In this document: piece after piece, positions 1 to 50,109 of the stretch
Layout of the letters: each line of letters opens with the position of its first letter
Position numbering within the stretch: position 1 is the stretch's first letter
DNA from: a virus
Lineage: Duplodnaviria > Heunggongvirae > Uroviricota > Caudoviricetes
Length of the DNA stretch: 50,109 bases
Reading direction: 5' to 3' (one strand)
Virus record (IMG/VR): IMGVR_UViG_2740892016_000006
Span: 1 to 50,109 of that record
Notes under the pieces: generated by a model
Told to the model about the DNA's origin: nothing
The model's database searches: none
The model's input: only the letters and a program-made list of their open reading frames with translations
Made by a program: the position numbers and the translations under genes

Positions 1-104
1 ATGCCAGCGTTAATTAATCCAGGCAATGATCAGTTTTCGGTTATAAATTTCTTGCCTCACCAGGAATGCGCGGGATATAGTTTAAAGGTTGCCGCAAAAT
101 CGGC

Positions 105-380
105 AGCCGGGCGTAGGAACCCGTGTTATCTGAAGGCGATACTACACGCGCTAGGCGTGTTTTTTTGTGTCGCAGCTTTGACTCACCTAAAATTTATGGT
201 GTGGTGGCTGATTGTATTTTTTTATTTTTTACGCCACATCATCAGAATTATGGTAGTCCAGGCGGGGCAGCTTTCGGGCTGGCCGGTATCCTTCAGAGCC
301 GGTATTCCTACCCCCGTCTGGGCTACCACCCATGAGCGTAGGAACTCCGGTGGTAGCGTTACCCGCTATCTGAAGGAGGT
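105..380 (+). promoter_or_regulatory. P4-type RNA immunity region: two direct repeats (about 111-136 and 334-378, sharing GCGTAGGAAC and TATCTGAAGG) flanking a partially complementary segment (about 283-315)
   Basis: Seen in sequence: direct repeats plus a segment whose ends (CCTTCAGA, TTCCTAC) are reverse complements of the repeat ends; the second repeat overlaps the SD of the next ORF, matching the seqA/seqB/seqC logic of P4 cI RNA immunity. Confidence 0.45.
283..315 (+). ncRNA. Candidate CI-RNA-like element (seqB analogue); boundaries approximate
   Basis: Segment complementary to both flanking direct repeats; inferred by analogy with P4, no structure computed. Confidence 0.3.
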
Positions 381-387
381 TGCCATT

Positions 388-591
388 ATGGCTACAGTCC
401 CTGCTTTATCTCACCCTGAATTTACCTTTGTCTTTCTGGCTGTCCGCCGTACAGACCGTGATGCCCGTCCACGCCCTGTGCGTGTAATCGCAGAATGCGA
501 GCATGCTGCACGCCTTAAACTTGCCACTGAATTTATCCTGAGCTTTGCTGCCCGTATCCCTGTGAAAAGAGCCGGGGAGGTGGTTGCATGA
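388..591 (+). CDS. Small protein in the kil position of the satellite left operon (68 aa)
   Basis: ATG at 388 preceded by GAAGGAGG (372-379) that is overlapped by the second immunity repeat; in frame with the long track ORF 1..591, whose upstream part is judged non-coding. Confidence 0.4.
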   Translation: MATVPALSHPEFTFVFLAVRRTDRDARPRPVRVIAECEHAARLKLATEFILSFAARIPVKRAGEVVA

Positions 592-824
592 AATCCATGA
601 ATTTTAAGCAAGGCTGCATATTGAGTGAACAGGGGGAGAGTCGTCTGTTACGGGCGGCACTGGCCAGTGAGTTTCTTGCAGAGGTCTTGTCCGTGCCCAC
701 AGTGAATGGAGCGAGAACTGTTTCAGCGGAAGGCGCTGCGGCTTTAGTGGCCTGTATTGCCGAACAACTGGATGGCGTTGTTAAGGAAACCAGCACAATT
801 AAGGGAGTGATGCGCGATGAATAA
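588..824 (+). CDS. Hypothetical satellite left-operon protein (78 aa)
   Basis: ORF with GGGGAGG SD upstream; stop overlaps next start. Confidence 0.5.
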   Translation: MKSMNFKQGCILSEQGESRLLRAALASEFLAEVLSVPTVNGARTVSAEGAAALVACIAEQLDGVVKETSTIKGVMRDE

Positions 825-1227
825 TAATCAAAATTTAAAGGCGCATGCTTTACGAACAGCAGTCTTACGCTACTACATTGCTGATGCATTCATTTCCTTA
901 ATGGTGCGTGTTCATAATGAACCTGTTTATATTGAAGATGGCGAACGAATAGAACTCTCCCACGAAAAAGTGGTGAGTAATATTATTTACCATATTGAAA
1001 TGCCGTGGGTGAATGAGTTTGGGGCTGATGCTGGTTGCATACTGGCCGCAGAGAAACTGGAAAAAATGCTTAAACCAGGCTTTATGTCAGAAAATATTCG
1101 CCTGTCAGTTTTTGGTGTCACAGAGATGCGTGAGGTTTACCGGGATATTATTTTCGGAGCACCTGATGGCGAACTACCCGAAGGTTTTGAATTTGTGAAG
1201 CCGGAAGGTCAGGAGGTGCTGCTGTGA
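817..1227 (+). CDS. Hypothetical satellite protein preceding the primase (136 aa; epsilon/orf151 position)
   Basis: ORF translationally coupled to the alpha gene (overlap at 1224-1227). Confidence 0.5.
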   Translation: MNNNQNLKAHALRTAVLRYYIADAFISLMVRVHNEPVYIEDGERIELSHEKVVSNIIYHIEMPWVNEFGADAGCILAAEKLEKMLKPGFMSENIRLSVFGVTEMREVYRDIIFGAPDGELPEGFEFVKPEGQEVLL

Positions 1228-3911
1228 AAACACCGTCTGTATCCACGATTTCCGGAGCTGCAATTGGGCGCTGGCCTTATATCCTGTCAGCATTAGGTAT
1301 TAAAGTACCGTCCGCAGGACATCATGGGGCTTGCCCTGCCTGTGGTGGAAAAGATCGTTTTCGACTGGACGATAAAGCGGGGCGAGGGACGTGGTTTTGT
1401 AATCAGTGCGGTCATGGCGATGGTCTTGATCTGGTTCGTCTGGTGACAGGAAGAAAGATAAAAGAAGTCGCCGGGATGGTATCTGAGGCGCTTGCATTAC
1501 CAGAAATACAGGAGAAGCCCGCATTGCCAGCCAGGAAAAAGGCCGCAGGAAAAGAAGCGGGCGCGGAGCGATATACCAGACTCAGACAGCAGTCCTGCAA
1601 TGGTGAGCCGGTCTATCTGACAAATAAGAGCTTACACGGGTATTCACTTCCCTTGCTGTCACAGCCTTTGAATCTGGCCGGAATAACATTTTCCACCGGT
1701 TCATTACTGCTGCCTTTGACGGATATTTCCGGGAATATTACTGGTGGCCAGCTTATCAATCCTGACGGGGATAAAAGTCTGCTGCCCGGTAGCCAGCTGT
1801 CTGGCGCATTCATTGCCCTGACCGATATACCCGCTGAAACACCTGAACAGGTGATTATCACTGAGGGTTTTGCCACGGCGCTTACCGTCAGTCTGCTGAC
1901 TGAAGGATGGATCGTGGCGGCTGTCGCTGCCACCAATTTACTGAAGGTGACGGAGCAGATCCGAAAACGCTGGCCGGAAACCCGGATCATTCTGGCCGGA
2001 GATAATGATCTGGCTGACGGCAAAGAAAACACCGGGCGTATTCAGGCAGAGAAAGCCGCCAAAGCGGTGGATGGCTGGGTAACGCTCCCTCCGGTACGCC
2101 ATAAGGCTGACTGGGATGATTATCGGCAGGAAGTGGGGAAAGAACGGGCGAGAGATGCCTTTCGTGAAGAAATGACGCTGCATGGCAAAGGGCAGACCCG
2201 TTTACCAGAAGGGTTCCGGCTGACAAAAGAATATTTGTGGTACGACAAGCTGGTTAATAAGTCTGATGGTGATACAGAGATACGTAATATCAAAATTTGC
2301 AGTCCGTTGCGGGTGACGGCAATCACCAGTGATGCTGATGGAAGTAATTACGGGCGTTTGCTGGAATGGGAAGATACCAACGGAAACAGCCGTAAATGGG
2401 CAATGCCGATGGAGATGCTGGGCGGTAGCGGGGAAGAACTGCGCCGCGTTCTGCTGGTTAACGGGCTTTCTTACATCAACATTAACGGCATGGCCAGAGC
2501 ATTCCTGATGGAATATATCTCGCTGTGTAAACCGGACAGAAAAGTAACCTGTGTGAATAAAACTGGCTGGCACGGCGGGGTTTACGTTCTCCAGGATGAA
2601 GTGATAGGGCGCGAAGCCCAGTCAGTCATCTTACAAACATCGAGTGTGCAGGGGCGTGATTTTCGTGTCAGCGGCACATCAGAGGGCTGGCGTGAAAATA
2701 TAGGCCGTTATTGCATAAAGAATGCCCGTCTTGCCTTTGCGGTGAGTCTGGCATTTGCTGCCCCCCTTCTGAAACTGGTTGGTATCGGCGGTGGAGGTTA
2801 TCACCTCAAAGGGGAATCCACAGACGGTAAAACCACGACGATGAAAGTGGCTGCATCAGTATGTGGTGGAACAGATTTCTGGCATACGTGGCGGGCGACG
2901 GGGAATGCCTTAGAAGGAACGGCGAGCCGCCGCAATGATGCCACGCTGATGCTGGATGAAATCCGGGAGGTTGACGGCAGGGAGGCGGGAAATATCGCTT
3001 ATATGCTGGCTAACGGGCAGGGCAAAGCCAGAGCCAGAACAGATGGTTCGGTAAGGGAAACCAACCGCTGGAATCTGTTGTTTCTGTCTACCGGGGAACT
3101 GTCACTGGTAGAGCATGCGGCAAGCGCCGGGGAACGTACGTATGCCGGGGTTGAGGTCAGAATGATCCAGATCCCAAGCGATTCGGGCAAGTATGGCGTG
3201 TTTGAAGAACTTCATGGCTTCAGTAGCGGGAAAACCCTGGCTGAGCATCTTGAGCAGCACGTAGCGCATTATCATGGTGCACCATTCCGCGACTGGCTGT
3301 ATTGCCTGACCGCTGATCTGCCGGAACTGACCAGTCAGGCGAAAGCCTTATTGAAAGAGTATACCCGAAGGCTGACGCCGGAAAATGCCGGGAATCAGGT
3401 TGGCCGGGCTGTTACCCGTTTTGCTCTGGTTGCGATGGCCGGGGAGCTGGCCACAAAAGCGGGCATCACAGGATGGCCGGAGGGAGAGGCCTTTCGTGCC
3501 GCTCAAAGCTGTCTGGCTGCATGGATGGCTGACCGGGGCCATACAGCTAATCAGGAAGATAAAGCGGCACTTGAACAGGTTCGGGACTTCATGACGCGTA
3601 ATCAGTTCAGTCGGTTTGCTGACTGGAATGACGACAGGAACCGGCCTGTTTCAATGATGGGATTCAGAAAAGTCGATAAAGGAGACAACGTGACAGAGCC
3701 GGTTGTGACGTTCTACGTTCTCCCGTCAGGCTGGAAGGAGATCTGTAAAGGATTTGACTCGCGTAAGGTGGCCAGGTTGTGTGTGGACGCGGGCTGGCTG
3801 AAACCCGGTGAAGATGGCCGGACGCAAAACAGCATTCGCCTGCCAGAAATAGGGCTTAAACGTGTGTACCAGTTCAATACACAGGTACTGGGAAGCGCTG
3901 AACCTGAGTGA
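1224..3911 (+). CDS. P4 alpha-type primase-helicase (895 aa)
   Basis: GTG start after AGGAGG SD; N-terminal zinc ribbon CPACGG...CNQCGH, TOPRIM-like ILAGDND, D5-type NTPase with GESTDGKTT Walker A. Confidence 0.9.
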   Translation: MKTPSVSTISGAAIGRWPYILSALGIKVPSAGHHGACPACGGKDRFRLDDKAGRGTWFCNQCGHGDGLDLVRLVTGRKIKEVAGMVSEALALPEIQEKPALPARKKAAGKEAGAERYTRLRQQSCNGEPVYLTNKSLHGYSLPLLSQPLNLAGITFSTGSLLLPLTDISGNITGGQLINPDGDKSLLPGSQLSGAFIALTDIPAETPEQVIITEGFATALTVSLLTEGWIVAAVAATNLLKVTEQIRKRWPETRIILAGDNDLADGKENTGRIQAEKAAKAVDGWVTLPPVRHKADWDDYRQEVGKERARDAFREEMTLHGKGQTRLPEGFRLTKEYLWYDKLVNKSDGDTEIRNIKICSPLRVTAITSDADGSNYGRLLEWEDTNGNSRKWAMPMEMLGGSGEELRRVLLVNGLSYININGMARAFLMEYISLCKPDRKVTCVNKTGWHGGVYVLQDEVIGREAQSVILQTSSVQGRDFRVSGTSEGWRENIGRYCIKNARLAFAVSLAFAAPLLKLVGIGGGGYHLKGESTDGKTTTMKVAASVCGGTDFWHTWRATGNALEGTASRRNDATLMLDEIREVDGREAGNIAYMLANGQGKARARTDGSVRETNRWNLLFLSTGELSLVEHAASAGERTYAGVEVRMIQIPSDSGKYGVFEELHGFSSGKTLAEHLEQHVAHYHGAPFRDWLYCLTADLPELTSQAKALLKEYTRRLTPENAGNQVGRAVTRFALVAMAGELATKAGITGWPEGEAFRAAQSCLAAWMADRGHTANQEDKAALEQVRDFMTRNQFSRFADWNDDRNRPVSMMGFRKVDKGDNVTEPVVTFYVLPSGWKEICKGFDSRKVARLCVDAGWLKPGEDGRTQNSIRLPEIGLKRVYQFNTQVLGSAEPE

Positions 3912-3929
3912 TTATCGCGTGAGTCTTAT

Positions 3930-4130
3930 TTTTATGAGGTAACACTGGTAACAGAGGTAACACCCGTTACTGATGCGGTTCTTCAGTGTTACCAGTCAAA
4001 AATACTGACTGGTAACAGAGGTAACAAAAAATGGTGTGTTACCACGCGTTACCTCTTGATTTTGCTAACTGGTAACAGATTAAATCCTTTTAAATCAATA
4101 GCGTTACACGTGTTACCAGTGTTACACGTT
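3930..4130. repeat. Iteron array (crr/ori-like): about a dozen GGTAACA / TGTTACC heptamers in both orientations
   Basis: Seen in sequence immediately downstream of the alpha gene, e.g. GAGGTAACACTGGTAACAGAGGTAACA, CTGGTAACAGAGGTAACA, GTGTTACCAGTGTTACACG. Confidence 0.6.
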
Positions 4131-4193
4131 CAGAACAAGAGGTAGGGATCCAAATCCCTTCTTCTGGCGGGCAACAGTATAGGGCACAGAACG

Positions 4194-4466
4194 ATGAAGA
4201 TGATGAGAATGTACTGCCCCACATGTCAGGCAGTAGCACGGATAGGTAAAACAAACAGGAAACACCCACAACTGTACGATGTGTACTGCTATTGCTCTAA
4301 TGTGGAGTGCGGTCACTCGTTTGTGATGAATGTTGCTTTCTCCCATTCCGTTAGTCCAAGCGCGCTGAACGGGCAGGGAAGGGTTAAAGAGCTGATTGAT
4401 GCAATTCCACCCGAGGAACGGGAAAAGGCTTTAAAGTTGCTGCTGGCTGCGCAAAAGAATGGGTAA
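4194..4466 (+). CDS. Ogr/Delta-family zinc-finger late-gene transcription activator (true start may be ATG at 4203 or 4209)
   Basis: CPTCQ-x22-CYCSNVEC arrangement matching the P2 Ogr / P4 Delta C-x2-C...C-x4-C zinc finger. Confidence 0.75.
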   Translation: MKMMRMYCPTCQAVARIGKTNRKHPQLYDVYCYCSNVECGHSFVMNVAFSHSVSPSALNGQGRVKELIDAIPPEEREKALKLLLAAQKNG

Positions 4467-5145
4467 AGTATGCGTCGGGAATGGCCGATCTGTTCCCGGA
4501 ACCTGAACACAGGATTTCAGTTTATACGGTCATAAAATTATTATTTTTCAACTGGTTATCTTCTTCATGTTTCACAAACCTTCATAAAATCACACACCTA
4601 AAATTAATTATCCATTTAATATCATAGAGTTGCGTATTCAGGCCATAGATTCGACGGACAGTAAAACTGAAAAAAAATGAATTTCTTTTCATTCTTTTCA
4701 GTTCCTGTATCGCAGTACATCTCGAGGACTGGCACGGACTGGCGGTATCGTTTGTAAAAAATCCAGGCTGAAAATTTTTAGTGATATGAAAACCGCAGGC
4801 GGGTGCGGTGTAGTGCCGTTTTGGTCTGTCGAGCGTATATTTTCCTTTTTCACGATTGCTGCATATCAAAACGAATGTGCAGATATCAGGCCGTGTCAAA
4901 CCGTGAATCGTGGAGCCTAAATGCCCAAACTACGTTTGTAGACCTAGCTAGGGGAAGGTTTCCACATATACTGCTACCTATCTTCCAGTCGCTGGTGAGG
5001 ATCAAGGTAAGCTAACTGGTGAACAAGAAAAGTACTTTCGTATCTTGCGTACTCGTTTTTTTTGATTAGTATGTACAGGTAGTAACTGGATGGTGAGAAT
5101 TCGTCATAACTTATCAAATTGCATGATGTTTATAGAGTATGAGTA

Positions 5146-6027
5146 ATGAGTCATAATAAAAAGGAATATGCTAAATTTTTCCGTCGCCCCATTTTTTCAT
5201 CCTTAGCAAAAGGTAAGGATATTTCGGATTTATTTGGGAGTTTTGATTCTTACTGCTATGAAACACTGTTTTCAAACAATGATAATAATGAACATGAGAT
5301 TTCACTAAGGGATTTATTTACATCATTATATGATTTTTTGCGTCTGAATTATAGAAATGAATATGTTTATAAGACAGCACTTGTCAATAAAATAATATTC
5401 GGTAAGCACAGCCCAAAAACAAGTTCGTCGTCCATAGAGTTACCAATTAAAAACTCTATAGTGGATGTTGCGGTGTTTAATGGTACGTCTACAGCTTACG
5501 AGATTAAGACAGAGTATGATTCACCAAAAAGGTTGATTACTCAAGCCCCTGATTATTTGGATGTTTTTGATAAAGTGTATATAGTTACACATCCAGAGTA
5601 TGCAAGTAAATATTGTGCTTTAAATCTCCCCAGAGTGGGAGTTATGGTTTTGAATAAAAAAGATCAATTGAGTGTCATTAAGGAGGCAGATTCAAATATT
5701 GATTATATTAAAAGTGACAGCTTGTTTTCAGTTCTTAGAAAGGAAGAGTTCTTAGCTATAATAGAAGATTACACTTCAACTAAAATAAATATGCCTAACG
5801 GATTGGTTTATGAATATTGTAAAGAGATATTCATGCAGATGCCATTAAACATAGCAAATAAATACTTTATCTCTGCTATGAAAAAAAGATGTAACGATAA
5901 AGTTTTTTTGGATTATATTTATTCTCTTCCAGCATGTTTACGTGTTTTAGGTTATGCAACACCATTATCAAGAAAGCAAAAAGAATTCATCATGAATTTG
6001 ATGGATGTAAAAATTAAAATTTGTTGA
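5146..6027 (+). CDS. Hypothetical protein A of AT-rich cargo operon (293 aa); possible PD-(D/E)xK-like nuclease motif
   Basis: Long ORF in visibly AT-rich DNA with Asn/Lys/Ile/Tyr-rich composition; motif IVDVAVF...AYEIKTEYD resembles the D...ExK catalytic strands of restriction-endonuclease-fold nucleases (weak). Confidence 0.7.
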   Translation: MSHNKKEYAKFFRRPIFSSLAKGKDISDLFGSFDSYCYETLFSNNDNNEHEISLRDLFTSLYDFLRLNYRNEYVYKTALVNKIIFGKHSPKTSSSSIELPIKNSIVDVAVFNGTSTAYEIKTEYDSPKRLITQAPDYLDVFDKVYIVTHPEYASKYCALNLPRVGVMVLNKKDQLSVIKEADSNIDYIKSDSLFSVLRKEEFLAIIEDYTSTKINMPNGLVYEYCKEIFMQMPLNIANKYFISAMKKRCNDKVFLDYIYSLPACLRVLGYATPLSRKQKEFIMNLMDVKIKIC

Positions 6028-6048
6028 TATCCTCAGGAGTTGTAAGTT

Positions 6049-6999
6049 ATGTATAGCCCATATTTGTATGCGAGAAGTACAGAGTTATTATGCCTTAGGG
6101 ACCTCGTTGCGAAGGGAGTTAGCCTAAATGGTCTGCTACCAATTTTAGAACCAATTAACGTCAATACGAGAAATTTATTAACATGTTTAAATGTTTGGAA
6201 TTCTGACATAATTGTTATCCTTAATCCTTATCAGGAAGATTTTTCTTCACACAATAACGTCTTAACTTTAAATCAAAATTTATCAAGTGTATTAACAAAT
6301 AAAAATAATATCATCTCTGGATATCTTATTCAGCCCAATACAACGATTAATGATATTAATAATTGGTTGAATGCTAACTTAAATAGACGAGTTGCACTTC
6401 TATATGATAATCCATCATTATCCAACTCTGATATTCAGTTGTTGGCGACAAATCAATTGATTAGTTATCATGTTGTTTTAAATAATAAAATGCTTCCTAA
6501 TCAGTGCGCTCTTCTTCCTTTGTCGAAGTTAATTATTATTAGCGATAACTTTAGAAAGTTAGCAAAAAATGCTGATTATAATGGGCCGGAACTTTTCACG
6601 CACGCACATCAATTCGTGGGACAAAATTACTTAGGATTTGGCGATTATACAATTACTGGCCAGGTACTAGATCTTGGAGGTGGTCAACCTTCTGCTGTTG
6701 CCGCACATTTGGTGTTCAAGAATTTACAAGCGAATACAGTTTGGATTCGTCATTTTGTATCAAGCAACACGCAACGAGGAAGTTCAAATGTTACTGCAAA
6801 ATTTTTAGATGTTTCAGATCAAATTACAAATCTTGTTCCCCAACATCCAACCCAGTTTGGCAGCAACATTGGTCTTAACTATTATTATTACAATAGTCAA
6901 CCAACTGTAAGGCATTTCCCTGGGTTGCCAAAAAACAAACAGTATCAAATTACTCACCATATTTGTTTCATGCTGGATTTAATAGCAGGTCGTATTTAA
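6049..6999 (+). CDS. Hypothetical protein B of AT-rich cargo operon (316 aa)
   Basis: ATG at 6049 with AGGAG 10 nt upstream, 21 nt after gene A stop; Asn/Ser/Leu-rich, no motif I recognise; 3' end overlaps the integrase 3' end (6979-6999). Confidence 0.7.
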   Translation: MYSPYLYARSTELLCLRDLVAKGVSLNGLLPILEPINVNTRNLLTCLNVWNSDIIVILNPYQEDFSSHNNVLTLNQNLSSVLTNKNNIISGYLIQPNTTINDINNWLNANLNRRVALLYDNPSLSNSDIQLLATNQLISYHVVLNNKMLPNQCALLPLSKLIIISDNFRKLAKNADYNGPELFTHAHQFVGQNYLGFGDYTITGQVLDLGGGQPSAVAAHLVFKNLQANTVWIRHFVSSNTQRGSSNVTAKFLDVSDQITNLVPQHPTQFGSNIGLNYYYYNSQPTVRHFPGLPKNKQYQITHHICFMLDLIAGRI

Positions 7000-8154
7000 T
7001 AAGCTAGCGTACCATTCCATCATTACTTGTCGATCTTTAATATATTGCGCATGATTGTAAGTACCTCGAATAGAGTTCTTATCAACATGCGCAAGCTGCA
7101 TTTCAATCCAGGCACTTTCAAACCCATGCTCATGCAAGATGGTGCTCATGGTATGCCTGAAACCGTGACCCGTTAACCGACCGTGATAACCCAGTAGTTT
7201 TATCACTTTGTTGATGCTGGCTTCGCTCATTGGTTTACTGACGTCATTCCGGCCAGGGAAAACGAGGCTGTAATTCCCTGTTATTTCTTGCAGCTTTTTC
7301 AGGATATTGATCGCCTGAGTTGATAACGGAACCAGATGGGGGCGGCGTTTCTTCATCCGTTCTTTGGGGATCTCCCATAAGGCATTATCTAAATCAAACT
7401 CAGCCCATTCCGCTGCACGTAGTTCAATTGTTCGCACGCCTGTTAGCATCAACAGCTGCGTGGCGTATTTGGTAACTAAACTGCCCTGATAGTTATCCAG
7501 AGCATTAACGAACTCGGGCAACTCGCTTTCAGTCAGGAACGGGAAGTGTTGGGTTTTAGGTTTGTTGAGTGCGATAGCTAAATCGGGTGCAAAATTATAC
7601 TTTGCTCTACCAGTGGCAACAGCATAACGAAGCACTTCACCACAGCGGCGGCGGATCTTACTGGTTTGCTCTAGCGCACCTCTTTTCTCTATTTTTTGCA
7701 GGACGGTTAGCAGTTCTAATGGTTCAATCTGCTCAATTGGGCGCTGGCCGATAAAAGGAAAAATATCCTTTTCCATACAATTGAGAACCTCTTTTGCATA
7801 ACCCTCTGACCAGGTGGCTTTTTTCGATGAGTGCCATTCTCTGGCCACAGACTCAAAGCTGTTCTCATGCGCGAACTGCAAAGCAATCTTATCTGCTTTT
7901 CTGGCTTCACTTGGGTTTATCCCGTTGGCTAACATCGAACGCGCTTCATCACGTTTGGTACGTGCCTGTGCCAACGACACATCGCCATATACGCCAAAGG
8001 AAATCATCTTAGGCTTACCTGCAAAGCGATAGCGAAAACGCCAGCCTTTACTGCCCGCTGTGTCGATCAGGAGTGATAGCCCCATACCATCGTTAAGCGT
8101 ATAGGGTTTGTCCTTCGGTTTTGCTCTTTTTATTTGGATGTCAGATAGCAGCAT
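6979..8154 (-). CDS. P4-family tyrosine integrase (about 391 aa; start taken at the second Met of the track ORF)
   Basis: N-terminal KPKDKPY...WRFRYRFAGK arm-binding motif, C-terminal HGFRH...LAHVD...RGTYNHAQY catalytic region; homologous to the IntS-like integrase at 48952-50109. Confidence 0.9.
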   Translation of the reverse strand: MLLSDIQIKRAKPKDKPYTLNDGMGLSLLIDTAGSKGWRFRYRFAGKPKMISFGVYGDVSLAQARTKRDEARSMLANGINPSEARKADKIALQFAHENSFESVAREWHSSKKATWSEGYAKEVLNCMEKDIFPFIGQRPIEQIEPLELLTVLQKIEKRGALEQTSKIRRRCGEVLRYAVATGRAKYNFAPDLAIALNKPKTQHFPFLTESELPEFVNALDNYQGSLVTKYATQLLMLTGVRTIELRAAEWAEFDLDNALWEIPKERMKKRRPHLVPLSTQAINILKKLQEITGNYSLVFPGRNDVSKPMSEASINKVIKLLGYHGRLTGHGFRHTMSTILHEHGFESAWIEMQLAHVDKNSIRGTYNHAQYIKDRQVMMEWYASLLNTTCY

Positions 8155-8314
8155 GTGTATAGAAAAAAGATCGAACTCAGTTATACACAATGTTATACGC
8201 AAAGATGTATAGATTCCATTAGAAATAATGGTACTTTGCTGGACGAGTATAAGGAGATGATATCAGTTAAAACAGTGAGTTATGGAATTAATTGAACTTA
8301 GTGAGAAGTGTTCA

Positions 8315-8329
8315 TGGTGTCCCCTGCAG
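8315..8329 (-). other. Attachment-site core: TGGTGTCCCCTGCAG, reverse complement of the 3' acceptor end of tRNA-Arg (argW) as I recall it
   Basis: Sits between the satellite integrase start (8154) and torI (8403); argW sequence is from memory and must be verified. Confidence 0.5.
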
Positions 8330-8402
8330 ACATCTACTTGAAGCGGCAGGGGATTGATTGGAATGGTGTTTTTTAGATGTGAAAAAAATTTTACCCGCTA
8401 TT

Positions 8403-8603
8403 TTACCCATTGGCGCGGCTTAAGAGCTTATTTTTGAATTCACAATGGTCACGATATAACCATCTTGCTCGTCCGTGGATAACTTTGGCTTTAGGCAGGT
8501 CGCCGGACTTAATCCGGTCATAGATGAAGGTCTTACCGAAGCCAGTATCGGCCATGATGAATTTCAAATCAACCAGGGAATCAGGCTGTAGTTCGTGTTG
8601 CAT
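8403..8603 (-). CDS. torI: TorI-type excisionase / recombination directionality factor (66 aa, AlpA-like)
   Basis: Sequence MQHELQPDSLVDLKFIMADTGFGKTFIYDRIKSGDLPKAKVIHGRARWLYRDHCEFKNKLL matches the recalled E. coli KplE1 TorI. Confidence 0.8.
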   Translation of the reverse strand: MQHELQPDSLVDLKFIMADTGFGKTFIYDRIKSGDLPKAKVIHGRARWLYRDHCEFKNKLLSRANG

Positions 8604-8645
8604 GAGTGCTATCTCCGAATAGGGAATCGAACCTGCAAATCAGGC

Positions 8646-8668
8646 AATAAAAAACCGCCATCAGGCGG
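8646..8668 (-). terminator. Rho-independent terminator on the minus strand between early-left genes and torI
   Basis: Minus strand reads AACCGCC-TGAT-GGCGG followed by TTTTTTT. Confidence 0.65.
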
Positions 8669-8900
8669 CTTGGTGTTCTTTCAGTTCTTCAATTCGAATA
8701 TTGGTTACGTCTGCATGTGCTATCTGCGCCCATAGCATCCAGTGGTCATAGCAGTCGTTGATGTTCTCTGCTTCGATAACTCTGTTGAATGGCTCTCCAT
8801 TCCATTCACCTGTGACTAGGAAGTGCATTTATCATCTCCATAAAACAAAACCCGCCGTAGCGAGTTCAGATAAAAGAAATCCCCGCGAGTGCGAGGATTG

Positions 8901-9260
8901 TTATTCATTGCCGATATTCACCTTTATCGCGAACACCTTTACCGGTTTATCGCCGAAGTGCTGATGTGTGATTGTCTTGATTTCATATCCGTCATACGGG
9001 ACGTCAATTCTGCGGCTGGAATCGTCGCGCTTCGGATATCCCTTTGTGATAATCAGGCGGTCATACTCCCGGAACATAATTCGCTTATTCCAGTAGTCAT
9101 TACACAGGCGATACTCTTCCGTTTTCTCTCCACGAATCATGGCATCGAAGTATTCACCTTTGACGGAAAGTTGCAGGTTAGCCACGGTTAACCTCCTGCG
9201 CCGTTTTGATGATTGCTGCCAGACAATTCTTGCAAGGAACAAGCAGCGCTTCCTGCTCAA
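8901..9260 (-). CDS. Hypothetical early-left protein (start uncertain, possibly internal)
   Basis: ORF in leftward operon; the N-terminal Arg-rich stretch may be non-coding. Confidence 0.4.
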   Translation of the reverse strand: MSRKRCLFLARIVWQQSSKRRRRLTVANLQLSVKGEYFDAMIRGEKTEEYRLCNDYWNKRIMFREYDRLIITKGYPKRDDSSRRIDVPYDGYEIKTITHQHFGDKPVKVFAIKVNIGNE

Positions 9261-9396
9261 TGCTCAACAGCGCGTGCTGAGCATCCTGAAACAACCAGTC
9301 TGAAAATTGTGGCGCATGTCCGCACCACGTTTCTATTTCATGCTTTGCAAGTTTAACTCCCTCTCGATAGTCATATTTGATGATGTGCTTGCTCAC
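9178..9396 (-). CDS. Hypothetical early-left protein (72 aa)
   Basis: ORF in tightly packed leftward operon. Confidence 0.4.
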   Translation of the reverse strand: MSKHIIKYDYREGVKLAKHEIETWCGHAPQFSDWLFQDAQHALLSIEQEALLVPCKNCLAAIIKTAQEVNRG

Positions 9397-9584
9397 GACT
9401 TCACCTCCTGTTGAGCAGAAACCTGATTTTTGAGTGATTCAGAAATATTCCTGCAATACCTAGAGGATTCATCGTCGAAAATGCTTTCGAAATACTCAGC
9501 AATCCAGCCGAACACAACAACCTGCTCATTGCTTGGATTTGCACTTTGATTGAAGGCGGTTATTAGTGATGCACTCATACTCAC
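9393..9584 (-). CDS. Hypothetical early-left protein (63 aa)
   Basis: ORF overlapping neighbours by 4 nt at both ends. Confidence 0.4.
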   Translation of the reverse strand: MSMSASLITAFNQSANPSNEQVVVFGWIAEYFESIFDDESSRYCRNISESLKNQVSAQQEVKS

Positions 9585-10327
9585 TTAACCTCCTGTTTTG
9601 GTGCTGCTGGAAGCGGCATCCAGTGGGTTATGATTACTTCGCGAGGATTGCAGTCGTCCTCTACTGGCTGCCACTCCGTCCATCCGTTGGTTTGATAGAC
9701 AAAGAAATAAGCAGGAATGTAGCCTGGTTCATCTCCTTCAAAATATGTTCCCCAGCAAAGATACAAGCAATTGCTATCAGGCATTCGCTCACTACAGCTT
9801 ATCCAACCATCCGGAGTTACCGGAGAGTTGCCATTTACATCGAAGTTTGGCTCTGCGTCCTGAACCAGGAGGATGTAACCATTCTTGGCAGTATCAAGTT
9901 CTAACGCCTCGGTTACGGTGCCGAAATAGCGATTACCTAAATCAGCATCACAAGTACTTACATCAATGGAAACTTCCATGCCTTCGATTAATTCTGGCAA
10001 GTTGTAAGCTTGGCTTACAGGTTCGGCTTCCAGTTCTGCAATGCGCTTTTTTGCTGTTTCCAGCTCGCCCAGCAGCGCCAAGACGGTAGCCGGATTGGCT
10101 GCAGCGATGAACTCAGCATTGGCCTGCTGTTCCATTTGGAAATCTTCATCGAAACCGCTTTCAGGATGCGCTCCTTCAATTCTGCAAATGGGAAGATATC
10201 CAACAACTTCACGATGAATTAGCGCATCATCACCATCAAATCGGCCCTCTCCATATTCGAGCGACCACACACCACACGTTGCTTTCTCTGCCTTTTCACG
10301 CAGTGCCTGATAGTCAATCTTGCTCAT
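9581..10327 (-). CDS. Ead/Ea22-like early protein with DUF551-like C-terminus
   Basis: N-terminus MSKIDYQALREKAEKAT and C-terminal ITHWMPLPAAP resemble recalled Ea22-like / DUF551 phage proteins. Confidence 0.5.
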   Translation of the reverse strand: MSKIDYQALREKAEKATCGVWSLEYGEGRFDGDDALIHREVVGYLPICRIEGAHPESGFDEDFQMEQQANAEFIAAANPATVLALLGELETAKKRIAELEAEPVSQAYNLPELIEGMEVSIDVSTCDADLGNRYFGTVTEALELDTAKNGYILLVQDAEPNFDVNGNSPVTPDGWISCSERMPDSNCLYLCWGTYFEGDEPGYIPAYFFVYQTNGWTEWQPVEDDCNPREVIITHWMPLPAAPKQEVK

Positions 10328-10328
10328 G

Positions 10329-10628
10329 TCACATCACCCTGAATCCGTTGCATTTACGTAAGAAATCGCAGATGTAGCCCTTCATTTTTTCATGCCAATC
10401 TCGATCATTCCCATTGCACCAACCATCAGGTGGAGTCCAGTTTTCTATCAGAGCAGCCATTTTCTTTGCTTTCGCCGGAGTAGCTGTTGCGGTATCGCAG
10501 TAATGACGAGTGTCAACAAACTTATCCATGCCATCGATATCAAGTACGCAAAACCATGTGTGATTCGGAATTCCTACAGGTGGTATTTGTTGCCCACGTC
10601 GGCGTTTATCAATGAGATATACACTCAC
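10329..10628 (-). CDS. Hypothetical early-left protein (99 aa)
   Basis: ORF in leftward operon. Confidence 0.45.
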   Translation of the reverse strand: MSVYLIDKRRRGQQIPPVGIPNHTWFCVLDIDGMDKFVDTRHYCDTATATPAKAKKMAALIENWTPPDGWCNGNDRDWHEKMKGYICDFLRKCNGFRVM

Positions 10629-11074
10629 TGGTTACCTCCTTTGCGAAGCTCTGCGGCGAACTCGTTAAGTGATATGTAGCAATCTCCAAATGTTGACGAA
10701 CCGCTCGACTGCATATGCTCCATAGCCATCTCCACGCCCTGCGCCCGTACTTCAGCCAGGAAAGCATCGGTGGCTGGGGTTTCAGTAACATCATCTTCCC
10801 ATTCGCTAAACTCCTCACGACAAAAGTCATTAAATTCCTTCTCAGATTGCTTAAGCGAGATATTTTCAGCAGCCATCTTCGCGCACTTGGCCTCAAGGTT
10901 ATCAATCGTGATTCCAGCAGAACTACACTCCCGCAACGCCGTTTCTAGTTTTGATTCAAGTTCACCGAACTTACGCACCAGATATTCAGCGTTTGTTTCG
11001 TTAACCTTTAAATCTCGTGGGAAGCATTTACCTTTCAGAAAACCATCCATCTCAATTAGTGAAATTTGTTTCAT
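10625..11074 (-). CDS. Hypothetical early-left protein (149 aa), acidic coiled-coil-like
   Basis: ORF in leftward operon. Confidence 0.45.
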   Translation of the reverse strand: MKQISLIEMDGFLKGKCFPRDLKVNETNAEYLVRKFGELESKLETALRECSSAGITIDNLEAKCAKMAAENISLKQSEKEFNDFCREEFSEWEDDVTETPATDAFLAEVRAQGVEMAMEHMQSSGSSTFGDCYISLNEFAAELRKGGNQ

Positions 11075-11231
11075 TTCTTCCCACTCCGCAACATCGCATT
11101 CAGATATTTGTTTTAATTCACTGATGGAAACGAGTTTCGCTTAAGTAATTCCTCTCTTGATGGCATTGGCTTTACGCGTTGGCGAATAATCATTTCTGCC
11201 GGAAGAATGCCGGGATTGTATGCAAGTCCTC

Positions 11232-11555
11232 TCATGATTTACTCTCCACGAACTGGTCAACGGCCATGCTAAGTGACACACCTAAAGTCTCGATATGCTG
11301 CTGAATATCCTGTAGCGTCCGCGCTTGAGATAACAGAATTTCACGGTTGCATAACTCTTTAACCAGATGCTCAAACTTGCTGTAATAACCGATACGGCTT
11401 AGTGTTTCTTTCCCCGCATTCTCACCTTCTTTGATAATTCCTCTTTCACTAAGAATCAGGTCGTGTTTGGTTCCGGTAATAACGTATTTTCCGAGGTCGA
11501 TGTTTAGCTTCATTGTTTTCATTGTTAATTCCTCAGTCATTACTGATAGCTCCAT
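11232..11555 (-). CDS. Hypothetical early-left protein (start taken at internal Met; track ORF extends to 11675)
   Basis: Protein-like composition begins at [10 protein letters not shown]; upstream part overlaps the next ORF in another frame. Confidence 0.4.
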
Positions 11556-11829
11556 AGCGTGAGCGGTAATTACGCAGGCGCGGGTCGATATATTCAGGGA
11601 AGTGGGTATATGTGGCTTTGCGGAATGGTCGGATTGATGTCTGGTAAATTCGCTCTCGTTCTTCTTTCTCTGCAAGCCATATACAGTGGCGAAATTCCTT
11701 TTCCTCTTTCGTTTCCTGCGGTAGCGACATTATCCGATCGTAGTTTTTTCTGAATTTATCCAGCACCTCCGATACGGAATTGCCGGAACAGCGGCGTGGG
11801 TCATCCGCACCATACAGAGGAGCTGGCAT
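11533..11829 (-). CDS. Hypothetical early-left protein (98 aa)
   Basis: ORF with balanced composition upstream of ssb. Confidence 0.4.
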   Translation of the reverse strand: MPAPLYGADDPRRCSGNSVSEVLDKFRKNYDRIMSLPQETKEEKEFRHCIWLAEKEERERIYQTSIRPFRKATYTHFPEYIDPRLRNYRSRYGAISND

Positions 11830-11852
11830 AATGGAATCCTTATGTTGCTACT

Positions 11853-12236
11853 TTAGAAGGGAATTGAATCGTCGTATTCAGGATGATTTTGATGATTGCT
11901 ACTTTGCTGCTGTTGGCTGTTTCCTGAAGTTGCAAATCCAATCTTTGCATTCAGTAATTCAAGAGTGATTGATTGACCATTTTGCCCCTGATAAACATCA
12001 ACCCTGATGTTTTCTCCGGTAATTTCTACAATGCCTCCTTCAACCAGAACGCTACGATAGTAATCCGCTTGCGCTCCCGGCTTGGCAAATACAACGGCGC
12101 TGTAGTTTGTCCATTCTTTCTTTTTTGTCTGGCGATCGTAATACTGAACGCCAGCACGGATGTTGAATCCGATATTTTCCCCGGCCTGAAACTCTCTTGC
12201 GGGCTTGTTTAGTCTTACAGTAATCGAATGTGCCAT
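11853..12236 (-). CDS. ssb: Single-stranded DNA-binding protein (start at internal Met overlapping the erf stop)
   Basis: OB-fold-like core and acidic C-terminal tip ending DDSIPF (compare SSB DDDIPF). Confidence 0.7.
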   Translation of the reverse strand: MAHSITVRLNKPAREFQAGENIGFNIRAGVQYYDRQTKKKEWTNYSAVVFAKPGAQADYYRSVLVEGGIVEITGENIRVDVYQGQNGQSITLELLNAKIGFATSGNSQQQQSSNHQNHPEYDDSIPF

Positions 12237-12841
12237 TAAGCGGCCGCCCCTTCTAATTCGTCTCGTCTGATGTTGTAAACGTCCTGCGCTTTGTGCTGCT
12301 CCGGTGTGCCTTCGAGCATCTTCCACGCTTTGGCGAACGCCTGTTTAAGCTCTTCCACGGTGTTTTTCTGCAATGCTGCGTCAGTGAATGCTTTTAGAAC
12401 CTGTTCAGGTGTAGGTGATGGTTTTGATTGCTTTGCTGCTGCGTTCTGCTGATGTTTATGCTCGTCGGTATCTGCATCTTTCGCATCATCAATGCCGAAC
12501 AAACCATTGAGGCAATACTTGCGTGCATAAGAGCTTGTAGCTCCAGTAACTTGTGCAGAATCCATTCCTTTCTTGCTTTCTTCCTCTCGTGCAAGAGCGG
12601 TTGCCGTATGACTGTTTTCGCCATCGGTAATAGTTGCCGTGGCTTTCACGTAATACCGATCACCAATCAACACAACTTCATCGCTGATTGATAAAAACAG
12701 GCCATTCAGTAACGGCTTAACGCCTTCAAGAATGTCTTCGCAGCTTCTGTATTTATATTTGCCGAATGAGTTGTACTGATTCTTTGGCGCGTTCAGATTC
12801 TCCTGAATAGCTGCCAGTCTTGCGTAAAATTCTTTGCTCAT
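12236..12841 (-). CDS. erf: Erf-family single-strand annealing recombinase
   Basis: MSKEFYARLA...NQYNSFGKYKYRSCEDILEGVKPLL matches recalled P22 Erf. Confidence 0.8.
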   Translation of the reverse strand: MSKEFYARLAAIQENLNAPKNQYNSFGKYKYRSCEDILEGVKPLLNGLFLSISDEVVLIGDRYYVKATATITDGENSHTATALAREEESKKGMDSAQVTGATSSYARKYCLNGLFGIDDAKDADTDEHKHQQNAAAKQSKPSPTPEQVLKAFTDAALQKNTVEELKQAFAKAWKMLEGTPEQHKAQDVYNIRRDELEGAAA

Positions 12842-12930
12842 ATGTTTGTTCTCAGAATGGACATGGCCCAAGGAAATAACGCTGATTTAATACTTCAGTC
12901 TTTGCCGCATTTAAAAATACGCGAACACCT

Positions 12931-13116
12931 TCACGATCTCCCTTCTGGCGATACATTAACGCCTGCTGCGTGTACATGCGTCTCTGTAACTTGCTCTCCT
13001 TCACTGTGGTTGCAAGTGACATGCATATCTCCTTCGTTACCGATTAATTCTTTCATCTGACGAATGAATTCTTCGTCTGACCAGTTATCTGTAAAACTCA
13101 TTTCCTGCGATACCAC
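12931..13116 (-). CDS. Small early-left protein (arf position)
   Basis: 61-aa ORF between kil-like and erf. Confidence 0.3.
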   Translation of the reverse strand: MVSQEMSFTDNWSDEEFIRQMKELIGNEGDMHVTCNHSEGEQVTETHVHAAGVNVSPEGRS

Positions 13117-13250
13117 GGAAGGTTGATAGCTGATTTCATCGCTTTATTTGCTTCAAGCCACATTTTTGAATCACCAATAAATCTGGCTATTACTGCTTTG
13201 TTCTGTGCAGCACGAAGCATCTGGTGATTGATGGCTATTTCATTGCGCAT
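13098..13250 (-). CDS. Kil-like small protein (50 aa; not in ORF track)
   Basis: Hand translation MRNEIAINHQMLRAAQNKAVIARFIGDSKMWLEANKAMKSAINLPWYRRK; ARFIGDxKMW resembles lambda Kil. Confidence 0.45.
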   Translation of the reverse strand: MRNEIAINHQMLRAAQNKAVIARFIGDSKMWLEANKAMKSAINLPWYRRK

Positions 13251-13366
13251 AATAAGACCTCAACTCTTTTCCATCCGTCACGTAATTTACGGGTGATTCG
13301 TTCAAGTAAAGATTCATTTAGTTGGAAGGCACCCATGCGAGCGCCTCCCGCGATTGCGTAAATCAT
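13235..13366 (-). CDS. cIII: CIII-like protein (43 aa; not in ORF track)
   Basis: Hand translation contains SLLERITRKLRDGWKR, the conserved core of lambda CIII. Confidence 0.6.
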   Translation of the reverse strand: MIYAIAGGARMGAFQLNESLLERITRKLRDGWKRVEVLLCAMK

Positions 13367-13390
13367 GGGTGGTTCCTTATGTTGGTTTTA

Positions 13391-14359
13391 TTAGTAGGTT
13401 ATTTTTGTTGCGAATACTTCGCCTTTTACGATGGCTGTTATGATATTTTTAGCAACATCTTCTGATGCGCCAACCTTGATAAGGTCAGCAAGTATTTTGT
13501 TATTTACTTCTTTCCGGTGAGCTTTATCCTTTGCTCTACGCTCTTCTTCGTCCTTGATTCTTTTTTCTTCTGCTATTCTGGCTTGCTCTTTTGCTTCAGC
13601 TTCGCGCCGGATTCGTTCAGCCTCCTCCTGTGCTTTTCGGCGTTCTGCTTCAATTGCCGCCTGCTTTTCTCTTTCAGCTCGTTCTGCTGCCTCTTTTGCT
13701 TCGCGCTGTGCTCGTTGCTCGGCTTCAATGCGTTCACGCTCTGCACGTTCCGCTGCGGCCTTAGCTTCTGCTTCTCGCCTTGCTGCTGCTTCAATTTCGG
13801 CTTTTGCCTTTGCTTCGGCTTCTGCTCTGGCTTTCTCTTCAGCTTCTCTTTTTAAGCGTTCTTCATGCTCTCGCTTTTCCTGCTCCGCTTTGAGTCTTGC
13901 CTCTTCTCTTTGGCGGTCAAATTCGCGATCCATCAAAATCGCTATTTCATGGTCAGACTCAATTTGCTTTGCGAGAGCTTCAGCTGCTGCCTTAGCTTCT
14001 TCTTCGGCTTTAATCCGCGCCTGTTCTTCCTCATAATCAGTAAGAGGCTGGCGCGCCTTGGCTTTCAGTTCATCAAGGCGATCGCGCACTGTCTTGCGGT
14101 TGGCATCAATTAGCTTTGGAATTTCCTTCAGTTCAGCAACAAGGTCTTTGCCAAGACCATCGAGATATGTTTTCGTCTGCGCAACTTTATACGCCAGAGA
14201 AGCGATCTCCTTTCTGCCCTTTGCCGTTGTGATATCAGGCACAAAGGACATAACTTCACGTTCAACCTTTTGAAGGATTTCTTCAATCTGGTCGGCAGAC
14301 TGAAATACAGTCATTGCATTTGCTTTTTCAATAACAACTAAATCTGTTACTTCACTCAT
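13391..14359 (-). CDS. Early-left protein with long E/R/K/A-rich single-alpha-helix-like central region (322 aa)
   Basis: Central segment is almost entirely EEARLKAEQEKREHEERLKREAEEKARAEAEAKAKAE-type repeats between globular termini. Confidence 0.6.
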   Translation of the reverse strand: MSEVTDLVVIEKANAMTVFQSADQIEEILQKVEREVMSFVPDITTAKGRKEIASLAYKVAQTKTYLDGLGKDLVAELKEIPKLIDANRKTVRDRLDELKAKARQPLTDYEEEQARIKAEEEAKAAAEALAKQIESDHEIAILMDREFDRQREEARLKAEQEKREHEERLKREAEEKARAEAEAKAKAEIEAAARREAEAKAAAERAERERIEAEQRAQREAKEAAERAEREKQAAIEAERRKAQEEAERIRREAEAKEQARIAEEKRIKDEEERRAKDKAHRKEVNNKILADLIKVGASEDVAKNIITAIVKGEVFATKITY

Positions 14360-14393
14360 ATATCCTCCTTCGTTGTATTCTTTAAAAACGCTC

Positions 14394-14762
14394 TCAGGCG
14401 GCTTTGATAGTCATATCATCTGAATCAAATATTCCTGATGTATCGATATCGGTAATTCTTATTCCTTCGCTACCATCCATTGGAGGCCATCCTTCCTGAC
14501 CATTTCCATCATTCCAGTCGAACTCACACACAACACCATATGCATTTAAGTCGCTTGAAATTGCTATAAGCAGAGCATGTTGCGCCAGCATGATTAATAC
14601 AGCATTTAATACAGAGCCGTGTTTATTGAGTCGGTATTCAGAGTCTGACCAGAAATTATTAATCTGGTGAAGTTTTTCCTCTGTCATTACGTCATGGTCG
14701 ATTTCAATTTCTATTGATGCTTTCCAGTCGTAATCAATGATGTATTTTTTGATGTTTGACAT
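14394..14762 (-). CDS. Hypothetical early-left protein (122 aa)
   Basis: ORF in leftward operon. Confidence 0.5.
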   Translation of the reverse strand: MSNIKKYIIDYDWKASIEIEIDHDVMTEEKLHQINNFWSDSEYRLNKHGSVLNAVLIMLAQHALLIAISSDLNAYGVVCEFDWNDGNGQEGWPPMDGSEGIRITDIDTSGIFDSDDMTIKAA

Positions 14763-14942
14763 CTATTCATATCCTCATAGATAAAAAATCGCCCTCACAC
14801 TGGAGGGCAAAGAAGATTTCCAATAATCAGAACAAGTCGGCTCCTGTTTAGTTACGAGCGACATTGCTCCGTGTATTCACTCGTTGGAATGAATACACAG
14901 TGCAATGTTTATTCTGTTGTTTATGCCAAAAATAAAGGCCGA

Positions 14943-15266
14943 CTATTCGTCCTTATCTACATTCCTGAACCAAACGCAGATCGGACCGTCTTCTGTATCG
15001 TGAATCGAACCGACAAACCATCCTTCTCCATCTGGCATGCTTGGCTCCCATCCACTGATGTTTTGATTCCCATCTTCAAAATACGCGTCAATTACCGTTT
15101 GATTGTTGTCGTTTTCCATTTCAACAATTGATGATTCAATGCCATGCTGCTTGCAGAAAGATCTGAACTCATCAGCTGAAATTACCTCTCTATCCCCAAA
15201 CAGGTTGGCGTATTCTGGGTGCGTCCAGTAGCCATCCTCGCTTCGCTCTACTACTAATGCTTCCAT
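14943..15266 (-). CDS. Hypothetical early-left acidic protein (107 aa)
   Basis: ORF in leftward operon. Confidence 0.5.
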   Translation of the reverse strand: MEALVVERSEDGYWTHPEYANLFGDREVISADEFRSFCKQHGIESSIVEMENDNNQTVIDAYFEDGNQNISGWEPSMPDGEGWFVGSIHDTEDGPICVWFRNVDKDE

Positions 15267-15399
15267 ATCTCACCTCAAATAAGTGGTTTGCTGCCTAATT
15301 TCATTTTCTGGCGACCAACACAAGTCACACCCATTTCACTGCGTGGCTTGCGGTAGTAAATACGGTTATTTATGTCATTAAAAACCAGCGTGAGCGTGG

Positions 15400-15666
15400 T
15401 TATTTTTTCTTTCCAAGAGATGGAAGACCTCCAGAATAATCTGGACCACTTGAACGATGCATTTGATACAATATTGCGTTTTTGTTGGCGTTTAGTGGCT
15501 TTGTTGCGAAAGAAATTTTTTCTCGTTTTACATCTCTTATCATCATCAACTCACGTTCTGATGCTTTTGGATGATAATCATTGATATGCTTCCATGCTGC
15601 CTTGGCGCTGAATTTTCTTCCACATAAAGGGCAATAGCATTTATATGATACTTGTTTGCTAGTCAT
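15400..15666 (-). CDS. Hypothetical small zinc-finger-like protein (88 aa)
   Basis: CPLCG...H...H pattern. Confidence 0.45.
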   Translation of the reverse strand: MTSKQVSYKCYCPLCGRKFSAKAAWKHINDYHPKASERELMMIRDVKREKISFATKPLNANKNAILYQMHRSSGPDYSGGLPSLGKKK

Positions 15667-15668
15667 TT

Positions 15669-15977
15669 CTATCTCGCCGTAATTGATTTCATTGACCTGT
15701 AACCAGCAGCATACAGTGCAACTTCAGGCAAACAAACGCTTCCGCCATTCGCATCTGTATTTGATTTACTGATGATGCCGAGTGATATTGCTTTTTCAGA
15801 AAGACTTAAACGCTTTCTCGGTTCTTCCTGAACAGCTTCCTCACTGTCTGTGCCGAAGATCGAATCGATGATGTTGCAGATGGAATCACGCTCGATAGCC
15901 AGCTTTCTGCGCCGCTCATGACGGCGAGTTTTGGCATTTCCTGCAAATGTTGATTTTCCGTACACGATTACCGTCAT
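15669..15977 (-). CDS. N-type antiterminator (P22 gp24-like arginine-rich motif)
   Basis: GNAKTRRHERRRKLAIERD matches the recalled P22 N boxB-binding peptide; start taken at internal Met. Confidence 0.65.
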   Translation of the reverse strand: MTVIVYGKSTFAGNAKTRRHERRRKLAIERDSICNIIDSIFGTDSEEAVQEEPRKRLSLSEKAISLGIISKSNTDANGGSVCLPEVALYAAGYRSMKSITAR

Positions 15978-16061
15978 GATGTTTTCCTCATGTGAAATGG
16001 CTTTGGTGGTGATGCGCCAGGTGCTGATCTTCTGGTTGCTGTCGTTGCAGCTGCAATTCAC

Positions 16062-16240
16062 ATCACCGCCAACCCCATCTCGTTTGGTATCTGTTTGCGC
16101 TTTGTCAGCGCCCCATCGAAGTTAAAGAGCCTGCCAATCTGTTCCGTTTGGCTTCCAGCTTCCTGCTGATGGCGATAATAATGAACCAATAGTTCGATAT
16201 TATCAAGAACTATTGGTACGAAAATTTTGTGATTTATTAA
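16062..16240. promoter_or_regulatory. Probable PL/OL control region upstream of N; includes inverted repeat CCAATAGTTC (16186-16195) / GAACTATTGG (16206-16215)
   Basis: Position upstream of N on the minus strand; palindrome seen in sequence. Confidence 0.35.
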
Positions 16241-16442
16241 CTCTACGAAATATGATTTTGATATATAAGGAAATTTATTTTTGTAAATGTTGCGGATGAG
16301 GGTTATGCGGCAGGGATCAGAATTTCGTGGTTTAGCAAGTTGTATCTATCAATTTTTCAATAAATACAATTGGTTATGTGTTATTAGGTGTGGGGATCGT
16401 GAGGCAAAGAAAACCCGGCGCTGAGGCCGGGTTATGTAGGCA

Positions 16443-16544
16443 TTATGCGGCTTTTTTGGTGTGTGCTGACGAGCGAGCCAGAATCTCGTTGATGAGAGCT
16501 CTCAGGGTCATTGCATCTTTGTGCAGAGTGGACATGGTTTTCAT
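16443..16544 (-). CDS. Possible small protein (33 aa) downstream of the rex-position gene
   Basis: Hand translation MKTMSTLHKDAMTLRALINEILARSSAHTKKAA with GAGGA SD upstream. Confidence 0.3.
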   Translation of the reverse strand: MKTMSTLHKDAMTLRALINEILARSSAHTKKAA

Positions 16545-16613
16545 TGCGTTTCCTCGGTTTATTTTATGGTACTAGCCTAGTTCAAATAGACTATATGAAA
16601 TCTTGATTTACTA

Positions 16614-16994
16614 TTAAGGCCATTGGGTTGGTGGAAGATCGTGGGTTTTTATCTGCGTATTTGCTTCCACACATTTATCATAGTCTAATTTCTCTACAGC
16701 AAGCAATAGTGATTCAGCATACATCAATCCTTGTTTGATGTTCATAACATTTATGCTTGCACTTGCGGCATCCATATCCTTTGCTGTCTCTACCATGTGC
16801 TCAAAGCTTTGAGCAATAGAGTCAACACCGTTTTTCATCCTTGTAAACACTAATTTTAGCTCATCAAGGCTTGGATTCGTTAGATCATACATCCCATGCA
16901 TTCCATGGGCTTCGAATAACTCTGACAACGATCTAAGGGCGAAGTTCACAGAATCAATAACTTGGTCGTACTTTTTCTTATCAAGATCATTCAT
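16614..16994 (-). CDS. Hypothetical protein in the rex/sieB position immediately downstream of cI (126 aa)
   Basis: Co-oriented with cI, 117 nt after its stop; no family recognised. Confidence 0.55.
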   Translation of the reverse strand: MNDLDKKKYDQVIDSVNFALRSLSELFEAHGMHGMYDLTNPSLDELKLVFTRMKNGVDSIAQSFEHMVETAKDMDAASASINVMNIKQGLMYAESLLLAVEKLDYDKCVEANTQIKTHDLPPTQWP

Positions 16995-17111
16995 TAAAAA
17001 TATAACCTTTTAACTAATTGATATTGCTGCATTTATATCAATATATGCATTTCACATATATCACCCAAACGTCTCTTCAGGCCACTGGCTATCAGCTATG
17101 TGACGATGAAG

Positions 17112-17819
17112 TCACGAACTTTTCAGCCACTCCCTTGCCTCGATGTCATCCAGATGGCGAGATTGCTTCAGAATACCAGCCACATACTCCACCTTTGCTA
17201 CTTGATGATAAGGCAACGTTATTGGCCTATGGTCCTGGTTGATGCTTGTAAACTGGTATTCTCCATCTCTGTCATAGCCAAGAATCTTGATCATGTTGTG
17301 TCCTTCGATGGTTCTGACAAACACCTCATCACCCGGGAAGACTTTGGTGTTAGGCTCAATGAGTACATATTCTCCTGATTTTATTCTGGGCCACATGCTG
17401 TCTCCTTTCACACGAAGACCAAAGGCATCTGGATCATCGCTATAAATTTTGAGCCACCCATCGCGCTCTTCGGTCATCTCGATGGCACCATCAACACCAA
17501 GAATTGCCTCACCAACCACGCGCACTAACCCTTTTTTTAATTTGCCAACAAATGAAAGAGTATCTTCATCATTCGCTCCATTTAACGAAGTTCCGTGCTG
17601 AAGCCAAACAACATCAACGTTTAGAAATTTCGCAAGCGCATTCATTTTTTCCTGACGCGGTAAAGACTCAGCATTAAACCATTTGCTAACGCCTTTGGAC
17701 GAAAGAGAAAGGGCACGGGCTATGGCCATCCCCCTACCATGTTCATCAAGACCAGCTTCTTTACAGGCTTGCGCTAGCCGCTGGGCGAATTCTTTGCGCA
17801 CTTTTTCATTCTGAACCAT
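17112..17819 (-). CDS. cI: CI-type prophage repressor (HTH + S24 LexA-like peptidase domain)
   Basis: N-terminal HTH, C-terminal GDSMWP autocleavage motif, divergent from cro. Confidence 0.9.
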   Translation of the reverse strand: MVQNEKVRKEFAQRLAQACKEAGLDEHGRGMAIARALSLSSKGVSKWFNAESLPRQEKMNALAKFLNVDVVWLQHGTSLNGANDEDTLSFVGKLKKGLVRVVGEAILGVDGAIEMTEERDGWLKIYSDDPDAFGLRVKGDSMWPRIKSGEYVLIEPNTKVFPGDEVFVRTIEGHNMIKILGYDRDGEYQFTSINQDHRPITLPYHQVAKVEYVAGILKQSRHLDDIEAREWLKSS

Positions 17820-17820
17820 G

Positions 17821-17890
17821 AGTACGATACTAAAGCACTTGCAAAAACTTTCAGTTCAATCATAATGCGTACTGAAAGTACGAAAAAGGA
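17821..17890. promoter_or_regulatory. OR operator / PR-PRM region between cI and cro
   Basis: Inverted repeat ACTTTCAGT (17847-17855) / ACTGAAAGT (17871-17879) and repeated AGTACGA motifs in the 78-nt divergent intergenic region. Confidence 0.5.
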
Positions 17891-17897
17891 TATTCCT

Positions 17898-18125
17898 ATG
17901 CAAAATCTTGATGAGCCGATTAAAGGTGTCGGCATCCCTGAAGTTGCGAAGGCTTGTGGAGTTAGCGAAAGGGCTGTCTATAAGTGGCTCAAAAACGGCT
18001 TCCTCCCTAAGACTGAGTTTTTTGGGAAAACTAAATACGCATCAAAAATCGAAGAGATTTCTGGTGGCAAATATCAAGCAAGCGAAATGCTTGAAATAAG
18101 CAAAAAGAACCTTCTGGCTGCATAA
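17898..18125 (+). CDS. Cro-like HTH regulator (start at second ATG with AAGGA SD)
   Basis: Small HTH protein (GIPEVAKACGVSERAVYKWL) divergent from cI. Confidence 0.6.
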   Translation: MQNLDEPIKGVGIPEVAKACGVSERAVYKWLKNGFLPKTEFFGKTKYASKIEEISGGKYQASEMLEISKKNLLAA

Positions 18126-18231
18126 GTAACACCGCTCTTTATCAATCTGCACCGCCGACAACGCGGTAACTAATTAATCACTCATCGAAAGATGAGTATT
18201 AGTGATTATTTACCTATGGAAATAGTAAGAA

Positions 18232-18528
18232 ATGGAACAAACAAGTTACAGCAAACTATCACAGCGCGACGTTGATCGCGCAGAAACAGATTTACTCATC
18301 AACCTGTCAACGCTTACCCAGCGCGGTCTGGCAAAGATGATTGGCTGTCATGAATCGAAGATAAGCAGAACGGACTGGAGATTTATTGCTTCGGTCTTGT
18401 GTGCTTTCGGAATGGCATCAGACATCAGTCCGATTAGCAGGGCTTTTAAGTATGCGCTTGATGGACTCACCAATAAAAAACGCCCGGCGGCAACCGAGCG
18501 TTCTGAACAAATCCAGATGGAATTCTGA
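18232..18528 (+). CDS. cII: CII transcriptional activator
   Basis: C-terminus TNKKRPAATERSEQIQMEF matches recalled lambda CII. Confidence 0.85.
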   Translation: MEQTSYSKLSQRDVDRAETDLLINLSTLTQRGLAKMIGCHESKISRTDWRFIASVLCAFGMASDISPISRAFKYALDGLTNKKRPAATERSEQIQMEF

Positions 18529-18708
18529 GGTCATTACTGGATCAATCCACAGGAGTAATTATGACAAAACGTCGTAAGAAATACCAGGAAAAAGAAGAGA
18601 TTCGACACCCTGATTCACCTGAGGGATTAGTGGTAGCCGTAGCAAATAACAGGGCGTTCGCAGAACGCCTTGTTGGTGTTTACAGACTAGCCAAAGCAGG
18701 AGTGAAAC

Positions 18709-19599
18709 ATGGGCGTCGTTAAGTTAGCTGATTACAGGCATAACCCTGTACAACATCAGGAGGCATCCAGTATGGGGTATGTCTCTATACACCGCCAGTT
18801 TATGGACAGCAGGCTCTATAAGGACTCTCAGGCAGTACATCTTTGGCTTCACTTAATCCTCAAGGCTAATCACGAATCTACTGTCGTCAATACGGATATC
18901 GGTCCGATAACTGTTGATCGCGGTCAGATGATAACTGGACGCCCGTCGCTGGTCAGAGAAACATTCATCCCCGACAACAAAGTTCGGAGCTTATTACGGA
19001 CTTTTGAGTCGAAAGGGATGCTTAATATTTCCTCGATGGGGAAGAAATTTAGCCTGTTTACAATCGTTAAATATGACGATTTTCAGGCAAAAAATTGTCC
19101 AACGGTTGTCCAACGGTTGTCCAACGCAAACACCAGTAATGGCGCGGCTCTCAGCGGAGATTGTCCAACGGTTGTCCAACGGTTGTCCATAAACAATAAT
19201 ATAAATAATATCTCTAATACTGACGTATTAGAGAGTGCCACAGCAGACAAAAAGTCTGACAAGAAAAAACCTTCCGTTAGCTGTCAGGATGTTGTCGATG
19301 CTTACCACGAAATCCTTCCTGAAGCGCCAAGAATCCGCGCACTGAATGACAAGCGTAAAAACCAGATCCGAACGTTCTGGCGCAAAGCCGGAGTGATAAC
19401 CCGCCAGCTTGACGGGCATGGGTTCACGATGCAGGACTGGAGAAATTATTTGAGCTACGTAGGAGAAAATTGCCGATGGATGTTCGAAGAGCGCCTAAAC
19501 CATCAACGCGGAACTGTCTGGCACAAAAAGGGATTTGATTTCCTGCTTAACGATAATACCTACCTGAAAGTTCGTGAGGGTGAACACGATGACCGATAA
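18709..19599 (+). CDS. Replication initiation protein (O / P22 gp18 analogue) containing the origin iterons
   Basis: Position after cII, iteron array inside the coding sequence, followed by helicase gene. Confidence 0.7.
   Translation: MGVVKLADYRHNPVQHQEASSMGYVSIHRQFMDSRLYKDSQAVHLWLHLILKANHESTVVNTDIGPITVDRGQMITGRPSLVRETFIPDNKVRSLLRTFESKGMLNISSMGKKFSLFTIVKYDDFQAKNCPTVVQRLSNANTSNGAALSGDCPTVVQRLSINNNINNISNTDVLESATADKKSDKKKPSVSCQDVVDAYHEILPEAPRIRALNDKRKNQIRTFWRKAGVITRQLDGHGFTMQDWRNYLSYVGENCRWMFEERLNHQRGTVWHKKGFDFLLNDNTYLKVREGEHDDR
19096..19189. repeat. Lambdoid origin iterons: two sets of three 11-bp repeats (TTGTCCAACGG) followed by an AT-rich stretch
   Basis: TGTCCAACGGTTGTCCAACGGTTGTCCAACG at 19096-19126 and again at 19162-19189, then AAACAATAATATAAATAATATC. 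Confidence 0.75.
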
Positions 19600-21025
19600 T
19601 TTTTATGCGCCGCCCCATAGCATCGAGGCAGAGCAGGCGGTGATTGGTGGATTGCTTCTGGATGATGACAGCAGTGAGCGCGTCCAGAAAGTTCTGGCGA
19701 TGCTGAAGCCTGATTCATTTTACAGCCGACCACACAAAATCCTTTTCGAAGAAATAACCAGAATGCACCGGGAGCAAAAGCCAGTAGATGGCCTGACGCT
19801 TTTCGATGAACTGGAGCGCAAATCGTTAACGGTGTCTGTTGGCGGTTTTGCTTATATCGCTGAGATCGCAAAGAACACGCCAAGCGCCGCAAACATCGTT
19901 GCCTATGCAATGCAGGTTCGCGAAACCGCAATGGAACGCTACGCCATCAACCGCATGACTGAAGCGACGGAATTGCTCTATTCCCGCAACGGAATGACTG
20001 CAACGCAGAAGTACGAAGCTATTCAGGCGATTTTCACGCAACTGACAGACCATGCAAAAACCGGATCGCGTCGCGGCCTTCGCTCATTTGGCGAGGTCAT
20101 GGAAGACTGGGTTAGCGACCTTGAGAAGCGATTTGACCCGTCAGGCGAACAACGAGGAATGAGCACAGGTATCCCATCGCTGGACAGGATGCTGTCACCG
20201 AAAGGTCTGGTGAAAGGCTCTCTGTTTGTCATTGGCGCTCGCCCTAAGATGGGGAAAACGACGCTATACAGCCAGATGGCAATCAACTGCGCAGTGCATG
20301 AGAAAAAGCCTGCTCTGATGTTCAGCCTTGAAATGCCAGGTGATCAGATACTGGAAAAACTGGTAGGACAGAAGTCAGGTGTTAACCCGAATATTTTTTA
20401 CCTTCCGGCGACAAATGACGCTGATGACGGCTATCAGGGTGATTACGATGGTGACTTCAACAGGGCGATCGAAACAGCAAATCGCTTGAGTGAAATCGAC
20501 CTGCTTTACATCGACGACACGCCGGGATTATCCCTGGCTCAAATCGTCAGCGAAAGCCGTCGAATCAAGCGAGAAAAAGGATGTGTTGGCATGATTCTGG
20601 TCGATTACCTGACACTAATGACCGCTGAGAAGGCCGATCGTAACGACCTTGCTTACGGCATGATCACCAAAGGACTGAAGAACCTTGCCAAAGAGCTTGA
20701 TTGCGTTGTTGTGCTTCTGACGCAGCTTAACCGCGCACTGGAAAGCCGAACCAATAAACGCCCATTACCAAGTGACTCACGAGATACAGGGCAGATTGAA
20801 CAGGATTGCGATTATTGGGTGGGGATCCATCGTGAAGGTGCTTTTGATGACAGTGTTCCACCTGGTGAAACCGAACTAATCCTTCGTCTCAATCGTCATG
20901 GCAATACCGGCACGGTGTATTGCATTCAGGCAAATGGCGCTATTTATGACACAGACCAACAGTCTGCTGAAATGCGCCGACGTGAACGCGAGGAACCGCA
21001 GTCCAAGAAGAAAGGAGGATTCTGA
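19574..21025 (+). CDS. DnaB-family replicative helicase (P22 gp12-like); start may be ATG at 19589
   Basis: N-terminal IEAEQAVIGGLLLD DnaB motif, Walker A GARPKMGKT, RecA-like C-terminal domain. Confidence 0.85.
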   Translation: MRVNTMTDNFYAPPHSIEAEQAVIGGLLLDDDSSERVQKVLAMLKPDSFYSRPHKILFEEITRMHREQKPVDGLTLFDELERKSLTVSVGGFAYIAEIAKNTPSAANIVAYAMQVRETAMERYAINRMTEATELLYSRNGMTATQKYEAIQAIFTQLTDHAKTGSRRGLRSFGEVMEDWVSDLEKRFDPSGEQRGMSTGIPSLDRMLSPKGLVKGSLFVIGARPKMGKTTLYSQMAINCAVHEKKPALMFSLEMPGDQILEKLVGQKSGVNPNIFYLPATNDADDGYQGDYDGDFNRAIETANRLSEIDLLYIDDTPGLSLAQIVSESRRIKREKGCVGMILVDYLTLMTAEKADRNDLAYGMITKGLKNLAKELDCVVVLLTQLNRALESRTNKRPLPSDSRDTGQIEQDCDYWVGIHREGAFDDSVPPGETELILRLNRHGNTGTVYCIQANGAIYDTDQQSAEMRRREREEPQSKKKGGF

Positions 21026-21100
21026 TGACCATCTACATCACTGAGCTAATAACAGGCCTGCTGGTAATCGCAGGCCTTTTTATTTGGGGGAGAGCGAAGT

Positions 21101-21427
21101 GTGGCTGACTGGCAAATTCCAATAATCATTCTTTCCGGAGCTTCGCTGGTTGCTGGCTTTATCCTTCTGAAAAAGCATAAAGACCGTGATCAAAAAGTCG
21201 AAGTTCTCTATGGGTATCCAGCGAACAGCACAACATGGCTGACCATTTACCACTACCGAAAATCAGGCCGCTGGGTATTCGAATGGGATGATCTGTTCGC
21301 TGAAAAGCGACCAAAGTCATGGGGAGACATCAGCGAATGCATGATGTTTGAAGAAAGAAAATTCGGCGCAACCCGAGAAGAGTTTAACGAAGCATGGGCG
21401 CGATTAAGTGAGAGAGGGTATTTGTGA
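21101..21427 (+). CDS. Hypothetical nin-region protein (108 aa), N-terminal hydrophobic segment
   Basis: ORF after helicase. Confidence 0.4.
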   Translation: MADWQIPIIILSGASLVAGFILLKKHKDRDQKVEVLYGYPANSTTWLTIYHYRKSGRWVFEWDDLFAEKRPKSWGDISECMMFEERKFGATREEFNEAWARLSERGYL

Positions 21428-21624
21428 GCAAGTACGAAAAATTAGATCAAAACATTCTTTCAATGCTGAGTGAAAGACCAACACCTGTTTTTGATATCTG
21501 GCTTAAATGGCGGAGCAATGGAATGTATATCGAAACCATCGATCGCCGTATGCAATACCTGAGAAAGAAAGGGCTTGTTGCAAATGTGCGTGGGAAGGGT
21601 TGGGTGAAAATTAACCTGTCATAA
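21424..21624 (+). CDS. Hypothetical nin-region protein (66 aa)
   Basis: ORF with 4-nt overlap to upstream gene. Confidence 0.4.
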   Translation: MSKYEKLDQNILSMLSERPTPVFDIWLKWRSNGMYIETIDRRMQYLRKKGLVANVRGKGWVKINLS

Positions 21625-21635
21625 CGGGGATTGAT

Positions 21636-21908
21636 ATGGACGAATCAAGAAAGCAGTTTGAAGAGTGGTTTAAAACCAAATATCACGTTTCAAGTGACGT
21701 GATGAAGATTATGCACATCAAGGTCGAGATTGCATGGGAGGCGTGGCAGGCATCGCGAGCAGCTATTGAAATAACCGCGCCAAAGTTTATCGACAGCAGA
21801 GAAGCATTATCCAAAGGGTTTACTGTTGATTATTCCAATGGCTTCGGTGATGCAATGGAGGCTTATGAGGAAAACATCCGCGCTGCTGGAATCAAAGTGA
21901 AGGAGTGA
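21636..21908 (+). CDS. Hypothetical nin-region protein (90 aa)
   Basis: ORF. Confidence 0.4.
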   Translation: MDESRKQFEEWFKTKYHVSSDVMKIMHIKVEIAWEAWQASRAAIEITAPKFIDSREALSKGFTVDYSNGFGDAMEAYEENIRAAGIKVKE

Positions 21909-22096
21909 GCATGAGTCGACGAAGTAGCTTTTTGGGGTTTGTAATATTCCTGTCCTGCACTGGTTACATCGTAATCTGGTCAATTTCGAACATTGACCGT
22001 GGCGGGGAATATCTCATTGTAATGTTCTTTCCTTTGTTTCTTGGGTGGTACGCCGCAAGGTTGCTGGAAGAATGGGGTTACAGGCATAAAAAATAA
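21905..22096 (+). CDS. Hypothetical small membrane protein (63 aa)
   Basis: Two hydrophobic segments. Confidence 0.35.
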   Translation: MSMSRRSSFLGFVIFLSCTGYIVIWSISNIDRGGEYLIVMFFPLFLGWYAARLLEEWGYRHKK

Positions 22097-22107
22097 AGGA
22101 GTATTCA

Positions 22108-22518
22108 GTGAAGCAAACAATCTTCCTCCGAACTAAGCAACAACAGCAAGCTGCAATAAATGCCATCCTCGCAACGCCACTCGATAAAGACAAGCCAGTC
22201 ACCATCCGCATTACTGACTACAAGCGCAACCTTGACCAGAACGCAAAATTTCACGCGATGCTGGCGGATATCGCACGTCAGGTTCAATGGTGCGATAAAT
22301 GGTTAAAACCAGAACAATGGAAGGTTTTGTTGATCAGCGGTCATGCAGTGGCTACAAAGCAGGAAGCTGATGTTTTGCCCGGCCTTGAAGGCGAATACGT
22401 CAACATTCGCGAAAGTAGCGCGCAGATGAGTGTGAAGCGTATGGCAAGTCTGATTGAGTACACGACAGCATGGGCTATTGGTCAGGGTGTCAGATTTACC
22501 GACAGGAGGTACGAATGA
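22108..22518 (+). CDS. ninB: NinB recombination protein
   Basis: Resembles recalled lambda NinB (...[22 protein letters not shown]...). Confidence 0.75.
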
Positions 22519-22691
22519 GACGACAGCGACGAAGTTTCACCGACATCATCTGTGAAAACTGCAAATACCTTCCAACGAAACGCTCCAGAAATAAACGCAA
22601 GCCAATCCCAAAAGAATCTGACGTAAAAACCTTCAACTACACGGCTCACCTGTGGGATATCCGGTGGCTAAGACATCGTGCGAGGAAATGA
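22515..22691 (+). CDS. ninE: NinE-like protein (start at internal Met overlapping ninB stop)
   Basis: [52 protein letters not shown] matches recalled lambda NinE. Confidence 0.65.
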
Positions 22692-23041
22692 CAATGGATT
22701 ATTCACAGTTAAGTGATTTTGAAATTAACAAGCGAGTATTTAAAGCGATAGTTGGGGCAAAACCATTAGGTTATCCGCACAACGCAGATGGACGGTCTGT
22801 CGGCAATGAATCAAATGGTAATTATCGATGGTACGACTACTGCAATAATCCTGAAGATGCAGAGCCGATTATCGTAGAGAACAGAATTGGCATTATTCCA
22901 GCGCCAGAAAATGGATTATGGAAGGCAGCGCATAGAAAAGTTGGCAGTGATAGTACCCCATATCATATGACTCAAGATGAAAACCCACTCCGCGCCGCCA
23001 TGATTGTCTTTCTCATGATGCAGGACGCCAATAATGCTTAG
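22691..23041 (+). CDS. Hypothetical nin-region protein (DUF2591-like?)
   Basis: ORF; start taken at MTMDYSQL. Confidence 0.45.
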   Translation, partial: TMDYSQLSDFEINKRVFKAIVGAKPLGYPHNADGRSVGNESNGNYRWYDYCNNPEDAEPIIVENRIGIIPAPENGLWKAAHRKVGSDSTPYHMTQDENPLRAAMIVFLMMQDANNA

Positions 23042-23210
23042 CCCATCCCAATCCCTCCAATACCAGAAAGAAAGCGTCGAGCGGGCTTTAACGTGCGCTA
23101 ACTGCGGTCAGAAGCTGCATGTGCTGGAAGTTCACGTGTGTGAGCACTGCTGCGCAGAACTGATGAGCGATCCGAATAGCTTAATGTACGAGGAAGAAGA
23201 CGATGAGTGA
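23034..23210 (+). CDS. ninF: NinF-like small protein (58 aa; not in ORF track)
   Basis: Hand translation MLSPSQSLQYQKESVERALTCANCGQKLHVLEVHVCEHCCAELMSDPNS... matches recalled lambda NinF. Confidence 0.6.
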   Translation: MLSPSQSLQYQKESVERALTCANCGQKLHVLEVHVCEHCCAELMSDPNSLMYEEEDDE

Positions 23211-23415
23211 TTACCTGAAATGGTATCTCTGCCACCGCTGGTTAATTAAGTATGCTGTAAAAGACTGGATGACAGCGGATGCCAACAAGCTTAAGCAAAG
23301 AAAAGACTATTACTACGCCAGAATGAAGGAAAACTACTGCTCAATTCGCACTCGCATATTTATTAAAAAAGACCTTCAGTCAATTCTTCAATTGCGAGGG
23401 AAGGTAAATGGCTAA
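23203..23415 (+). CDS. Hypothetical nin-region protein (70 aa)
   Basis: ORF. Confidence 0.4.
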   Translation: MSDYLKWYLCHRWLIKYAVKDWMTADANKLKQRKDYYYARMKENYCSIRTRIFIKKDLQSILQLRGKVNG

Positions 23416-23698
23416 CCTACGCAAAGAAGCGCGCGGCAGAGAATGCCAGGTACGTATTTACGGTGTATGCAATGGCAATCCTGAAACTACAGTTCTGGCA
23501 CATTACCGGATGGCTGGAATTTGCGGAACGGGAATGAAGCCTGACGACCTGATCGGTGCATGGGCTTGTAGCGCGTGTCACGATGAAATCGACCGACGCA
23601 CCCATAATCTCGACAACAAAGACGCCAGACTTTACCACCTCGAAGGTGTGATCAGGACGCAGGCGATACTGCTGAAGGAGGGGAAGATTAAGTCATGA
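23408..23698 (+). CDS. Cys-rich nin-region protein (DUF1364-like)
   Basis: Multiple Cys/His (CQVRIYGVCNG...CSACHDEIDRRTH) upstream of rusA. Confidence 0.5.
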   Translation: MANLRKEARGRECQVRIYGVCNGNPETTVLAHYRMAGICGTGMKPDDLIGAWACSACHDEIDRRTHNLDNKDARLYHLEGVIRTQAILLKEGKIKS

Positions 23699-24090
23699 AA
23701 AACTACCGAATAAAATTGCCGTGGCCTCCTTCAAACAACCGATATTGGCGACACTCAAGAGGGATCCACTACATCAGCGACTGGGGGAAGAGATACCGAA
23801 AAGAAGTAATCGAATTAATCCAGCAACAACAGCTAGACATCAAAATCACACCTCGCATCAGAATAACCATCCACGCAGCACCTCCCGATAACCGCAAACG
23901 AGATTTGGACAATCTGCCCAAAGCCGTTTTTGACGCACTCACCAGTGCGGGCTTCTGGCTGGATGACGGTCAGATAGACGATATGCGCATCAAGCGCTAT
24001 CAGGCGATTAAAGGTGGAATGCTTGTGTTGGTTGTGACTGAAACATGCGGGAGTTTGCCAATGATTACAGAGCTACTGGAGGCCGCATGA
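23695..24090 (+). CDS. rusA: RusA Holliday-junction resolvase
   Basis: LPWPPSNNRYWRH...RDLDNLPKAVFDALTSAGFWLDD matches RusA family. Confidence 0.85.
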   Translation: MKNYRIKLPWPPSNNRYWRHSRGIHYISDWGKRYRKEVIELIQQQQLDIKITPRIRITIHAAPPDNRKRDLDNLPKAVFDALTSAGFWLDDGQIDDMRIKRYQAIKGGMLVLVVTETCGSLPMITELLEAA

Positions 24091-24293
24091 CGTTCTCAGT
24101 AAAAACCATTCCAGACATGCTCGTTGAAGCATACGGAAACCAGACAGAAGTAGCACGCAGACTGAAATGTAGTCGCGGCACGGTAAGAAAATACGTTGAT
24201 GATAAAGACGGGAAAATGCACGCCATCGTCAACGACGTTCTCATGGTTCATCGCGGATGGAGTGAAAGAGATGCGCTATTACGAAAAAATTGA
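24087..24293 (+). CDS. ninH: NinH-like protein
   Basis: [39 protein letters not shown] matches recalled lambda NinH. Confidence 0.7.
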
Positions 24294-24936
24294 TGGCAGC
24301 AAATACCGAAATATTTGGGTAGTTGGCGACCTGCACGGTTGCTACACGAACCTGATGAAAAAACTGGAGACGATAGGATTCGACACCAAAAAAGACCTGC
24401 TTATCTCGGTTGGCGATTTGGTTGATCGCGGTACAGAGAACGTCGAATGTATGGAATTAATCACATTCCCCTGGTTCAGAGCTGTACGTGGAAACCATGA
24501 GCAAATGATGATTGATGGCTTATCAGAGCGTGGAAACGTTAATCACTGGCTGCTTAATGGCGGTGGCTGGTTCTTTAATCTCGATTACGACAAAGAAATT
24601 CTGGCTAAAGCTCTTGCCCATAAAGCAGATGAACTTCCGTTAATCATCGAACTGGTGAGCAAAGATAAAAAATACGTCATCTGCCACGCCGATTATCCCT
24701 GTGATGAATACGAGTTCGGAAAGCCAGTTGATCATCAGCAGATAATCTGGAACCGCGAACGAATCAGCAACTCACAAGACGGGATCGTGAAAGAAATCAA
24801 AGGCGCGGACACGTTCATCTTTGGTCATACGCCAGCAGTGAAACCACTTAAATTTGCCAACCAAATGTATATCGATACCGGCGCAGTGTTCTACGGAAAC
24901 CTCACATTGATTCAGGTACAGGGAGAAGGCGCATGA
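24271..24936 (+). CDS. Ser/Thr protein phosphatase (lambda NinI / PP-lambda type)
   Basis: GDLHG, GDLVDRG, GNHE calcineurin-like phosphoesterase motifs; start taken at MRYYEKIDG. Confidence 0.85.
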
Positions 24937-25556
24937 GACTCGAAAGCGTAGCTAAATTTCATTCGCCAAAAAGCCCGATGATGAGTGACTCACCACGGGC
25001 CACGGCTTCTGACTCTCTTTCCGGTACTGATGTGATGGCTGCTATGGGGATGGCGCAATCACAAGCCGGATTCGGAATGGCTGCATTCTGCGGTAAGCAT
25101 GAACTCAGCCAGAACGACAAACAAAAGGCTATCAACTATCTGATGCAATTTGCACACAAGGTATCGGGGAAATACCGTGGTGTGGCAAAGCTTGAAGGAA
25201 ATACTAAGGCAAAGGTGCTGCAAGTGCTCGCAACATTCGCTTATGCGGATTATTGCCGTAGTGCCGCGACACCGGGTGCAAGATGCAGAGATTGCCACGG
25301 TACAGGTCGTGCGGTTGATATAGCAAAAACAGAGCAGTGGGGGAGAGTTGTTGAGAAAGAGTGCGGAAGATGCAAAGGCGTCGGCTATTCAAGGATGCCA
25401 GCAAGCGCTGCATATCGCGCTGTGACGATGCTAATCCCAAACCTCACCCAACCCACATGGTCACGCACTGTTAAGCCGCTGTATGACGCTCTGGTGGCGC
25501 AATGCCACAAGGAAGAGTCAATTGCAGACAATATTTTGAATGCAGTCACACGTTAG
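24933..25556 (+). CDS. Q: Q late antiterminator (lambda Q type)
   Basis: Zinc-binding CRDCHGTGR...CGRCKGVGY and overall match to recalled lambda Q. Confidence 0.85.
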
Positions 25557-25770
25557 CAGCATGATTGCCACGGATGGCAACATATTAACGGCATGATATT
25601 GACTTTTTGAATAAAGTTGGGTAAATTTGACCCAACGATGGGTTAATTCGCTCGTTGTGGTAGTGAGATAAAAAGAGGCGGCGCTTACTACCGATTCCGC
25701 CTAGTTGGTCACTTCGACGTATCGTCTGGAACTCCAACCATCGCAGGCTGAGAGGTCTGTAAAATGCAAT

Positions 25771-25827
25771 CCCGAAACAGTTCGCAGGTAATAGTTAGAG
25801 CCTGCATAACGGTTTCGGGATTTTTTA
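25771..25827 (+). terminator. tR'-like terminator (end of 6S-type late leader RNA)
   Basis: CCCGAAAC...GGTTTCGGG hairpin followed by TTTTTTAT, as in lambda tR'. Confidence 0.7.
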
Positions 25828-26224
25828 TATCTGTGTAACAGGTAAGAGCATTCTCCCTTATGGGGCTTGGCTTAAATGCATTGAGTGCTCTTTCCGTTGT
25901 GCTGAATTAAGCGAATACCGGAAGCAGAACCGGATCACCAAATGCGTACAGGCGTCATCGCCGCCCAGCAACAGCACAACCCAAACTGAGCCGTAGCCAC
26001 TGGCTATCCTGAATTCATCAGTGATAGTTATGCTGCGGCCTTCTACACATGACCTTCGTGAAAGCGGGTGGCATGAGGTTGCGCTAACAACCTCATGCCG
26101 TTTTGCCCGTGCATATCGGTCACGAACAAATCTGATTACTAAACACAGTAGCCTGGATTTGTTCTATCAGTAATCGACCTTATTCCTAATTAAATAGAGC
26201 AAATCCCCTTATTGGGGGTAAGAC

Positions 26225-26548
26225 ATGAAGATGCCAGAAAAACATGACCTGTTAGCCGCCATTCTCGCGGCAAAGGAACAAGGCATCGGGGCAATCCTTG
26301 CGTTTGCAATGGCGTACCTTCGCGGCAGATATAATGGCGGTGCGTTTACAAAAACAGTAATCGACGCAACGATGTGCGCCATTATCGCCTGGTTCATTCG
26401 TGACCTTCTCGACTTCGCCGGACTAAGTAGCAATCTTGCTTATATAACGAGCGTGTTCATCGGCTACATCGGTACTGACTCGATTGGTTCGCTTATCAAA
26501 CGCTTCGCTGCTAAAAAAGCCGGAGTAGAAGATGGTGGAAATCAATAA
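26225..26548 (+). CDS. S: Holin (lambda S type, dual-start MKM)
   Basis: Matches recalled lambda S107 sequence. Confidence 0.9.
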
Positions 26549-27008
26549 TCAACGTAAGGCGTTCCTCGATATGCTGGCGTGGTCAGAGGGAACTGATAAC
26601 GGACGTCAGAAAACCAGAAATCATGGTTATGACGTCATTGTTGGCGGAGAGCTATTCACTGATTACTCCGATCACCCTCGCAAACTTGTCACGCTAAACC
26701 CAAAACTCAAATCAACAGCCGCCGGGCGCTACCAGCTTCTTTCCCGTTGGTGGGATGCCTATCGCAAGCAGCTTGGCATGAAAGACTTCTCTCCGAAAAG
26801 CCAGGACGCTGTTGCACTGCAGCAGATTAAGGAGCGTGGCGCTTTACCGATGATTGATCGCGGTGATATCCGTCAGGCTATCGACCGTTGCAGCAATATC
26901 TGGGCTTCACTGCCGGGCGCTGGTTACGGTCAGTTCGAGCATAAGGCTGACAGCCTGATTGCAAAATTCAAAGAAGCCGGCGGAACGGTAAGAGAGATTG
27001 AGGCATGA
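26532..27008 (+). CDS. R: Endolysin (lambda R lytic transglycosylase)
   Basis: Matches recalled lambda R. Confidence 0.9.
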
Positions 27009-27442
27009 GCAGAGTCACCGCGATTATCTCCGCTCTTGTTATCTGCATCATCGTCTGCCTGTCATGGGCTGTTAATCATTACCGTGATAACGCCATCGCC
27101 TACAAAGCCCAGCGCGATAAGGCCGCATCCACAGTCGCTGACATGCAGAAGCGTCAACGTGATGTAGCAGAACTCGACGCCAGATACACAAAGGAGCTTG
27201 CTGATGCTAACGCGACTATCGAAAGTCTCCGTGCTGATGTTTCTGCTGGGCGTAAGCGCCTGCAAGTCGCCGCCACCTGTGCAAAGTCAACGACCGGAGC
27301 CAGCAGCATGGGCGATGGAGAAAGCCCAAGACTTACAGCAGATGCTGAACTCAATTATTACCGTCTCCGAAGTGGAATCGACAGGATAACCGCGCAGGTT
27401 AACTACCTGCAGGAATACATCAGGACGCAATGCCTTCGATGA
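27005..27442 (+). CDS. Rz: Rz spanin (inner-membrane subunit)
   Basis: N-terminal TM segment plus coiled coil, lambda Rz-like N-terminus. Confidence 0.85.
27198..27389 (+). CDS. Rz1: Rz1 spanin lipoprotein embedded in Rz in +1 frame (true start may be internal)
   Basis: Lipobox LGVSAC and proline-rich KSPPPVQ segment inside Rz. Confidence 0.6.
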
Positions 27443-27786
27443 TAGCGATAATTCTACTCATCATCCTTCACATCTGGCTCTGTAGACAGGGTGATGATCA
27501 CTTCTGGAGTGAATCCAGATTAAACATCTCATTGCTGATGCTTGATATTGAGCATCTGGCGCGCGGTAAGGGGCTGCGTTGAGATAAGAGCCAGTAATTA
27601 CAAACACCAGGATTTAGCCTCGCATTCGCGGGGCTTTTTTACATCTGCAGTAAACCGCGCATCGCAGCGCGTAACAATCCCGAGTCTTTCAGAAAGCTGA
27701 GCCTGAGAATTGCCGTATATGGTGGCGACCATCTCGGGGCGGCTTTTCTGTGCGAACAGGCTCATCTTTCTAAAAGGTAAGACGCT

Positions 27787-28308
27787 ATGAATATCGTTCC
27801 ACTAAATTACAAAGGCGAACCTATCCGCTTCAATACTGATGGCTGGATTAATGCCACTGATATTGCAAAACGTTTCGGGAAGCGTCTGGATCACTGGTTG
27901 TCCAACGCTGAAACTCTCGAATACGTTAGAGCTCTGGATGAGGTTTATTCAGGTGAACCATCGAAAATTCTACATACCCGTGATTCCGGGTATGTAAAAA
28001 CAAGCAAGGCACGAAAGGACAGGGGTGGCGGAACATGGCTGCATCCAAAGTTATCAGTTGCCTTTGCAAGATGGTGCGATCCGAAATTCTCCGTATGGTG
28101 CGACCTGCACATTGATAGTCTGCTTCGCGGTGAACTGACTGAGCAGCAGAAATATGAGCAAGCATGTCGCATTCGCGATGACCGGAAATCAAAAGCCAGC
28201 AATGGGGCAAGAGAGATGGCTCGCTGGCGATGGGATAAGCCGGTTATTGAAGCAAATGTCGAGTACTGGCGCGAGCAACTGCAGTTGACTCTCGATATTG
28301 CGTGCTGA
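27787..28308 (+). CDS. KilA-N domain protein
   Basis: N-terminal YKGEPIRFNTDGWINATDIAKRFGKRLDHWL resembles KilA-N/Bro-N-type domains. Confidence 0.65.
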   Translation: MNIVPLNYKGEPIRFNTDGWINATDIAKRFGKRLDHWLSNAETLEYVRALDEVYSGEPSKILHTRDSGYVKTSKARKDRGGGTWLHPKLSVAFARWCDPKFSVWCDLHIDSLLRGELTEQQKYEQACRIRDDRKSKASNGAREMARWRWDKPVIEANVEYWREQLQLTLDIAC

Positions 28309-28665
28309 TGGCAAACGCAAAACTGCGTTATCGGAAAAATCAAAGCATTACGAGAACTGAGCAACGGCTATCCATTACAAAGCCCATCAACGGGTGGGCT
28401 TGATAATGAAACCGGAATTTATTCTAGGTAACCAGTTACGGCAGTACCACGAAGCAACCCAAGCCAGTAAGTGGGGGAAATAACACTGGCAGCCACTGAA
28501 AGATGAAACTCCAGCCTTATGGCAAAAAGATTCTTTGTGGTGGCGGACTGATGGAAAGACATCGGTTATTGCAGAGGCCATTCAATGAATGGTCTCGACA
28601 ATGGCTTATACCCTACACGGGATAACTTAACTGATATCCCTTTTAACGGATAAACGGAGCCAACA

Positions 28666-28908
28666 ATGGCAGAGATTATTCCCATGACTGAAGAACAGAA
28701 ATTCCAGTTAGAGATTTACAAGCTGGTCATGAACCAGAACGCAGCCGCAGAGGAAGCATTTCAATTCATCGGCACTGACGCGTTGAAGCTTGAGCTATTC
28801 AAAATTCACTTCCAGTCAGGCGGCGCTAATTCAGATATCACGATCCGCACATTCGAAGCGGTGCGTAAATCGAAGGAAGCGTTAGACCTGTTCACCACCG
28901 GAGCATGA
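28666..28908 (+). CDS. Hypothetical protein upstream of terminase (80 aa)
   Basis: ORF. Confidence 0.4.
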   Translation: MAEIIPMTEEQKFQLEIYKLVMNQNAAAEEAFQFIGTDALKLELFKIHFQSGGANSDITIRTFEAVRKSKEALDLFTTGA

Positions 28909-29106
28909 TGTGAGCCGCGTAATCAATTTGGGTAAGGAGAAGAAATTTCCAATTACTCAAGAGCTATACGAGCGGCTGGAAAGCGTCATCCATGATTACG
29001 ATGGCGAAATCAGTTTATGCGAGGCGATTGGCACACTCGAATTGCTGAAGCAGTCACTGATTGAAGGCGCGAAAGAGTCATCAACCTGAAATAACGATTA
29101 AGTGAG

Positions 29107-29562
29107 ATGAATATGGCGACTGGTAAGAAAATTGGTCGCCCATCAGTGTACTCACCTGAGTTGGCGGAAAAGATATGCAATTTGCTGATGGAGGGTGAAA
29201 GCCTGAGGGCGATTTGCAGACGAGATGAATTTCCTCATCTTGCGACAGTTCTTGCGTGGCTTCATCGACATGATGAGTTTCACGAGCAATACGCGCGAGC
29301 CAGAGAGATACAGGCTGAAGTAATGGCCGAAGATATCATCATGTACGCAGACTCAGCATCAGAAGAATCAGGTTCAGTGGCAAAAGCCAGGCTTCAGGTG
29401 GATGCAAGGAAGTGGTATGCGTCTAAGGTTGCTACGCGTCGATTCGGTGACAAGATTCAGCACGACCAGCGAATAACCATCAACGATATGACTGATGAAG
29501 AGATAGAGCGTCGCATTAGGGAGTTGCAGAATGCACAATCTGGATCGGGAGCAGAAACTTGA
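29107..29562 (+). CDS. Terminase small subunit
   Basis: HTH-like N-terminus, position directly upstream of and overlapping large terminase. Confidence 0.7.
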   Translation: MNMATGKKIGRPSVYSPELAEKICNLLMEGESLRAICRRDEFPHLATVLAWLHRHDEFHEQYARAREIQAEVMAEDIIMYADSASEESGSVAKARLQVDARKWYASKVATRRFGDKIQHDQRITINDMTDEEIERRIRELQNAQSGSGAET

Positions 29563-30979
29563 GTTATTACGCTTGCTGGAGGAAAAAGCACGTCGCTCGC
29601 ATCTGTACAGGTATCGCACTTATTTCGATACCAGATACGAGTGGCAAAAGAAGTTCATCTCGCTAAGTAGTAAATACTCTCAGGTTGCATTAATTGCTGC
29701 AAACCGTGTGGGAAAGACTGATACCGCCACCTATATCGACGCTATCCATGCAATAGGTGACTACCCTGATGGATGGGGTGGGTATAAGTTTGATCATGCC
29801 CCGCTAATCTGGTGTCTCGGTTACTCAGGGGAAAAGATTAGAGACCTTTTGCAAACACCGTTGCTGGGCAGAAAAACAGACGACGGCTGGGAAGGTGGTC
29901 TAATACCTGGAGATTTGATTGTTGATACAGAACCAATGACTGGTACGCCAAATGCAGTACGTTCTGCTTATATCAGGCATAAGTCAGGTCGGCTTTCGAA
30001 AATTCAGTTCTGGTCTTACTCGCAAGGTCAGCATGCACTAATGGGTGACAGTGTTGACTGGTTCCATATCGACGAAGAGCCAAAAGATGAAACTATCTAC
30101 CCGCAGGTTCTTACCCGTACAGCTACCGGAGACAAAGGTCGTGGTGGTCGTGGGATACTGACATTTACACCGGAAAACGGACGTACAGAGCTGGTTATTG
30201 GATTCATGGATAACCCCTCTGCGGCGCAAACGTGCATGAATGTTGGCTGGGATGATGCTCCACACCTTAGTGATAAGGTGAAAGAGGATTTGCTCTCATC
30301 ATTTCCTCCTCATCAACGAGACATGCGAACGAAGGGGATTCCTATGCTTGGTCATGGTCGTATTTATGACTTTAGCGAAGACACAATCACCTGTGATCCA
30401 TTCCCGATACCTCCCCACTGGATGGTGATTGATGGCATGGACTTTGGCTGGGATCACCCGCAGGCTCACATGCAATTAGTTATCGATAACGACAACGAAA
30501 CGTACTATGTGACCAGAGCATGGAAAGCGAGCCAGACATCTCCAGCAGAGGCATGGTCTTCAGTTAAGTCATGGGCATTAAAAGTACCCACAGCATGGCC
30601 GCAAGATGGATTACAAACAGAAAAAGGGTCAGGACTTCAGCAGAAGCAGTACTACCACGAAGCGGGGTTTCAGATGCTTCATGAACCAGCGCAATGGCCT
30701 GATGGTTCTAGATCAGTTGAGGCAGGCCTGTTCGAACTGTACGACCTGATGAAGCTGGGTAAATTTAAAGTATTCCGTGGACTTCGAGACTGGTTCGACG
30801 AATTTAACTATTACCATCGTGACGAGAAAGGGCGTATAGCAAAAACCCGCGATGACCTTCTTGATGCCACACGCTATGCATACATGATGCGCCGATACGC
30901 TAAGCGTTATGGCGATATTAACAAGCCAAAAGAGAAGAAAACACCAGCCCCAATCAGGCCCATCGCACGGAGAACTTAA
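29531..30979 (+). CDS. Terminase large subunit
   Basis: Size and position; ATPase then nuclease arrangement. Confidence 0.85.
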   Translation: MHNLDREQKLELLRLLEEKARRSHLYRYRTYFDTRYEWQKKFISLSSKYSQVALIAANRVGKTDTATYIDAIHAIGDYPDGWGGYKFDHAPLIWCLGYSGEKIRDLLQTPLLGRKTDDGWEGGLIPGDLIVDTEPMTGTPNAVRSAYIRHKSGRLSKIQFWSYSQGQHALMGDSVDWFHIDEEPKDETIYPQVLTRTATGDKGRGGRGILTFTPENGRTELVIGFMDNPSAAQTCMNVGWDDAPHLSDKVKEDLLSSFPPHQRDMRTKGIPMLGHGRIYDFSEDTITCDPFPIPPHWMVIDGMDFGWDHPQAHMQLVIDNDNETYYVTRAWKASQTSPAEAWSSVKSWALKVPTAWPQDGLQTEKGSGLQQKQYYHEAGFQMLHEPAQWPDGSRSVEAGLFELYDLMKLGKFKVFRGLRDWFDEFNYYHRDEKGRIAKTRDDLLDATRYAYMMRRYAKRYGDINKPKEKKTPAPIRPIARRT

Positions 30980-33145
30980 ATGGCCGACGAAAACAGACTC
31001 AATTCCATTCTGTGTAAGTTTGACGCGGACTGGATGGCGAGCGATGAAGCCAGAACCGAGGCGACAAATGACCTGTATTTTAGCCGAGTGTCGCAATGGG
31101 ATGACTGGCTATCAAACTACACCACCCTGCAATATCGCGGACAATTCGATGTTGTTCGCCCGGTGGTCAGGAAACTGGTCGCAGAGATGCGCCGTAACCC
31201 TATCGACGTTCTATTCAGACCAAAAGATGGCGCTAATCCTGATGCTGCCGATGTGTTGATGGGAATGTATCGTACTGATATGCGCCATAACACGGCAAAG
31301 ATTGCCGTTAACGTTGGCGTTCGTGAGCAGATAGAGTCTGGCGTTGGTGCATGGCGTCTGGTCACGCAGTACGAAGACAACGATCCAACAAGCAACAATC
31401 AGGTAATCCGACGCCTGCCAATCCATGAAGCCTGCTCACACGTCATATGGGACGCCAACAGCAAGCAGATGGATAAGAGCGACGCTAAGCACTGCACGGT
31501 GATTAACGCTTTGTCACGCAATGGCTGGAAAGAGTTCGCGGAGGATTACGGTATTGATCCGGACACCTTGCCATCTTTCCAGAATCCGAACGATACATGG
31601 CTGTTTCCGTGGGTATCGAATGATGTCGTCTACGTCGCTGAGTATTACGAGGTCGAAGAGAAGAAAGAGAAAGTCTTCATCTACCGCGACCCGCTGACAG
31701 GTGAGCCGGTCAGCTATTACCAGCAGGATATCAAAGACGTCATCGACGACCTGGCTAATCGTGGATTCATTAAGGTAGCAGAGCGCAAGGTGAAGCGTCG
31801 GCGTGTGTATAAGTCGATCATCACCTGCACGCAGATACTGAAAGACCGCGAGAAGATAGCCGGAGAGCATATTCCAATCGTTCCAGTGTATGGCGAATGG
31901 TCATTCGCTGGTGACAAGGAGTGCTACGAAGGAGTGGTAAGGCTGACGAAAGACGGTCAGCGCCTTCGTAACATGATTATGTCGTTCAACGCCGATATTG
32001 TTGCTCGTTCACCGAAGAAGAAACCGACCTTCTTCCCTGAGCAAATCGAAGGCTACGAATACATGTACGGTGGAAATGATGACTATCCGTACTATCTGCA
32101 GAACAGGACCGATGAAAACGGTAACGACCTGCCGATTGGTCCAATCTCCTACATGGAAAACCCTGAAGTGCCGCAAGCCAACGCTTACATGCTTGAGGCT
32201 GCCACCAACGCAGTGAAAGAGGTGGCTAGTCTTGGCGTGGATGCGCAGGCGGCAAACTCTCAGGTCGCTTTCGATACCGTCAATCAACTGAACATGCGGG
32301 CAGACCTTGAGACATACGTGTTTCAGGATAACCTGGCTACCGCAATGCGACGTGATGGCGAGATTTATGCCTCAATGGTCAACGATATTTATGACGTTCC
32401 TCGTCATGTAACGCTGACACTTGAAGATGGAAGCGAGAAAGACGTTCAACTCTATGCGCAAGTTGTCGATTACCAGTCCGGCAATGTGGTCACACTCAAC
32501 GACATTCGTGGTCGCTATGAGTGCTATACGGACGTTGGGCCATCCTTCCAGAGCATGAAGGAACAGAACCGCGCAGAGATTCAGGAGTTACTCACCAAGG
32601 TTCCGCAAGGTACTCCAGAGTTCCAGATGCTGATGCTGCAATACTTCACGCTGCTTGACGGTAAAGGCGTCGAGATGATGCGAGAGTACGCGAACAAGCA
32701 ACTGGTGATGATGGGGCTGAAGAAACCAGAAACACCTGAAGAGATGGAGATGGTACAGCAGGCACAACAACAGCCGCAGCAGCCATCAGCAGAGCAAATT
32801 CAGGCGCAGGGTATCCTTCTGCAAGGTCAGGCTGAATTGCTCAAGGCAGAGAACCAACAGGCGCAGATTCAGGTTGAAGCTGCCAAGGTTGAAGCTCAAA
32901 ACCAACTCAACGCCGCGAAGATTGCAGAAATCTTCAACAATATGGACCTCGACAAGCAGGCAGAACTGCGTGAGTACCTCAAGCTCGTAGGTCAATTCCA
33001 GCAACAGCGCAGCAAAGATGCTCGTGCTAACGCTGAGCTGCTTCTTAAAGATGCAGACCAGACTCATTCACAACGCATGGATTTCGCGAATCTTATGCGT
33101 CAAGTTCAAATCCCCTCCGGCGGAGTAGCCGAGACACCTCAATAA
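30980..33145 (+). CDS. Portal protein (P22 gp1-like, 721 aa)
   Basis: Size and position after terminase; Gln-rich C-terminal coiled coil typical of P22-like portals. Confidence 0.85.
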
Positions 33146-33158
33146 GAGAGAGTTAATC

Positions 33159-34070
33159 ATGGACCAAACCACCGACATTCAGGCTTCTGAAGAATTAACC
33201 CTGCCCGGCAATCATGCAGCGGCATCTGCTGATGGCTTAGTTGTCGATAATGCCAACGACAACGCAGGTCAGGAAGAAGGCTTCGAGATTGTCCTGAAAG
33301 ACGATGAGAAACCAAAACAAGACCCGGCAACTAATGCTGAATTTGCCCGTCGCCGCATCGAACGCAAACGCCAGCGTGAGCTTGAGCAGCAGATGGAAGC
33401 GGTTAAGCGTGGAGAGTTGCCGGAGCACCTGCGGGTGAACCCTGAGTTACCAAAACAACCAGACCCTAACGATTATCTTTCCGAAGATGCACTGGCTAAG
33501 TACGACTATGACCAGAGCCGCGCACTGGCTGCCTTCCAGCAGGCAAACAGTGAATGGCAGATCAAGGCTATGGACGCACGAAGCCAGGCTGTCGCCGAGC
33601 AGGGTCGCAAAACTCAGGAGTTCACCCAGCAATCAGCGCAATACGTCGAGGCAGCCCGTAAGCACTACGACGCAGCGGAAAAGCTCAATATCCCTGACTA
33701 TCAGGAGAAAGAGGATGCATTCATGCAACTGGTGCCGCCAGCAGTCGGTGCCGACATCATGCGCCTCTTCCCGGAGAAATCCGCCGCTCTCATGTATCAC
33801 CTTGGTGCTAATCCTGAGAAAACACGCCAGTTGCTGGCGATGGACGGGCAATCCGCGCTGATTGAACTCACTCGACTGTCAGAACGTTTAACTCTCAAGC
33901 CTCGAGCCAAGCCTGTTTCAGAAGCCCCGTTACCTGATGAACCCATTCAGGGACATGCTGTTGCTGCAAATATCTCTGCGATTGAAAAGCAGATGGAGGC
34001 GGCAGCAAACAAAGGGGATGTAGAGACGTACCGCAAGCTCAAGGCGCAACTGAATAAAGGAATTCGATAA
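33159..34070 (+). CDS. Scaffolding protein (P22 gp8-like)
   Basis: Helical, charged, between portal and coat. Confidence 0.75.
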
Positions 34071-35365
34071 TGGCATTAAATGAAGGTCAACTGGTCACGT
34101 ATGCTCTGGATGAAATCATCGAAACCGTCCAGAACCTGACGCCAATGGCGTCCAAAGTGACAAAATACACCCCTCCGGCAGAATCCATGCAGCGTTCAAG
34201 CAACACCGTATGGATGCCTGTTGAGCAGGAAGCGCCAACCCAGACTGGCTGGGATTTAACTGGCAACGCAACCGGGATTCTGGAGCTGTCCGTGAAATGC
34301 AACATGGGCGATCCGGATAACGATTTCTTCGAGCTTCGTGCAGATGACCTGCGTGATGAGCGTTCTTACCGTCGCCGCATCCAGGCATCCGCCAAAAAAC
34401 TGGCGAATAACATTGAGTCAGCGATTGCCAAACAGGCAACTGAAATGGGCTCACTTGTTGTTCACGATACCCGCGCAATTGGTCCATCTACTGGCCTGTC
34501 TGGCTGGGATTTTGTGTCTGATGCAGAGCGCCTGATGTTCTCCCGTGAGCTAAACCGCGATATGGGCATCAGTTACTTCCTGAACCCTGATGATTACCGC
34601 AAAGCAGGCCGCAACCTGGTAGATGGTGACATCTTTGGGCGCGTTCCTGAGGAAGCGTATCGCAACGGTACTATTCAGCGTCAGATTGCTGGCTTTGATG
34701 AAATTCTTCGCTCACCGAAACTTCCGGCAGTTACCAAGTCAACCGCTACTGGTGTAACTGTGTCTGGAGCGCAGAAGTTTAAGCCGCAGGCATACACCCT
34801 TGATACCGATGGTAACAAGGAGAACGTCGACAACCGTGTTGCAACGGTGACCGTATCCTCCACCACCGGATTTAAGCGCGGAGACAAAATCAGCTTCACT
34901 GGTGTGAAATTCCTGTCTCAGATGGCGAAGAACGTGCTGACTGATGATGCGACTTTCTCAATCACCCGTGTGATCGATAGTACTCACATCGAAATTACGC
35001 CGAAGCCGATTGCACTGGATGACGCGTCACTGACAAAAGAAGAGAAGGCTTACGCTAACGTAAACACCTCTCTTGCTGATACCACTCCGGTAAACGTTCT
35101 GAACGTGGCAACAACCACCGCTAACGTGTTCTGGGCTGATGACTCAATCCGCCTACTGTCTCAGCCGATCCCGGTAACCCATGAACTGTTTGCTGGCATG
35201 AAAACGTCTTCCTTCAGCATTCCTGGTATTGGTGTTAACGGCATCTTCGCAACGCAGGGTGATATCAATACTCTGTCTGGTAAGTGCCGTATTGCTGTGT
35301 GGTATTCAGCATGTGCTGTACGGCCAGAGGCAATTGGTGTTGGTCTGCCTAACCAGACCGCGTGA
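34070..35365 (+). CDS. Major capsid (coat) protein (P22 gp5-like, 431 aa)
   Basis: Size and position. Confidence 0.85.
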
Positions 35366-35409
35366 TAACCAGAGGGAGCTTCGGCTCCCTTTTTTATCTG
35401 GAGACAAGC

Positions 35410-35659
<250 letters not shown>

Positions 35660-35682
<23 letters not shown>

Positions 35683-36160
35683 TTTAGTTCTTGCGGCATT
35701 ACGTAAGCTCGGTGTGGCATCAAATGCCACGTTAACCGATGTCGAACCGCAGTCTATGGAAGACGGCGTCAACGACCTTGAAATGATGATGGCTGAATGG
35801 CTTGGCGGTGATGCGTCACCTGGTATCAACGTTGGCTACATTTTTGCTGATGCAGATGTTGCTCCGGATCCGGGCGATGAGCACGGCTTATCAAATAACG
35901 CTATAAATGCCGTCATTTTCAACCTTGCCTGCCGCATTGCTCCAGATTATGCGCTGGAAGCGTCTGCAAAACTTATAACCACTGCCAGATACGGGAAAGA
36001 GCGACTCGTCAAACTGTCTGCAATGGACAGAGCAAAAGCCGCTAAATGTAAGTCCGGTTATCCAAACCGTATGCCTGTTGGTAGCGGCAATCAGTTGGCG
36101 AAGTGGAACGGTTGGAATTACTTCCACCGGAAGGGACCTTGCGATAACGGGAGCGAATAA
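35660..36160 (+). CDS. Head completion / tail adaptor protein (P22 gp4-like)
   Basis: Size (166 aa) and position; start at MNLTTKG overlapping upstream ORF. Confidence 0.65.
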
Positions 36161-37579
36161 ATGCCGATTCAGCAACTTCCGCTTATGAAAGGTGTCGGCA
36201 AAGACTTCCGAAACGCCGACTATATCGACTATCTGCCAGTGAATATGCTGGCTACACCCAAAGAAATCCTCAACAGCAGCGGATATCTTCGCTCATTCCC
36301 GGGCATTGCCAAACACTCTGATGTAAACGGCGTATCGCGCGGCGTCGAGTACAACATGGCGCAGAATGCTGTTTATCGTGTGTGTGGCGGCAAGCTCTAC
36401 AAAGGCGAAAGCGAAGTCGGTGATGTCGCCGGAAGTGGTCGCGTATCAATGGCGCATGGTCGGACATCACAGGCGGTAGGCGTTAATGGTCAACTGGTCG
36501 AGTATCTCTATGATGGCACGGCTAAAACCGTCTCAAACTGGCCTACAGACAGCGGATTCACACAGTACGAGTTAGGTTCAGTTCGCGACATTACGCGCTT
36601 ACGTGGGCGTTATGCGTGGTCAAAAGACGGCACTGATTCATGGTTTATCACTGACCTTGAAGATGAATCGCATCCTGACCGTTACAGCGCACAATATCGT
36701 GCCGAGTCTCAGCCGGACGGCATCATCGGTATCGGAACATGGCGAGACTTCATCGTCTGCTTTGGTTCATCGACGATTGAATATTTTTCCCTGACTGGGG
36801 CAACCACCGTTGGTGCTGCTTTGTATGTCGCCCAGCCATCGTTAATGGTGCAGAAAGGCATTGCCGGAACTTACTGCAAAACGCCGTTTGCTGATTCCTA
36901 TGCGTTTATCAGCAATCCGGCAACAGGTGCGCCGTCTGTATACATCATCGGCTCCGGTCAGGTATCACCAATCGCCAGCGCGAGCATTGAGAAAATTCTC
37001 CGCTCCTACACTGCTGATGAACTGGCTGATGGTGTAATGGAATCGCTGCGATTTGATGCGCATGAGTTGCTGATTATCCATCTTCCGCGCCATGTACTGG
37101 TGTACGACGCATCTTCAAGCGCCAATGGTCCGCAATGGTGTGTACTGAAAACAGGCCTGGATGACGATGTGTACCGCGCTATCGACTTCATTTACGAAGG
37201 CAATCAGATAACGTGCGGAGATAAGCTGGAATCCGTGACCGGGAAATTGCAGTTCGACATTAGCAGCCAGTACGACAAGCAACAGGAACACCTGCTGTTT
37301 ACTCCGTTGTTCAAAGCGGATAACGCCAGGGTGTTTGACTTTGAGGTTGAATCGTCAACTGGCGTTGCGCAGTACGCCGACCGCCTTTTTCTCTCTGCAA
37401 CCACTGACGGCATCAATTACGGACGTGAGCAGATGATTGAGCAGAATGAACCGTTCGTTTACGACAAACGCGTTTTGTGGAAGCGAGTCGGGCGCATCAG
37501 GAAAAATGTTGGCTTCAAATTGCGCGTTATCACGAAGTCACCTGTCACTCTGTCTGGCTGCCAGATAAGGATTGAGTAA
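36161..37579 (+). CDS. Tail accessory protein (P22 gp10-like, 472 aa)
   Basis: Size and position. Confidence 0.75.
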
Positions 37580-38532
37580 TGGCTGATTCGAATCTCAATG
37601 AGCCAGTAATCATCCAGGCTACGCGGCTCGATACATCAGTTCTTCCACGCAATATCTTCTCGCAGTCGTATCTGCTTTACGTTATCGCACAGGGCACTGA
37701 TGTTGGTAACGTGGCTAACAAGGCCAACGAAGCAGGGAAGGGGGCTTATGATGCACAGGTGAAGAATGATGAGCAGGATGTCACCCTTGCAGACCATGAA
37801 TCCAGAATTGAAGCTGCTGAAGCAACTCTCATCAATCATGAACATAGAATTGCAGCAGCGGAAAGCACTCTTGCAGATCATGAAACAAGGATTACGGCTG
37901 CCGAAACAGAGCTGGCTGATCACGAGACGCGAATTGCTGCCAATGAATCTGAGTTAGCAAACCATGATGCGCGAATAACTCAGAATACAACCGATATCGA
38001 CGCACTTGATACCAGGCTCACAGCGGCAGAGGGAAGTATTCCGACACTACAAAACACAGTTGGTGATCACTCAACAAGAATATCTGCGCTTGAGTATGCC
38101 ACCACGCGCAAGAAATCAGAGGTTGTTTACTCAGGAGTATCGGTAACCATCCCGACAGCGCCGACCAACCTTGTTAGCCTGCTGAAAACGCTCACGCCGT
38201 CATCCGGCACGTTGGCACCATTCTTCGACACCGTTAACAACAAGATGGTTGTGTTCAACGAGAACAAAACCTTGTTCTTCAAGCTGTCGATCGTCGGGAC
38301 GTGGCCCAGCGGAACCGCAAACAGGTCAATGCAGCTAACCTTTTCCAGCTCTGTTCCTGACACACTGGTAAGCAGTCGCAACTCGGCGACAACAACCGAT
38401 AACATCCTGTTAGCTACGTTCTTCAGCGTGGATAAAGACGGCTTTCTTGCCACAAATGGCAGTGCGTTAACCATCCAGTCAAATGGGGCGGCGTTTACTG
38501 CCACAACCATCAAGATAATCGCGGAGCAGTGA
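37579..38532 (+). CDS. Tail needle protein (gp26-like trimeric coiled coil with C-terminal knob)
   Basis: HE(T/S)RI(A/T)AAE heptad repeats followed by a C-terminal domain. Confidence 0.7.
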
Positions 38533-38987
38533 TGATTCAGTTCAAACCAACGCGAAACATCGACCTGATCGAAGCAGTCGGAAATCACCCTGACATTATT
38601 GCCGGGAGCAACAACGGTGATGGATACGACTACAAGCCTGAATGCCGTTACTTTGAGGTTAACGTGCACGGTCAGTTTGGCGGCATTGTTTACTATCAGG
38701 AGATTCAGCCGCTGACATTCGATTGCCACGCCATGTACCTGCCAGAGGTTCGTGGCTTCAGCAAGGAAATCGGGCTGGCGTTCTGGCGATACATTCTGAC
38801 TAACACCACTGTTCAGTGCGTCACATCGTTCGCCGCACGCAAATTCCGCCACGGGCAGATTTACTGCGCAATGATTGGCCTTAAGCGTGTCGGAACCATC
38901 AAGAAATACTTTAAAGGCGTGGATGACGTGACTTTTTACAGCGCCACACGCGAAGAACTAATAGACTTCCTGAATCACGGGAGATAG
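38529..38987 (+). CDS. Ejection-protein-region gene (gp14 position, 152 aa)
   Basis: Position between needle and gp7-like. Confidence 0.5.
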
Positions 38988-38989
38988 CC

Positions 38990-39682
38990 ATGTTATATGC
39001 ATTTAAGCTGGGCAGAAAACTGCGCGGCGAGGAACCTTATTGCCCTGAAAAAGGCGGGAAAGGTGGTAGCTCTGATAAAAGCGCAAAGTATGCAGCAGAA
39101 GCTCAGAAGTATGCCGCAGACCTGCAAAATCAGCAGTTCAACACCATCATGAATAACCTAAAGCCGTTTACTCCTCTGGCTGATAAGTATGTCGGCAGCC
39201 TCGAGAACTTATCGTCTCTGGAAGGGCAAGGTCAGGCGCTTAACCAGTATTACAACTCTCAGCAGTACAAAGATCTTGCTGGTCAGGCTCGCTATCAGAG
39301 TCTGGCGGCAGCGGAAGCAACAGGTGGATTGGGTTCCACCGCAACCAGTAATCAGTTAGCAACAATCGCACCAACGCTTGGTCAGCAATGGCTATCTGGT
39401 CAGATGAACAACTACCAGAATCTGGCAAATATTGGTCTTGGCGCACTGCAAGGTCAGGCAAACGCCGGGCAGACATATGCCAACAACATGAGTCAGATTT
39501 CGCAGCAAAGTGCGGCTCTTGCAGCGGCAAATGCCAACAGACCATCAGCAATGCAATCTGCTATTGGCGGAGGTGCGTCTGGTGCTATTGCTGGGGCTGG
39601 ACTTGCGAAATTAATTGGTTCATCAACTCCGTGGGGGGCTGCGATCGGCGGCGGTCTTGGTCTGCTTGGCTCGTTGTTTTAA
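38990..39682 (+). CDS. Ejection protein (P22 gp7-like)
   Basis: Size (230 aa), Gln/Ala/Gly-rich, position. Confidence 0.7.
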   Translation: MLYAFKLGRKLRGEEPYCPEKGGKGGSSDKSAKYAAEAQKYAADLQNQQFNTIMNNLKPFTPLADKYVGSLENLSSLEGQGQALNQYYNSQQYKDLAGQARYQSLAAAEATGGLGSTATSNQLATIAPTLGQQWLSGQMNNYQNLANIGLGALQGQANAGQTYANNMSQISQQSAALAAANANRPSAMQSAIGGGASGAIAGAGLAKLIGSSTPWGAAIGGGLGLLGSLF

Positions 39683-39691
39683 GGGGTAATC

Positions 39692-41107
39692 ATGGCTACG
39701 TGGCAACAGGGTATTAATTCTGGTGGTTTTCTGGCTGGCATCGGTACGCAAAATGAGAATGCGCCAAAGGCAAGCGACATTAACGCAACGCTTGGTCTGA
39801 TCCGCGAAAACAATGAACTGGCTCGCTCAGGTGCAAATAACGTTGGTCTGACCGCGTTACGTGGTCTGGCTGGAGTTGCTGATATTTACAATCAGGAACA
39901 GCAACAGAAAGCTATTAGTGCGTTCAATAAGGTTCACGCTGATGCATGGGCTTCTGGTGATCCATCGGGACTATTTAAGTTTGCCCAGGAAAATCCAGCG
40001 TTTGTTGCACAGGCACAACAGGCGTTTTCTGGTCTTAATGAGCAGCAACGCAACGATATGGGCGATTTAGCCATGAGGGCTAACGTCGCTCTTTCTCAGG
40101 GACCGGAAGCCTACAGTAAATTCATTACTGACAACAAGGACAGGTTAAATCGCGTGGGGGCGAATGCTGACTGGATGATTCAGACAGGTATCCAGAATCC
40201 AGAGCAGCTATCACACATGCTGACTACTATGTCTCTCGGTGCGCTTGGACCAGAAAAGGCGTTTGCTGTTCAGGACAAGATGGCTGGTCGTGAGATTGAC
40301 CGAGGCAGACTGGCAGAGACAATCCGCAGCAATCAGGCTGGAGAAGCACTTCAGGCGAGAGGGCAAAACCTTTCCTATCAGTCAGCAATGACTGGGCACA
40401 ATATCGCAGCACAACGCTTGGCTCTGGATCAGCAAGAGTTCGGGTTTAAGATGCAGCAAGCGCAGGAAAAGGCTCAGCAGTTGATTAGCGAAGCACCTAA
40501 GCTGTCAGTAAACATGGAAAAAGGTATCGAGACGGCTGTAAACAATGCCACAGCATCATCAAACTCAGCCAATTCTATGAGTGCGCTTGCTCAACAGTTC
40601 AGAGCAGAAAAACCAACGACAGGTTTGTTCGGTAACGCACAGAACATGTTCGCAAAACTTACCGGAAGTGATACGACATTGCGTGATTTGCGCATTCGCC
40701 AAAATGCCCTTGTTAACAGTCAGGTTCTTAAATTCCTACCTCCCGGCCCAGCAACGGATAAAGACGTTGAGATCGTTCGACAGGGTGCGCCAACTGACAT
40801 GGATAACCCTGAGACGGTCGCAAGATGGCTTGATGCAATGGCAAACCTTGAGCGACGAAACGCGCAGTTTAATGAGTTTAAAGCCGAGTGGATGAGCGCG
40901 AATGGCAACCCTGGACAATCGCGTAATGGCGGTCAGATATTGGGGTTGGATGTTAAAAAAGGTGAATCATTGGGGAGTGCCGTTAAGCGGTATATGTCAA
41001 TGAATACTGACGCAGAGCCAGCACAAGATTCGACGCCTTCAGGAGAACCACGGAATCAGGTTGGATCATATACCTCAAAATCAGGCATTCAATTTACGGT
41101 GGAATGA
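39692..41107 (+). CDS. Ejection protein (P22 gp20-like)
   Basis: Size (471 aa) and position. Confidence 0.7.
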
Positions 41108-42945
41108 TGAAAGTAACTGCAAACGGTAAGACATTTACCTTCCCTGATGGTACGAGCACGGAAGATATTGGATCTGCCATTGATGAGTATTTTGCTGGAC
41201 AGTCTGTTCAGCAAAAAACAGTTAATCAGGACAATAATGCACCAACACGGGAAGAACCATCATTGATGCAACAAGCTGGCGATTGGCTCACTGGTGGTCA
41301 AAGTGCAGGGCAAATTGCAGAACAGGCTGGTCGTGGTCTGGTAAACATACCATTTGACGTATTGCAGGGTGGCGCAAGTCTGATTAATGCAATCAGTCAG
41401 GGGCTTGGTGGGCCAAAAGTATTGGATGATGTCTATCGTCCAGTAGACAGACCGACAGACCCCTACGCTCAAGCTGGAGAAACAATTGGTGGGTATTTAG
41501 TTCCAGGAGTTGGAACGGCAGGAAGCATGGCTATTGGATCACTGGCAGAGGCCGCAAATCAGAAAGGTGATTTCGCACAAAATGCAGCTAAAAATGCCGG
41601 AGTTAACCTTGCCGCTCAGGGTGTTCTTTCCGCAGCAGCAAAGGGAATAGGGCGTGGAATAACGGCTATAAAAGGTGATATTGCGCCAGAAGTGGCGAAG
41701 AAAATTGCCACATCAGAATCGATGGGCGTGACACCAATGACATCTGATGTTATCCCGCCGAAAAATGCTTTCACTCGCGGACTTACTCAGGATGCTGAGG
41801 GGGCTTTGCTCGGGACAGGCTCAAAGCGAGCGGAGCAATATGCAACGCGTAGTAAGCTGGTAAGCAATTATTTTGACCGTTTTGGTGAGTACAACCCTGA
41901 TGATGTGGTGAAATCTCTGACCACCACGTTAAGGGGACGGAAGGATGCCGCTGGCGCTGTTATCAATGACGTCACCAATAAAATGGGTAATGCCGCAGTT
42001 GATACCACAAATACCATGAATGCTCTGAATACAGCGATCGCAAGACAGGAACGGCTTGGGACGTCTGCCAATCAAAGCCTGCTTACATCCTTGCGTAACC
42101 TACGTGAAGAATTAGCAAACCCTGCAACTGATTTGGATGTTACGTTTGATCTCTTGCGTCAGCACAGAACAGCATTTAGATCCAATGTTCAGGGAGATGC
42201 TATGGTCTTCCCCAACCAGGCAAAAGCAGCTACCAATATGGTAGAGAATGCAATGTCAAAAGATCTTCGTAACGCAGTTGCAAAAAACCTCGGTGCATCA
42301 GACGCAGCAAAATACCTTAAAGCAAACTCCGATTATGCAAACGTTTATAATAAGGTGCTTAATAAAAACATTGCTAACAAGCTCAACAAGGCAAGCAGTG
42401 AAGCCAGTCCTGAACTTATAAATACCGTTGTATTAAGCAGAAAGCCATCTGACGTGAAACGAATCTGGAGCGCATTGGATGATAAAGGGAAAGATGCTAT
42501 GCGTGCAGCTTACGTCAGCAAAATAGCGGAAAAGGCCGGTGACTCTCCAGCCAAGTTCATCACTGAAGTTAATAAGCTTAAATCTCAGTCAGGCGGTGAA
42601 ATTTACAACACTATTTTTTCTGGAAAGCACATGAAAGAGCTTGATGCTCTTCATGAAGTTCTACAGCAAACAGCAAGGTCAGACACCGCAAATGTAGTAA
42701 CTCAGACGGGGCAATCACAAGCCAACAGGATAAGGACGATTGGCGCAACTGCGACTCTTGGAGTATCAATGGGGCTTGAGGCTGGCTTTGGTGCAATGAT
42801 GCGTTTGTATGAGTCCAAAGCCGCAAGGAATATGCTTCTTCGTTTGGCAAACACCAAAGCAGGAACACCAGCCTATGAAAGAGCGCTAAATAACGCTGCG
42901 AATGCCATCAGACCGCTGTTTGCTACTGAGGCAACACAGCAGTAA
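41104..42945 (+). CDS. Ejection protein (P22 gp16-like)
   Basis: Size (613 aa) and position. Confidence 0.7.
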
Positions 42946-42969
42946 CGTATGGGAAATTGGATTCAATCG

Positions 42970-43359
42970 CTAACATTTTCTTTTTACTTTTCCAACAAAA
43001 GCTTTGGTTGAATCCATATTTCCATAACCGGAAATGGTTTTTGACATTAAAACTGTTCCAGTAGGATGTATTACCCATGAGTCGATAACGCGTTGAGTTT
43101 CGCCATTCGCGCCGATTCCTATGATGGAGTTTTTAGACAATGCTTTGTAAGCCATGCCGCCTGCATCTGTCCCAGAATATGTGATGCTGGCATCTTCACC
43201 GCTTGTCTTAATGATGAATGTTCCACTAAAACCATCTTCTTCCGGATGGAAATTATTTCGTTCTGAATAGCTTATTCCGCGCATATCTCCAACGACCCAG
43301 CACTCTGCTGTAGCCCCAAAAGATATGAATAAGAACATAGCAGCAAGAAATTGCTTCAC
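42970..43359 (-). CDS. Secreted hypothetical protein (129 aa) in the sieA/moron position
   Basis: N-terminal signal peptide MKQFLAAMFLFISFGATA; opposite strand to structural genes. Confidence 0.55.
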   Translation of the reverse strand: MKQFLAAMFLFISFGATAECWVVGDMRGISYSERNNFHPEEDGFSGTFIIKTSGEDASITYSGTDAGGMAYKALSKNSIIGIGANGETQRVIDSWVIHPTGTVLMSKTISGYGNMDSTKAFVGKVKRKC

Positions 43360-43727
43360 ACCAACCTCCTTAGTTTTGAGCAGAATACCAGATGATACTG
43401 TATTGGTGGAGTGGTGTGTGAAAACGTGTCAACGACAAACCATCCACAACTTGGACGAATGATTTAGCAAAAAGTGCTATTTTGGGTGTTTAGTGTCATA
43501 GAAAAGTGAATAGCTCACTTTTCAACATTGCATGAAACTTGCAGGAAATGTGACATTACCTTATAGGTAACTTCGGCGAAAATGCAGTAAATGTGAAACG
43601 TAATGATTTAAACGTGTCGAGAAAGTGGTTGTAAGTTAGCCTCTGAAGGATTGATGACAGCTTTGTTATGGTATTAAATGCAACTTGACACAGTTGTATA
43701 CATAGCTGCGGCTATCAAGATGGAGGT

Positions 43728-44177
43728 ATGTTTATGCTCACTTGTTTTGATGTCGCCGACTACTTCTTGGCGCATTGCGATGAAGAAAGTGGCGACATTA
43801 TCTCTAACCTAAAAATTCAGAAGTTGACGTATTATGCCCAAGGGTTTTCTCTGGTTCTTCTGGGTAAGCCGCTATTTAATGAGAAAATTGAAGCCTGGAT
43901 GCATGGGCCAGTAGTTCCTGAATTGTATCGTAAATATAGGGACTGTGGTAACGGAGCTTTACCTGCGCCAGAAAACTTTGACGCTAAAAAATTCAGTGAA
44001 GATGAAATTGAATTGCTGGATGAGGTGTATAAAGTTTATGGTCAGTTTTCTGCCTGGAAACTGCGCAATATGACTCACGAAGAGCAGCCATGGAAAGATG
44101 CTTACATTGAGGGTGCGGTTAGCCAAGAAATCACACTTGATTCTATGAAAGGTTTTTTCAAAACGTTAATTAACTGA
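43728..44177 (+). CDS. Panacea-domain (DUF4065, SocA/GepA-like) protein, putative antitoxin
   Basis: N-terminal DVADYFLAHC...NLKIQKLTYYAQG matches the recalled DUF4065 signature. Confidence 0.6.
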   Translation: MFMLTCFDVADYFLAHCDEESGDIISNLKIQKLTYYAQGFSLVLLGKPLFNEKIEAWMHGPVVPELYRKYRDCGNGALPAPENFDAKKFSEDEIELLDEVYKVYGQFSAWKLRNMTHEEQPWKDAYIEGAVSQEITLDSMKGFFKTLIN

Positions 44178-44182
44178 CGTGT

Positions 44183-44605
44183 ATGTCTAGAGTTAAGGGA
44201 AGAATAAAACAGAGGGATAAAGAGAGCTCTGCTACTGTTGGCCTCTCTATCCATCACGAATCTCATGATGTAGACAAAAGTCCGCCTGTATTTTCTCTTA
44301 GATACCTACAAAAGGGGTATTGCCTAGATTGCTGCCAAAAGCATGAAAAGGCAGCATTTGCAGATAGGCTGTTCAGGTTAAGTCAGATGTCATGGGATGA
44401 GATACGAAAATCTGATAAACACGGGCTTGGGACGGAAAAAATTGCCAGAAACGCGATAAAGGCTCCGATTCCTAAGCATGTTACTCAAGATGTGGATTTC
44501 ATTGCGTTCAGATTTTGCTCTAAGGCACCTATGGTTGGTTATAAGATAGGAGCCACTTTTTATGTCTTATGGCTCGACAGGGAGTTCAAGCTATACAAGC
44601 ACTAA
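44183..44605 (+). CDS. Hypothetical partner of the Panacea-domain gene (140 aa), candidate toxin/effector
   Basis: Starts 6 nt after the Panacea gene stop; followed by strong terminator; no family recognised. Confidence 0.55.
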   Translation: MSRVKGRIKQRDKESSATVGLSIHHESHDVDKSPPVFSLRYLQKGYCLDCCQKHEKAAFADRLFRLSQMSWDEIRKSDKHGLGTEKIARNAIKAPIPKHVTQDVDFIAFRFCSKAPMVGYKIGATFYVLWLDREFKLYKH

Positions 44606-44610
44606 TAAAA

Positions 44611-44632
44611 CCCACCGTCAGGTGGGTTTTTT
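44611..44632. terminator. Bidirectional rho-independent terminator between the Panacea operon and mnt
   Basis: CCCACC-GTCA-GGTGGG hairpin with flanking T-tract. Confidence 0.8.
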
Positions 44633-44872
44633 ATCTTCTCCGTACATGCTGCTGAGAGTCTTAAGAAGAGCCTCCCTAAATTTTTCAGATTCTTGTTGAG
44701 CAAAACCTTCTATCGATCTTGGTGATTTTTCTTCATCAATAGCGGCTTGCAAGATCATAACTATTTCTGAATTTAATGAACGACCGTTTCTCGATGCCCT
44801 TATGGTCAAGTCGCGCTTGAGGCTATCTGGCATTCTTACGCTATATGGGGCTATGTCTCTAACCTTCGTCAT
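44618..44872 (-). CDS. mnt: Mnt-type ribbon-helix-helix repressor
   Basis: RHH motif SVRMPDSLKRDLTIRASRNGRSLNSEIV and Mnt-like C-terminus. Confidence 0.7.
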   Translation of the reverse strand: MTKVRDIAPYSVRMPDSLKRDLTIRASRNGRSLNSEIVMILQAAIDEEKSPRSIEGFAQQESEKFREALLKTLSSMYGEDKKPT

Positions 44873-44981
44873 ACTTACACCGTGATAATCACATTGATAT
44901 CACAGTGTATTCAAAAAAATTTTGACTTGATATATTCACGGTGATATGTTTGTGATTCACAATAACTCACATGGTGACAAT

Positions 44982-45134
44982 ATGGAAAAAGAAGTTAGCA
45001 GAATTTTGGTGAGAATGCCTCAGTCGCTAAAAGATGCGATTACAGGAAAGGCCAAAGAAGAATGCCGGTCGTTTAACTCGGAAGTGATTAAGCGCCTGAT
45101 GGACAGCCTGAAGAGAGAGGGGATAACTGTATGA
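44982..45134 (+). CDS. arc: Arc-type ribbon-helix-helix repressor
   Basis: LVRMPQSLKDAI...ECRSFNSEVIKRLMDSLKREG resembles recalled P22 Arc. Confidence 0.7.
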   Translation: MEKEVSRILVRMPQSLKDAITGKAKEECRSFNSEVIKRLMDSLKREGITV

Positions 45135-45334
45135 GTAAAGAATGTTGTTTCTGCGGCATTAGCGAATCAGACGCTGATCAAACATACATTTACTCTAAAG
45201 AAACAGGTCGGATGCTGTGTAGTGACTGCGTGTTGGACATCATAAGATACAAGCATCTTGGATGTTCTGCCAGCATTAGCAATATAGGTGAAGTATATGA
45301 AGGGAAAGATATAACTGATAGAGCAGAAAGTTGA
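45131..45334 (+). CDS. Small Cys-rich (zinc-ribbon-like) protein inserted between arc and ant (67 aa)
   Basis: CCFCG...CSDC pattern; overlaps arc stop. Confidence 0.4.
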   Translation: MSKECCFCGISESDADQTYIYSKETGRMLCSDCVLDIIRYKHLGCSASISNIGEVYEGKDITDRAES

Positions 45335-45396
45335 AGCCCCAACTGCGGTAACAGTCAGGACTTCGATATCAACAAATCGGATTAGGAAATATTGAC

Positions 45397-46275
45397 ATGA
45401 AAAGTATAGCAAAGGCACAAAACGATTTCACCATCTTCAAATTCGGCGACAGTGAAATCCGCGTCATCAACAAATGCGGTGAGCCGTGGTTTGTAGCAAA
45501 AGATGTTTGTGATGCTTTAACCCTGACTAACTCACGCAAGGCGCTTACTGCACTTGATGACGATGAAAAGGGAGTAACTTTAAGTTACACCCTTGGTGGT
45601 GAGCAGAATCTAAGCATTGTTAGCGAATCAGGTATGTATACATTGGTTCTGCGCTGCCGCGATGCTGTCAATAAAGGTTCGGTCCCGCACAAATTCCGCA
45701 AGTGGGTAACAGCAGAAGTTCTACCTTCAATTCGCAAACATGGCGAGTATGTGAAAGGCAAGAAAACCACTGTTGAGGAAAGAACGCCGCTACGCGATGC
45801 AGTAAACATGCTGGTAGGAAAGAAAGGACTTCGCTATGACGATGCATACAATATGGTTCATCAGCGTTTTGGTATTGACAGCATTGATGAACTTTCAATT
45901 GAACAAATCCCGCTGGCCGTAGAGTACATCCACAGGGTAGTGCTTGAAGGTGAGTTCATTGGCAAACAAGAGAAGAAAACCAACGAGCTTTCTGCAAAAG
46001 AAGCAAACAGTCTTGTATGGTTATGGGATTATGCCAACCGCTCACAGGCATTGTTCCGCGAACTGTATCCGGCATTAAAACAAATTCAATCGAACTATTC
46101 CGGCAGATGTCATGACTGCGGTTATGAGTTCTCCCGTATTATCGATATAGCGAGAGACGTTTTAATCAATCACACACGAGATGTTGATATCAATGAGCCA
46201 GACGGACCAACGAATCTTTCCGCATGGATGAGACTTAAGAATAAAGAATTACCTCCTTCAGTACATAACTACTGA
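45397..46275 (+). CDS. ant: Antirepressor Ant (Bro-N domain)
   Basis: N-terminal [28 protein letters not shown] Bro-N motif; position after arc. Confidence 0.8.
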
Positions 46276-46294
46276 CAGATAACCAACGCAACGA

Positions 46295-46318
46295 CCCAGC
46301 TTCGGCTGGGTTTTTTTT
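46295..46318 (+). terminator. Rho-independent terminator after ant
   Basis: CCCAGC-TTCG-GCTGGG followed by TTTTTTTT. Confidence 0.8.
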
Positions 46319-46376
46319 ATGCCCAAAATTCACCGTAGCTACGCTGCGGCGATTCCTTGTATCTGGAGCAAATTAA

Positions 46377-48758
46377 ATGACAGATTCAATAAATGCCAAT
46401 GTTGTAGTGAGTATGCCTTCGCAACTCTTCACTATGGCGCGTTCTTTTAAAGCGGTTGCCAATGGCAAAATTTATATCGGTAAAATTGACACTGACCCGG
46501 TAAACCCTGAAAACCAGATTCAGGTTTATGTGGAGAACGAAGATGGCTCTCATGTTCCTGTTTCGCAACCAATCATCATTAACGCTGCTGGATATCCGGT
46601 ATATAACGGACAGATTGCCAAATTCGTTACCGTGCAAGGCCATTCTATGGCTGTATATGATGCTTACGGTGCTCAGCAGTTCTATTTTCCTAATGTACTG
46701 AAGTATGATCCTGATCAGCTGCGGAACCAATTAGAAGACATTGATGGCGCTAAGAAGTATCCTGAGTTGCAAATGGCTCGATGGAGAGATAATGGTGATG
46801 TTCGTGGATTTGGTGCTGTTGAAGGTGGTGTTGTATTATGTGATGAATCGTTTAAAGACGCAGAAAGAACTGGTATCGATGTATATGTTCCAGAGGGAAG
46901 GTGGCGATTATCAACTCCTATGATCTTGGGTCAGAAGGGAAAATATTATGGTCCAGGATTACTTATTTTTGATAATGCAGAGTGGTGGAGGAGAGGAGGC
47001 TCATCAGGTTCTGAATCTATAAATGAGCGTTATACATTGTTCTATAATTATAATGATAAAGGAGATGTGACATTAACTTATGACGGGATACCACAGAGTT
47101 TTACCTGGGTTGATGACAGGACAATAGAAGCTCCTGGTAGCTCAGTTAATGTAAGTGTCAGAATTAATATTGCCAATGGTTATCTGAAACTTGGGCCAGT
47201 GGCTGAATTTATTCGATCTTACAATCTTTGTGCCAATGGTGGTGGTGGTGAAAAACTAACCCCGGAGTTACCAGATCCAACAACAGCGCCAAAGGGTTAC
47301 GATAATACAGCATTTGGCCCGCGAGCGTTACAGGATCTGACCGATGGTGTTAACAATACTGCCATTGGGTCAAAATCATTGATGAGTAATATTTCAGGAA
47401 ATAATAATACCGGAGTTGGCTTCCTGACTTTGTATCGATGTACTGGAACAGGAAACACTGCTGTAGGTTCTGTTGCTGGCGAGTGGCTAACAACCGGGAG
47501 CTATAACTCATTCTTCGGACTTGGTGCAGGAGAAAAAGTTAAGGGCGGTAGATATAACGTTGGAGTTGGCTTTGAGGCCATGGCTGAGGCTCCAGATACT
47601 ATTTATACAGTTGCAGTAGGATATCGGGCGAATGGAAATCCTGGAGATTACTCACAGTCTAATAGTGTATACGTAGGCTCTTTTGCCGGAGACTTCTCTA
47701 TTGGTTCAAATAACACCATGGTTGGCTACAGAGCGGGAAACTGTCTTGGTGCTGCGGAGGCAGCAGGTACAGGGACTGGGCATGATAATGTTGGCATTGG
47801 AATGTTCGCAATGCGCAAGAATCTTGCAGGGAATGAAAGCGTTGTTATTGGTGCTGGAGCGGCAACCGAGTCAACAATTACAGATAATGTTGTTGTAATT
47901 GGTTATGGTGCATGCGGTGAAACTCAAACGCTAGGTTCATTTACCGTTTCTATTGGTCACATGGCACTTATAGCAGCAACGGGTGATAATAATGTTGCGG
48001 TTGGACAGCAGGCATTAAAAGGAACAACATCGGGAAGCAGTAACGTTGCAATTGGGTCTGGCTCTCTTGTCACAAATACAACCGGCGCATTAAACACGGC
48101 TATTGGACATAATTCAGGTAGATTAACTCAATCAGGGGAAAGCACATCATCACTTACCAACACAACAACTGTTGGCAATGATGCAAGGGTGTCTGGAAGT
48201 AATCAGGTGCAGCTTGGCAATTCTTCCACAACGACATATGTATATGGAACTGTGCAAAACAGATCTGATGCGCGTGATAAAACAGATATCCGAGATACTT
48301 TGCTGGGGATTGAATTTATCCTTGGACTTCGCCCTGTCGATGGTCGCTGGGATATGCGTGATGATTATATTGATGTTATTGAAAAAACAAGAATTGTACC
48401 AAAAAAAGTAGAACGAGATGTTGATGGAATTACTATATCAGCTATTGAGAATGTCGAAGAAAAATATCTTGAAGTAGTGCAGAAAACTCCTGACGGCAGT
48501 AAAAAACGTCAACGATACCATCACTGGTTTATTGCACAGGACGTATTGAAACTGTGTGAGAAATTAGGTGTTGAGTTCGGTGGGCTACAGCATCACTTGA
48601 AAAATGGTGGGGATGATGTTTACTCACTTGGTTACGATGAATTCATCCCACCTATTGTTAAATCAATTCAGCAATGCTGGGAGAGAATTGATAATATAGA
48701 AAGACGTATCGAAGAACTAGAGATGACATTAAAAAAGAATAACTTAAATAAAATATGA
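46377..48758 (+). CDS. Tailspike/tail fibre: P22-type N-terminal head-binding domain, Gly-rich repeat central region, C-terminal intramolecular-chaperone-like domain
   Basis: N-terminus [12 protein letters not shown]...[22 protein letters not shown] matches P22 tailspike head-binding domain; C-terminal [11 protein letters not shown] (Ser630/Lys634) resembles S74 autoproteolytic chaperone motif. Confidence 0.85.
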
Positions 48759-48951
48759 TATTCAACATAAAACAATATGAAATCTGCGTCGAAAAGGCGC
48801 AGATTGTTAATTAATATGGTTATGTATGATTTTTCGATGTAATTAACTAAGAGAATAATGTTGTCATGATGTTGGTGAGAAAAAACTCTGGCACACAAAG
48901 CTTTGCACTGGATTGCAAGGCTTTGTGATATTCGATAGTTGTTAAGGCGGG

Positions 48952-50109
48952 TCACTCCACCTTTTCATCAAGCCAATCCGCCCACCACTGCATCATTTCT
49001 CTGCGCTTATCGAGATACTGAGCATGGTTGTAAATCCCGCGCACAGATCCGACGTTGGCATGTGCCAGTTGCACTTCAATAGCATCAGCAGGCCATTCGT
49101 GCTCGTTCATAATCGTGCTGAATTCATGCCTGAATCCGTGACCGCTTTCCAGACCCTCATAGCCGATTTGTTTGATCACAAGCAGTACCGCGTTCTCGCA
49201 GATTGGCTTCTTCTTATCGTTGCGCCCGGCAAAAACAAACTCTGATACTGGTTTGGTGATTGAGCTTAGCGTAGTGAGAAGTTCAACCACCTGGTCTGAC
49301 ATAGGAACCACATGAATTTTGCGTCCCTTCATTACACTGGCGTCGATGGTGATAATCCTGTTTTCAAAATCGACGTTCTTCCATAGCATGGAGCGAAGCT
49401 CTTTCGTTCTTAGGGCTGTGTAGCGCAAAACTTTAGTCGCAATGAGCGATACGATACTTCCTGAAAATGTTGCCAGTGCTTTATTGAATGCCGGGATCTG
49501 GTCTGCAGGAAGAAACGGGAAGTTTTTCTTGCGGTATCCCTTCATGGCGTCAGCAAGGTCAGGTGCCGGGTTATATTTAGCCCTACCAGTGACAATAGCG
49601 TAACGGAAAACCTCGCCGCATCTTCTGCGGGCTTTATTTGCTCGCTCCATTGCACCGCGATCTTCAAATCTGCGGATTACTTCCAGCAGTTGCATCGGCT
49701 CAATCTCCTGAATTTCAAGGCCGCCGATGATAGGTAAAATGTCGTCATCAAACATTTTTGCAAGTTCAGTCGCATACCCTACTGACCATACTTGCTTCTT
49801 GTGCTCGTACCATTCCTTGTAAATCGCACTAAAGGAATTGTTGTTAGACGAAGCCTTTTTCGCCTTTACCGGATCGATGCCAACCGAGATGTCTTTCCTC
49901 GCAGTCCATGCCTTATCCCTTGCCTCCTGCAAAGTCATTAGCGGATATTTTCCTACGGTCAGGATTTTCTCCTTACCGTCAATCTTGTAGCGAAGCTGCC
50001 ATACCTTTTTCCCGGATACAGGGACATAAAGGTACAGGCCATTACCATCGAGAAGGCGGTATGGTTTTTCTTTCGGCTTTGCTGCTTCAATCTGCTTAAC
50101 AGTGAGCAT
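48952..50109 (-). CDS. intS: P4-family tyrosine integrase, IntS (KplE1/CPS-53) type; start codon at 50107-50109
   Basis: MLTVKQIEAAKPKEKPYRLLDGNGLYLYVPVSGKKVWQLRYKIDGK... matches recalled E. coli IntS; catalytic HGFRH...LAH...RGIYNHAQY. Confidence 0.9.
   Translation of the reverse strand: MLTVKQIEAAKPKEKPYRLLDGNGLYLYVPVSGKKVWQLRYKIDGKEKILTVGKYPLMTLQEARDKAWTARKDISVGIDPVKAKKASSNNNSFSAIYKEWYEHKKQVWSVGYATELAKMFDDDILPIIGGLEIQEIEPMQLLEVIRRFEDRGAMERANKARRRCGEVFRYAIVTGRAKYNPAPDLADAMKGYRKKNFPFLPADQIPAFNKALATFSGSIVSLIATKVLRYTALRTKELRSMLWKNVDFENRIITIDASVMKGRKIHVVPMSDQVVELLTTLSSITKPVSEFVFAGRNDKKKPICENAVLLVIKQIGYEGLESGHGFRHEFSTIMNEHEWPADAIEVQLAHANVGSVRGIYNHAQYLDKRREMMQWWADWLDEKVE

Follow-up and report, generated by a model that had tools for sequence, protein, structure and literature searches.

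A P4-related phage satellite in argW of Escherichia coli ST131 with a P2-family capsid gene and a predicted ESSI-2-like helper

Positions 1-8329 of the window (the whole stretch of 50,109 nucleotides that was analysed) make up the right three quarters of an intact phage satellite of 11.0 kb (full length 11,009 bp, E. coli ST131) in the tRNA-Arg gene argW. We consider it probable that this element represents a P4-related lineage of satellites of ESSI-2-like peduoviruses, in which Sid and Psu have been replaced by the element's own coat-protein homologue. The lineage has the P4 chassis, consisting of integrase, AlpA, RNA immunity, alpha-like primase, iteron origin, Ogr/Delta activator and cos-int defence hotspot. 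The features of the satellite and of its neighbour are as follows (window coordinates unless L001 is given).

L001 12781-13008 (upstream of the window): alpA (PF05930, 5.2e-20)
1-591, plus strand: Ash/Icd-like open reading frame of the immunity region, first gene of the replication operon (PF10554 Phage_ASH, 3e-32)
88-165, plus strand: isrK-like RNA, leader of the immunity region (Rfam RF01394, 68.9 bits, gathering score 50, full length; L001 15088-15165)
246-333, plus strand: C4/cI-type antisense immunity RNA (Rfam RF01695, 81.1 bits, gathering score 45, model positions 1-87 of 87; L001 15246-15333)
588-824, plus strand: 78-aa protein at the position of P4 epsilon (phrog_38507, function unknown), conserved across the satellite family
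817-1227, plus strand: 136-aa protein at the position of P4 ORF106, conserved in most satellite family members
1224-3911, plus strand: primase-helicase of 895 aa, functional analogue of P4 alpha (Zn_Ribbon_Prim, Toprim_3 and DUF927 domains, the last at 3.9e-91)
3935-4130, unstranded: iteron cluster, putative origin (ori/crr analogue), with GGTAACA/TGTTACC copies and variants in both orientations
4194-4466, plus strand: Ogr/Delta zinc-finger late-gene activator, single domain, 90 aa (PF04606, 5e-14)
About 4662-4830, unstranded: ESSI-2-type cos region (core 4795-4822, with a putative 15-nt cohesive end, GCGGGTGCGGTGTAG, at 4799-4813)
5146-6027, plus strand: sce7726-family protein, homologue of P4 cII of the gop-beta-cII defence locus (NF033832, 9.6e-52; PADLOC 'cll', 1.2e-18)
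6049-6999, plus strand: sce7725-family protein, the sce7726 partner (NF033831, 1.1e-71)
6979-8154, minus strand: P4-type tyrosine integrase, argW-specific (Arm-DNA-bind_3, Phage_int_M and Phage_integrase domains)
8314-8329, unstranded: att core, a copy of the argW 3' end, at the junction of the satellite and an Sf6-like prophage
8330-50109, unstranded: Sf6/IME10-like (P22-like) prophage, a neighbour outside the satellite, bounded by a torI-type xis on the left and intS on the right

Boundaries and P4-type chassis

The initial annotation had assigned positions 1-8314 to the element; the window does begin in satellite sequence, but its right boundary is formed by the att core (8314-8329) and its left end lies 2,680 bp upstream of window position 1. 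The core sequence TGGTGTCCCCTGCAG is present three times, at the satellite left end (L001 12321-12335), at the junction (8314-8329) and in argW itself. Matches to genomes that have no podovirus prophage end at 8329, and in such genomes the satellite int directly adjoins argW/tRNA-Arg. Window position 1 is the exact start codon of the Ash/Icd-like reading frame.

The RNA immunity, alpha-type primase, crr-like iterons and Ogr/Delta activator that had been proposed from the initial reading are all present, as judged by Rfam, Pfam and iteron counts. The C4 RNA and isrK both lie within the Ash/Icd-like reading frame (1-591), which matches phrog_6928 ('transcriptional repressor', 8e-57) and carries the RefSeq annotation 'Icd-like'. 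BLASTP gave no alignment of the 78-aa protein with P4 epsilon and none of the 136-aa protein with P4 ORF106; a 98.5%-identical homologue of the latter has a precomputed DUF5375 match, which was not reproduced in our Pfam scan. Nine exact GGTAACA iterons fall within 3938-4117, and the whole 50-kb window contains 13, compared with 4.2 expected by chance (the type-1 iterons of P4, for comparison, are TGTTCACC). The primase-helicase has a dN/dS of about 0.06.

The satellite is like P4 in its genome of about 11 kb, its P4-type integrase by a tRNA gene, its AlpA/Vis-type regulator, its C4/cI-type RNA immunity in the Ash region, its iteron origin just downstream of the primase, its Ogr/Delta-family activator, its predicted cos packaging by a P2-family helper, and its cos-int defence hotspot with a cII (sce7726) homologue; the N-terminal half of the primase (residues 1-317) is 38% identical to P4 alpha. 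Unlike P4, it has no homologue of sid, psu or epsilon, its primase has an unrelated C-terminal helicase/origin-binding half (DUF927), its replication operon is directed toward int, it has a single-domain, helper-type Ogr instead of the tandem Delta, its cos is of ESSI-2 type, and it also encodes a P2-family capsid protein and a novel protein of 286 aa. The gene order had been described as non-canonical for P4, with the single-domain Ogr following primase and iterons on the same strand, and this description holds.

The cos site, the Ogr activator and the predicted helper

Although the initial annotation had proposed looking for cos upstream of the window, the site was found inside it, and it is of the type carried by ESSI-2-like peduoviruses (genera Seongnamvirus and Quadragintavirus). 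Its 28-nt core is an exact match to the joined ends of the Cronobacter phage ESSI-2 record, in which a 15-nt terminal duplication marks the cohesive end; the ESSI2_ev015 record terminates at the cos site, and in the ev040 assembly a sequencing adaptor is inserted at cos, marking the physical DNA end between GGGTGC and GGTGTAG. The flanks are 72-77% identical to those of ESSI-2, ev015, ev040 and ev129, and in a search of 50,697 phage records this homology of about 150 nt was confined to ESSI-2-like phages. The site is kept at the same position in all ten aligned satellites (at least six genera). The core was also considered as a candidate attP, which we rejected because it is intact and internal in an integrated prophage.

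The satellite Ogr shares 52% of its residues with its Ogr-like counterpart in phage ESSI2_ev015 but only some 20% with each half of P4 delta. Upstream of alpA there is a TGT-N12-ACA site of Ogr type, which is not conserved among the satellite family. From these similarities we predict that the helper is a P2-family myovirus of the ESSI-2 group; the dependence on a P2-like helper suggested in the initial annotation is thus retained in kind, with the ESSI-2 group in place of P2 itself. ESSI-2-like phages are a rarely studied group of P2-family phages. Their prophages are seldom found in E. coli, where 29 of 5,426 complete genomes have one; none was detected in the 13 genomes with the tandem arrangement described below or in the 60 satellite carriers compared, and at least 17 of the 29 lysogens show no satellite of the present family.

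The capsid operon and its proposed role

The 2.7 kb upstream of the window hold alpA, the gene for the 286-aa protein and a full-length P2-family major capsid gene as an operon, which stands in place of sid-delta-psu. The capsid protein has a full-length match to PF05125 (9.5e-67), is 47-48% identical to capsid proteins of the ESSI-2 group and 22% identical to P2 gpN, and also matches the solved structures 7oz4 and 7jw1; with a dN/dS of 0.07-0.15, its gene is under purifying selection. The 286-aa protein is conserved and all-alpha, with neither a relative nor a fold match detected, and falls into 105 clusters across the Enterobacteriaceae in which the capsid gene is always next downstream. The absence of sid and psu noted for the window extends upstream: no protein of the delimited 11-kb element had a match to either family, and hhalign comparison of the 286-aa family gave probabilities of 0.6% against Sid and 0.3% against Psu. 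Neither portal, protease nor terminase was found in the 11-kb element, leaving the coat homologue alone.

We propose that the antisense RNA would keep the satellite silent until an infecting or induced ESSI-2-like phage triggered excision by Int and AlpA. The primase-helicase would then replicate the satellite from the iterons, the Ogr proteins of satellite and helper would cross-activate late genes, and the helper terminase would cut and package the satellite at its own cos. The satellite is about 0.36-0.38 of the length of helper genomes (28.8-30.9 kb), and the coat homologue is therefore proposed to form small capsids; probably with the 286-aa protein, it would assemble on the helper portal and scaffold, doing the job that Sid does in P4.

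Capsid homologues have precedents in SaPIbov5, EcCICFT073 and PmCI172 (PMC6092414, PMC10111431). SaPIbov5 (Ccm) and PmCI172 encode homologues of the helper major capsid protein and are associated with small capsids, and SaPIbov5 is also cos-packaged (PMC6092414). These two elements differ from the present satellite in hosts and helpers (Staphylococcus siphoviruses; a Mu-like Pasteurella phage) and have no Ogr, RNA immunity or P4-type chassis, and their small capsids are experimental, whereas ours are predicted from sequence.

A second reading of the same two proteins, which we regard as possible but rather unlikely, is that they are interference factors that poison or misdirect helper head assembly as a defence, not building blocks of a particle. 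The Ccm of SaPIbov5 does block phage reproduction (PMC6092414), but in known satellites interference and size redirection are usually one act. The satellite coat protein scores 204.6 bits, just under the curated phage coat equivalog cut-off of 219.65; it is nevertheless full length and conserved at a level comparable to the primase. According to a passage in PMC10111431 that cites Fillol-Salom 2018, the capsid gene of EcCICFT073 is dispensable for transfer, and a structural or size-determining role of the satellite capsid is therefore not to be assumed; EcCICFT073 DNA is packaged in full-size heads, whereas small capsids are proposed for the present satellite, which at one third of helper size and with cos packaging would normally need a matching capsid or multimer packaging.

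The proposed ESSI-2 satellite also invites comparison with Gram-negative PICIs, with which it shares integrase, alpA, primase and downstream origin, mostly unidirectional genes and a helper-type cos, as well as small size and the absence of lysis and tail genes. A capsid gene is found in 21 of 29 reference PICIs (PMC10111431), and EcCIMP1 carries an integrase, AlpA, an Ash-family protein and a primase (PMC11773190). Gram-negative PICIs, however, use lambdoid, P22-like or Mu-like helpers and carry capsid genes resembling lambda gpE, without Ogr/Delta, whereas the helper-directed parts of the satellite are all P2-family. Capsid-forming PICIs (cfPICIs) encode the full set of head and packaging proteins (coat, portal, protease, connectors and terminase); the satellite likewise encodes its own coat protein, but has only this homologue and the 286-aa protein, short of the full set.

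Distribution, neighbouring prophage and cargo

The compact architecture is common to 11 loci in at least six genera of Enterobacteriaceae, with int and alpA adjacent at the left end in several relatives. We rejected the possibility of a defective P2-like prophage remnant, as the architecture recurs in these 11 loci with dN/dS of 0.06-0.15. Judged from the strain names listed, about 421 E. coli genomes have the satellite at one and the same site with 99% identity or more, and some copies contain IS insertions. The uniformity, the IS insertions and the lack of an ESSI-2-like prophage in the carriers compared would fit a domesticated island in ST131, vertically inherited, kept for sce7726/sce7725 and unmobilised for want of a circulating helper. 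We judge this improbable: all satellite genes are full length relative to those of distant family members, both att repeats and the cos are intact, the morphogenesis genes are under purifying selection across the family, and helpers can arrive by infection and need not be resident. The reading concerns the present state of one clone and is compatible with the ESSI-2-satellite explanation.

The neighbour of the satellite is, as initially described, a P22-like prophage and not a P2-like helper. Its assignment as Sf6/IME10-like from 8330 onward follows the annotation of a near-identical region in strain 4993, and 41-51% of the queried stretch 8330-33000 aligns with IME10 and Sf6 at 97% identity. 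The two elements are arranged in tandem at the 3' end of argW. Phages of the P22 type rely on headful packaging that starts at a pac site, without use of cos. That this prophage is itself the helper, inducing and packaging the island, is highly improbable in our view, even though both elements use argW, their integrases (that of the satellite and IntS) are 45% identical, AlpA is distantly related to TorI (27% over 51 aa), and the P22-like phage Kapi1 mobilises the PICI EcCIMP1 with excisionase cross-talk (PMC11773190). The podovirus adjoins the satellite in only 13 of the approximately 421 satellite-bearing genomes, all helper-directed features (the ESSI-2-type cos, Ogr and capsid protein) are P2-family, and no homologue of a P22-type packaging or head protein was found in the satellite. 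The significance initially suggested for this adjacency therefore gives way to a shared argW site: the podovirus is a second occupant of the att site, and the adjacency is incidental, without functional meaning.

Hardly credible at all is an ordinary P4-like satellite with a P2-like helper, sid/psu and P2-type cos located elsewhere (the arrangement that the initial annotation had offered as the ordinary one). The element does share the P4 chassis, and among the ST131 genomes listed some 40% have a second match to a P2-type terminase gene. Yet the element, delimited in full, contains no homologue of sid, psu or epsilon; apart from chance-level short matches it lacks the 19-nt cohesive end of P2/P4 (GGCGAGGCGGGGAAAGCAC); 11 of the 13 tandem-arrangement genomes show no P2-like terminase; and both Ogr and capsid resemble their ESSI-2-like counterparts much more than those of P2 or P4.

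The sce7726 and sce7725 genes are a candidate defence cassette. This cargo is AT-rich (GC content 0.31-0.34) and lies in the cos-int hotspot; the sce7726-family protein is 39% identical to P4 cII over 61 aa, and BLASTP shows no similarity between the sce7725-family protein and P4 beta. Cargo at the cos-int position differs among related satellites, one of which, for example, carries a Shedu SduA_C protein.

Extent of the satellite at argW

Strains of E. coli O25b:H4-ST131 carry positions 1-8400 of the window in their chromosomes at 100% identity, and at least 80% of this segment is present in approximately 421 of 5,426 complete E. coli genomes; in most of these carriers the match ends at position 8329 and is followed by the tRNA-Arg gene argW and then by yfdC. 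The 3' end of argW (TGGTGTCCCCTGCAG, 15 nt) is repeated at window positions 8315-8329 and 2.68 kb upstream of the window, beside dsdC, and these flanking repeats therefore delimit an element of 11,009 bp (12321-23329 of locus L001, our numbering of the ST131 region). The window opens precisely with the start codon of the Ash/Icd-like gene and leaves out the left quarter of the satellite. About ten copies of the pentanucleotide CCCAG form a run between the left att repeat and alpA (L001 12459-12508, 2.5 kb upstream of the window).

To the right of position 8329 lie a torI-type excisionase gene, lambdoid early genes, P22-type head, ejection-protein and tailspike genes and then intS, the start codon of which provides the last base of the window (50109); the phages closest to this podovirus are IME10 and Sf6. 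There are no tRNA genes within the window, argW being just past its right end (160 bp beyond it in the near-identical strain 4993). Two elements thus stand in tandem at one att site, in the order argW, podovirus, att, satellite, att, dsdC, and their integrases are 45% identical. Within the podovirus, the excisionase gene (8403-8603) and intS (48952-50109) stand at opposite ends, so that attP falls between the two genes in the genome of the phage, an arrangement shared by the K-12 prophage KplE1, also at argW.

The initial annotation had described a P4-related satellite beside a P22-like prophage, which is confirmed, and had treated that prophage as the wrong neighbour, a puzzle that dissolves once the two are seen to share an att site. 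The junction between them occurs in only 13 genomes (in the other carriers argW directly adjoins the satellite integrase gene), and the adjacency is therefore uninformative with respect to helper use. Several 'viral' contigs of about 50 kb among IMG/VR loci L028-L038 begin inside the satellite and continue through the Sf6-like prophage; these contigs and the window's own ends indicate that prophage-calling pipelines fuse the tandem elements, merging a near-universal defence-carrying island of E. coli ST131 with its podovirus neighbour.

Gene content and the coat-protein homologue

Open reading frame (ORF) calls and domain scans of the window bear out the features initially listed; three further satellite genes, followed by a strong hairpin terminator, lie upstream.

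Features of the satellite (window coordinates, with the basis of each assignment)
Upstream of the window: AlpA-family regulator (PF05930, 5e-20)
Upstream of the window, between alpA and the coat gene: 286-residue protein
Upstream of the window: coat-protein homologue, 334 residues (full-length match to P2-family major capsid proteins; PF05125, 9.5e-67; phrog_70, 1.8e-86)
1-591: Ash/Icd-like ORF (PF10554)
88-165: isrK element (Rfam, well above the gathering score)
246-333: C4 antisense RNA (Rfam, well above the gathering score)
588-824 and 817-1227: two small ORFs (ORF calling)
1224-3911: primase-helicase, 895 residues (Zn_Ribbon_Prim, Toprim_3, DUF927)
4194-4466: single-domain Ogr/Delta protein, 90 residues (PF04606)
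5146-6027 and 6049-6999: two AT-rich genes (GC 0.31-0.34)
6979-8154, minus strand: P4-type tyrosine integrase (domain scan)

Because isrK and C4 both score far over their thresholds, the P1/P4-type RNA immunity claimed for this element is truly present. Only half of the primase appears to correspond to 'alpha': the 38% identity to P4 alpha is confined to residues 1-317, and the remainder is unrelated. Its DUF927 helicase half gives, over window 2778-3173 (residues 519-650), a weak match (3e-16, far under the cut-off) to NF047345, the SCCmec 'cassette chromosome replicative helicase' model. Directly downstream of the primase gene, nine exact copies of the iteron GGTAACA/TGTTACC are crowded into 3938-4117 (13 copies over the entire 50-kb window versus 4.2 expected), similar in style to the type-1 repeats of P4 (TGTTCACC). 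The Ogr protein shows 52% identity to its Ogr-like counterpart in ESSI2_ev015, one of the ESSI-2-like phages of the P2 family, against roughly 20% to either half of P4 delta. Ogr-type TGT-N12-ACA sites were discarded as regulatory evidence (two matches versus 2.7 expected by chance); both are intergenic, the one upstream of alpA not being conserved among relatives and the one upstream of ogr overlapping the iterons. BLASTP detected no similarity between P4 epsilon and the 78-residue protein of the satellite, between P4 ORF106 and its 136-residue protein, or between P4 beta and sce7725.

The coat homologue shares 47-48% identity with its counterparts in Cronobacter phage ESSI-2 and in Escherichia phages ESSI2_ev015, ev040, ev129 and ev239, versus only 22% with P2 gpN, and it matches the solved P2-family coat structures 7oz4 and 7jw1; its score of 204.6 bits falls just below the NCBI equivalog cut-off for phage coat proteins (219.65). 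The dN/dS of the gene (0.07-0.15) indicates purifying selection comparable with that on the primase (0.06). The 286-residue gene has a fixed place directly upstream of the coat gene, which is the position of the gpO scaffold gene in the helper phages. The AlphaFold model, which is confident (pLDDT 86.5, pTM 0.81) and was built on the 92%-identical Salmonella homologue P0003 of the E. coli protein, is entirely alpha-helical. The protein had no Pfam, PHROG, NCBIfam or PADLOC match, no match by tblastn against phages, negative hhalign comparisons with Sid, Psu and gpO and no hit in a PDB sequence search, with no meaningful fold or profile match at all. Its gene position and all-alpha fold make it a plausible scaffold or size-determining factor.

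The cos region and the predicted helper

A P2/P4-type cos was rejected, the cohesive end being absent from the satellite (matches at chance level only). A search of 50,697 phage records matched the intergenic region 4662-4830 only to one region of the ESSI-2-like phages, at 72-77% identity; within it, window positions 4795-4822 (GCAGGCGGGTGCGGTGTAGTGCCGTTTT) are identical to the two termini of the ESSI-2 genome record when joined. That this core is the physical end of virion DNA is marked by three independent signs: GCGGGTGCGGTGTAG is repeated at both termini of the ESSI-2 record; the ESSI2_ev015 record ends in GGCGGGTGC and restarts at GTAGCGCC after sequencing adaptor; and in the ESSI2_ev040 assembly adaptor interrupts the sequence precisely between GGGTGC and GGTGTAG. 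The integrated ESSI-2-like prophage of E. coli EH09-18-41 carries the 19-nt core uninterrupted at an internal position, 28 kb away from its integrase gene; the core is therefore cos and not attP. The core and its flanking ACTGAAAAA and TTTTCAGTT motifs are kept in all ten aligned satellites. The Nextera adaptor sequence at or in cos (at the ends of NC_049395, ESSI2_ev015, and at about 1645-1687 of NC_049393, ESSI2_ev040) is an assembly artefact.

No virion-derived contig of 11 kb with cos at its end turned up in IMG/VR, where the search returned mainly prophage predictions from isolate genomes and a few metagenome contigs of 18-44 kb. Two metagenome contigs of about 11 kb were rejected as virion DNA: they derive from chromosomes, end in tRNA genes and are neither circular nor terminated by cos.

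By megablast, ESSI-2-like head genes occur in 48 E. coli genomes, and the full region in 29 of 5,426 complete genomes; none of the 48 is among the 13 tandem genomes or the 60 satellite carriers listed. With a chimeric query (a satellite segment joined to a terminase segment, matches per record being counted), a second match to a P2-type terminase was obtained in about 40% of the listed ST131 genomes but in only two of the 13 tandem genomes. Conversely, chimeric queries showed that, of the 29 ESSI-2-like lysogens, at least 17 carry no satellite of the family with the 286-residue and coat genes, the remaining 12 being ambiguous because a second match could be a P2-type terminase. The satellite is therefore an orphan in ST131, no compared carrier having an ESSI-2-like prophage, and its predicted helper would have to come by infection. 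The EH09-18-41 prophage (L027, NZ_CP063503.1 1710051-1739596) is complete, of Quadragintavirus type, and lies between mntS and mntR; a serine acetyltransferase moron adjoins its cos.

The sequence itself establishes that the satellite is integrated at argW, has RNA immunity and variable defence cargo, pairs its primase with an iteron origin, possesses an Ogr and a cos that are both of helper type, and carries a conserved homologue of the coat protein. On the model we favour, an ESSI-2-like phage would trigger the satellite, Ogr cross-activation would switch on late genes, and the helper terminase would package unit-length satellite DNA at cos. The coat homologue, with the 286-residue protein, would direct the formation of small heads, because the satellite is 0.36-0.38 of the helper length (the P4/P2 ratio, 0.35, is near this). 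We tentatively propose, with somewhat less than even confidence, a widespread and undescribed P4-related lineage in which a diverged version of the helper coat, encoded by the satellite, and a new all-alpha partner have taken the place of the external scaffold Sid/Psu; with these two proteins the satellite would assemble capsids of one-third size, using the portal, scaffold, terminase and tails of ESSI-2-like phages. That the neighbouring P22-like prophage is itself the helper has a low probability; we retain this rival on the precedent of Kapi1, a P22-like phage that mobilises EcCIMP1, a phage-inducible chromosomal island (PICI) with Ash and primase genes (PMC11773190).

Relation to P4, and the satellite family

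P4 has a similar chassis, but four of its defining features fail in the satellite (sid, psu, epsilon and a P2-type cos), and we therefore do not file the satellite as canonical P4-like. No homologue of sid, psu or epsilon was found across the whole 11,009-bp element; the absence of sid and psu first noted from the window thus extends to the upstream part, and the divergence from P4 is genuine and goes beyond what the window alone could show.

Coat homologues are known from other satellites. They include Ccm of SaPIbov5, a homologue in EcCICFT073 that is dispensable for transfer, and one in PmCI172, which forms small heads with a Mu-like helper (PMC6092414); 21 of 29 reference Gram-negative PICIs carry one (PMC10111431). 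In what is openly searchable of the literature, including surveys of P4-like satellites and PICIs, we found no P4-type satellite with a P2-family coat gene or targeting ESSI-2-like phages. If our proposal is true, it adds a second, independent route to capsid-size redirection in the P2/P4 world, in more than 400 genomes of pandemic ST131. Relatives of P4, the textbook satellite, are defined and sought by means of sid, psu and delta, so a lineage that retains the P4 chassis together with a coat homologue and an ESSI-2-type cos may escape marker-based detection or be mis-filed. Should the coat homologue set capsid size, it would offer a tractable E. coli counterpart of SaPIbov5 Ccm and a natural experiment on how HK97-fold proteins encode triangulation number.

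The 286-residue protein forms 105 sequence clusters, all annotated as hypothetical, from E. coli, Salmonella, Klebsiella, Enterobacter, Citrobacter, Cronobacter, Franconibacter, Kosakonia and others. One gene order is common to eleven loci from metagenome and genome collections, and the complete order (alpA, 286-residue gene, coat, Ash, small ORFs, primase, ogr, cos, cargo) is seen in five loci free of assembly gaps or contig breaks; the satellite belongs to a family and is not a remnant. The integrase gene of the family has two placements: the right end in members of argW type (about 90% identity) and the left end in others, which use a different tRNA (about 60% identity). Variable cargo lies between cos and int (sce7726/sce7725 in the window, a Shedu SduA_C protein in locus L013), in agreement with the defence hotspot described for P4-like satellites (PMC13586616).

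P4 cII is itself an sce7726-family protein, and the PADLOC 'cll' model matches the sce7726 copy in the window. The genes sce7725 (plus strand) and int (minus strand) converge with a 21-nt overlap of their 3' ends (6979-6999), and the cargo cassette is therefore flush against int. In some ST131 strains IS1, ISEc23, IS4321 or ISEcp1 lies within or beside the satellite (for example, NZ_CM190141.1, NZ_AP022549.1, NZ_CP184002.1 and NZ_CP107120.1).

Follow-up and report, generated by a model that had tools for sequence, protein, structure and literature searches.

The first 591 nucleotides of the DNA studied here appear to be the immunity region of a P4-like satellite prophage of Escherichia coli; judged from the sequence, we assign this reading a probability of about 0.85. 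The DNA is a stretch of 50,109 nucleotides from a tailed-phage record (IMG/VR record IMGVR_UViG_2740892016_000006, positions 1 to 50,109), which is called the window in the following. A promoter, seqA, a terminator, the CI RNA, seqC and kil follow one another in this order ahead of a replication operon, and the arrangement is collinear with that of P4. The initial annotation had proposed an RNA immunity module with the seqA/seqB/seqC architecture of P4. This proposal was borne out by matches to the Rfam families C4 and isrK above their gathering scores, and it is also backed by the same matches in P4 itself, by base-by-base collinearity with P4, by a Kil homologue and by the co-variation of loops and targets. 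The element belongs to a type of system that is already known, in which the replication genes of the satellite are kept off by a tRNA-shaped RNA that binds two sites of the transcript from which it comes. It looks like an intact RNA-based immunity switch with its own specificity in a common P4-like satellite, and this specificity matters for predicting mutual exclusion among satellites and the timing of their mobilisation. The main value of the analysis lies in a corrected reading of the long open reading frame (ORF) that runs through the region, and in the family-wide data on co-variation. The features of the region are as follows.

1-591, + strand: eta-like long ORF of 196 aa, spanning the promoter, both RNA elements and kil
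52-81, + strand: sigma-70-like promoter TTGCCT-18-TATAGT, counterpart of the P4 promoter PLE, with the same hexamers in the window and in P4
88-166, + strand: leader RNA of the isrK / P4 seqA type, from the Rfam isrK match and the predicted fold
113-119, + strand: target box a1 (GUAGGAA) in a hairpin loop, exact complement of 305-311
129-136, + strand: target box b1 (UCUGAAGG), exact complement of 290-297
144-166, + strand: intrinsic terminator at the position of P4 t1, with a 6-bp stem and a run of seven T, conserved in P4
246-333, + strand: gene of a C4 / P4 CI-type antisense RNA (Rfam C4), with a closing stem 251-267/312-328 and hairpins at 268-281 and 282-303
289-297, + strand: recognition segment b' (UCCUUCAGA), forming the loop of the hairpin at 282-303
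305-311, + strand: recognition segment a' (UUCCUAC), in the unpaired junction that leads into the 3' strand of the closing stem
338-344, + strand: target box a2 (GUAGGAA), complement of a' and co-varying with it
349-357, + strand: middle of seqC (GGUGGUAGC), between a2 and b2, pairing with 322-330 ("helix X")
369-377, + strand: target box b2 (UCUGAAGGA), overlapping a Shine-Dalgarno sequence
388-591, + strand: kil / icd-like gene of 67 aa, the 3' third of the eta-like ORF, with an NCBIfam phage_ICD_like match of 68.1 bits

The C4/CI RNA is cut out of its transcript by RNase P in P4 and P1. The covariance-model search that had been suggested as a check found Rfam C4 (RF01695, clan CL00128) at 246-333 of the window with 81.1 bits, well over the gathering score of 45, at an E-value of 2e-14 and over model positions 1-87 of 87. 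The 17-bp closing stem of this RNA encloses two hairpins, and the minimum free energy (MFE) of the fold is -47.8 kcal/mol with a z-score of -5.3. The MFE structure is the same as the Rfam consensus and places one recognition segment in a hairpin loop and the other in the 3' junction. Rfam C4 and isrK have been equated with the CI RNA and seqA of P4, respectively (PMC3632133; PMC4825925; PMC10111431). As a side observation, the closing stem carries an invariant G-C pair at its top and a CCA- or CCC-like tail.

Two-part targets flank the C4 gene on both sides, with exact complements of 7-9 nt at 113-119/129-136 and at 338-344/369-377. The direct repeats that had been described at 111-136 and 334-378 are real, and their coordinates can be refined to two pairs of exact 10-mers: GCGTAGGAAC at 111-120 and 336-345, and TATCTGAAGG at 127-136 and 367-376. 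The gap between the two 10-mers is 6 nt in the upstream copy and 21 nt in the downstream copy, and neither 10-mer recurs elsewhere within the 50-kb window. A partially complementary segment had been placed between the repeats at 283-315. Its complementarity turned out to be exact, with 289-297 matching 129-136 and 369-377 and with 305-311 matching 113-119 and 338-344; yet it is more than a stretch of complementary letters, namely the loop pair of the tRNA-like C4/CI RNA of about 80 nt. Pairing prediction yielded stable duplexes of 283-315 with both repeats, well beyond those obtained with shuffled targets. The predicted energy was -32.0 kcal/mol for the duplex with 105-140 (shuffled targets -17.8 ± 3.7 kcal/mol; 1 of 1000 shuffles as good) and -35.1 kcal/mol for that with 334-392 (shuffled targets -21.4 ± 3.8 kcal/mol; 2 of 1000 as good). 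A search of the window for further targets of the C4 loops gave only isolated 7-8-mers (at 45814, 35541 and 43642) and no paired a+b site. The pairing architecture is far beyond chance, as the Rfam models match at gathering level and the pairings co-vary in relatives.

Transcription from the promoter at 52-81 would start near 87-88; the Rfam isrK model begins at 88. The match to isrK (RF01394) extends over 88-165 with 68.9 bits (gathering score 50) and covers model positions 1-77 of 77. The leader consists of a hairpin at 88-107, a hairpin at 107-123 that carries a1 in its loop, box b1 and the intrinsic terminator. The Rfam family c4-a1b1 (RF03163) reached 43.8 bits at 75-127, just short of its gathering score of 46.7. 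P4 also falls short, with 44.1 bits, which means that the P4 subgroup is missed at this threshold. For the full-length leader, folding predicts a cis pairing between seqA and the C4 loops, and according to this model such pairing could compete with the action in trans. The fold recalls the alternative structures of the isrK locus of Gifsy-1.

The initial annotation had further assumed that the downstream repeat lies over the Shine-Dalgarno sequence of a small ORF starting at 388. This was confirmed for box b2, which covers six of the eight bases of the Shine-Dalgarno sequence GAAGGAGG (372-379) in front of the ATG at 388. The length of the ORF had been given as 68 aa and had to be corrected to 67 aa plus the stop codon (388-591). 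The product is 53% identical to P4 Kil. In relatives the diversity of kil at the three codon positions is 0.23/0.21/0.44, i.e. the third position is the most variable. GC skew is -0.13 to -0.27 across 361-560, which is the sole C-rich, G-poor stretch in the first 900 nt of the window, and from this composition the 5' half of kil may hold a Rho-loading site. A search for relatives of the 67-aa Kil in genome contigs produced 600 pattern matches, none of which was confirmed.

The first 600 bases of the window are identical in 448 of 5,426 complete E. coli genomes, and partial matches occur in 1,675 genomes. In the chromosome of an O25b:H4-ST131 strain the locus lies in an island of about 11 kb that adjoins a tRNA-Arg gene. 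The island contains, in this order, alpA, a 286-aa ORF, a P2-family capsid gene, the immunity region, a 78-aa ORF, genes for a DUF5375 protein, a DUF927/Toprim primase and an Ogr/Delta zinc-finger protein, sce7726/sce7725 and an integrase gene; the primase gene is located at 1224-3911 of the window. By its sequence, this gene set is that of a P4-like satellite.

Comparison with P4 showed the same order and spacing of the elements from the start of eta through kil. Few differences or none were seen at the start of the long ORF, in the two promoter hexamers, the first hairpin of the leader, the terminator, the core of C4, the Shine-Dalgarno sequence and the initial codons of kil, and P4 matches the same trio of Rfam models, with 74.9 bits for C4, 60.8 bits for isrK and the above-mentioned 44.1 bits for c4-a1b1. 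The differences between P4 and the window cluster in the a and b boxes, where they are compensatory at all three sites. The a boxes read GUAGGAA/UUCCUAC in the window and GUGAGAA/UUCUCAC in P4, and the b boxes UCUGAAGG/CCUUCAGA in the window and UUCACAGG/CCUGUGAA in P4. As each of the three sites departs from P4 in its recognition letters, the element of the window probably has a different immunity specificity and would be expected to be heteroimmune to P4. Other differences concern the spacer between terminator and C4, which is shorter in the window, and the start of eta, which overlaps the alpA/vis stop codon in P4, whereas that of the window comes after a P2-family capsid gene and is preceded by a Shine-Dalgarno sequence of its own. 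A primase operon lies downstream in both, but the primase of the window has 895 aa with a DUF927 domain as compared to 777 aa for the alpha protein of P4.

Relatives of the element were gathered by scanning viral contigs for the conserved DNA core of C4, which gave 120 loci with 53 combinations of b' and a' loops. Loops were then compared with their own and with foreign flanks in 51 distinct loop types from 119 loci, each type represented by a locus with full flanks. For the own b' loop, an exact complement of at least 7 nt was present upstream in 43 of the 51 types and downstream likewise in 43, as against 3-6% for the loops of other loci. The a' segment showed the same own-versus-foreign pattern. 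In an alignment of 79 sequences, which extended from C4 to the start of kil, 98.9% of the cells were paired when the C4 fold, a'-a2 and b'-b2 were taken together. Compensatory changes were seen in 26 of 43 pairs, including 8 of 9 in b'-b2 and 6 of 7 in a'-a2; the C4 stems were 99.7-100% paired with 12 compensatory pairs. In controls, structures that had been slid by 1-3 columns were only 34-49% paired, and no shuffle attained the observed values. Since loops and targets co-vary throughout the family, the antisense architecture is under selection. To judge from these alignments, the recognition boxes behave as interchangeable specificity modules, and the 51 specificity types represent a natural library of orthogonal pairs of antisense RNA and target.

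The long ORF at 1-591 was considered separately. RefSeq labels it as a "host cell division inhibitor Icd-like protein", while the initial annotation regarded it as probably mostly non-coding. Neither description fits entirely. The ORF is the counterpart of P4 eta: its first residues are MPAL, which in P4 Eta come after a run of ATG codons, and it is 47% identical to Eta across the RNA region. The translation of P4 eta and termination are said to have been dealt with by Forti et al. in 1999. The eta frame of P4, 197-199 aa long, opens ahead of PLE and has kil as its last part; only transcripts from the upstream late promoter are used for its translation, which keeps transcription from terminating (PMC10111431). 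The ORF of the window is served by a Shine-Dalgarno sequence of its own, AGAGG, which precedes the ATG at position 1 by 7 nt and is thus just beyond the window. In the matching genome the stop codon of the capsid gene is found 88 nt before this ATG and is followed by a terminator-like hairpin. The translational coupling to alpA that is a feature of P4 was not seen in the matching genome, where the upstream gene is the P2-family capsid gene.

In nearly all related loci with kil fused in-frame, the eta-like frame runs without a stop over at least the 345 nt that precede the kil ATG. Across 102 distinct loci, the number of stops per 390 nt upstream of kil was 1.36 in the kil frame versus 5.8 and 4.1 in the other two frames. 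Most of the stops in the kil frame come from a few loci with kil out of frame, and there the same frame relative to C4 is still open. The spacer from leader to C4 occurs in 13 lengths of 110-197 nt; ten of these belong to one class modulo 3, which comprises 65 of 68 distinct sequences. An in-frame ATG upstream of the promoter was present in 64 of 66 loci, often as a P4-like GCATGATGATG that overlaps the alpA stop codon. Codon-position diversity, on the other hand, was flat, with 0.26/0.22/0.18 in the leader, 0.29/0.34/0.33 in the spacer, 0.18/0.20/0.19 in C4 and 0.35/0.29/0.24 in seqC, so that there was no third-position excess anywhere upstream of kil in the relatives; constraint on amino acids was seen in the kil part alone. 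Thus, the view of a mostly non-coding ORF holds insofar as amino acids upstream of kil are unconstrained, but not with respect to the frame, which is kept open. A frame that is open and in register with an unconstrained peptide fits a role for the transit of ribosomes itself. By analogy with P4, it is probable that transcripts arriving from upstream serve for the translation of ORF 1-591 and that no conserved protein is encoded by it. Family-wide, the long ORF over the RNA genes may be selected only for being translatable, which would make it a clear case of selection for translation itself and not for its product. Protein-coding constraint across 1-387, which the initial annotation took as speaking against the RNA module, was thus found for the frame but not for the amino acids; it leaves the module standing because the RNA genes of P4 also sit within a translated ORF (PMC10111431).

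The ORF furthermore matches Pfam PF10554 (Phage_ASH, "Ash protein family") with residues 26-141 over the full model and with 111.7 bits at a cut-off of 26. The corresponding DNA (76-423) consists of the isrK-like leader, the C4 RNA and seqC, and purifying selection on amino acids was not detected there. In our reading of the sequences, the Phage_ASH "protein family" is mostly a reflection of conserved RNA genes that lie in an ORF whose frame stays open. This poses an annotation problem, as the 196-aa "Icd-like" CDS of RefSeq and the "Ash" family of Pfam largely describe RNA genes.

The P4 mechanism, with an RNA as the immunity factor, has been summarised (PMC10111431; PMC4825925; PMC3632133), and a mechanism for the window can be proposed in which processing, termination, the involvement of Rho and the immunity phenotype are modelled on P4 and P1. 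The promoter at 52-81 would be constitutive and transcribe the leader with a1/b1 and the intrinsic terminator. Transcripts that read through would contain the C4/CI RNA (246-333), which would be processed out and accumulate. On newly made transcripts b' (289-297) and a' (305-311) would then pair with a1/b1 in the leader and with a2/b2 downstream. Pairing in the leader would favour termination at 144-166, while pairing with a2/b2 would cover the Shine-Dalgarno sequence of kil and leave kil untranslated. The untranslated C-rich RNA might in turn allow Rho to halt transcription ahead of the replication genes. In P4, the premature termination that depends on CI involves t1, t4 and the Rho-dependent timm. 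When transcription comes from upstream, ribosomes would start at the ATG at position 1, translate the whole 196-aa ORF and override termination. The selected feature would be the act of translating ORF 1-591, and not the peptide.

Four other explanations were weighed against this mechanism. If the 196-aa "Ash/Icd-like" protein were functional and the repeats incidental, the region would be an ordinary protein gene, as the Phage_ASH score of 111.7 bits, the RefSeq CDS and the conserved frame might suggest. Yet the spacer values of 0.29/0.34/0.33 differ clearly from the 0.23/0.21/0.44 of kil, the stretch matched by Pfam is precisely that of the two Rfam RNAs, the RNA pairings co-vary strongly, and the immunity factor of P4 is an RNA (PMC4825925; PMC3632133; PMC10111431), which makes an ordinary protein gene hardly credible. 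A protein-only reading of ORF 1-591 was discarded on the basis of codon-position diversity. The module might also be a silent relic, i.e. look intact but no longer be used in a cryptic satellite. The identical sequence in 448 E. coli genomes may largely be due to clonal spread, and one genome carries IS1 inside the region. However, promoter, terminator, C4 fold, the four target boxes, the Shine-Dalgarno sequence, kil and the eta frame are all intact and match the family consensus, and the satellite retains its integrase, primase and Ogr/Delta genes, so that we consider a relic improbable. A system of the c4-icd-ant type of P1/P7 appears slightly more improbable still. There the C4 RNA would block only the translation of the icd-like ORF and, by translational or transcriptional coupling, control an antirepressor in an immunity based on a protein repressor. 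The likeness is considerable: the C4 RNA of P1/P7 belongs to the same Rfam family, has the same fold, and its two recognition segments find two-part targets to either side of the RNA gene; b2 extends over the ribosome-binding site of a small Icd-like ORF, as it does in the window. The gene controlled behind icd in P1 is reportedly an antirepressor, according to Citron and Schuster 1990. In many loci related to the window the gene after a2/b2 codes for a protein of 181-200 aa or of 77 aa that is not Kil-like, and in Stx phages related DNA lies under features annotated as "phage antirepressor Ant". In the window, though, no antirepressor gene follows; the next genes are the 78-aa ORF and those for the DUF5375 protein and the DUF927/Toprim primase, as in P4. 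The controlled genes would accordingly be satellite replication genes in place of the antirepressor of P1/P7, and promoter, leader, terminator and eta are collinear with P4.

The fourth explanation would add a layer to the P4-type mechanism and replace nothing in it. Here the leader (88-166) would act in trans as a positive regulator in the manner of IsrK, either by opening an inactive fold or by titrating the C4 RNA, and would switch on the ORF that overlaps C4 together with the downstream genes. The leader matches the isrK model end to end with its 68.9 bits, and as in the isrK-orf45-anrP locus of Salmonella Gifsy-1 the window has a short RNA defined by an intrinsic terminator, followed by a C4-like RNA inside a translated ORF of which the nucleotide rather than the amino-acid sequence is conserved. 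IsrK of Gifsy-1 arises when transcription ends at the equivalent terminator, and through alternative structures it activates the translation of orf45-anrP (PMC4825925). The pairing of seqA with the C4 loops in cis that is predicted for the full-length transcript is in line with such control, and IsrK-like elements of P4-like prophages are required in S. Typhi (PMC3632133). On the other hand, the genetic context of the window is a P4 satellite and not Gifsy. In Gifsy-1, IsrK activates an antirepressor operon in a lambdoid prophage, whereas net repression is expected in a P4-like satellite. Moreover, the Gifsy mechanism comes from one locus only, and the binding of Hfq and the trans-activation of downstream ORF translation are described for Gifsy-1 alone (PMC4825925). 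The data of the window fit activation and the P4 role of seqA as a termination target equally well. Taken together, we regard an additional IsrK-type control as rather unlikely and favor repression of the P4 type.

Finally, a further pairing emerged within the downstream half of the P4-type module. Positions 322-330 (GCUACCACC), where the C4 closing stem has its 3' strand and tail, can pair without a mismatch with 349-357 in the middle of seqC. In the 79 aligned sequences this helix X was paired in 98.6% of the cells, and 5 of its 9 pairs showed compensatory changes. Changes on both sides occurred in 86 cells as compared to 19 ± 9 in shuffles, a control that can be inflated by the relatedness of the sequences; slid controls were 12-49% paired. 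A local hairpin in seqC (352-358/364-370) had also been a candidate, but was rejected with 72.7% paired only, barely above the slid controls. Likewise rejected was a pairing of mid-seqC in trans with the mature C4 RNA, as the segments are not arranged in the way that another intermolecular helix beside a'-a2 would need. Because the segment order is unsuited to pairing in trans, a cis hairpin is the natural reading of helix X. It excludes the closing stem of C4, and with it the C4 fold that is competent for RNase P, and a2 would sit in its 18-nt loop. Tentatively, the model allows for helix X being a functional alternative fold of the unprocessed transcript, which would link how the antisense RNA matures to how accessible its own target is; we consider this possible, but less probable than not. 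If it were true, such coupling would exist in a family with members among both P4-like satellites and P1-like loci. Changes of the P4 type in the 3' strand have a Watson-Crick match in mid-seqC, but only a wobble in the 5' strand of the closing stem.

The 196-aa open frame at 1-591, annotated in RefSeq as an 'Icd-like' CDS, matches the Pfam entry PF10554 ('Ash protein family') with its residues 26-141, i.e. window positions 76-423. This stretch coincides exactly with the DNA for the isrK-like leader, the C4 RNA and seqC, the segment 3' of the C4 RNA that carries the target boxes a2 and b2. Within 76-423 no constraint at the amino-acid level was detectable. Thus, we concluded that both the PF10554 family and the 'Icd-like' CDS are largely an image of conserved RNA genes which lie within an open frame.

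An additional helix is formed by positions 322-330, i.e. the 3' strand of the C4 closing stem with its tail, and 349-357 in the middle of seqC. It is conserved and co-varying and is also found in P4 and P1-like loci; only one of the two, this helix or the C4 fold, can form at a time. In the spacer between the leader terminator and the C4 RNA, positions 194-207 (TTATGGTGTGGTGG) repeat the 5' end of the C4 RNA (TTATGGT, 248-254). This block is one of the few in the spacer that are unchanged between the window and P4; in P4, the old 'cI protein' annotation begins here.

At the downstream end of the module the first few codons 3' of the a2/b2 target are conserved across L007, L028, L030 and other viral-contig loci, which were found by their conserved C4 core. 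Typically these codons read MAT, often followed by V, T or I and then P or L. The same opening codons are present whichever protein comes after a2/b2, be it a Kil-like protein of 63-67 aa, a 77-aa protein or one of approximately 181-200 aa. The preservation of the start irrespective of the protein points to a recombination boundary of the module just inside the downstream gene.

Three further features concern the satellite and its neighbourhood:

L002 (the satellite locus) 7909-8913, outside the window and immediately 5' of its position 1, same strand as the immunity region: P2-family major capsid protein gene (Pfam Phage_cap_P2, 225.8 bits)
Window 5146-6999: two ORFs, sce7726 and sce7725 family proteins (RefSeq annotation)
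Window 45329-45395, minus strand: match to sar RNA, the P22 antisense RNA of the ant region (Rfam, 65.7 bits versus a gathering score of 43)

The satellite has a P2-family major capsid gene of its own, with a terminator-like hairpin 3' of it. In contrast, the P4 stretch compared has no annotated capsid gene, and the sid-delta-psu genes upstream of the P4 immunity region are on the opposite strand. The sce7726 and sce7725 ORFs are flanked by the Ogr/Delta gene on one side and the integrase on the other; at this position P4-like satellites are known to carry variable cargo, e.g. defence genes.

The match of the window to the ST131 reference locus, a P4-like island beside tRNA-Arg, ends at base 8329 within the 3' end of the tRNA gene. 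The sequences then diverge and just a 16-nt core (TGGTGTCCCCTGCAG-like, 8315-8330) is left, and ARAGORN found no tRNA in the whole window. This tRNA site thus appears to hold a second element, inserted in tandem directly after the integrase of the satellite. Downstream of the satellite there is probably a P22-like prophage: large ORFs (45397-46275, 46377-48758) adjoin the sar RNA match, and the plus strand from approximately 29 to 43 kb carries a long run of ORFs resembling a phage structural region.

Finally, in one E. coli genome (NZ_CP027534.1, 2433881-2435957; match H31) an IS1A cuts the otherwise identical 1.3-kb region into two pieces, so that the immunity and replication-control region is disrupted there.

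What the first reader, a model, noticed from the sequence alone, without database searches (positions are those of the whole stretch)
5146..6999. AT-rich two-gene cargo operon in the satellite's integrase-proximal hotspot: candidate undescribed anti-phage system
Two co-directional genes (293 and 316 aa) sit between the Ogr/Delta-like activator and the P4-family integrase, the variable cargo slot where P4-like satellites are known to carry defence systems. The DNA is conspicuously AT-rich against its flanks and has a 680-bp AT-rich leader (4467-5145). The genes are 21 nt apart, gene B has its own AGGAG SD, and gene B's last 21 nt overlap the integrase 3' end convergently (6979-6999). I recognise neither protein as a named defence family; protein A has a weak PD-(D/E)xK-like strand pair (IVDVAVF ... 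AYEIKTEYD), protein B has no motif I can place. A faint recollection of sce7725/sce7726-type cassettes could not be substantiated.
Basis: partly seen in the sequence, partly recalled or inferred. Interest (0 to 1): 0.85.

Follow-up and report, generated by a model that had tools for sequence, protein, structure and literature searches.

The report
Nuclease plus TIM-barrel candidate defence pair
Two AT-rich genes in the swappable cargo slot of a P4-related satellite in E. coli encode a restriction-enzyme-like nuclease and a TIM-barrel protein; both are relatives of parts of satellite P4's known anti-phage system gop-β-cII, so they are most likely an untested, gop-less version of that system rather than something wholly new.

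Summary
Genes A (5146-6027) and B (6049-6999) are real, AT-rich (GC 0.31/0.34) and 21 nt apart, and B overlaps the P4-family integrase by 21 nt. The claim that they are unnamed does not hold. A is an sce7726-family protein (NCBIfam 175.6 bits) and B an sce7725-family protein (242.2 bits), as RefSeq already annotates them. A belongs to the family of P4 cII, one component of the validated gop-β-cII system, and has a PD-(D/E)xK nuclease fold with invariant E98/D107/E119/K121. B is a TIM barrel (pLDDT 95) and a remote homologue of P4 β (hhalign 94.7%, decoys mostly ≤1%); β in turn matches PD-λ-2C. No gop is present. The pairing is strict (24/24 loci across phyla). The pair sits beside integrases, TIR, Cap4, Hachiman and RM genes, and in four lineages it gains a RES NADase gene. 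The slot is variable: a sister satellite carries an Sll1717 ATPase there, and the swapped module is about 4826-7035. The pair occurs in 422 of 5,426 complete E. coli genomes. An IS1 knockout of B with A intact argues against B being a simple antitoxin. Verdict: a probable two-gene variant of gop-β-cII, never tested experimentally, with an inferred mechanism.

The parts
4194..4466 (+). Ogr/Delta-like zinc-finger gene; left flank of the slot (satellite backbone, not cargo)
   Evidence: Pfam Ogr_Delta 5.1e-14; RefSeq annotation
4467..4825 (.). Conserved backbone spacer downstream of ogr (GC 0.39). It ends in a terminator-like hairpin at 4792-4819, exactly where homology with the alternative-cargo satellite stops
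   Evidence: blastn against L008: 4211-4825 at 92% identity; hairpin; boundary sequences
4826..5145 (+). Cargo-specific upstream region (GC 0.41, falling to 0.35 in the last 150 nt); presumed to hold the promoter, which was not identified
   Evidence: No homology to L008; only weak promoter-like matches; no Rfam hit
5146..6027 (+). Gene A: sce7726 / Phage_P4_cII-family PD-(D/E)xK nuclease, 293 aa. Catalytic-type residues E98, D107, E119 and K121; about 64 extra N-terminal residues relative to P4 cII
6035..6039 (+). AGGAG Shine-Dalgarno sequence of gene B, 9 nt before its ATG
   Evidence: Sequence read directly
6049..6999 (+). Gene B: sce7725-family TIM-barrel protein, 316 aa; remote homologue of P4 β. 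Conserved residues Y2, P4, E12, E34, N59, D166, N174, D199, H220, H235, S238, K297 and H304
6979..7035 (-). Last ~19 codons of the integrase. They lie inside the swapped cargo segment, and positions 6979-6999 overlap B convergently
   Evidence: Homology with L008 resumes only at 7036; the integrase C-terminal tails differ; a similar 27-nt B/int overlap occurs in Morganella
7036..8154 (-). Remainder of the P4-family tyrosine integrase (right flank, backbone)
   Evidence: Pfam Arm-DNA-bind_3, Phage_int_M and Phage_integrase; 40% identity to P4 int, E 1e-100
8315..8329 (-). att core: the 3'-terminal 15 nt of tRNA-Arg (argW), TGGTGTCCCCTGCAG. This is the satellite's right end, and a TorI-encoding lambdoid prophage begins at 8330
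   Evidence: Comparison with L001, where the complete tRNA-Arg follows; no intact tRNA in the window

Best explanation
The two genes are the E. coli representative of the widespread sce7726/sce7725 cassette. I read this cassette as a gop-less, two-gene relative of satellite P4's anti-phage system gop-β-cII, carried as swappable cargo of a P4-related satellite integrated at argW. Shown: protein A is a P4-cII-family protein with a PD-(D/E)xK nuclease fold and an intact E...D...ExK catalytic set. Protein B is a single-domain TIM barrel with a conserved polar pocket, remotely homologous to P4 β. The two genes are always adjacent, the slot is variable, and the pair sits in mobile islands and defence islands. 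Inferred: A is the effector, a metal-dependent DNA nuclease. B is the partner that senses infection or licenses A. The inference about B rests on the β-like PD-λ-2C, which is required for defence but not for neutralising the toxin. On infection, a phage product (comparable to orf184, which triggers gop-β-cII) would act on or through B. A would then cut phage and/or host DNA and stop phage replication, probably by abortive infection. In three-gene relatives the same β-like/cII-like core is coupled to an additional killer: Gop in P4, or a RES NAD+ phosphorylase in several lineages.
For: Family identity: NCBIfam 175.6 and 242.2 bits; RefSeq names. P4 cII is itself sce7726-family at 151 bits. PF26915 Phage_P4_cII is recorded on A's homologues. 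PADLOC 'cll' hit 1.2e-18. gop-β-cII protects against λ and P1 (PMC9122126) and is an Abi-type system triggered by phage orf184 (bioRxiv 10.1101/2023.04.06.535777). Nuclease fold and invariant E98/D107/E119/K121; Rousset's HHpred assigns cII to MmcB-like at 99.8%. B is a TIM barrel. B versus the β family: 90.5% with E 1.4e-6, then 94.7% with E 6e-8 over 266 columns; 37 decoys scored at most 33.8 against 54.6 and 62.2 for the real comparisons. The invariant N-terminal YxPxLxxRxxE motif and the GD motif coincide in both families. β also matches PD-Lambda-2_C, and PD-λ-2C is required for defence but not for toxin neutralisation (PMC9519451). Pairing in 24/24 loci, from Proteobacteria, Acidobacteria and Bacteroidetes. 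Context: type I RM, Hachiman and Cap4 island; integrases, TIR, Cap4, Schlafen helicase and a restriction enzyme; an OLD-like ATPase. RES as a coupled third gene in four lineages. Variable slot. AT-rich composition. A protein annotated 'sce7725 family protein' was detected by mass spectrometry in clinical E. coli (PMC8203672).
Confidence: 0.55

Rival explanations
1. A classical two-gene toxin-antitoxin (addiction) module that stabilises the satellite in the chromosome: A is a constitutively toxic nuclease and B its antitoxin, with no dedicated anti-phage role.
For: gop and β were interpreted as a toxin-antitoxin pair, and P4 β is called an antitoxin. The genes are tightly linked on a mobile element. 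TA modules such as HipA and HigB lie nearby in some loci.
Against: In strain THO-015 an IS1 truncates B after about 143 codons while A is the identical intact protein, and the cells are viable. The MNCRE44 listing shows the same 'sce7725 (x2) + IS1' pattern. The β-like PD-λ-2C is not needed to neutralise its toxin. B is a 316-aa enzyme-like TIM barrel with a conserved pocket, unlike typical small labile antitoxins. Caveat: A may simply be poorly expressed in those strains.
Confidence: 0.15
2. A satellite life-cycle function (lysogeny or helper exploitation), as the historical name 'cII' of the P4 homologue suggests, rather than defence.
For: The P4 homologue was named as a clear-plaque-type gene (my recollection of P4 genetics; not verifiable in the library). 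The cargo is fixed in this satellite lineage, and the same cargo sits in the same position in a Morganella satellite at 61% identity.
Against: The pair occurs far outside satellites: in chromosomal islets between housekeeping genes in Acidobacteria, on plasmids of Moraxella, Shinella and Rhizobium, and in a Paraburkholderia defence island. Sister satellites replace it with unrelated ATPases. Rousset et al. call P4's gop, β and cII non-essential.
Confidence: 0.08
3. A DNA repair or DNA-modification module: an MmcB-like repair endonuclease working with a TIM-barrel enzyme (for example a glycosylase or transglycosylase-like activity) on damaged or modified DNA.
Against: The distribution is patchy and mobile, the genes are AT-rich, and they sit beside integrases and defence genes. 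Homologues belong to a validated defence system. B's TGT and Cap10 matches are no better than matches to many unrelated TIM barrels, at 6-12% identity. A modification-based self/non-self system would in any case also count as defence.
Confidence: 0.1

Closest known systems
P4 gop-β-cII (Rst_gop_beta_cll; Rousset et al. 2022)
   Same: A and P4 cII belong to the same curated families (NCBIfam sce7726, Pfam PF26915, PADLOC 'cll') and share the PD-(D/E)xK core (39% identity over it). B is a remote homologue of β. Both systems are cargo placed next to a P4-family integrase on a satellite. In both, the β-like gene and the cII-like gene are adjacent, and a convergent β→ ←cII layout also occurs among sce7725 loci (L005).
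   Different: There is no gop gene. B is not a member of the β family proper (no PF14350 or PADLOC 'beta' hit, different conserved residues, 316 vs 355 aa). A has about 64 extra conserved N-terminal residues. The genes are usually co-directional A→B rather than gop→β→ ←cII. This pair has no experimental phenotype.
PD-λ-2 (Vassallo et al. 2022)
   Same: It contains a β-like third component, PD-λ-2C, and P4 β matches its PADLOC models at 8e-14. PD-λ-2C is required for defence but not for toxin neutralisation, which is the functional precedent I use for B.
   Different: The other PD-λ-2 components are a HigB-like protein and an Xre-peptidase fusion, and it has no cII-like nuclease. B itself does not hit the PD-Lambda-2_C models at E ≤ 0.1.
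MmcB-like / SPO1766 (PDB 3dnx) and type II restriction endonucleases
   Different: A has additional N- and C-terminal helical domains (residues 1-87 and 185-293), no methyltransferase partner, and an obligate TIM-barrel partner.
RES-containing toxin systems (Xre-RES type)
   Same: In four lineages a RES NAD+ phosphorylase gene is translationally coupled directly after sce7725. This shows the pair can be wired to a known abortive-infection-type killer.
   Different: The E. coli locus has no RES gene. The RES proteins found here are long (333-356 aa) with an extra N-terminal domain, and they are not paired with an Xre antitoxin.

Membership tests
NCBIfam NF033832 sce7726 family | HMM score above the curated cutoff (70 bits) | tested here: met
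   A scores 175.6 bits, E 9.6e-52, covering model positions 1-183 of 184
NCBIfam NF033831 sce7725 family | HMM score above the curated cutoff (60 bits) | tested here: met
   B scores 242.2 bits, E 1.1e-71, full length 1-311 of 312
sce7726/sce7725 cassette | The two genes are adjacent | tested here: met
   21-nt gap here. 24 of 24 loci with an intact sce7725 have an adjacent cII-family gene. One exception is an unverified contig whose upstream 295-aa ORF is not recognisable as cII-family
Pfam PF26915 Phage_P4_cII | Match to the family model, or demonstrable homology to P4 cII | tested here: met
   The model is absent from the local Pfam copy, but all listed homologues of A carry a precomputed PF26915 hit. 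PADLOC 'cll' 1.2e-18; BLASTP to P4 cII 9e-11; P4 cII is sce7726-family at 151 bits
PD-(D/E)xK nuclease superfamily | α/β restriction-endonuclease-like core fold | tested here: met
PD-(D/E)xK nuclease superfamily | Catalytic D...(D/E)xK residues on strands β2 and β3 | tested here: met
   E98, D107, E119 and K121 are invariant in 38 diverse homologues and lie on the predicted strands 94-101, 104-111 and 115-121
PD-(D/E)xK nuclease superfamily | Metal-dependent nuclease activity | not testable with these tools
   Needs purified protein
gop-β-cII defence system | cII-family component | tested here: met
   See the PF26915 row above
gop-β-cII defence system | β protein (Pfam PF14350 / PADLOC 'beta') | tested here: not met
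   B has no Pfam or PADLOC hit at E ≤ 0.1, and BLASTP to P4 β is not significant. Only remote profile-level homology is seen, at 90.5-94.7%
gop-β-cII defence system | gop: a small toxic protein encoded immediately upstream of β | tested here: not met
   No such ORF in 4467-5145 or elsewhere in the cargo. It is also absent from the other sce7725 loci, whereas β loci in Pseudomonas, Methylibium and Acinetobacter all have a 109-161-aa ORF there
gop-β-cII defence system | Protection against phages (λ and P1 for P4's system) | not testable with these tools
   Needs plaque assays
PD-λ-2 | HigB-like, Xre-peptidase and β-like components | tested here: not met
   The cargo holds only A and B, and B does not hit the PD-Lambda-2_C models
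TIM-barrel fold (protein B) | (β/α)8-type barrel | tested here: met
P4 satellite defence hotspot (Rousset 2022 definition: between psu and int, next to cos) | Variable cargo adjacent to a P4-family integrase | tested here: met
   int is 40% identical to P4 int; alternative cargo sits in the same slot in L008
P4 satellite defence hotspot (Rousset 2022 definition: between psu and int, next to cos) | psu on the other flank and a P2/P4 cos site | tested here: not met
   The other flank is ogr/delta-like and no psu or sid is annotated. No cos 19-mer was found with up to 5 mismatches. The primase shares only its N-terminal third with P4 α. The locus's accessions are absent from Rousset's held supplements, one of which was cut when stored
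Type II toxin-antitoxin pair | The antitoxin is indispensable while the toxin gene is intact | tested here: inconclusive
   A natural IS1 knockout of B with an intact, identical A is viable, which argues against this model. However, A's expression level in that strain is unknown

The most novel reading that the evidence does not exclude
The β-like TIM barrel and the cII-like nuclease form an ancient, portable two-protein core of bacterial immunity that the field has seen only piecemeal, as β and cII in P4 and as PD-λ-2C. In this reading the TIM barrel is a catalytically active enzyme of a kind not yet known in defence, acting on a nucleotide, a phage DNA modification or a phage protein. Its reaction licenses the nuclease. 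The same core is plugged into interchangeable killers: none in the two-gene form, Gop in P4, RES NADase in several lineages, and HigB/peptidase in PD-λ-2.
Probability: 0.3. Interest if true: 0.75.

Novelty: new variant of a known kind. Interest (0 to 1): 0.55.

Why it matters
If the pair defends, it would add a widespread system that PADLOC (version 2.0.0 tested here) does not call. The family has about 1,490 clusters at 50% identity across several phyla, and the pair is present in about 8% of complete E. coli genomes, including ST131-labelled strains. It would also reinterpret gop-β-cII. The conserved unit would be the β-like/cII-like pair, not the gop/β 'toxin-antitoxin' pair, and gop, RES and the other partners would be optional add-on effectors. 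That gives a concrete and testable entry point into the unknown function of β-like TIM-barrel proteins, which recur in gop-β-cII, PD-λ-2 and this cassette. It also shows that satellites lacking psu, sid or cos, which fall outside the published P4 hotspot definition, have the same kind of cargo slot.

Tried and rejected
- Sequence search of both family profiles against all PDB chains gave nothing meaningful (best E 0.057, GroEL fragments).
- Direct BLASTP of B against P4 β was not significant, so profile methods with decoy controls were needed.
- Foldseek against AFDB50 was unavailable. BFVD gave one significant but unnamed hit, Gordonia phage Powerball at E 4.8e-9, and did not return P4 β.
- I looked for a gop-like small ORF in the 680-bp leader and found none.
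- I looked for a P2/P4 cos site in the conserved spacer and across the whole satellite and found none.
- An Rfam scan of 4100-8450 gave only a sub-threshold malK-II match at E 0.27.
- The promoter scan found no convincing promoter in 4826-5145.
- Literature searches for PF14350, PF26915 and Beta_protein returned only noise. The search for MmcB plus TIM barrel plus anti-phage returned nothing relevant. The 1990 P4 paper is not in the library.
- The 'Listeria phage LM 4-14-1' record looked like a second satellite but is a chromosomal fragment of unverified origin (ABC transporter, amidase), and its upstream partner ORF is not recognisably cII-like.
- The search for related loci with the full diverse alignment failed for lack of conserved stretches. 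A narrower alignment worked but biased the locus sample towards Proteobacteria.
- I first suspected the integrase belonged to the lambdoid prophage on the right. I rejected this because genomes without that prophage have int directly beside argW.
Full report
**1. The observation**

The window is E. coli DNA. Two co-directional ORFs of 293 aa (A, 5146-6027) and 316 aa (B, 6049-6999) lie between an Ogr/Delta-like zinc-finger gene (4194-4466) and a tyrosine integrase on the minus strand. RefSeq places the integrase at 6979-8154.

- A's stop codon is at 6025-6027, an AGGAG lies at 6035-6039, and B's ATG is at 6049, which leaves a 21-nt gap.
- B and the integrase overlap convergently by 21 nt.
- GC is 0.306 for A and 0.340 for B, against 0.465 for the integrase, 0.533 for the primase and 0.463 for the whole window.
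- At this composition, an open frame of 293 or 316 codons has a chance probability of about 6e-11 or 9e-12 per frame. Both products also have deep homologue families, so these are real genes.

One correction concerns the "680-bp AT-rich leader". It is only mildly AT-rich (GC 0.39-0.41) and it is two different things, as section 3 shows.

**2. What the proteins are**

- A scores 175.6 bits on NCBIfam NF033832 (sce7726 family, cutoff 70).
- B scores 242.2 bits on NF033831 (sce7725 family, cutoff 60).
- RefSeq already annotates them with these names, as WP_000019149 and WP_000287253.

Protein A is a P4 cII-family nuclease.
- A hits the PADLOC model "cll" at 1.2e-18. That model is the cII protein of satellite P4.
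- RefSeq annotates P4 cII itself as sce7726 family, and it scores 151 bits on the same model.
- A and P4 cII share 39% identity over the catalytic core (E 9e-11).
- All listed homologues of A carry Pfam PF26915, named Phage_P4_cII. The local Pfam copy lacks that model, which explains the empty Pfam result.
- E98, D107, E119 and K121 are invariant across 38 diverse homologues and sit on the expected strands.
- Rousset et al.'s own HHpred table lists cII as MmcB-like at 99.8%.

Protein B is a TIM barrel remotely related to P4 β.
- B has no Pfam or PADLOC hit.
- Its AlphaFold model is excellent (pLDDT 95.2, pTM 0.93) and shows a TIM barrel.
- Across 161 diverse family members a polar set is conserved at 85-100%: Y2, P4, E12, E34, N59, D166, N174, D199, H220, H235, S238, K297 and H304. 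Most of these fall at or just after predicted β-strands, where TIM-barrel active sites lie.
- BLASTP of B against P4 β (355 aa, Pfam PF14350) is not significant. It did expose a shared N-terminal motif, YxPxLxxRxxE...LPxL.
- Profile-profile comparison gives 90.5% probability (E 1.4e-6, 249 columns). With deeper profiles (161 vs 118 sequences) it gives 94.7% (E 6e-8, 266 columns).
- Thirty-seven reversed or block-shuffled decoys scored at most 33.8, against 54.6 and 62.2 for the real comparisons.
- The invariant E12 and D199 of B align with the invariant E20 and D241 of β.

I conclude that B is a genuine but distant homologue of β. It is not a member of the β family, and most of its conserved pocket residues are not shared with β.

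**3. Context and boundaries**

- In genomes without the neighbouring prophage, the element is a satellite of about 10.5 kb lying between dsdC and tRNA-Arg (argW). Its genes, in order, are HTH, a hypothetical, a "P2 family major capsid protein", Icd-like, two hypotheticals, a Zn-ribbon/Toprim/DUF927 primase, ogr/delta-like, A, B and int.
- In this window a TorI-encoding lambdoid prophage is inserted in tandem. The 15-nt argW 3' end at 8315-8329 is the junction.
- The integrase is 40% identical to P4 int over its full length.
- The primase shares only its N-terminal third with P4 α.
- No psu, sid or cos was found. "P4-family integrase" is right, but "P4-like satellite" holds only in a mosaic sense.

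The slot is variable.
- Strain MEW has a 98.8%-identical ogr gene and an argW-adjacent integrase, but carries an Sll1717-family P-loop ATPase in between.
- A 73%-identical relative carries a 663-aa ATP-binding protein after ogr.
- Against the MEW locus, homology runs over 4211-4825 (92%) and 7036-8329 (93%). The exchanged module is therefore about 4826-7035.
- The left break falls immediately after a terminator-like hairpin at 4792-4819.
- The right break lies 57 nt inside the integrase, so the integrase's last ~19 codons travel with the cargo.
- A Morganella satellite of the same type carries the same cargo at 61% identity, with a 27-nt B/int overlap.

**4. Distribution**

- The cargo occurs in 422 of 5,426 complete E. 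coli genomes. It is always single-copy, chromosomal and at least 99% identical. Several of these genomes are labelled O25b:H4-ST131. The backbone occurs in 466 genomes.
- The sce7725 family has about 1,490 representatives at 50% identity with E ≤ 1e-3, all single-domain proteins of about 310 aa.
- In 24 of 24 loci with an intact sce7725, a cII-family gene is adjacent: 23 as A→B and one convergent. The hosts are Gamma- and Betaproteobacteria, Acidobacteria and a Bacteroidetes MAG.
- One contig of unverified origin is an exception.
- Neighbours include the following:
  - type I RM, a Schlafen/AlbA protein, Hachiman and a Cap4 nuclease in Paraburkholderia;
  - HipA and Bro-N in Pseudomonas;
  - an OLD-like ATPase-TOPRIM protein;
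  - across 104 flanking proteins from 20 loci, tyrosine integrases (7, four of them P4-type), TIR domains (3) and Cap4 nucleases (2) most often.
- The pair also occurs on plasmids.

**5. Relation to known systems**

- P4's gop-β-cII protects against λ and P1 (PMC9122126). It behaves as an abortive-infection system triggered by the phage gene orf184 (bioRxiv 10.1101/2023.04.06.535777).
- β-family genes in Pseudomonas, Methylibium and Acinetobacter all show the same three-gene layout: a small ORF, then β, then a convergent cII-family gene. No sce7725 locus has a gop-like ORF.
- P4 β also matches PADLOC's PD-Lambda-2_C models (8e-14).
- Vassallo et al. showed that PD-λ-2C is not needed to neutralise the toxin but is required for defence (PMC9519451).
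- In four independent lineages a RES NAD+ phosphorylase gene is tightly coupled directly after sce7725. These are a Moraxella plasmid, a faecal-metagenome scaffold, a Bacteroidetes MAG and a P. aeruginosa IME.

Together these results suggest a modular design: a β-like TIM barrel plus a cII-like nuclease as the conserved core, with optional extra killers (Gop or RES).

**6. Mechanism (largely inferred)**

I propose that A is the nuclease effector and that B senses infection or licenses A.

Two observations bear on this.
- In strain THO-015 an IS1 truncates B after about 143 codons while A remains the identical intact protein. B is therefore not an indispensable antitoxin for a constitutively lethal A, unless A is silent in that strain.
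- A proteogenomic study detected "sce7725 family protein" in clinical E. coli (PMC8203672). At least one protein of this family is therefore expressed. Its identity with this exact protein is my inference.

A's partner-specific N-terminal extension is a candidate interface with B. It spans about 64 residues, has invariant R14, and is absent from β-associated cII proteins. This is speculation.

**7. Novelty and verdict**

No paper in the library characterises sce7725/sce7726. Seven papers mention them incidentally, and the three I read report no functional test. PADLOC 2.0.0 recognises only A, as an orphan "cll".

The finding is therefore not an undescribed kind of system. It is a probable new two-gene variant of a known kind, with a useful unifying link between gop-β-cII, PD-λ-2 and the sce7725/sce7726 cassette.

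My confidence levels:
- family identities and nuclease/TIM-barrel folds: about 0.9 or higher;
- B-β homology: about 0.8;
- anti-phage function: about 0.65;
- the specific division of labour between A and B: about 0.3.

Noticed in passing
window 8315-8329, and 8330 onward: The satellite and a TorI-encoding lambdoid prophage are integrated in tandem at argW. Only the 3'-terminal 15 nt of the tRNA (TGGTGTCCCCTGCAG) separate them, and no intact tRNA lies anywhere in the 50-kb window.
   Followed up: partly
L001 6027-7914 (upstream of the window's left end; the window starts inside the Icd-like gene): The satellite encodes a 'P2 family phage major capsid protein' preceded by a 286-aa hypothetical protein, yet has no annotated sid, psu or recognisable cos. 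A P4-integrase satellite with its own P2-type capsid gene is unusual and may be a distinct satellite type.
   Followed up: no
window 4792-4819: A GC-rich hairpin with T-runs on both strands (terminator-like in both directions) sits exactly at the left boundary where homology with the alternative-cargo satellite ends. It may insulate the cargo from backbone transcription or mark the recombination joint.
   Followed up: partly
window 6979-7035: The last ~19 codons of the integrase lie inside the exchanged cargo segment. The two satellites have different integrase C-terminal tails (…IKDRQVMMEWYASLLNTTCY vs …LNQRREMLNWYSNTVMK). A similar B/int overlap (27 nt) is seen in Morganella.
   Followed up: partly
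L018 2724-4451 (E. coli THO-015); also listed for MNCRE44 and others: IS elements have repeatedly hit this locus. In THO-015, IS1 sits inside sce7725. IS66-family, ISEcp1 and IS4321 elements are listed within the matched locus in other genomes (exact positions not checked). This suggests recurrent inactivation or a preferred AT-rich target.
   Followed up: partly
L019 7922-8992; L017 3956-4957; L040 6945-7949: A long RES-domain protein (333-356 aa, one with a weak HEPN/RES N-terminal domain hit) is translationally coupled after sce7725 in distant lineages, giving a three-gene variant of the cassette.
   Followed up: partly
L035 7312-8592: In a Rugamonas MAG an Xre-HTH/Peptidase_M78 fusion lies just downstream of the pair. 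This is the same domain combination as the toxic PD-λ-2B component, which could be coincidence or another modular link.
   Followed up: no
L016 3088-3975 (record OR848224, 'UNVERIFIED_ORG Listeria phage'): The record is a chromosomal fragment (ABC transporter, amidase), not a phage. Its strong sce7725 gene (338 bits) is preceded by an overlapping 295-aa ORF with no detectable similarity to the cII family, so it may have a different partner.
   Followed up: partly
window 5146-6027 (protein A residues 1-69): A proteins partnered with sce7725 carry a conserved N-terminal extension of about 64 residues (invariant R14) that β-partnered cII proteins (223-264 aa) lack.
   Followed up: partly
window 1224-3911: The satellite primase is a mosaic. 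Its first ~317 residues (Zn-ribbon and Toprim) are 38% identical to P4 α, but the C-terminal part is a DUF927 domain with no significant BLASTP similarity to the rest of P4 α.
   Followed up: partly

Follow-up and report, generated by a model that had tools for sequence, protein, structure and literature searches.

A tandem argW junction between a CUS-3/HK620-type prophage and a P4-like satellite in Escherichia coli, and a tRNA T-arm-like element upstream of the excisionase gene torI

The interval between the two recombination genes described here is an internal junction of two elements that are inserted in tandem at the tRNA-Arg(CCU) gene argW of E. coli, the partners being a P22-like prophage of the CUS-3/HK620 type and a P4-like satellite. 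In the window, that is, the whole stretch of 50,109 nt that was analysed, the prophage extends from 8314 to beyond 50109, with its intS end at the window end, and the satellite occupies positions 1-8313, its left part lying outside the window. The two elements meet at a 16-nt att core, and a second segment resembling argW, derived in appearance from the T-arm of the tRNA, is found a short distance away, upstream of the excisionase gene torI. Taken as a whole, these features are quite probably explained by an ordinary shared-att junction, together with a T-arm element that is a fixed part of the phage xis-attP-int module and a putative site for a recombination protein.

The tandem array at argW

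The att core CTGCAGGGGACACCAT is located on the minus strand at 8314-8329 and is identical to the 3' end of argW. The initial annotation had read 8315-8329 as the reverse complement of the argW acceptor end, and direct alignment to K-12 argW, which reads GTCCTCTTAGTTAAATGGATATAACGAGCCCCTCCTAAGGGCTAATTGCAGGTTCGATTCCTGCAGGGGACACCA, bears this out: TGGTGTCCCCTGCAG, present as a single copy in the window, is the exact reverse complement of the last 15 nt of the gene, and the preceding A (8314) completes the 16-nt core. The same CTGCAGGGGACACCAT is the experimentally defined att core of KplE1 (PMC2951348) and is known for the KplE1/HK620/Sf6/CUS-3 recombination module (PMC2951348; PMC8787464), with the HK620 and Sf6 records annotating it as their attP core. 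The core lies 73 nt from the torI stop and 159-160 nt from the ATG of the satellite integrase, in agreement with the distances given before, except that this ATG is at 8154 and not at 8155. ARAGORN detects no tRNA gene in the window, so the argW matches are fragments only. A similar remnant is pawZ, the argW 3'-fragment pseudogene at the attR of K-12 CPS-53, which carries the same 15-nt tRNA 3' fragment as a distal direct repeat; however, the fragment in the window sits between two mobile elements, whereas pawZ marks the border between a prophage and the chromosome.

Read along the minus strand, the array consists of argW, a first core, intS, the rest of the prophage, torI, the core at 8314-8329, the satellite integrase gene, and a third core by dsdC. 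Only the middle core lies within the window, and both outer cores are deduced from the chromosome of E. coli strain G749, which is 99.77% identical to window positions 1-9186. The gene order in G749 is yfdC-argW-intS...phage...torI-core-int(satellite)...-core-dsdC, and its annotation lists evgS-evgA-emrKY-dsdAXC, next the P4-like element, and then torI with a lambdoid/P22-like prophage. Two copies of the core are found in the stretch of G749 that was examined, one at the junction and the other at the dsdC-proximal end of the P4-like element. The copy that had been anticipated at the other boundary of the satellite is thus present next to dsdC, about 2.7 kb before window base 1 when G749 is mapped to window coordinates, and there the identity to argW extends over 20 nt (ATTCCTGCAGGGGACACCAT). 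At the opposite end, the window stops exactly at the intS ATG (50109). In G749, 161 bp separate the end of argW, located upstream, from this ATG, and by analogy argW would lie about 160 bp beyond the window end. Three direct copies of the core bound the two elements, each of which has its own integrase gene by a core; the outer copies are those of G749, and both integrase genes are in the window.

The boundary itself is sharply defined by comparison with phage genomes. The free phages HK620, Sf6, Kapi1, and others are homologous to the window from 8314 onwards, the first base of the core, and homology to phage-only genomes ends at 8305-8314. On the tRNA strand, the core is followed by the GAACACT... 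of the satellite in the window, by the CCTTGTG of the host in K-12, and by the TTATCAG of the P' arm in the HK620 attP. Together with the gene order of G749, the start of phage homology at 8314 upholds the earlier proposal that a shared att core joins two elements. Since this core lies between the phage and the satellite, both of which encode a P4-type integrase recombining in the argW 3'-end block, it is simultaneously the attR of the phage and the attL of the satellite. In principle, either element singly, or both jointly, could be excised from such an array. Either order of arrival would lead to the same product, so the structure is silent on which element came first.

This junction is shared by 11 of 5426 complete E. 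coli genomes (RefSeq) and by 9 IMG/VR loci, and the torI-core unit is adjoined by many other neighbours as well. In other genera, an integrase 31-47% identical to IntS is encoded directly after the xis-core. An attP-like torI-core-P' junction is present in 13 E. coli genomes, which indicates phage-phage tandems. The argW-dsdC interval is a documented hotspot (PMC8787464, PMC9659370). As far as these two papers describe it, with their citation of Moritz and Welch 2006, the hypervariable argW-dsdCXA island and tandem arrays at tRNA genes likewise combine related integrases, one att core, and tRNA 3'-end repeats between the elements. What sets the present array apart is the pairing of a CUS-3/HK620-type phage with a P4-like satellite carrying sce7725/sce7726, which is apparently undescribed. 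Tandem arrays at tRNA genes and the variability of the argW-dsdC region are already known, and the present pair is a further instance of them.

The satellite and its integrase

The satellite integrase (6979-8154, minus strand, 391 aa) matches the Pfam families Arm-DNA-bind_3, Phage_int_M, and Phage_integrase, and is annotated as a tyrosine recombinase in G749. It is 45% identical to IntS over 387 aa, shares with it the three-domain P4-type architecture, and is a paralogue of that protein. The P4-like character of the element rests on this integrase, on an alpha-like primase with Zn-ribbon, Toprim, and DUF927 domains (1224-3911), and on an Ogr/Delta activator (4194-4466), all three recognized by Pfam matches. 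In G749, the genes of the P4-like element encode an HTH protein, a capsid-like protein, an Icd-like protein (placed at 1-591 in the window from the G749 annotation), the DUF927 primase, ogr/delta, sce7726, sce7725, and the integrase. A 'P2 family major capsid protein' is annotated in G749, in the left part of the satellite that falls outside the window.

The satellite-side arm (8155-8313, minus strand) comprises the P' arm of the satellite and the region upstream of its int gene. It contains TATACA-type repeats at 8156-8163, 8180-8203, and 8206-8213, and the motif GAGTTCGATC, which is the reverse complement of about 8171-8180. Similar TATACAC repeats are found at the distal end of the satellite in G749, and we infer that the TATACA-type repeats are arm-type sites.

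The phage recombination module

In its torI and intS genes, its core and arm repeats, and its placement of attP between xis and int, the prophage conforms to the well-studied KplE1/HK620/Sf6 module, all the testable features of which are found in the window. The excisionase (xis/RDF) gene torI (8403-8603, minus strand) encodes a protein of 66 aa identical to K-12 TorI and HK620 HkaC; it is annotated as torI in G749 and S88, and its product has no Pfam or NCBIfam match at E<=0.001. The phage integrase gene intS (48952-50109, minus strand) is found at the far, argW-proximal end. The two genes, which have the same orientation, thus mark the opposite ends of the prophage at a distance of about 40 kb, as in the KplE1/HK620 module, where attP is located between xis and int.

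The phage P arm of attR (8330-8408, minus strand) holds the arm-type repeats ATTTTACCC (GGGTAAAAT on the minus strand) at 8388-8396 and 8400-8408, which are conserved in all relatives, and the second of which overlaps the torI stop. This arm is included in the 135-bp attR, starting at CTCTTAAGCCGCGCCAATGG inside the 3' end of torI, that is a sufficient substrate for in vitro excision by IntS, TorI, and IHF (PMC3509656). Five TorI sites, of the types GTTCG, GATCG, and GTCCG, have been mapped on attL (PMC2951348); the TorI/IntS sites of attL, which in this module overlap the intS promoter, are found in K-12 and G749, and the window stops before attL. The module described for KplE1 (CPS-53), HK620, Sf6, and CUS-3 (Panis, Mejean, and Ansaldi; PMC2951348, PMC3509656) has an identical core and TorI, the GGGTAAAAT repeats after torI, and the same T-arm 16-mer. 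Here, however, the attR in the window adjoins a second integrative element (P' arm GAACACT...) and not the dsdC side of the host.

A T-arm-like element upstream of torI

The T-arm-like element TTGCAGGTTCGATTCCC (8622-8638, minus strand) is preceded directly by an intrinsic terminator (8652-8671, minus strand) and followed by the Shine-Dalgarno sequence GGAG (8614-8617) of torI. Its conserved core is GTTCGATTCCC (8622-8632, minus strand), the G of which (8632) lies 29 nt before the torI ATG (8603). As the initial annotation had noticed, 8623-8638 matches the T-arm of argW: GGAATCGAACCTGCAA is the exact reverse complement of TTGCAGGTTCGATTCC, identical at 16/16 positions, and this part of the tRNA gene runs from the 5' T-stem through the T-loop to the second base of the 3' T-stem.

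The T-arm match had been implied to be tied to the tandem junction, and this does not hold. Upstream of torI, the same 16-mer is found in KplE1, the solitary cryptic prophage of K-12, in the virion genomes of HK620 and Sf6, and in CUS-3 lysogens without the satellite (S88). Being present in a single prophage, in free phages, and in satellite-less lysogens, it belongs to the phage module and not to the junction. The related idea of a clean split, with torI inserted between two abutting pieces of the tRNA, stands only in part. The T-arm piece and the core piece do adjoin in the tRNA, with a 1-nt overlap, but most relatives have a second T-loop-like TTCGAT in the P arm by the core, in tRNA register, after which an invariant GT takes the place of the TC of the tRNA. 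In these relatives, xis therefore lies between two partial tRNA copies that overlap. The P-arm TTCGAT has decayed to GTAGAT in the E. coli lineage.

The conservation of the element was assessed on xis loci drawn from phage records, from IMG/VR searched with three diverged queries, and from a set of one genome for each species, the xis upstream regions being clustered at <80% identity over the last 45 nt to give 32 representatives. An exact GTTCGAT, its G 26-30 nt and mostly 29 nt before the xis ATG, occurs in 19 of these 32 lineages. The core of the element across lineages is GTTCGATT(C/T)CC, in several enterobacterial genera. Selection on GTTCGAT makes those seven positions invariant by construction; the unselected neighbours are T in 100%, C/T in 79%, C in 100%, and C in 89% of cases, a C three bases upstream is kept in 95%, and positions further out agree in 37-68%. 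The layout is shared too, in E. coli, Citrobacter, Serratia, Pantoea, Edwardsiella, Erwinia, and Salmonella Emek-type phages: an intrinsic terminator, unrelated in sequence, comes first, and the motif after it is set 4-6 nt apart from the Shine-Dalgarno sequence, which xis follows. Two tandem copies of the motif are present in Erwinia-type phages and in one other lineage. Phage phiEt88, whose Xis is only 39% identical to TorI and whose integrase is 74% identical to IntS, retains AGGTTCGATTCCC at -29. The motif is missing from the remaining 13 of the 32 lineages, including cases of an overlap between xis and the gene before it, and is thus dispensable.

These data bear on whether the match to argW could be a coincidence, either by pure chance or through a generic likeness to T-loops with no common origin, a reading that we regard as very improbable. 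It can draw on the fact that the part found across lineages, GGTTCGATTCC, differs little from the universal T-loop consensus and is not specific to argW, and that the additional 5' match (TTGCA) is limited to the E. coli lineage. Against it, an exact 16-mer is expected 2.3e-5 times per window, the 16-mer adjoins, in the tRNA, the att core of the very same module, and the motif recurs at the same offset in the 19 lineages, with a cross-lineage consensus, TTcCAGGTTCGATTCCC, that equals argW at 15 of 17 positions. The T-loop coincidence that had been named as a possible refutation of the T-arm match is thereby set aside. The match to argW is extended in the 3' direction in Serratia and one Pantoea lineage (GGTTCGATTCCTG), and in the 5' direction in the E. 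coli lineage. The simplest reading of these alignments would be that an ancestor carried a longer copy of the argW T-arm, the central 11-13 nt of which have since been held by selection, and we read the element as a putative tRNA-derived cis element under selection.

Origin of the element

One account of how a T-arm copy came to lie before xis is that it is the scar of an ancient fusion of two tandem argW elements, the downstream one of which decayed to xis and the P arm and left the internal hybrid att site behind. Such a fusion would also explain why int and xis are on opposite sides of attP. It is in line with the position of xis between partial tRNA copies, with TTGCAGG-TTCGATT-CC upstream and TTCGAT-GT-nTGCAGGGGACACCA on the core side, the latter in tRNA register. 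The tRNA likeness of these copies faces outwards, as a Campbell-type event or att-site duplication would leave it. Different lineages, moreover, retain different parts of the T-arm (GGTTCGATTCCTG in Serratia and Pantoea, TTGCAGGTTCGATTCC in E. coli), and tandem substrates with paralogous integrases do exist, in the window as well as in other genera. However, a simple tandem would place the T-arm by the integrase gene and not by xis, so an extra deletion is needed, and a neutral scar would not remain invariant beside randomised flanks. The 5426 E. coli genomes, in addition, contain no intermediate, neither an argW::torI junction nor an uninterrupted T-arm and core. We consider a fusion scar, with any present function being secondary, unlikely, though it deserves to be kept in view.

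A bolder version combines origin and function. The split architecture of xis, attP, and int would have arisen from a tandem argW fusion, and the T-arm would be an internalised hybrid att site that later became an operator, mimicking the left half of attB and gating Xis synthesis via Int or the RDF. This combined scenario is rather unlikely.

The absence of intermediates comes from two candidates that were tried and rejected. Recombination between the two T-arm repeats, which would yield argW::torI, has left no trace in the 5426 E. coli genomes (0/5426). The same count (0/5426) was obtained for a torI-less form with an uninterrupted T-arm and core after the phage terminator, as implied by the CUS-3 record; 13 apparent full-length matches turned out to be two pieces 385 bp apart with torI between them, in attP-like junctions.

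Possible functions of the element

The preferred reading of the element as a tRNA-derived site within the phage module leads to the question of what might recognize it. A double-stranded DNA site for a protein of the recombination module fits best, with about an even chance that it is one for Int or the RDF. For Int as the binder the case is doubtful, and for the RDF it is weaker still; the remaining weight goes to something else, beyond an Int/RDF site and the pI promoter discussed below. The core-binding domain of the integrase might bind the element, as its sequence equals the left half of attB, and the TTCGAT followed by GT in the P arm of most relatives looks like a conserved core-type half-site. 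On the other hand, the GTAGAT in the P arm of the E. coli lineage implies that the T-loop bases are not strictly needed by the integrase, which counts against this view. The excisionase might bind instead, since the element contains the TorI pentamer GTTCG (8628-8632, minus strand) and in some phages is repeated in tandem, which is common for RDF sites. In phiEt88, however, the leader motif is unchanged although the P' arm repeats are CCGATGTAACC and not GTTCG. This speaks against the excisionase, and would favour the integrase or some invariant factor as the binder.

Whatever the factor, a site between the terminator and the Shine-Dalgarno sequence would gate the synthesis of Xis and/or, in the phage state, of the downstream Int. 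It is this position that suggests a control of Xis/Int synthesis, and it fits the view that excision control in the module acts on the RDF gene (PMC2951348). A role as part of the att site for excision was considered and dismissed, because the 135-bp attR starts inside torI (PMC3509656) and the element lies outside it.

The element could also be the core of pI, a cII-activated int promoter like lambda PI, with its tRNA likeness being incidental; its transcript would pass through xis and attP into int during lysogenisation. In the HK620 record, a promoter for 'phage integration' spans 1664-1702 and includes a cII site (1689-1701), and the Sf6 record annotates pI at the same place, equivalent to about 8610-8648 in the window. 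A TTGC-N5-TTGC pair overlaps the first four bases of the 16-mer, and homology to the region upstream of lambda xis ends here, at about 8641. The map position is that of lambda PI, past the terminator upstream of xis, where the cII-dependent promoter is placed so that int is expressed and Xis is not made. Nevertheless, the annotations of HK620 and Sf6 are predictions only, and the TTGC boxes are spaced by N5 and not by the N6 of lambda. The boxes are limited to the E. coli lineage, being missing from the leaders of Erwinia, Edwardsiella, Salmonella Emek-type phages, and phiEt88, all of which keep GTTCGATTCC. A sigma-70 promoter scan of 8100-8900 returned no promoter-like site, and no -10-like hexamer is conserved after the motif. 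The combination that defines a lambda-type PI (TTGC-N6-TTGC, a weak -35, and a conserved -10) is accordingly not found, and, unlike in lambda PI, promoter hexamers and cII boxes are not conserved along with the motif. The pI account is improbable.

At the RNA level, two further candidates were rejected. A tRNA gene or tRNA-like RNA is contradicted by the negative ARAGORN result, by the loss of T-stem pairing across lineages, and by the lack of leader pairs in RNAalifold. A conserved leader RNA structure, such as a hairpin sequestering the Shine-Dalgarno sequence, is likewise not supported, with RNAalifold giving 0 pairs across the aligned leaders; the single-sequence fold of the leader has a z-score of -2.1, driven by the terminator. 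The fixed distance of the motif to the Shine-Dalgarno sequence and the ATG would fit a role in RNA or translation, against this RNAalifold result.

A covarying inverted repeat at the core

The initial annotation had also pointed to an inverted repeat around 8320-8354, and this repeat exists. Spanning 8320-8353, it consists of the arm TCCCCTGC (8320-8327), inside the core, and the arm GCAGGGGA (8346-8353), in the phage P arm, which are complementary at 8/8 positions and separated by a spacer of 18 nt. Across 34 diverged attP/attR sequences, each of the seven central pairs retains complementarity in 79-100% of cases. Compensatory changes are found at 3 pairs: CCCCTAC/GTAGGGG in Rouxiella, TCCCTGC/GCAGGGA in Edwardsiella-type phages, and an 11-bp perfect repeat in the lineages L126/L127. 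The covariation score was matched by 0 of 500 shuffles, on the basis of few independent events. The right arm is fixed by the tRNA, and the left arm therefore follows it. Salmonella Emek-type phages keep the arms with a spacer of 24 nt instead of 18.

The repeat probably serves as an accessory integrase site or forms a small hairpin, and a putative protein-binding site is a plausible description of it, as had been proposed. A more specific alternative is that the repeat and the core form an RNA hairpin ending in NCCA on the xis-sense transcript, which would mimic a tRNA acceptor minihelix and act as a processing or stability signal of the xis/int mRNA. The hairpin is a minimum-free-energy feature of the transcript, its left arm co-varies with the tRNA-derived right arm, and in L126 it becomes an 11-bp perfect stem followed by GCCA; the variable spacer with conserved arms, furthermore, suits a hairpin over a fixed protein geometry. 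The folding z-scores, however, are only -1.5 to -1.75, position 72 is unpaired in 30 of the 34 sequences, and the independent compensatory events are few. We regard the minihelix mimic as quite improbable, and continue to treat the repeat as a probable accessory site or small hairpin.

Implications

The junction itself is one more documented array at a known hotspot, and helps in drawing the correct borders of prophages and satellites of this kind. The internal T-arm repeat of 16 bp matters in practice for the annotation of such prophage ends. The GenBank record of CUS-3 labels the T-arm 16-mer as 'attL core' and 'attR core' and ends there, without torI, whereas CUS-3 lysogens continue past the 16-mer with torI and the true core; the repeat has thus apparently already misled the annotation of this phage.

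A full-text literature search for GCAGGTTCGATTCC returned no match, the KplE1 papers in JBC 2007, Virology 2010, and PNAS 2013 falling outside its scope. With the exception of these three papers, the leader element and the covarying inverted repeat are so far apparently undescribed in the covered literature on the KplE1 module. If the reading of the element as an operator born from a tandem fusion were true, the integrase or the excisionase would set the direction of recombination through the synthesis of Xis. More generally, the retention of a tRNA-derived 11-mer at a fixed position ahead of xis in several enterobacterial genera suggests a control point of Xis/Int expression that has so far gone unstudied.

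Attachment core and crossover region

Both ends of the GenBank record of phage CUS-3 (CP000711) consist of TTGCAGGTTCGATTCC (L004 1-16 and L005 2693-2708 in the loci fetched for comparison), which its annotation labels as the attL/attR core, and torI, the excisionase gene next to the core in the window, is absent from this record. In the CUS-3 lysogens S88 (L008 4120-4620) and G749 (L001 20400-20800), the sequence instead runs on into torI and only then reaches the real core, CTGCAGGGGACACCAT. CP000711 seems, on this comparison, to have been truncated at the internal T-arm repeat.

In most relatives, the P arm adjoining the core (the phage side of attR) carries TTCGAT, which is in register with the T-loop of the tRNA and is followed by GT (columns 26-34 of the attP/attR alignment); the version found in the E. 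coli lineage is GTAGATGT (window 8330-8338). The GT, which is invariant in all 34 sequences and always differs from the TC of the tRNA, would limit strand exchange to the region on its right. Junctions with other neighbours, in strain GPEC1176 (L002 ~5830-6100) and in IMG/VR junction variants, show hybrid cores with an earlier point of divergence (...GGGGACGCCAG; ...GGGGACAC/TTTAAAG; ...GGGGACA/ATCC), which suggests that the crossovers of these elements are located within CTGCAGGGGACA.

Recombination module of Erwinia phage phiEt88

The integrase of phiEt88 (L307 2200-2470 covers the region concerned) is 74% identical to IntS, the integrase of the window phage, whereas its Xis is only 39% identical to TorI. 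In the P' arm, the GTTCG sites are replaced by CCGATGTAACC repeats; the phiEt88 arm repeats read GGGCATAA, as they also do in Salmonella Emek-type phages. The recombination module is itself mosaic, and the T-loop-like motif of the leader is nonetheless kept, still at -29.

Satellite gene pair and distal end

A pair of plus-strand genes of the sce7726 and sce7725 families (5146-6027 and 6049-6999) is flanked by the satellite integrase on one side and by the ogr/delta gene (4194-4466) on the other, a position where P4-like satellites frequently hold variable cargo. One protein of this pair matches the PADLOC model 'cll' (E=1e-18), and the pair is a possible anti-phage cargo. At the distal end, visible in G749 beyond the window (L001 ~9570-9610), a run of CCCAG pentanucleotide repeats is found just inside the dsdC-proximal att site of the satellite.

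Phage bodies and tandem partners at the argW core

From position 9187 onward, the window's phage and the CUS-3-like phage of G749 are only patchily similar past ~870 bp of common early-left sequence, so one junction is joined to different mosaic phage bodies. An intact attP-like arrangement of torI, core and P' arm (TTATCAGTTCGC...) is present in 13 E. coli genomes, including the 12,756-bp record NZ_CP146940.1, and would therefore reflect either argW phage-phage tandems or a circular or episomal form. In prophages of other genera (L136, L139, L142, L145, L128, L206, L215 and L221; ~2950-4200 in each), a second integrase, only 31-47% identical to IntS, directly follows the xis-core segment, and tandem partners with a common argW core are thus frequent well beyond E. 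coli.

What the first reader, a model, noticed from the sequence alone, without database searches (positions are those of the whole stretch)
16443..16994. Unrecognised genes in the rex/sieB position immediately downstream of cI
A 126-aa ORF (16614-16994) follows cI in the same orientation and would be co-transcribed from the maintenance promoter in the lysogen, the locus where lambdoid phages carry exclusion/defence genes such as rexAB or sieB. A possible 33-aa ORF with its own SD follows it (16443-16544). Neither resembles a family I recognise.
Basis: inference. Interest (0 to 1): 0.45.

Follow-up and report, generated by a model that had tools for sequence, protein, structure and literature searches.

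The report
Unknown two-gene cassette replacing rexAB
Right after the prophage repressor gene, exactly where phage lambda keeps its rexAB anti-phage genes, this prophage carries a rare, conserved and uncharacterised pair of genes (a 126-aa helical protein and a 33-aa peptide) that also travels on tiny plasmids, which makes it a good but unproven candidate for a new toxin-antitoxin-like or anti-phage module.

Summary
Both ORFs are real genes. ORF126 (16614-16994, -) belongs to a very small family: 18 clusters among 1.8 billion proteins, PHROG 16322, with no Pfam, NCBIfam or PADLOC match. A high-confidence model shows a plain four-helix bundle with no informative structural neighbour. ORF33 (16443-16544, -) follows it in all 15 loci compared, and a matching small ORF was also read on a sixteenth, a second plasmid (L052/L053). 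ORF33 is under purifying selection and nearly always ends in K-A-A.

The flanks of the pair are lambda DNA, namely the 3' end of cI on one side and the t_imm terminator on the other. The cassette therefore sits exactly in the rexA-rexB slot, behind at least six different repressor types, and no terminator separates it from cI.

The same pair also occupies the sieA slot of a P22-like prophage, a nin region, tail-fibre ends of prophages and an IS1595-flanked island. It is the only cargo of two unrelated 3-4 kb Rep3 plasmids.

It is unrelated to RexA, RexB or SieB and has no membrane segments.

Best reading (about 0.4): a self-contained toxin-antitoxin-like stabilisation or abortive-infection module. 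The acidic bundle protein would pair with a basic peptide whose C-terminal tail resembles a ClpX degron. The function is inferred and was not tested.

The parts
17112..17819 (-). cI-type repressor (HTH_3 + Peptidase_S24). This is the upstream gene of the presumed operon.
   Evidence: Pfam PF00717 E = 4e-16 and PF01381; phrog_4 transcriptional repressor.
17060..17091 (-). Scar of a lambda-type cI 3' end (…QWPEETFG-stop), lying after the resident cI stop codon. It marks the right-hand boundary of the exchanged slot.
   Evidence: BLASTN against lambda 37226-37257, 94% identity. In L002 the same sequence is the true end of a lambda-CTD cI gene.
17018..17068 (-). Candidate weak promoter TTGGGT-17-TATATT (17040-17068) overlapping a 7-bp inverted repeat TTGATAT-N10-ATATCAA (17018-17041). 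Its function is unknown.
   Evidence: Read from the sequence. My own scan scores it 8/12. It falls below the threshold of the promoter tool.
16614..16994 (-). Gene A: 126-aa acidic (charge about -8) cytoplasmic four-helix-bundle protein. It is the founding member of a tiny uncharacterised family (phrog_16322).
   Evidence: AF2 model with pLDDT 90.3 and pTM 0.83, helices 3-37, 43-71, 74-101 and 105-117. Charge and absence of TM segments.
16545..16613 (-). 69-nt A-B spacer with a GAGGA Shine-Dalgarno sequence at 16551-16555. It also holds a promoter-like match TTAATA-16-TATAGT (16590-16617).
   Evidence: Most Enterobacterales copies carry a GC-rich hairpin in this spacer; in the window copy the hairpin is weak.
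16443..16544 (-). Gene B: 33-aa basic (charge about +3.7) amphipathic helical peptide ending in …TKKAA. It is conserved as the downstream partner of gene A.
16412..16433 (-). Intrinsic terminator that ends the cI-A-B unit. It is homologous to lambda t_imm.
   Evidence: Terminator scan; identical hairpin in lambda after rexB.
16312..16435 (-). Lambda-homologous left flank (t_imm and the DNA between rexB and OL). It marks the left-hand boundary of the slot.
   Evidence: BLASTN against lambda, 87% over 124 nt. This is also the only part of the query shared with about 150 Stx and lambdoid phages.

Best explanation
A and B form a self-contained, horizontally mobile two-gene module. In this prophage it has replaced rexA-rexB. 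It is most likely transcribed with cI from PRM/PRE and terminated at t_imm, so it would be made in the lysogen.

The most likely mode of action is toxin-antitoxin-like. The acidic four-helix-bundle protein A and the basic single-helix peptide B would form a complex. B carries a conserved C-terminal …K-K/Q-A-A tail that resembles C-terminal ClpX recognition tags, and it would be the short-lived partner. When supply of B fails or B is titrated (loss of the plasmid or prophage, or shut-off of host expression by an infecting phage), free A would act on a host or phage target and stop growth. The outcome would be plasmid or prophage stabilisation and/or abortive infection.

Shown here: gene reality, conservation of the pair, exact rex-slot position, distribution across mobile elements, the fold, and the absence of membrane segments.

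Inferred: co-transcription with cI, formation of an A-B complex, lability of B, which partner is the effector, and any phenotype.
For: 1. The pair is always together and in the same order, with a 21-85-nt spacer and a terminator, in 15/15 loci from Escherichia, Klebsiella, Pectobacterium, Pantoea, Aeromonas phage AsXd-1 and AT-rich metagenomic replicons.
2. The peptide is under purifying selection. Its one deeply conserved feature is the C-terminal KAA: in the small-protein search (19 clusters) nearly every sequence retrieved ends in KAA, apart from one KEAA ending and one frameshifted copy, and the L011 copy ends KEVA.
3. The C-terminal ClpX tags ssrA …ALAA, RseA …VAA and MuA RRKKAI are listed in PMC8138137.
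4. Distribution is that of addiction or defence modules:
 - the rex slot behind at least 6 repressor types;
 - the sieA slot after mnt in a P22-like immI region;
 - a nin region;
 - tail-fibre ends and lysogenic-conversion ends of prophages;
 - an IS1595-flanked island with an HTH gene;
 - the only accessory cargo of two unrelated small mobilizable Rep3 plasmids (3.1 kb, circular permutation shown, and 3.9 kb).
5. The cI-N interval is a recognised mosaic hotspot that holds the abortive-infection systems RexAB and BstA (PMC8585504).
6. Charges are complementary, A about -8 and B about +3.7, and both are soluble.
7. B has a strong Shine-Dalgarno sequence in 13/15 loci, and A a weak one in 12/15.
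8. No terminator lies between cI and A.
Against: - There is no homology to any known toxin, antitoxin or defence protein.
- The fold is a generic four-helix bundle with no significant structural neighbour and no evident catalytic motif.
- B has no DNA-binding domain for autoregulation, and 33 aa would be unusually small for a protein antitoxin.
- Many copies have a hairpin between A and B, sometimes followed by a U-run. This could lower B relative to A and weakens the stoichiometry argument.
- The KKAA tail could serve another purpose, such as partner binding.
- No expression or phenotype data exist for this family.
Confidence: 0.4

Rival explanations
1. A non-abortive exclusion or interference factor. 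The A-B complex, or A alone, would bind and neutralise a specific protein or nucleic acid of incoming phages or competing mobile elements without harming the host. B would act as a cofactor or specificity subunit.
For: The pair sits in slots known for exclusion and defence genes, namely the rex slot and the sieA slot. It is a small soluble helical protein of the kind that often acts by binding. No catalytic motif was found.
Against: Classical exclusion proteins at these loci (SieA, SieB, RexB) are membrane proteins, and A and B have no TM segment. Being the sole cargo of 3-4 kb plasmids fits a stabilisation module better than a phage-specific blocker.
Confidence: 0.2
2. A modulator of a host process that benefits mobile elements in general. 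For example, a decoy or inhibitor of ClpXP or another AAA+ protease, or a regulator of SOS or induction. B's degron-like tail would engage the protease, and A would deliver or buffer it.
For: The KKAA tail resembles ClpX tags. The neighbours are repeatedly SOS- or induction-related: cI (S24), umuDC in Klebsiella, a DinI-like gene in AsXd-1 (my reading of the translated ORF), and mnt/arc/ant. From my own knowledge, replication initiators of phages and plasmids are ClpX clients.
Against: These neighbourhoods are largely explained by the cassette sitting in lysogeny-expressed or end-of-prophage slots. The umuDC genes are convergent and belong to an inserted island. There is no similarity to known protease adaptors or inhibitors.
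Confidence: 0.12
3. An anti-defence or host-takeover gene pair of the phage's lytic programme that merely happens to lie next to cI.
For: One copy lies in the nin region of a lambdoid prophage, which is delayed-early in lambda. Small acidic helical proteins are common among anti-defence proteins (my own knowledge).
Against: In the rex slot the genes point away from PL/PR and share the cI transcription unit. The sieA slot is likewise lysogen-expressed. Presence on tiny non-phage plasmids and on an IS-flanked island does not fit a phage lytic function.
Confidence: 0.07
4. Non-functional filler or decaying remnants of ORFs in a recombination hotspot.
For: The family is rare: 32 of 5426 complete E. 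coli genomes and 18 clusters worldwide.
Against: Both ORFs are intact in every locus checked. There is third-position excess, and invariant residues are encoded by several codons. A is conserved from 100% down to about 25% identity across hosts with 33-50% GC. The apparent 73-75-aa truncations are mis-called start codons.
Confidence: 0.02

Closest known systems
RexA-RexB of phage lambda (abortive infection)
   Same: Same chromosomal slot to the nucleotide: between the 3' end of cI and t_imm, in the same orientation and with the same terminator. Both are two genes made in the lysogen together with the repressor.
   Different: No sequence similarity to RexA or RexB. The cassette is 0.55 kb against 1.4 kb. 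B is a soluble 33-aa basic helix, whereas RexB is a 144-aa multi-pass membrane channel. A is 126 aa against 279 aa for RexA.
BstA of Salmonella prophage BTP1 (abortive infection with aba self-immunity)
   Same: Encoded directly downstream of the prophage repressor and presumed to share its promoter. It is associated with many repressor types (PMC8585504).
   Different: BstA is a single, much larger protein acting at phage replication sites. No shared domain was detected for A or B in Pfam or PADLOC.
SieA / SieB superinfection-exclusion genes of P22 and lambda
   Same: In Pectobacterium the cassette lies after mnt in the immI region, which is where P22 carries sieA (position from my own knowledge; locus). 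All are lysogen-expressed accessory genes.
   Different: SieB lies at a different locus (left of N) and shows no meaningful similarity. Sie proteins are membrane proteins, and A and B are not.
Type II toxin-antitoxin modules, especially those with a minimal antitoxin lacking a DNA-binding domain (for example paaR2-paaA2-parE2 of an O157:H7 cryptic prophage, PMC8630535, listed)
   Same: Compact bicistronic module with an acidic and a basic partner. It occurs on plasmids, prophages and IS-flanked islands. One variant has a separate upstream HTH gene. The small partner has a degron-like tail.
   Different: No homology to any toxin or antitoxin family. The presumed antitoxin is only 32-53 aa. Toxicity, neutralisation and lability are untested.
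FliS-type four-helix-bundle chaperones that bind a helical peptide
   Same: A up-down four-helix bundle of about 120 aa paired with a short amphipathic helix. FliS appears among the low-probability Foldseek hits.
   Different: The hits are not significant (E about 1, probability 0.4-0.5). There is no sequence relation and no flagellar context.

Membership tests
RexAB (lambda) | RexA-like sensor protein (about 279 aa) | tested here: not met
   BLASTP of A against lambda RexA gave no alignment with E <= 100. No PADLOC or Pfam hit.
RexAB (lambda) | RexB-like polytopic membrane protein (ion channel) | tested here: not met
   BLASTP of A against RexB gave no alignment. B is 33 aa, basic, with GRAVY -0.18. 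The maximum 19-residue hydropathy of A is 0.81, so neither has a TM segment.
RexAB (lambda) | Location between cI and t_imm in the cI transcription unit | tested here: met
   Flank homology to lambda. No terminator between cI and A, and a t_imm-like terminator after B. Transcription itself was not measured.
SieB | Homology to SieB and a location left of N in the PL operon | tested here: not met
   Only a 14-residue chance match, E = 0.1. sieB lies left of N in lambda and in L002.
BstA | Single large BstA protein downstream of the repressor | tested here: not met
   The position is shared. A and B are two small proteins with no domain hit in Pfam, PHROGs function classes or PADLOC.
Type II toxin-antitoxin system | Two small adjacent co-oriented genes that are always inherited together | tested here: met
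   15/15 loci compared, plus a second plasmid. A family search with each partner returns a similarly tiny set: 18 clusters at 50% identity for A and 19 at 90% identity for B.
Type II toxin-antitoxin system | Toxin or antitoxin belongs to a known superfamily | tested here: not met
   No significant Pfam, NCBIfam, PADLOC or PDB-sequence hit. Fold searches were not significant.
Type II toxin-antitoxin system | Labile antitoxin degraded by a host AAA+ protease | tested here: inconclusive
   The conserved C-terminal K-(K/Q)-A-A tail resembles ClpX tags. Degradation was not measured.
Type II toxin-antitoxin system | Growth inhibition by one partner, neutralised by direct binding of the other | not testable with these tools
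This needs experiment.
Type II toxin-antitoxin system | Occurrence on plasmids, prophages and other mobile DNA | tested here: met
Known anti-phage defence systems (PADLOC-DB 2.0) | Match to any model of a known or candidate system | tested here: not met
   No hit for A or B. The AsXd-1 homologue gives only a weak coiled-coil-like LmuB match (E = 0.007, 12.9 bits).

The most novel reading that the evidence does not exclude
A-B is a new class of two-protein addiction or abortive-infection module. Its neutralising partner would be a 32-53-aa single-helix peptide bearing a built-in ClpX-type degron, which would be the smallest proteinaceous antitoxin known. Its effector would be a catalytically featureless four-helix bundle acting by binding an essential host or phage target. 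Because the module sits in the cI operon, it would tie the fate of the lysogen to continuous translation and protease activity, as a functional replacement for RexAB by an unrelated mechanism.
Probability: 0.2. Interest if true: 0.7.

Novelty: new variant of a known kind. Interest (0 to 1): 0.5.

Why it matters
The cI-N interval of lambdoid phages has already yielded RexAB and BstA. This window shows a third, unrelated occupant of exactly the same slot.

The occupant is a portable two-gene unit that recurs in other lysogen-expressed slots and as the only cargo of tiny plasmids, so it almost certainly confers a selectable phenotype on its own. At 0.55 kb it is very easy to test.

If it proves to be a defence or addiction module, it would add a new protein family and a very small peptide partner to those catalogues. 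It would also supply a clean natural 'swap' for comparison with RexAB. If it instead modulates a host protease or prophage induction, it would bear on the control of lysogeny.

Tried and rejected
- Sequence profiles gave nothing significant: Pfam, PHROGs, NCBIfam, PADLOC and PDB sequences. The recurring weak hits (HMD C-terminal helical domain, E about 0.01-0.02; DUF7373_C; ATG17-like) fall far below the curated cut-offs and look like helical-composition noise.
- The first AF2 model (20 close sequences) reached only pLDDT 68. Adding distant homologues raised it to 90.
- The idea that truncated A copies with an intact B would identify A as the toxin failed. The 73-75-aa 'fragments' are annotation start-site errors, and the full ORF is intact.
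- Scans found few extra homologues. The genome-contig scan found one locus. The metagenome and IMG/VR scans with the distant subgroup found none. PLSDB holds no homologue.
- Rfam found no RNA family across 15600-18300.
- Read-through between A and B was considered because they share a reading frame in the window. It was rejected because the spacer length is not a multiple of three in other copies.
- Promoter predictions upstream of A are weak and not conserved, so no claim is made for an own promoter in the window copy.
- Literature searches for the protein accession and the PHROG number found nothing.

Full report
**1. What is at the coordinates**

The window from about 14 to 20 kb is a lambdoid immunity region. 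On the minus strand lie:
- a P22-type N gene (15669-16061; PF25694, E = 1e-36);
- the PL/OL region;
- the 33-aa ORF (16443-16544);
- the 126-aa ORF (16614-16994);
- a 235-aa HTH + S24-peptidase repressor (17112-17819).

On the plus strand lie cro (17865-18125) and cII (18232-18528).

The small ORF has a GAGGA Shine-Dalgarno sequence 6 nt before its ATG. The only terminator-like site on this strand between cI and PL is an 8-bp GC-rich hairpin with a T-run at 16412-16433, just after the small ORF. Rfam finds no RNA family in 15600-18300.

**2. The slot is exactly lambda's rexAB slot**

BLASTN against lambda gives two matches:
- Window 16312-16435 matches lambda 35709-35828 at 87% identity. This is the t_imm hairpin immediately after rexB plus the DNA towards OL.
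- Window 17060-17091 matches the last 32 nt of lambda cI at 94% identity.

In the window the second segment lies after the resident cI stop codon (17112-17114), so it is a recombination scar. In other E. coli prophages the same sequence is the genuine end of a repressor with a lambda-type C-terminal domain, and there the 126-aa gene starts 66 nt later.

The cassette therefore replaces rexA-rexB between conserved anchors. Other phages that share the anchors hold different content in the slot, for example a single 47-aa ORF in Stx1 phage AU5Stx1. Owen et al. (PMC8585504) describe the cI-N interval as a mosaic hotspot holding rexAB in lambda and bstA in BTP1-like prophages.

sieB lies left of N.

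**3. Both genes are real and always travel together**

Gene A matches phrog_16322 ('unknown function') end to end with E = 8e-89. It has no Pfam, NCBIfam or PADLOC assignment.

An exhaustive profile search of 1.84 billion representative proteins found only 18 clusters, all stand-alone proteins of no more than 134 aa (full-length members 109-134 aa, the shorter entries being fragments), with no domain fusions. The word-indexed search found 23 and then 35 clusters. In complete E. coli genomes the cassette occurs in 32 of 5426.

In all 15 loci I compared, a small ORF of 32-53 aa follows A after 21-85 nt and is itself followed by a hairpin terminator. The same arrangement holds on a sixteenth locus, a second plasmid. 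These loci come from Escherichia, Klebsiella, Pectobacterium, Pantoea, Aeromonas phage AsXd-1 and several AT-rich metagenomic replicons.

The small proteins align with each other:

- E. coli: MKTMSTLHKDAMTLRALINEILARSSAHTKKAA
- Klebsiella: MSTLTALHKDALLMRSLINELLNRSSEQQKKAA
- Pectobacterium: MQNMNSLHKDAMLMKSLIKDLLNKSAETLKKAA
- AsXd-1: …LRGLIDDLNERAAKKKPVKKAA
- plasmid copy 1: …AEIEERAEMLKTENQKAA
- plasmid copy 2: …KAKSSLKIQKAA

Among eight Enterobacterales copies the differences by codon position are 356/207/529, and invariant residues are encoded by up to four different codons. This is the signature of selection on the peptide.

A profile search with the small proteins found 19 clusters. Nearly every sequence retrieved is 32-59 aa and ends in KAA; the exceptions are one KEAA ending and one frameshifted 78-aa copy, and the L011 copy ends KEVA.

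The apparent 73-75-aa 'truncated' A proteins in the databases are mis-called start codons. The full ORF is intact in those genomes.

**4. Where else the cassette lives**

- In the rex slot, behind at least six different repressor N-terminal domains. These include a lambda-immunity-like cI, in Escherichia and in relatives carrying an 85%-identical version.
- After mnt in the immI region (tailspike-ant-arc-mnt) of a P22-like Pectobacterium prophage. From my own knowledge, this is where P22 carries sieA.
- In the nin region of a lambdoid prophage.
- At the tail-fibre end of prophages next to yejM, in two assemblies. At the same chromosomal site in Klebsiella it lies beside an inserted umuDC-resolvase island.
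- Next to tail-fibre genes and an MBOAT acyltransferase in a myovirus-type prophage.
- After a gene I read as DinI-like in Aeromonas phage AsXd-1.
- Between IS1595 copies, with an upstream HTH_3 gene.
- As the only accessory genes of two small mobilizable Rep3 plasmids. One is 3.1 kb (Rep3, A, B, Mob_Pre) and was recovered as circular permutations from independent samples. The other is 3.9 kb with a Rep only 27% identical and a MobC/relaxase pair.

This is the distribution of a self-sufficient 'moron' that is selectable in its own right.

**5. What the proteins look like**

A is acidic (net charge about -8). B is basic (about +3.7 in the window copy). Neither has a hydrophobic stretch that could span a membrane.

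With a 31-sequence alignment that includes the distant homologues, AlphaFold2 gives a confident model (pLDDT 90.3, pTM 0.83). It is an up-down four-helix bundle with helices 3-37, 43-71, 74-101 and 105-117.

The structure searches gave nothing significant:
- Foldseek against PDB and BFVD found no hit with E <= 1e-3. The best matches are de novo designed bundles.

The best conserved positions are G31, G34, P41, N85, the segment I86-G89, A93/E94, L96 and C108. They cluster at the helix 1-2 junction and in helix 3, and they do not resemble a known catalytic motif.

A shows no similarity to RexA, RexB or SieB.

**6. How it most likely works**

*Shown:*
- It is a conserved A-B pair.
- It sits in the cI transcription unit, with no intervening terminator.
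- It recurs on prophages, plasmids and IS islands.
- Both products are soluble and have complementary charge.

*Inferred:*
- A and B form a complex, a single amphipathic helix docking on a four-helix bundle.
- B's invariant K-(K/Q)-A-A tail resembles the C-terminal tags recognised by ClpX. Examples are ssrA …ALAA, RseA …VAA and MuA RRKKAI (PMC8138137). B would therefore be the rapidly turned-over partner.
- Continuous synthesis of B would keep A in check.
- Loss of the element, or shut-off of host gene expression by an infecting phage, would free A. The result would be stabilisation and/or abortive infection.

B has a strong Shine-Dalgarno sequence in 13 of 15 loci and A a weak one in 12 of 15, which fits this picture. 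However, many copies also have a GC-rich hairpin between A and B, sometimes followed by a U-run. That hairpin could act in the opposite direction, so the stoichiometry argument is weak.

I put about 0.4 on this toxin-antitoxin-like or abortive-infection reading. The rivals are:
- a non-abortive interference factor (0.2);
- a modulator of a host protease or of SOS/induction (0.12);
- a lytic-phase anti-defence pair (0.07);
- non-functional filler (0.02), which the conservation pattern effectively excludes.

**7. Comparison with what is known**

Functionally and by position, the nearest analogues are RexAB and BstA (same slot, lysogen-expressed, abortive infection) and compact type II TA modules. 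By membership it belongs to none of them. The defining proteins of RexAB, SieB and BstA are absent, and no toxin or antitoxin superfamily is matched (see the membership table).

No paper in the searchable library mentions the protein accession or the PHROG number.

**8. Verdict**

The rex slot and the 'unrecognised' status are correct. The reference to sieB is wrong. A defence role is plausible but untested.
- Novelty: a new, uncharacterised protein pair of a known general kind (a lysogen-expressed accessory module in the immunity-region hotspot).
- Interest is moderate (0.5). Many prophage morons are unknown. This one stands out for four reasons: the exact swap with rexAB, a deeply conserved 33-aa partner with a degron-like tail, its role as sole cargo of tiny plasmids, and its trivial size for testing.

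Noticed in passing
window 17060-17091: The last ~32 nt of a lambda-type cI gene (…QWPEETFG-stop) persist as a scar downstream of the resident, different cI stop codon. This is a footprint of repressor-module exchange by recombination at the cI 3' end.
   Followed up: yes
window 17018-17041: A 7-bp inverted repeat TTGATAT-N10-ATATCAA lies between a weak promoter-like TTGGGT-17-TATATT and the ORF126 start codon. It is conserved in the E. coli copies of the cassette. It could be an operator, but this is unexplained.
   Followed up: partly
L004, L008, L017, L033, L036, L037, L040, L041 (A-B spacers); window 16545-16613: Most Enterobacterales copies carry a GC-rich hairpin of differing sequence between the large and small genes, in two cases followed by a U-run. 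The window copy has only a weak AU-rich stem. This may tune the A:B ratio.
   Followed up: partly
L014/L015 (3.1 kb) and L052 (3.9 kb): Two unrelated small mobilizable Rep3 plasmids (33-37% GC, Rep proteins 27% identical) carry the A-B pair directly after rep as their only accessory genes. L015 is a circular permutation of L014. PLSDB holds no homologue of the large protein and no close match to the 3.1-kb plasmid.
   Followed up: yes
L047-L050 (Klebsiella), proteins P0021-P0023, P0046: Database entries of 67-75 aa for this family are N-terminally mis-called genes that start at internal Met53. In the Klebsiella loci checked (L047-L050, for P0023) the full 125-aa ORF is intact. P0046 in addition has an internal deletion relative to the window protein.
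   Followed up: yes
L039 and protein P0057: These are frameshift variants within the A-run that encodes the KK of the small peptide's KKAA tail. They could be homopolymer sequencing errors or genuine slippage-prone sites.
   Followed up: no
window 16412-16433 and terminators of L008, L017, L033, L036, L037, L040, L041: Nearly all Enterobacterales copies end in the same type of hairpin, ACCCGGC-loop-GCCGGGTTTT, which is also lambda t_imm. In Pectobacterium even the trailing TTTTCTTTGCCTCA is shared. This suggests that the terminator either travels with the cassette or serves as a recombination anchor.
   Followed up: partly
window 15669-16061: The mechanically listed 130-aa GTG ORF for N probably starts later, at the ATG around 15984 (MTVIVYGKSTFAGNAKTRRHERRRKLAIER…). 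The Pfam N_peptide match begins at residue 29.
   Followed up: no
L011-L013: In the most divergent subgroup the pair lies about 460 nt downstream of a 113-aa HTH_3/HTH_19 gene, and the whole unit is bracketed by IS1595 transposase genes. This could be a three-component or transposon-borne version.
   Followed up: no
window 13391-14359: A 322-aa minus-strand ORF in the PL operon has a long, highly charged, low-complexity Ala/Glu/Lys/Arg-rich central region (…EAKAKAEIEAAARREAEAK…). It was not examined.
   Followed up: no

Follow-up and report, generated by a model that had tools for sequence, protein, structure and literature searches.

In phage lambda, transcription past the terminator tR2 depends on antitermination, and the ren gene sits before this terminator. 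The lambda ren gene and the ninA genes of P22 and phage 21 occupy the same place in the early-right operon as the genes considered here, between the replication genes and ninB. In other lambdoid prophages, the slot between tR2 and ninB may hold a gene for a Lar-like restriction alleviation protein (PF14354, PHROG 599). The nin regions of lambda and P22 have been described as non-essential, their genes being packed so closely that stop codons overlap start codons (PMC8022706). Two isolates of phage Sf6, 3-7 (deletion 30436–34441) and 7-3 (deletion 30641–34635), are viable and show earlier lysis (PMC5630979). By the coordinates of the Sf6 annotation, genes 47 and 48 are lost completely in these deletions, and gene 46 is lost in part or for the most part.

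We analysed a stretch of 50,109 nucleotides of a tailed-phage genome (Caudoviricetes, IMG/VR record IMGVR_UViG_2740892016_000006), referred to below as the window. The region between its replication genes and ninB has the following features:

19574–21025, plus strand: DnaB-type replicative helicase; left flank, outside the cluster
21025–21108, plus strand: putative ninA-like mini-ORF, 27 codons, hydrophobic, MTIYITELITGLLVIAGLFIWGRAKCG, in a conserved 'boundary sequence'
21054–21087, plus strand: tR2, lambda-type intrinsic terminator; hairpin at 21054–21077, then a T run
21101–21427, plus strand: ORF1, 108 aa, GTG start
21424–21624, plus strand: ORF2, 66 aa, GTG start; GTGA overlap with the ORF1 stop
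21636–21908, plus strand: ORF3, 90 aa, ATG start
21911–22096, plus strand: ORF4, 61 aa, ATG start (21905 is an alternative GTG, giving 63 aa)
22108–22518, plus strand: ninB (Orf-family recombination mediator); right flank, outside the cluster

This is an ordinary, mosaic tR2-to-ninB accessory slot in an E. coli prophage of the P22-like lambdoid type. The ORF listing and the sequence confirmed the description given in the earlier note, that of four plus-strand ORFs at 21101–22096 with the helicase on one side and ninB on the other. The helicase matches Pfam DnaB_C (PF03796, E 3.2e-60) and DnaB (PF00772, E 8.6e-31), as well as phrog_19 (E 4e-137); ninB matches Pfam NinB (PF05772) over its full length with E 4.2e-54. 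The string of ORFs is tightly packed, with gaps of 2–11 nt in addition to the GTGA overlap, and 98.9% of the interval is taken up by plus-strand ORFs of 60 aa or more, compared to a mean of 10% (s.d. 14%, maximum 78%) in 5000 shuffles. The sizes given previously hold for ORF1, ORF2 and ORF3 (108, 66 and 90 aa), whereas the 63 aa given for ORF4 became 61 aa after reassignment of the start. The latter is almost certainly the ATG at 21911, because AAGGAG is found 6 nt upstream and the relatives start at the corresponding point: all four in the databases begin with MSRR or MDRR, and the three full-length ones have 61 aa. Two of the four proteins had been described as having hydrophobic segments, and the Kyte–Doolittle profiles (17-residue window) agree, with one segment in ORF1 (residues 4–25, maximum 2.38), two in ORF4 (residues 5–26 and 35–52, maximum 2.12) and none in ORF2 and ORF3. 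The four ORFs all look like genuine genes; for ORF1, ORF2 and ORF3 this is at least nearly certain, and for ORF4 it is very likely.

The tR2 stem consists of 8 bp, six of them G-C pairs, and is followed by TTTTTATTTGG (terminator scan). The terminator lies immediately upstream of ORF1, within the ninA-like mini-ORF; it is annotated in Sf6 and in phage Lahn2, and the exact 34-mer is present in more than 120 IMG/VR contigs. The earlier note did not list this hairpin. The mini-ORF has AGGAGG 7 nt before its ATG, and the latter overlaps the helicase stop codon (TGATG). The Sf6 annotation of the same stretch shows gene 45, 'similar to phage 21 NinA', and tR2, within 'boundary sequence bsq6'. In about 150 related contigs the DNA shared with the window starts at approximately 21020, and in about 100 of these it ends at 21100–21110. 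Unlike lambda ren, all four genes follow tR2. The scan of positions 20800–22600 for the sigma-70 consensus, which does not reach weak or non-canonical internal promoters, yielded no promoter-like sites versus 2.4 expected, and the Rfam scan of the same positions produced zero RNA families. Given no promoter of their own and the place behind tR2, the genes would be made only when N-antiterminated transcription from pR passes tR2, and we regard expression solely by such read-through as likely. In that case the four genes would be switched on in the delayed-early lytic phase and translated as one tightly or translationally coupled string.

The earlier note recognised no family in this cluster. 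For ORF4 this still holds, as it has no family in Pfam, PHROG, NCBIfam or PADLOC; for the other three it does not, as homology searches placed ORF1, ORF2 and ORF3 in PHROGs 5903, 7185 and 343, respectively, all of them families without an assigned function. The scans of the four proteins and the mini-ORF against Pfam, NCBIfam and PADLOC gave no match above threshold, and the search for sequence or structural relatives, with AlphaFold2 models covering ORF1 and ORF3, found none of known function. The PDB sequence searches with ORF1, ORF2, ORF3 and the ORF2 profile returned matches at the level of chance (DUSP10, sedlin, haemagglutinin HA2), and no paper on these proteins emerged from literature searches by family (PF26207, phiTE_015), by protein accession and by terms for accessory regions and counter-defence. 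The remaining possibility raised in the earlier note, that all four are conserved nin-region proteins of known families, fell away: the four ORFs have no match to NinB, NinD, NinE, NinF, NinG, NinH, NinX or Ren (Pfam at E≤1, PHROGs at 0.01), whereas the adjoining ninB was detected with E 4e-54 in the same run. In this respect the locus is unlike lambda, as none of the four proteins matches Nin or any other lambda protein family.

The similarity to Sf6 extends over genes 45–48, the DNA being 98.4% identical over window positions 21040–21661, with the same tR2 and boundary sequence. Further on, the two phages diverge. Sf6 gene 48 encodes a relative of ORF3 from the Phage_phiTE_015 family, but the middle and the C-terminal half differ (42% identity), and Sf6 has gene 49 (HK022 gp60-like) at the place of ORF4. 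The replication modules of Sf6 and the window are related, and the ninB types are different. The evidence for dispensability comes from Sf6 genes 46–48 on one laboratory host, with ORF4 outside this evidence. We consider it highly probable that all four genes are non-essential accessory cassettes, and none of them would be required for phage growth in the laboratory.

The earlier description of a variable early-right slot was borne out by comparison across related phages. Among 111 IMG/VR contigs with the exact tR2 sequence and ninB downstream, the slot is empty in 59, ninB being situated about 50 nt past tR2, and the remaining 52 have inserts of 250–1300 nt, comprising about a dozen alternative cassettes. 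The genes are present in about 1–4% of E. coli genomes, and the exact array is colinear in two of 5426 complete ones. The homology breakpoints cluster at 21020, 21100–10, 21430, 21660–70, 21740–70, 21880–920 and 22090–110; the breaks fall at gene borders and, at 21660–70 and 21740–70, within ORF3. At 80 loci containing ORF1, which is found behind three different kinds of replication module, ORF2 is present in 48 cases and missing in 32, an ORF3-family gene (35–96% identity) comes next in 46, and ORF4 is seen in four. The idea of ORF1 and ORF2 as an obligate pair was rejected given these 32 loci and the ORF2 relatives found elsewhere without ORF1; in phage vB_SpuS_NX263 both families are present about 20 kb apart. 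The gene pool of the slot includes small membrane proteins, namely phrog_1165, a 60-aa two-helix cassette and DUF4752, and in the pool examined the Lar-like restriction alleviation gene is the sole cassette with an assigned function. The four ORFs do not match the Lar-like profiles (PF14354, PHROGs 599 and 6422), whereas the Lar-like slot cassette of another contig does. We favour, as the probable explanation, a tR2-to-ninB accessory slot holding four independent small genes that were assorted separately by recombination at gene borders.

ORF1 is the equivalent of Sf6 gene 46, with 97% amino acid identity to gp46. It matches PHROG 5903 along the entire length (E 2.5e-74, residues 1–108 versus profile positions 1–108), and its relatives form 58 protein clusters. 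In the protein, a predicted N-terminal membrane helix (residues 5–27 in the AlphaFold2 model, pLDDT 85) precedes a segment rich in lysine and arginine, after which comes a conserved domain of some 80 aa made up of four strands and a C-terminal helix. The positive-inside rule, applied to KKHKDRDQK after the helix, suggests the N-out/C-in topology; ORF1 would then be anchored in the inner membrane by the single N-terminal helix, the beta-sheet-plus-helix domain of 80 aa facing the cytoplasm. In some relatives the membrane helix is replaced by a short amphipathic or charged N-terminus. The invariant core, YGYP..WLT.YH.R..FE.D.LF, retains 15 residues across relatives of 34–64% identity, and its FEWDDLF motif is both acidic and aromatic. 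Mimicry of clamp binding or of the SSB tail by the ORF1 motif is a mere idea and no claim of ours. The dN/dS ratio of 0.10 in comparison with the P0025 gene demonstrates purifying selection. The domain is also present in virulent phages, that is, Goslar, the 112-kb phage KookSpook, Skatevirus and Deseoctovirus, which fits a function in the lytic cycle. In several Skatevirus records it is unannotated.

ORF2 corresponds to Sf6 gene 47 (98.5% amino acid identity to gp47) and matches PHROG 7185 (E 1.2e-34, residues 1–66 versus profile positions 1–79). It has 19 relatives among 1.84 billion cluster representatives. ORF2 relatives are found behind ParB-like or HTH genes, or ahead of a replication-type ATPase (AAA_25). 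The protein is basic (13 K+R versus 6 D+E) and, as seen from the comparison with phage ZK22 (pN 0.24, pS 0.84), evolves under purifying selection. Weak sub-threshold matches to Rrf2, Crp, MarR, LexA and HxlR all fall on residues 33–63, HTH_Crp_2 at 13.6 bits and Rrf2 at 11.8 bits being below the Pfam gathering thresholds (27 and 30, respectively), and weak Rrf2 matches recur in five of fifteen ORF2 relatives. The hhalign comparison of the family profile with IscR gave the probability of 82% over residues 16–61, and phmmer matched PDB chains of IscR to the same residues with E 0.3–1.8. This region of ORF2 is aligned with the helix-turn-helix and the wing of IscR, LRKKGLVANVRGKGW matching LRKNGLVSSVRGPGG; unlike IscR, the 66-aa ORF2 has neither the dimerisation helix nor the cluster-binding region. 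The single PADLOC match is to a CARF-associated HTH (E 0.028). On this weak evidence, ORF2 looks like a winged helix-turn-helix DNA binder, and its role in the proposed scheme would be that of a small basic DNA-binding protein of the winged-helix type.

ORF3 matches phrog_343 (E 3.1e-29). Its relatives form 712 protein clusters, and PF26207.1 is precomputed on all 120 among the matches listed; it is also precomputed on P0063, a 99%-identical copy of ORF3. ORF3 itself has no Pfam match in the set scanned, which lacked PF26207. By its PHROG match, and for Pfam indirectly through the matches of its copy and relatives, ORF3 is a member of the Phage_phiTE_015 family (PF26207, PHROG 343), sharing with it the N-terminal MDESRKQFEEWF and the central W.AWQASR motif, and the protein would be soluble, helical or alpha-beta. 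Compared to the named variants of the family, ORF3 lacks an insert of about 15 residues. PGAP gives the name 'phiTE_015 family protein' to some variants, whereas the one nearest to ORF3 (strain GN04171) is 'hypothetical'; the NCBIfam scan of the variants with this name, using a library without the model behind it, yielded no match. The gene is mosaic, with alternative N- and C-terminal halves joined at the conserved W.AWQASRAAIEI and DNA breakpoints at 21660–70 and 21740–70. Its dN/dS values (0.2–1.0) are uninformative and were dropped as a coding test, because intragenic mosaicism makes them meaningless. The AlphaFold2 model has pLDDT 80.

ORF4 is predicted by the positive-inside rule (RR and RHKK at the ends) to be a 61-aa two-helix inner-membrane hairpin with both termini inside. 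Its relatives form four clusters in 5.8 billion proteins, and, of 5426 complete genomes of E. coli, 195 carry the gene (3.6%). The relative in L005, situated directly behind a DnaB helicase, has equal length, 72% amino acid and 75% nucleotide identity, and dN/dS of 0.19. It keeps the frame, the length of 61 aa, the Shine–Dalgarno sequence and both hydrophobic helices. The differences number 17, 8 and 22 at codon positions 1, 2 and 3, and the other forward frames contain stops. The dN/dS and the conserved length led us to reject ORF4 as a spurious ORF. ORF4 is not annotated in L002, L003 and L004, where the PGAP and Gally annotators skip the stretch of 200 bp, and several E. coli matches also carry no annotated gene.

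As regards the function of the four genes, we infer a host-directed role by analogy with the Lar-like cassette, the only one of known function in the slot; for a host-directed early function we put the chances at about even. Under the proposed explanation the most likely role would be that of host-directed accessory factors in lytic development, and host takeover, membrane exclusion of competing phages and counter-defence are candidate roles.

A narrower version, which we put forward only tentatively, is that early in infection at least one of the proteins inactivates host or prophage immunity (restriction, a membrane-bound sensor or abortive infection). Genes that are small, fast-assorting, non-essential and early are typical of anti-defence functions. 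The genes considered here follow this pattern, being present in about 1–4% of E. coli genomes; moreover, the same slot of other phages holds the Lar-like restriction alleviation gene, and the ORF1 domain is common to unrelated virulent phages of the same hosts. However, none of the proteins resembles characterised anti-defence proteins, and two of the four are predicted to be integral to the membrane, an uncommon feature among known inhibitors of restriction or CRISPR. ORF1, ORF3 and ORF4 have no match among the PADLOC-DB defence profiles, a scan that covers defence systems only.

It is distinctly unlikely, in our opinion, that ORF1, possibly with ORF2, forms an accessory module assisting or regulating phage DNA replication, perhaps by tethering or titrating a host replication factor at the membrane. 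Gene neighbourhoods speak for it, since ORF1 relatives are found after DnaB or lambda P in lambdoid phages, directly after DNA polymerase A (L207, L208; in L218 the relative lies in the same polymerase-A gene cluster), and, in Skatevirus and Deseoctovirus, with the primase gene on one side and the SF2-helicase gene on the other. The ParB-like, HTH and AAA_25 neighbours of ORF2 relatives and the acidic and aromatic FEWDDLF core also count in its favour. On the other hand, where the slot lies is enough to explain the adjacency in lambdoid phages, replication genes do not adjoin Goslar gp236 or the KookSpook homologue, and ORF1 and ORF2 assort independently. Finally, Sf6 that has lost genes 46 and 47 still grows, and its lysis is faster.

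Slightly more doubtful still is the explanation of ORF1 and ORF4 as morons made from the prophage and protecting the lysogen, for example, by superinfection exclusion. Small inner-membrane phage proteins are often exclusion factors, and small membrane proteins abound in the slot (phrog_1165, the 60-aa two-helix cassette, DUF4752). However, the genes belong to the pR operon under repressor control, are located past tR2 and have translationally coupled early genes on their flanks, and the sigma-70 scan gave zero promoter-like sites. The presence of the ORF1 domain in strictly virulent phages and the lack of a PADLOC match also argue against it. Least probable is a chance origin of ORF4, and possibly of the ninA-like mini-ORF, in an untranslated spacer before ninB: the two annotators skip the stretch, no library scanned has a family for ORF4 and only four protein clusters are seen worldwide, but the L005 relative retains the coding features given above, with changes favouring third positions and low dN/dS, and breakpoints on either side mark ORF4 off as a cassette of its own.

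In a wider and rather speculative reading, which we consider unlikely, the tR2-to-ninB slot serves specifically as a hotspot for small early proteins directed to the membrane, among which may be ORF1, ORF4, phrog_1165, the 60-aa hairpin cassette, DUF4752 and the ninA-like peptide. The FEWDDLF domain of ORF1, usually found beside replication genes in lambdoid phages, a jumbo phage, KookSpook and Skatevirus/Deseoctovirus, may then hit one conserved enterobacterial host factor, and ORF4 would be an exclusion peptide or one blocking a membrane sensor. If that were so, the ORF1 domain would represent a new class of host-takeover or counter-defence effectors, and ORF4 a previously uncatalogued peptide of either kind.

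As it stands, the finding matters little by itself, documenting a lambdoid prophage accessory slot of the ordinary mosaic kind. Purifying selection acts on ORF4, and 3.6% of complete E. coli genomes carry it; nevertheless, PHROGs, Pfam and NCBIfam have no entry for this gene, and annotation pipelines often miss it. Because of its strong conservation in unrelated enterobacterial phages, both temperate and virulent, the ORF1 domain is a sensible choice for functional screens of early phage proteins directed at the host. The short list that the census of the slot provides has about a dozen interchangeable cassettes; several encode small membrane proteins, and they could be assayed jointly for exclusion or counter-defence activity.

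Four real genes, ORF1–ORF4, occupy the interval between the DnaB-type helicase gene and ninB, immediately behind tR2, and each assorts independently of the others. The early-right order is as follows.

Upstream, CII-like gene, first in the order, before the replication initiator
Between the CII-like gene and the helicase, replication initiator (phrog_345)
19574–21025, DnaB-type helicase, left flank
21025–21108, hydrophobic ninA-like mini-ORF of 27 codons, containing the tR2 hairpin
21054–21077, lambda-type tR2 hairpin with a T run, inside the mini-ORF
21101–21427, plus strand, ORF1
21424–21624, plus strand, ORF2
21636–21908, plus strand, ORF3
21911–22096, plus strand, ORF4
22108–22518, ninB, right flank

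The coordinates given for the four-ORF cluster in the earlier note agree with the ORF listing and the sequence, as do its sizes for ORF1–ORF3, whereas ORF4 has 61 aa from the ATG at 21911, not 63. The two genes said to have hydrophobic segments are ORF1, with one segment, and ORF4, with two. Of the interval, 98.9% is occupied by plus-strand ORFs of 60 aa or more (mean 10%, maximum 78% in 5000 shuffles). The mini-ORF is preceded by a strong AGGAGG, and its start codon overlaps the helicase stop. More than 150 related contigs share it within the conserved "boundary sequence"; it may be translated or may simply be carried along with the terminator.

The slot between tR2 and ninB is indeed variable, as had been proposed. 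The exact tR2 34-mer was listed in 120 IMG/VR contigs, 111 of which have ninB downstream. In 59 of these 111 ninB begins about 50 nt after tR2, and hence the slot is called empty; in the other 52 it is filled with 250–1300 nt drawn from about a dozen cassettes. These include the ORF3 family (29 contigs), phrog_1165, a 68-aa protein with two hydrophobic helices (25), DUF7301 (14), ORF1 (13), ORF2 (8), ORF4 (5), a 60-aa hairpin protein (2), DUF4752 with a hydrophobic N-terminus (2), and a Lar-like restriction alleviation gene (1). The cassette pool of the IMG/VR slots looks rich in predicted small membrane proteins other than ORF1 and ORF4, namely phrog_1165 (in 25 of the 52 filled slots), DUF4752 and the 60-aa two-helix protein, the latter having no PHROG match. 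Among 80 IMG/VR loci carrying ORF1, with three different kinds of replication modules upstream, 48 have ORF2 behind it at a constant distance, and in 32 ORF1 stands alone; an ORF3-family gene, with only 35–96% identity, comes after ORF2 in 46, and ORF4 is present in four. In 5426 complete E. coli genomes, ORF1 was found in 108, ORF2 in 64 and ORF4 in 195, and only two have all four in the colinear order. Breakpoints of DNA homology pile up at 21020, 21100–10, 21430, 21660–70, 21740–70, 21880–920, 22090–110 and 22500–20, that is, at gene borders and at two conserved stretches within ORF3. The pattern is that of classical lambdoid mosaicism.

The ORF3 family (Phage_phiTE_015) carries this mosaicism into the gene itself; ORF3 has 712 related clusters. 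The family alignment features alternative N-terminal, middle and C-terminal segments. ORF3 is a patchwork: its N-terminal half occurs with other C-terminal halves and vice versa, the halves joining at the conserved W.AWQASRAAIEI. Within the family, the segments are shuffled around this stretch and MDESRKQFEEWF, both of which serve as recombination joints.

The interval is of a known kind, the ren/ninA end of the lambdoid nin region, and represents an ordinary finding, a new combination of accessory cassettes of known type. The nin region of lambda and P22 is non-essential and tightly packed (PMC8022706). The closest known entity is the gene 45–48 segment of Sf6, where the identical upstream stretch is labelled gene 45 (ninA-like), tR2 and "boundary sequence bsq6"; behind it lie gene 46, matching ORF1 at 97%, and gene 47, matching ORF2 at 98.5%. 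Sf6 isolates with deletions 30436–34441 and 30641–34635, which take out genes 47 and 48 completely together with most or part of gene 46, are viable and lyse earlier (PMC5630979). The earlier note recognised no family for the four proteins. None is characterised, yet three, ORF1–ORF3, are already catalogued in families without known function. The four did not turn out to be conserved nin-region proteins of known families: in Pfam, PHROG and PADLOC profiles none belongs to a named Nin family, a defence system (PADLOC) or Lar.

ORF4 has no family match in Pfam, PHROG, NCBIfam or PADLOC, forms only four clusters among 5.8 billion proteins, and was left unannotated both by PGAP and by the annotators of phage Gally. 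It is preceded by AAGGAG 6 nt upstream of the ATG, and its database relatives have 61 aa and start with MSRR or MDRR. One relative, located immediately behind a DnaB helicase on an unrelated contig, shows 72% amino-acid and 75% nucleotide identity. We take ORF4 to be a real gene, since this relative retains the length, the Shine-Dalgarno sequence and both hydrophobic helices, dN/dS between the two is 0.19, the differences at codon positions 1, 2 and 3 number 17, 8 and 22, and both remaining forward frames are interrupted by stops. The basic ends flanking the two helices, RR and RHKK, suggest an N-in/C-in membrane hairpin. The evidence that this frequently unannotated ORF is a genuine membrane-protein gene is a small addition.

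A second small addition is the recognition of the ORF1 domain as a widely shared early phage domain without assigned function. ORF1 has 58 related protein clusters; in the alignment, the N-terminus is hydrophobic and variable, whereas the core behind it has 15 invariant residues (YGYP, WLT.YH.R, FE.D.LF), kept in relatives down to 34% identity. Comparison with a relative of 64% identity gives a dN/dS of 0.10. The conserved domain probably faces the cytoplasm, since the basic stretch KKHKDRDQK follows the membrane helix. Some relatives, e.g. Goslar gp236, have a short amphipathic or charged N-terminus in place of the helix. ORF1 relatives repeatedly adjoin replication genes: in lambdoid phages they come behind DnaB or lambda-P, in two contigs (L207, L208) they lie directly downstream of DNA polymerase A, in a third (L218) they lie within the polymerase-A cluster with intervening HNH-endonuclease genes, and in Skatevirus and Deseoctovirus they sit, often unannotated, between the primase and SF2-helicase genes. 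In Goslar and KookSpook they do not adjoin replication genes. In L207 and L218, metagenomic phage contigs of up to 148 kb, the relative is 47% identical and is the first in a long series of small genes without annotation. In the Skatevirus phages, as in Salmonella phage Seszw_1 (about 2500–2720 of the compared locus) and phage INT59, a core-domain homologue lies in an unannotated gap between the divergent primase gene and the SF2-helicase gene; the equivalent gene of phage S192 is annotated as an 87-aa hypothetical protein.

ORF2 encodes a basic protein, for which 1.84 billion cluster representatives include 19 relatives. Its matches are weak, every one being winged-helix (Crp, Rrf2, MarR, LexA, HxlR, IscR, ETS) and covering the same residues; comparison of the family profile with IscR gives 82% probability at residues 16–61. 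Against the 70%-identical gene of Salmonella phage ZK22, pN is 0.24 and pS 0.84. ORF2 relatives, with no ORF1 nearby, follow a ParB-like gene in Skatevirus or have an HTH_3 gene on one side and an AAA_25 ATPase on the other. The ZK22 homologue (63 aa, 1501–1692 of the compared locus) was deposited as "flagellin", apparently a misannotation, given that the protein is winged-helix-like; its 57-aa neighbour was deposited as "activating signal cointegrator".

A sigma-70 consensus scan of 20800–22600 yielded no promoter-like sites, against 2.4 expected, and no Rfam RNA families were found there. Transcription of the four genes would depend entirely on N-antiterminated read-through from pR and fall in the delayed-early phase, and they would be translated as a coupled string. 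Two of the proteins may work at the inner membrane and a third on DNA, their targets presumably being the host cell or competing phages rather than core phage functions. Apart from the Lar-like gene, no cassette in the gene pool of the slot has a known function. Since that gene occurs there and the ORF1 domain is found in virulent phages, we lean towards a role during lytic growth, in host takeover or counter-defence.

Farther downstream, between the ninE-like and ninF genes, a 129-aa ORF (22652–23041) is an uncharacterised nin-region cassette; its counterpart in the closest E. coli genome (4655–5056 of the compared locus) is labelled only "hypothetical protein".
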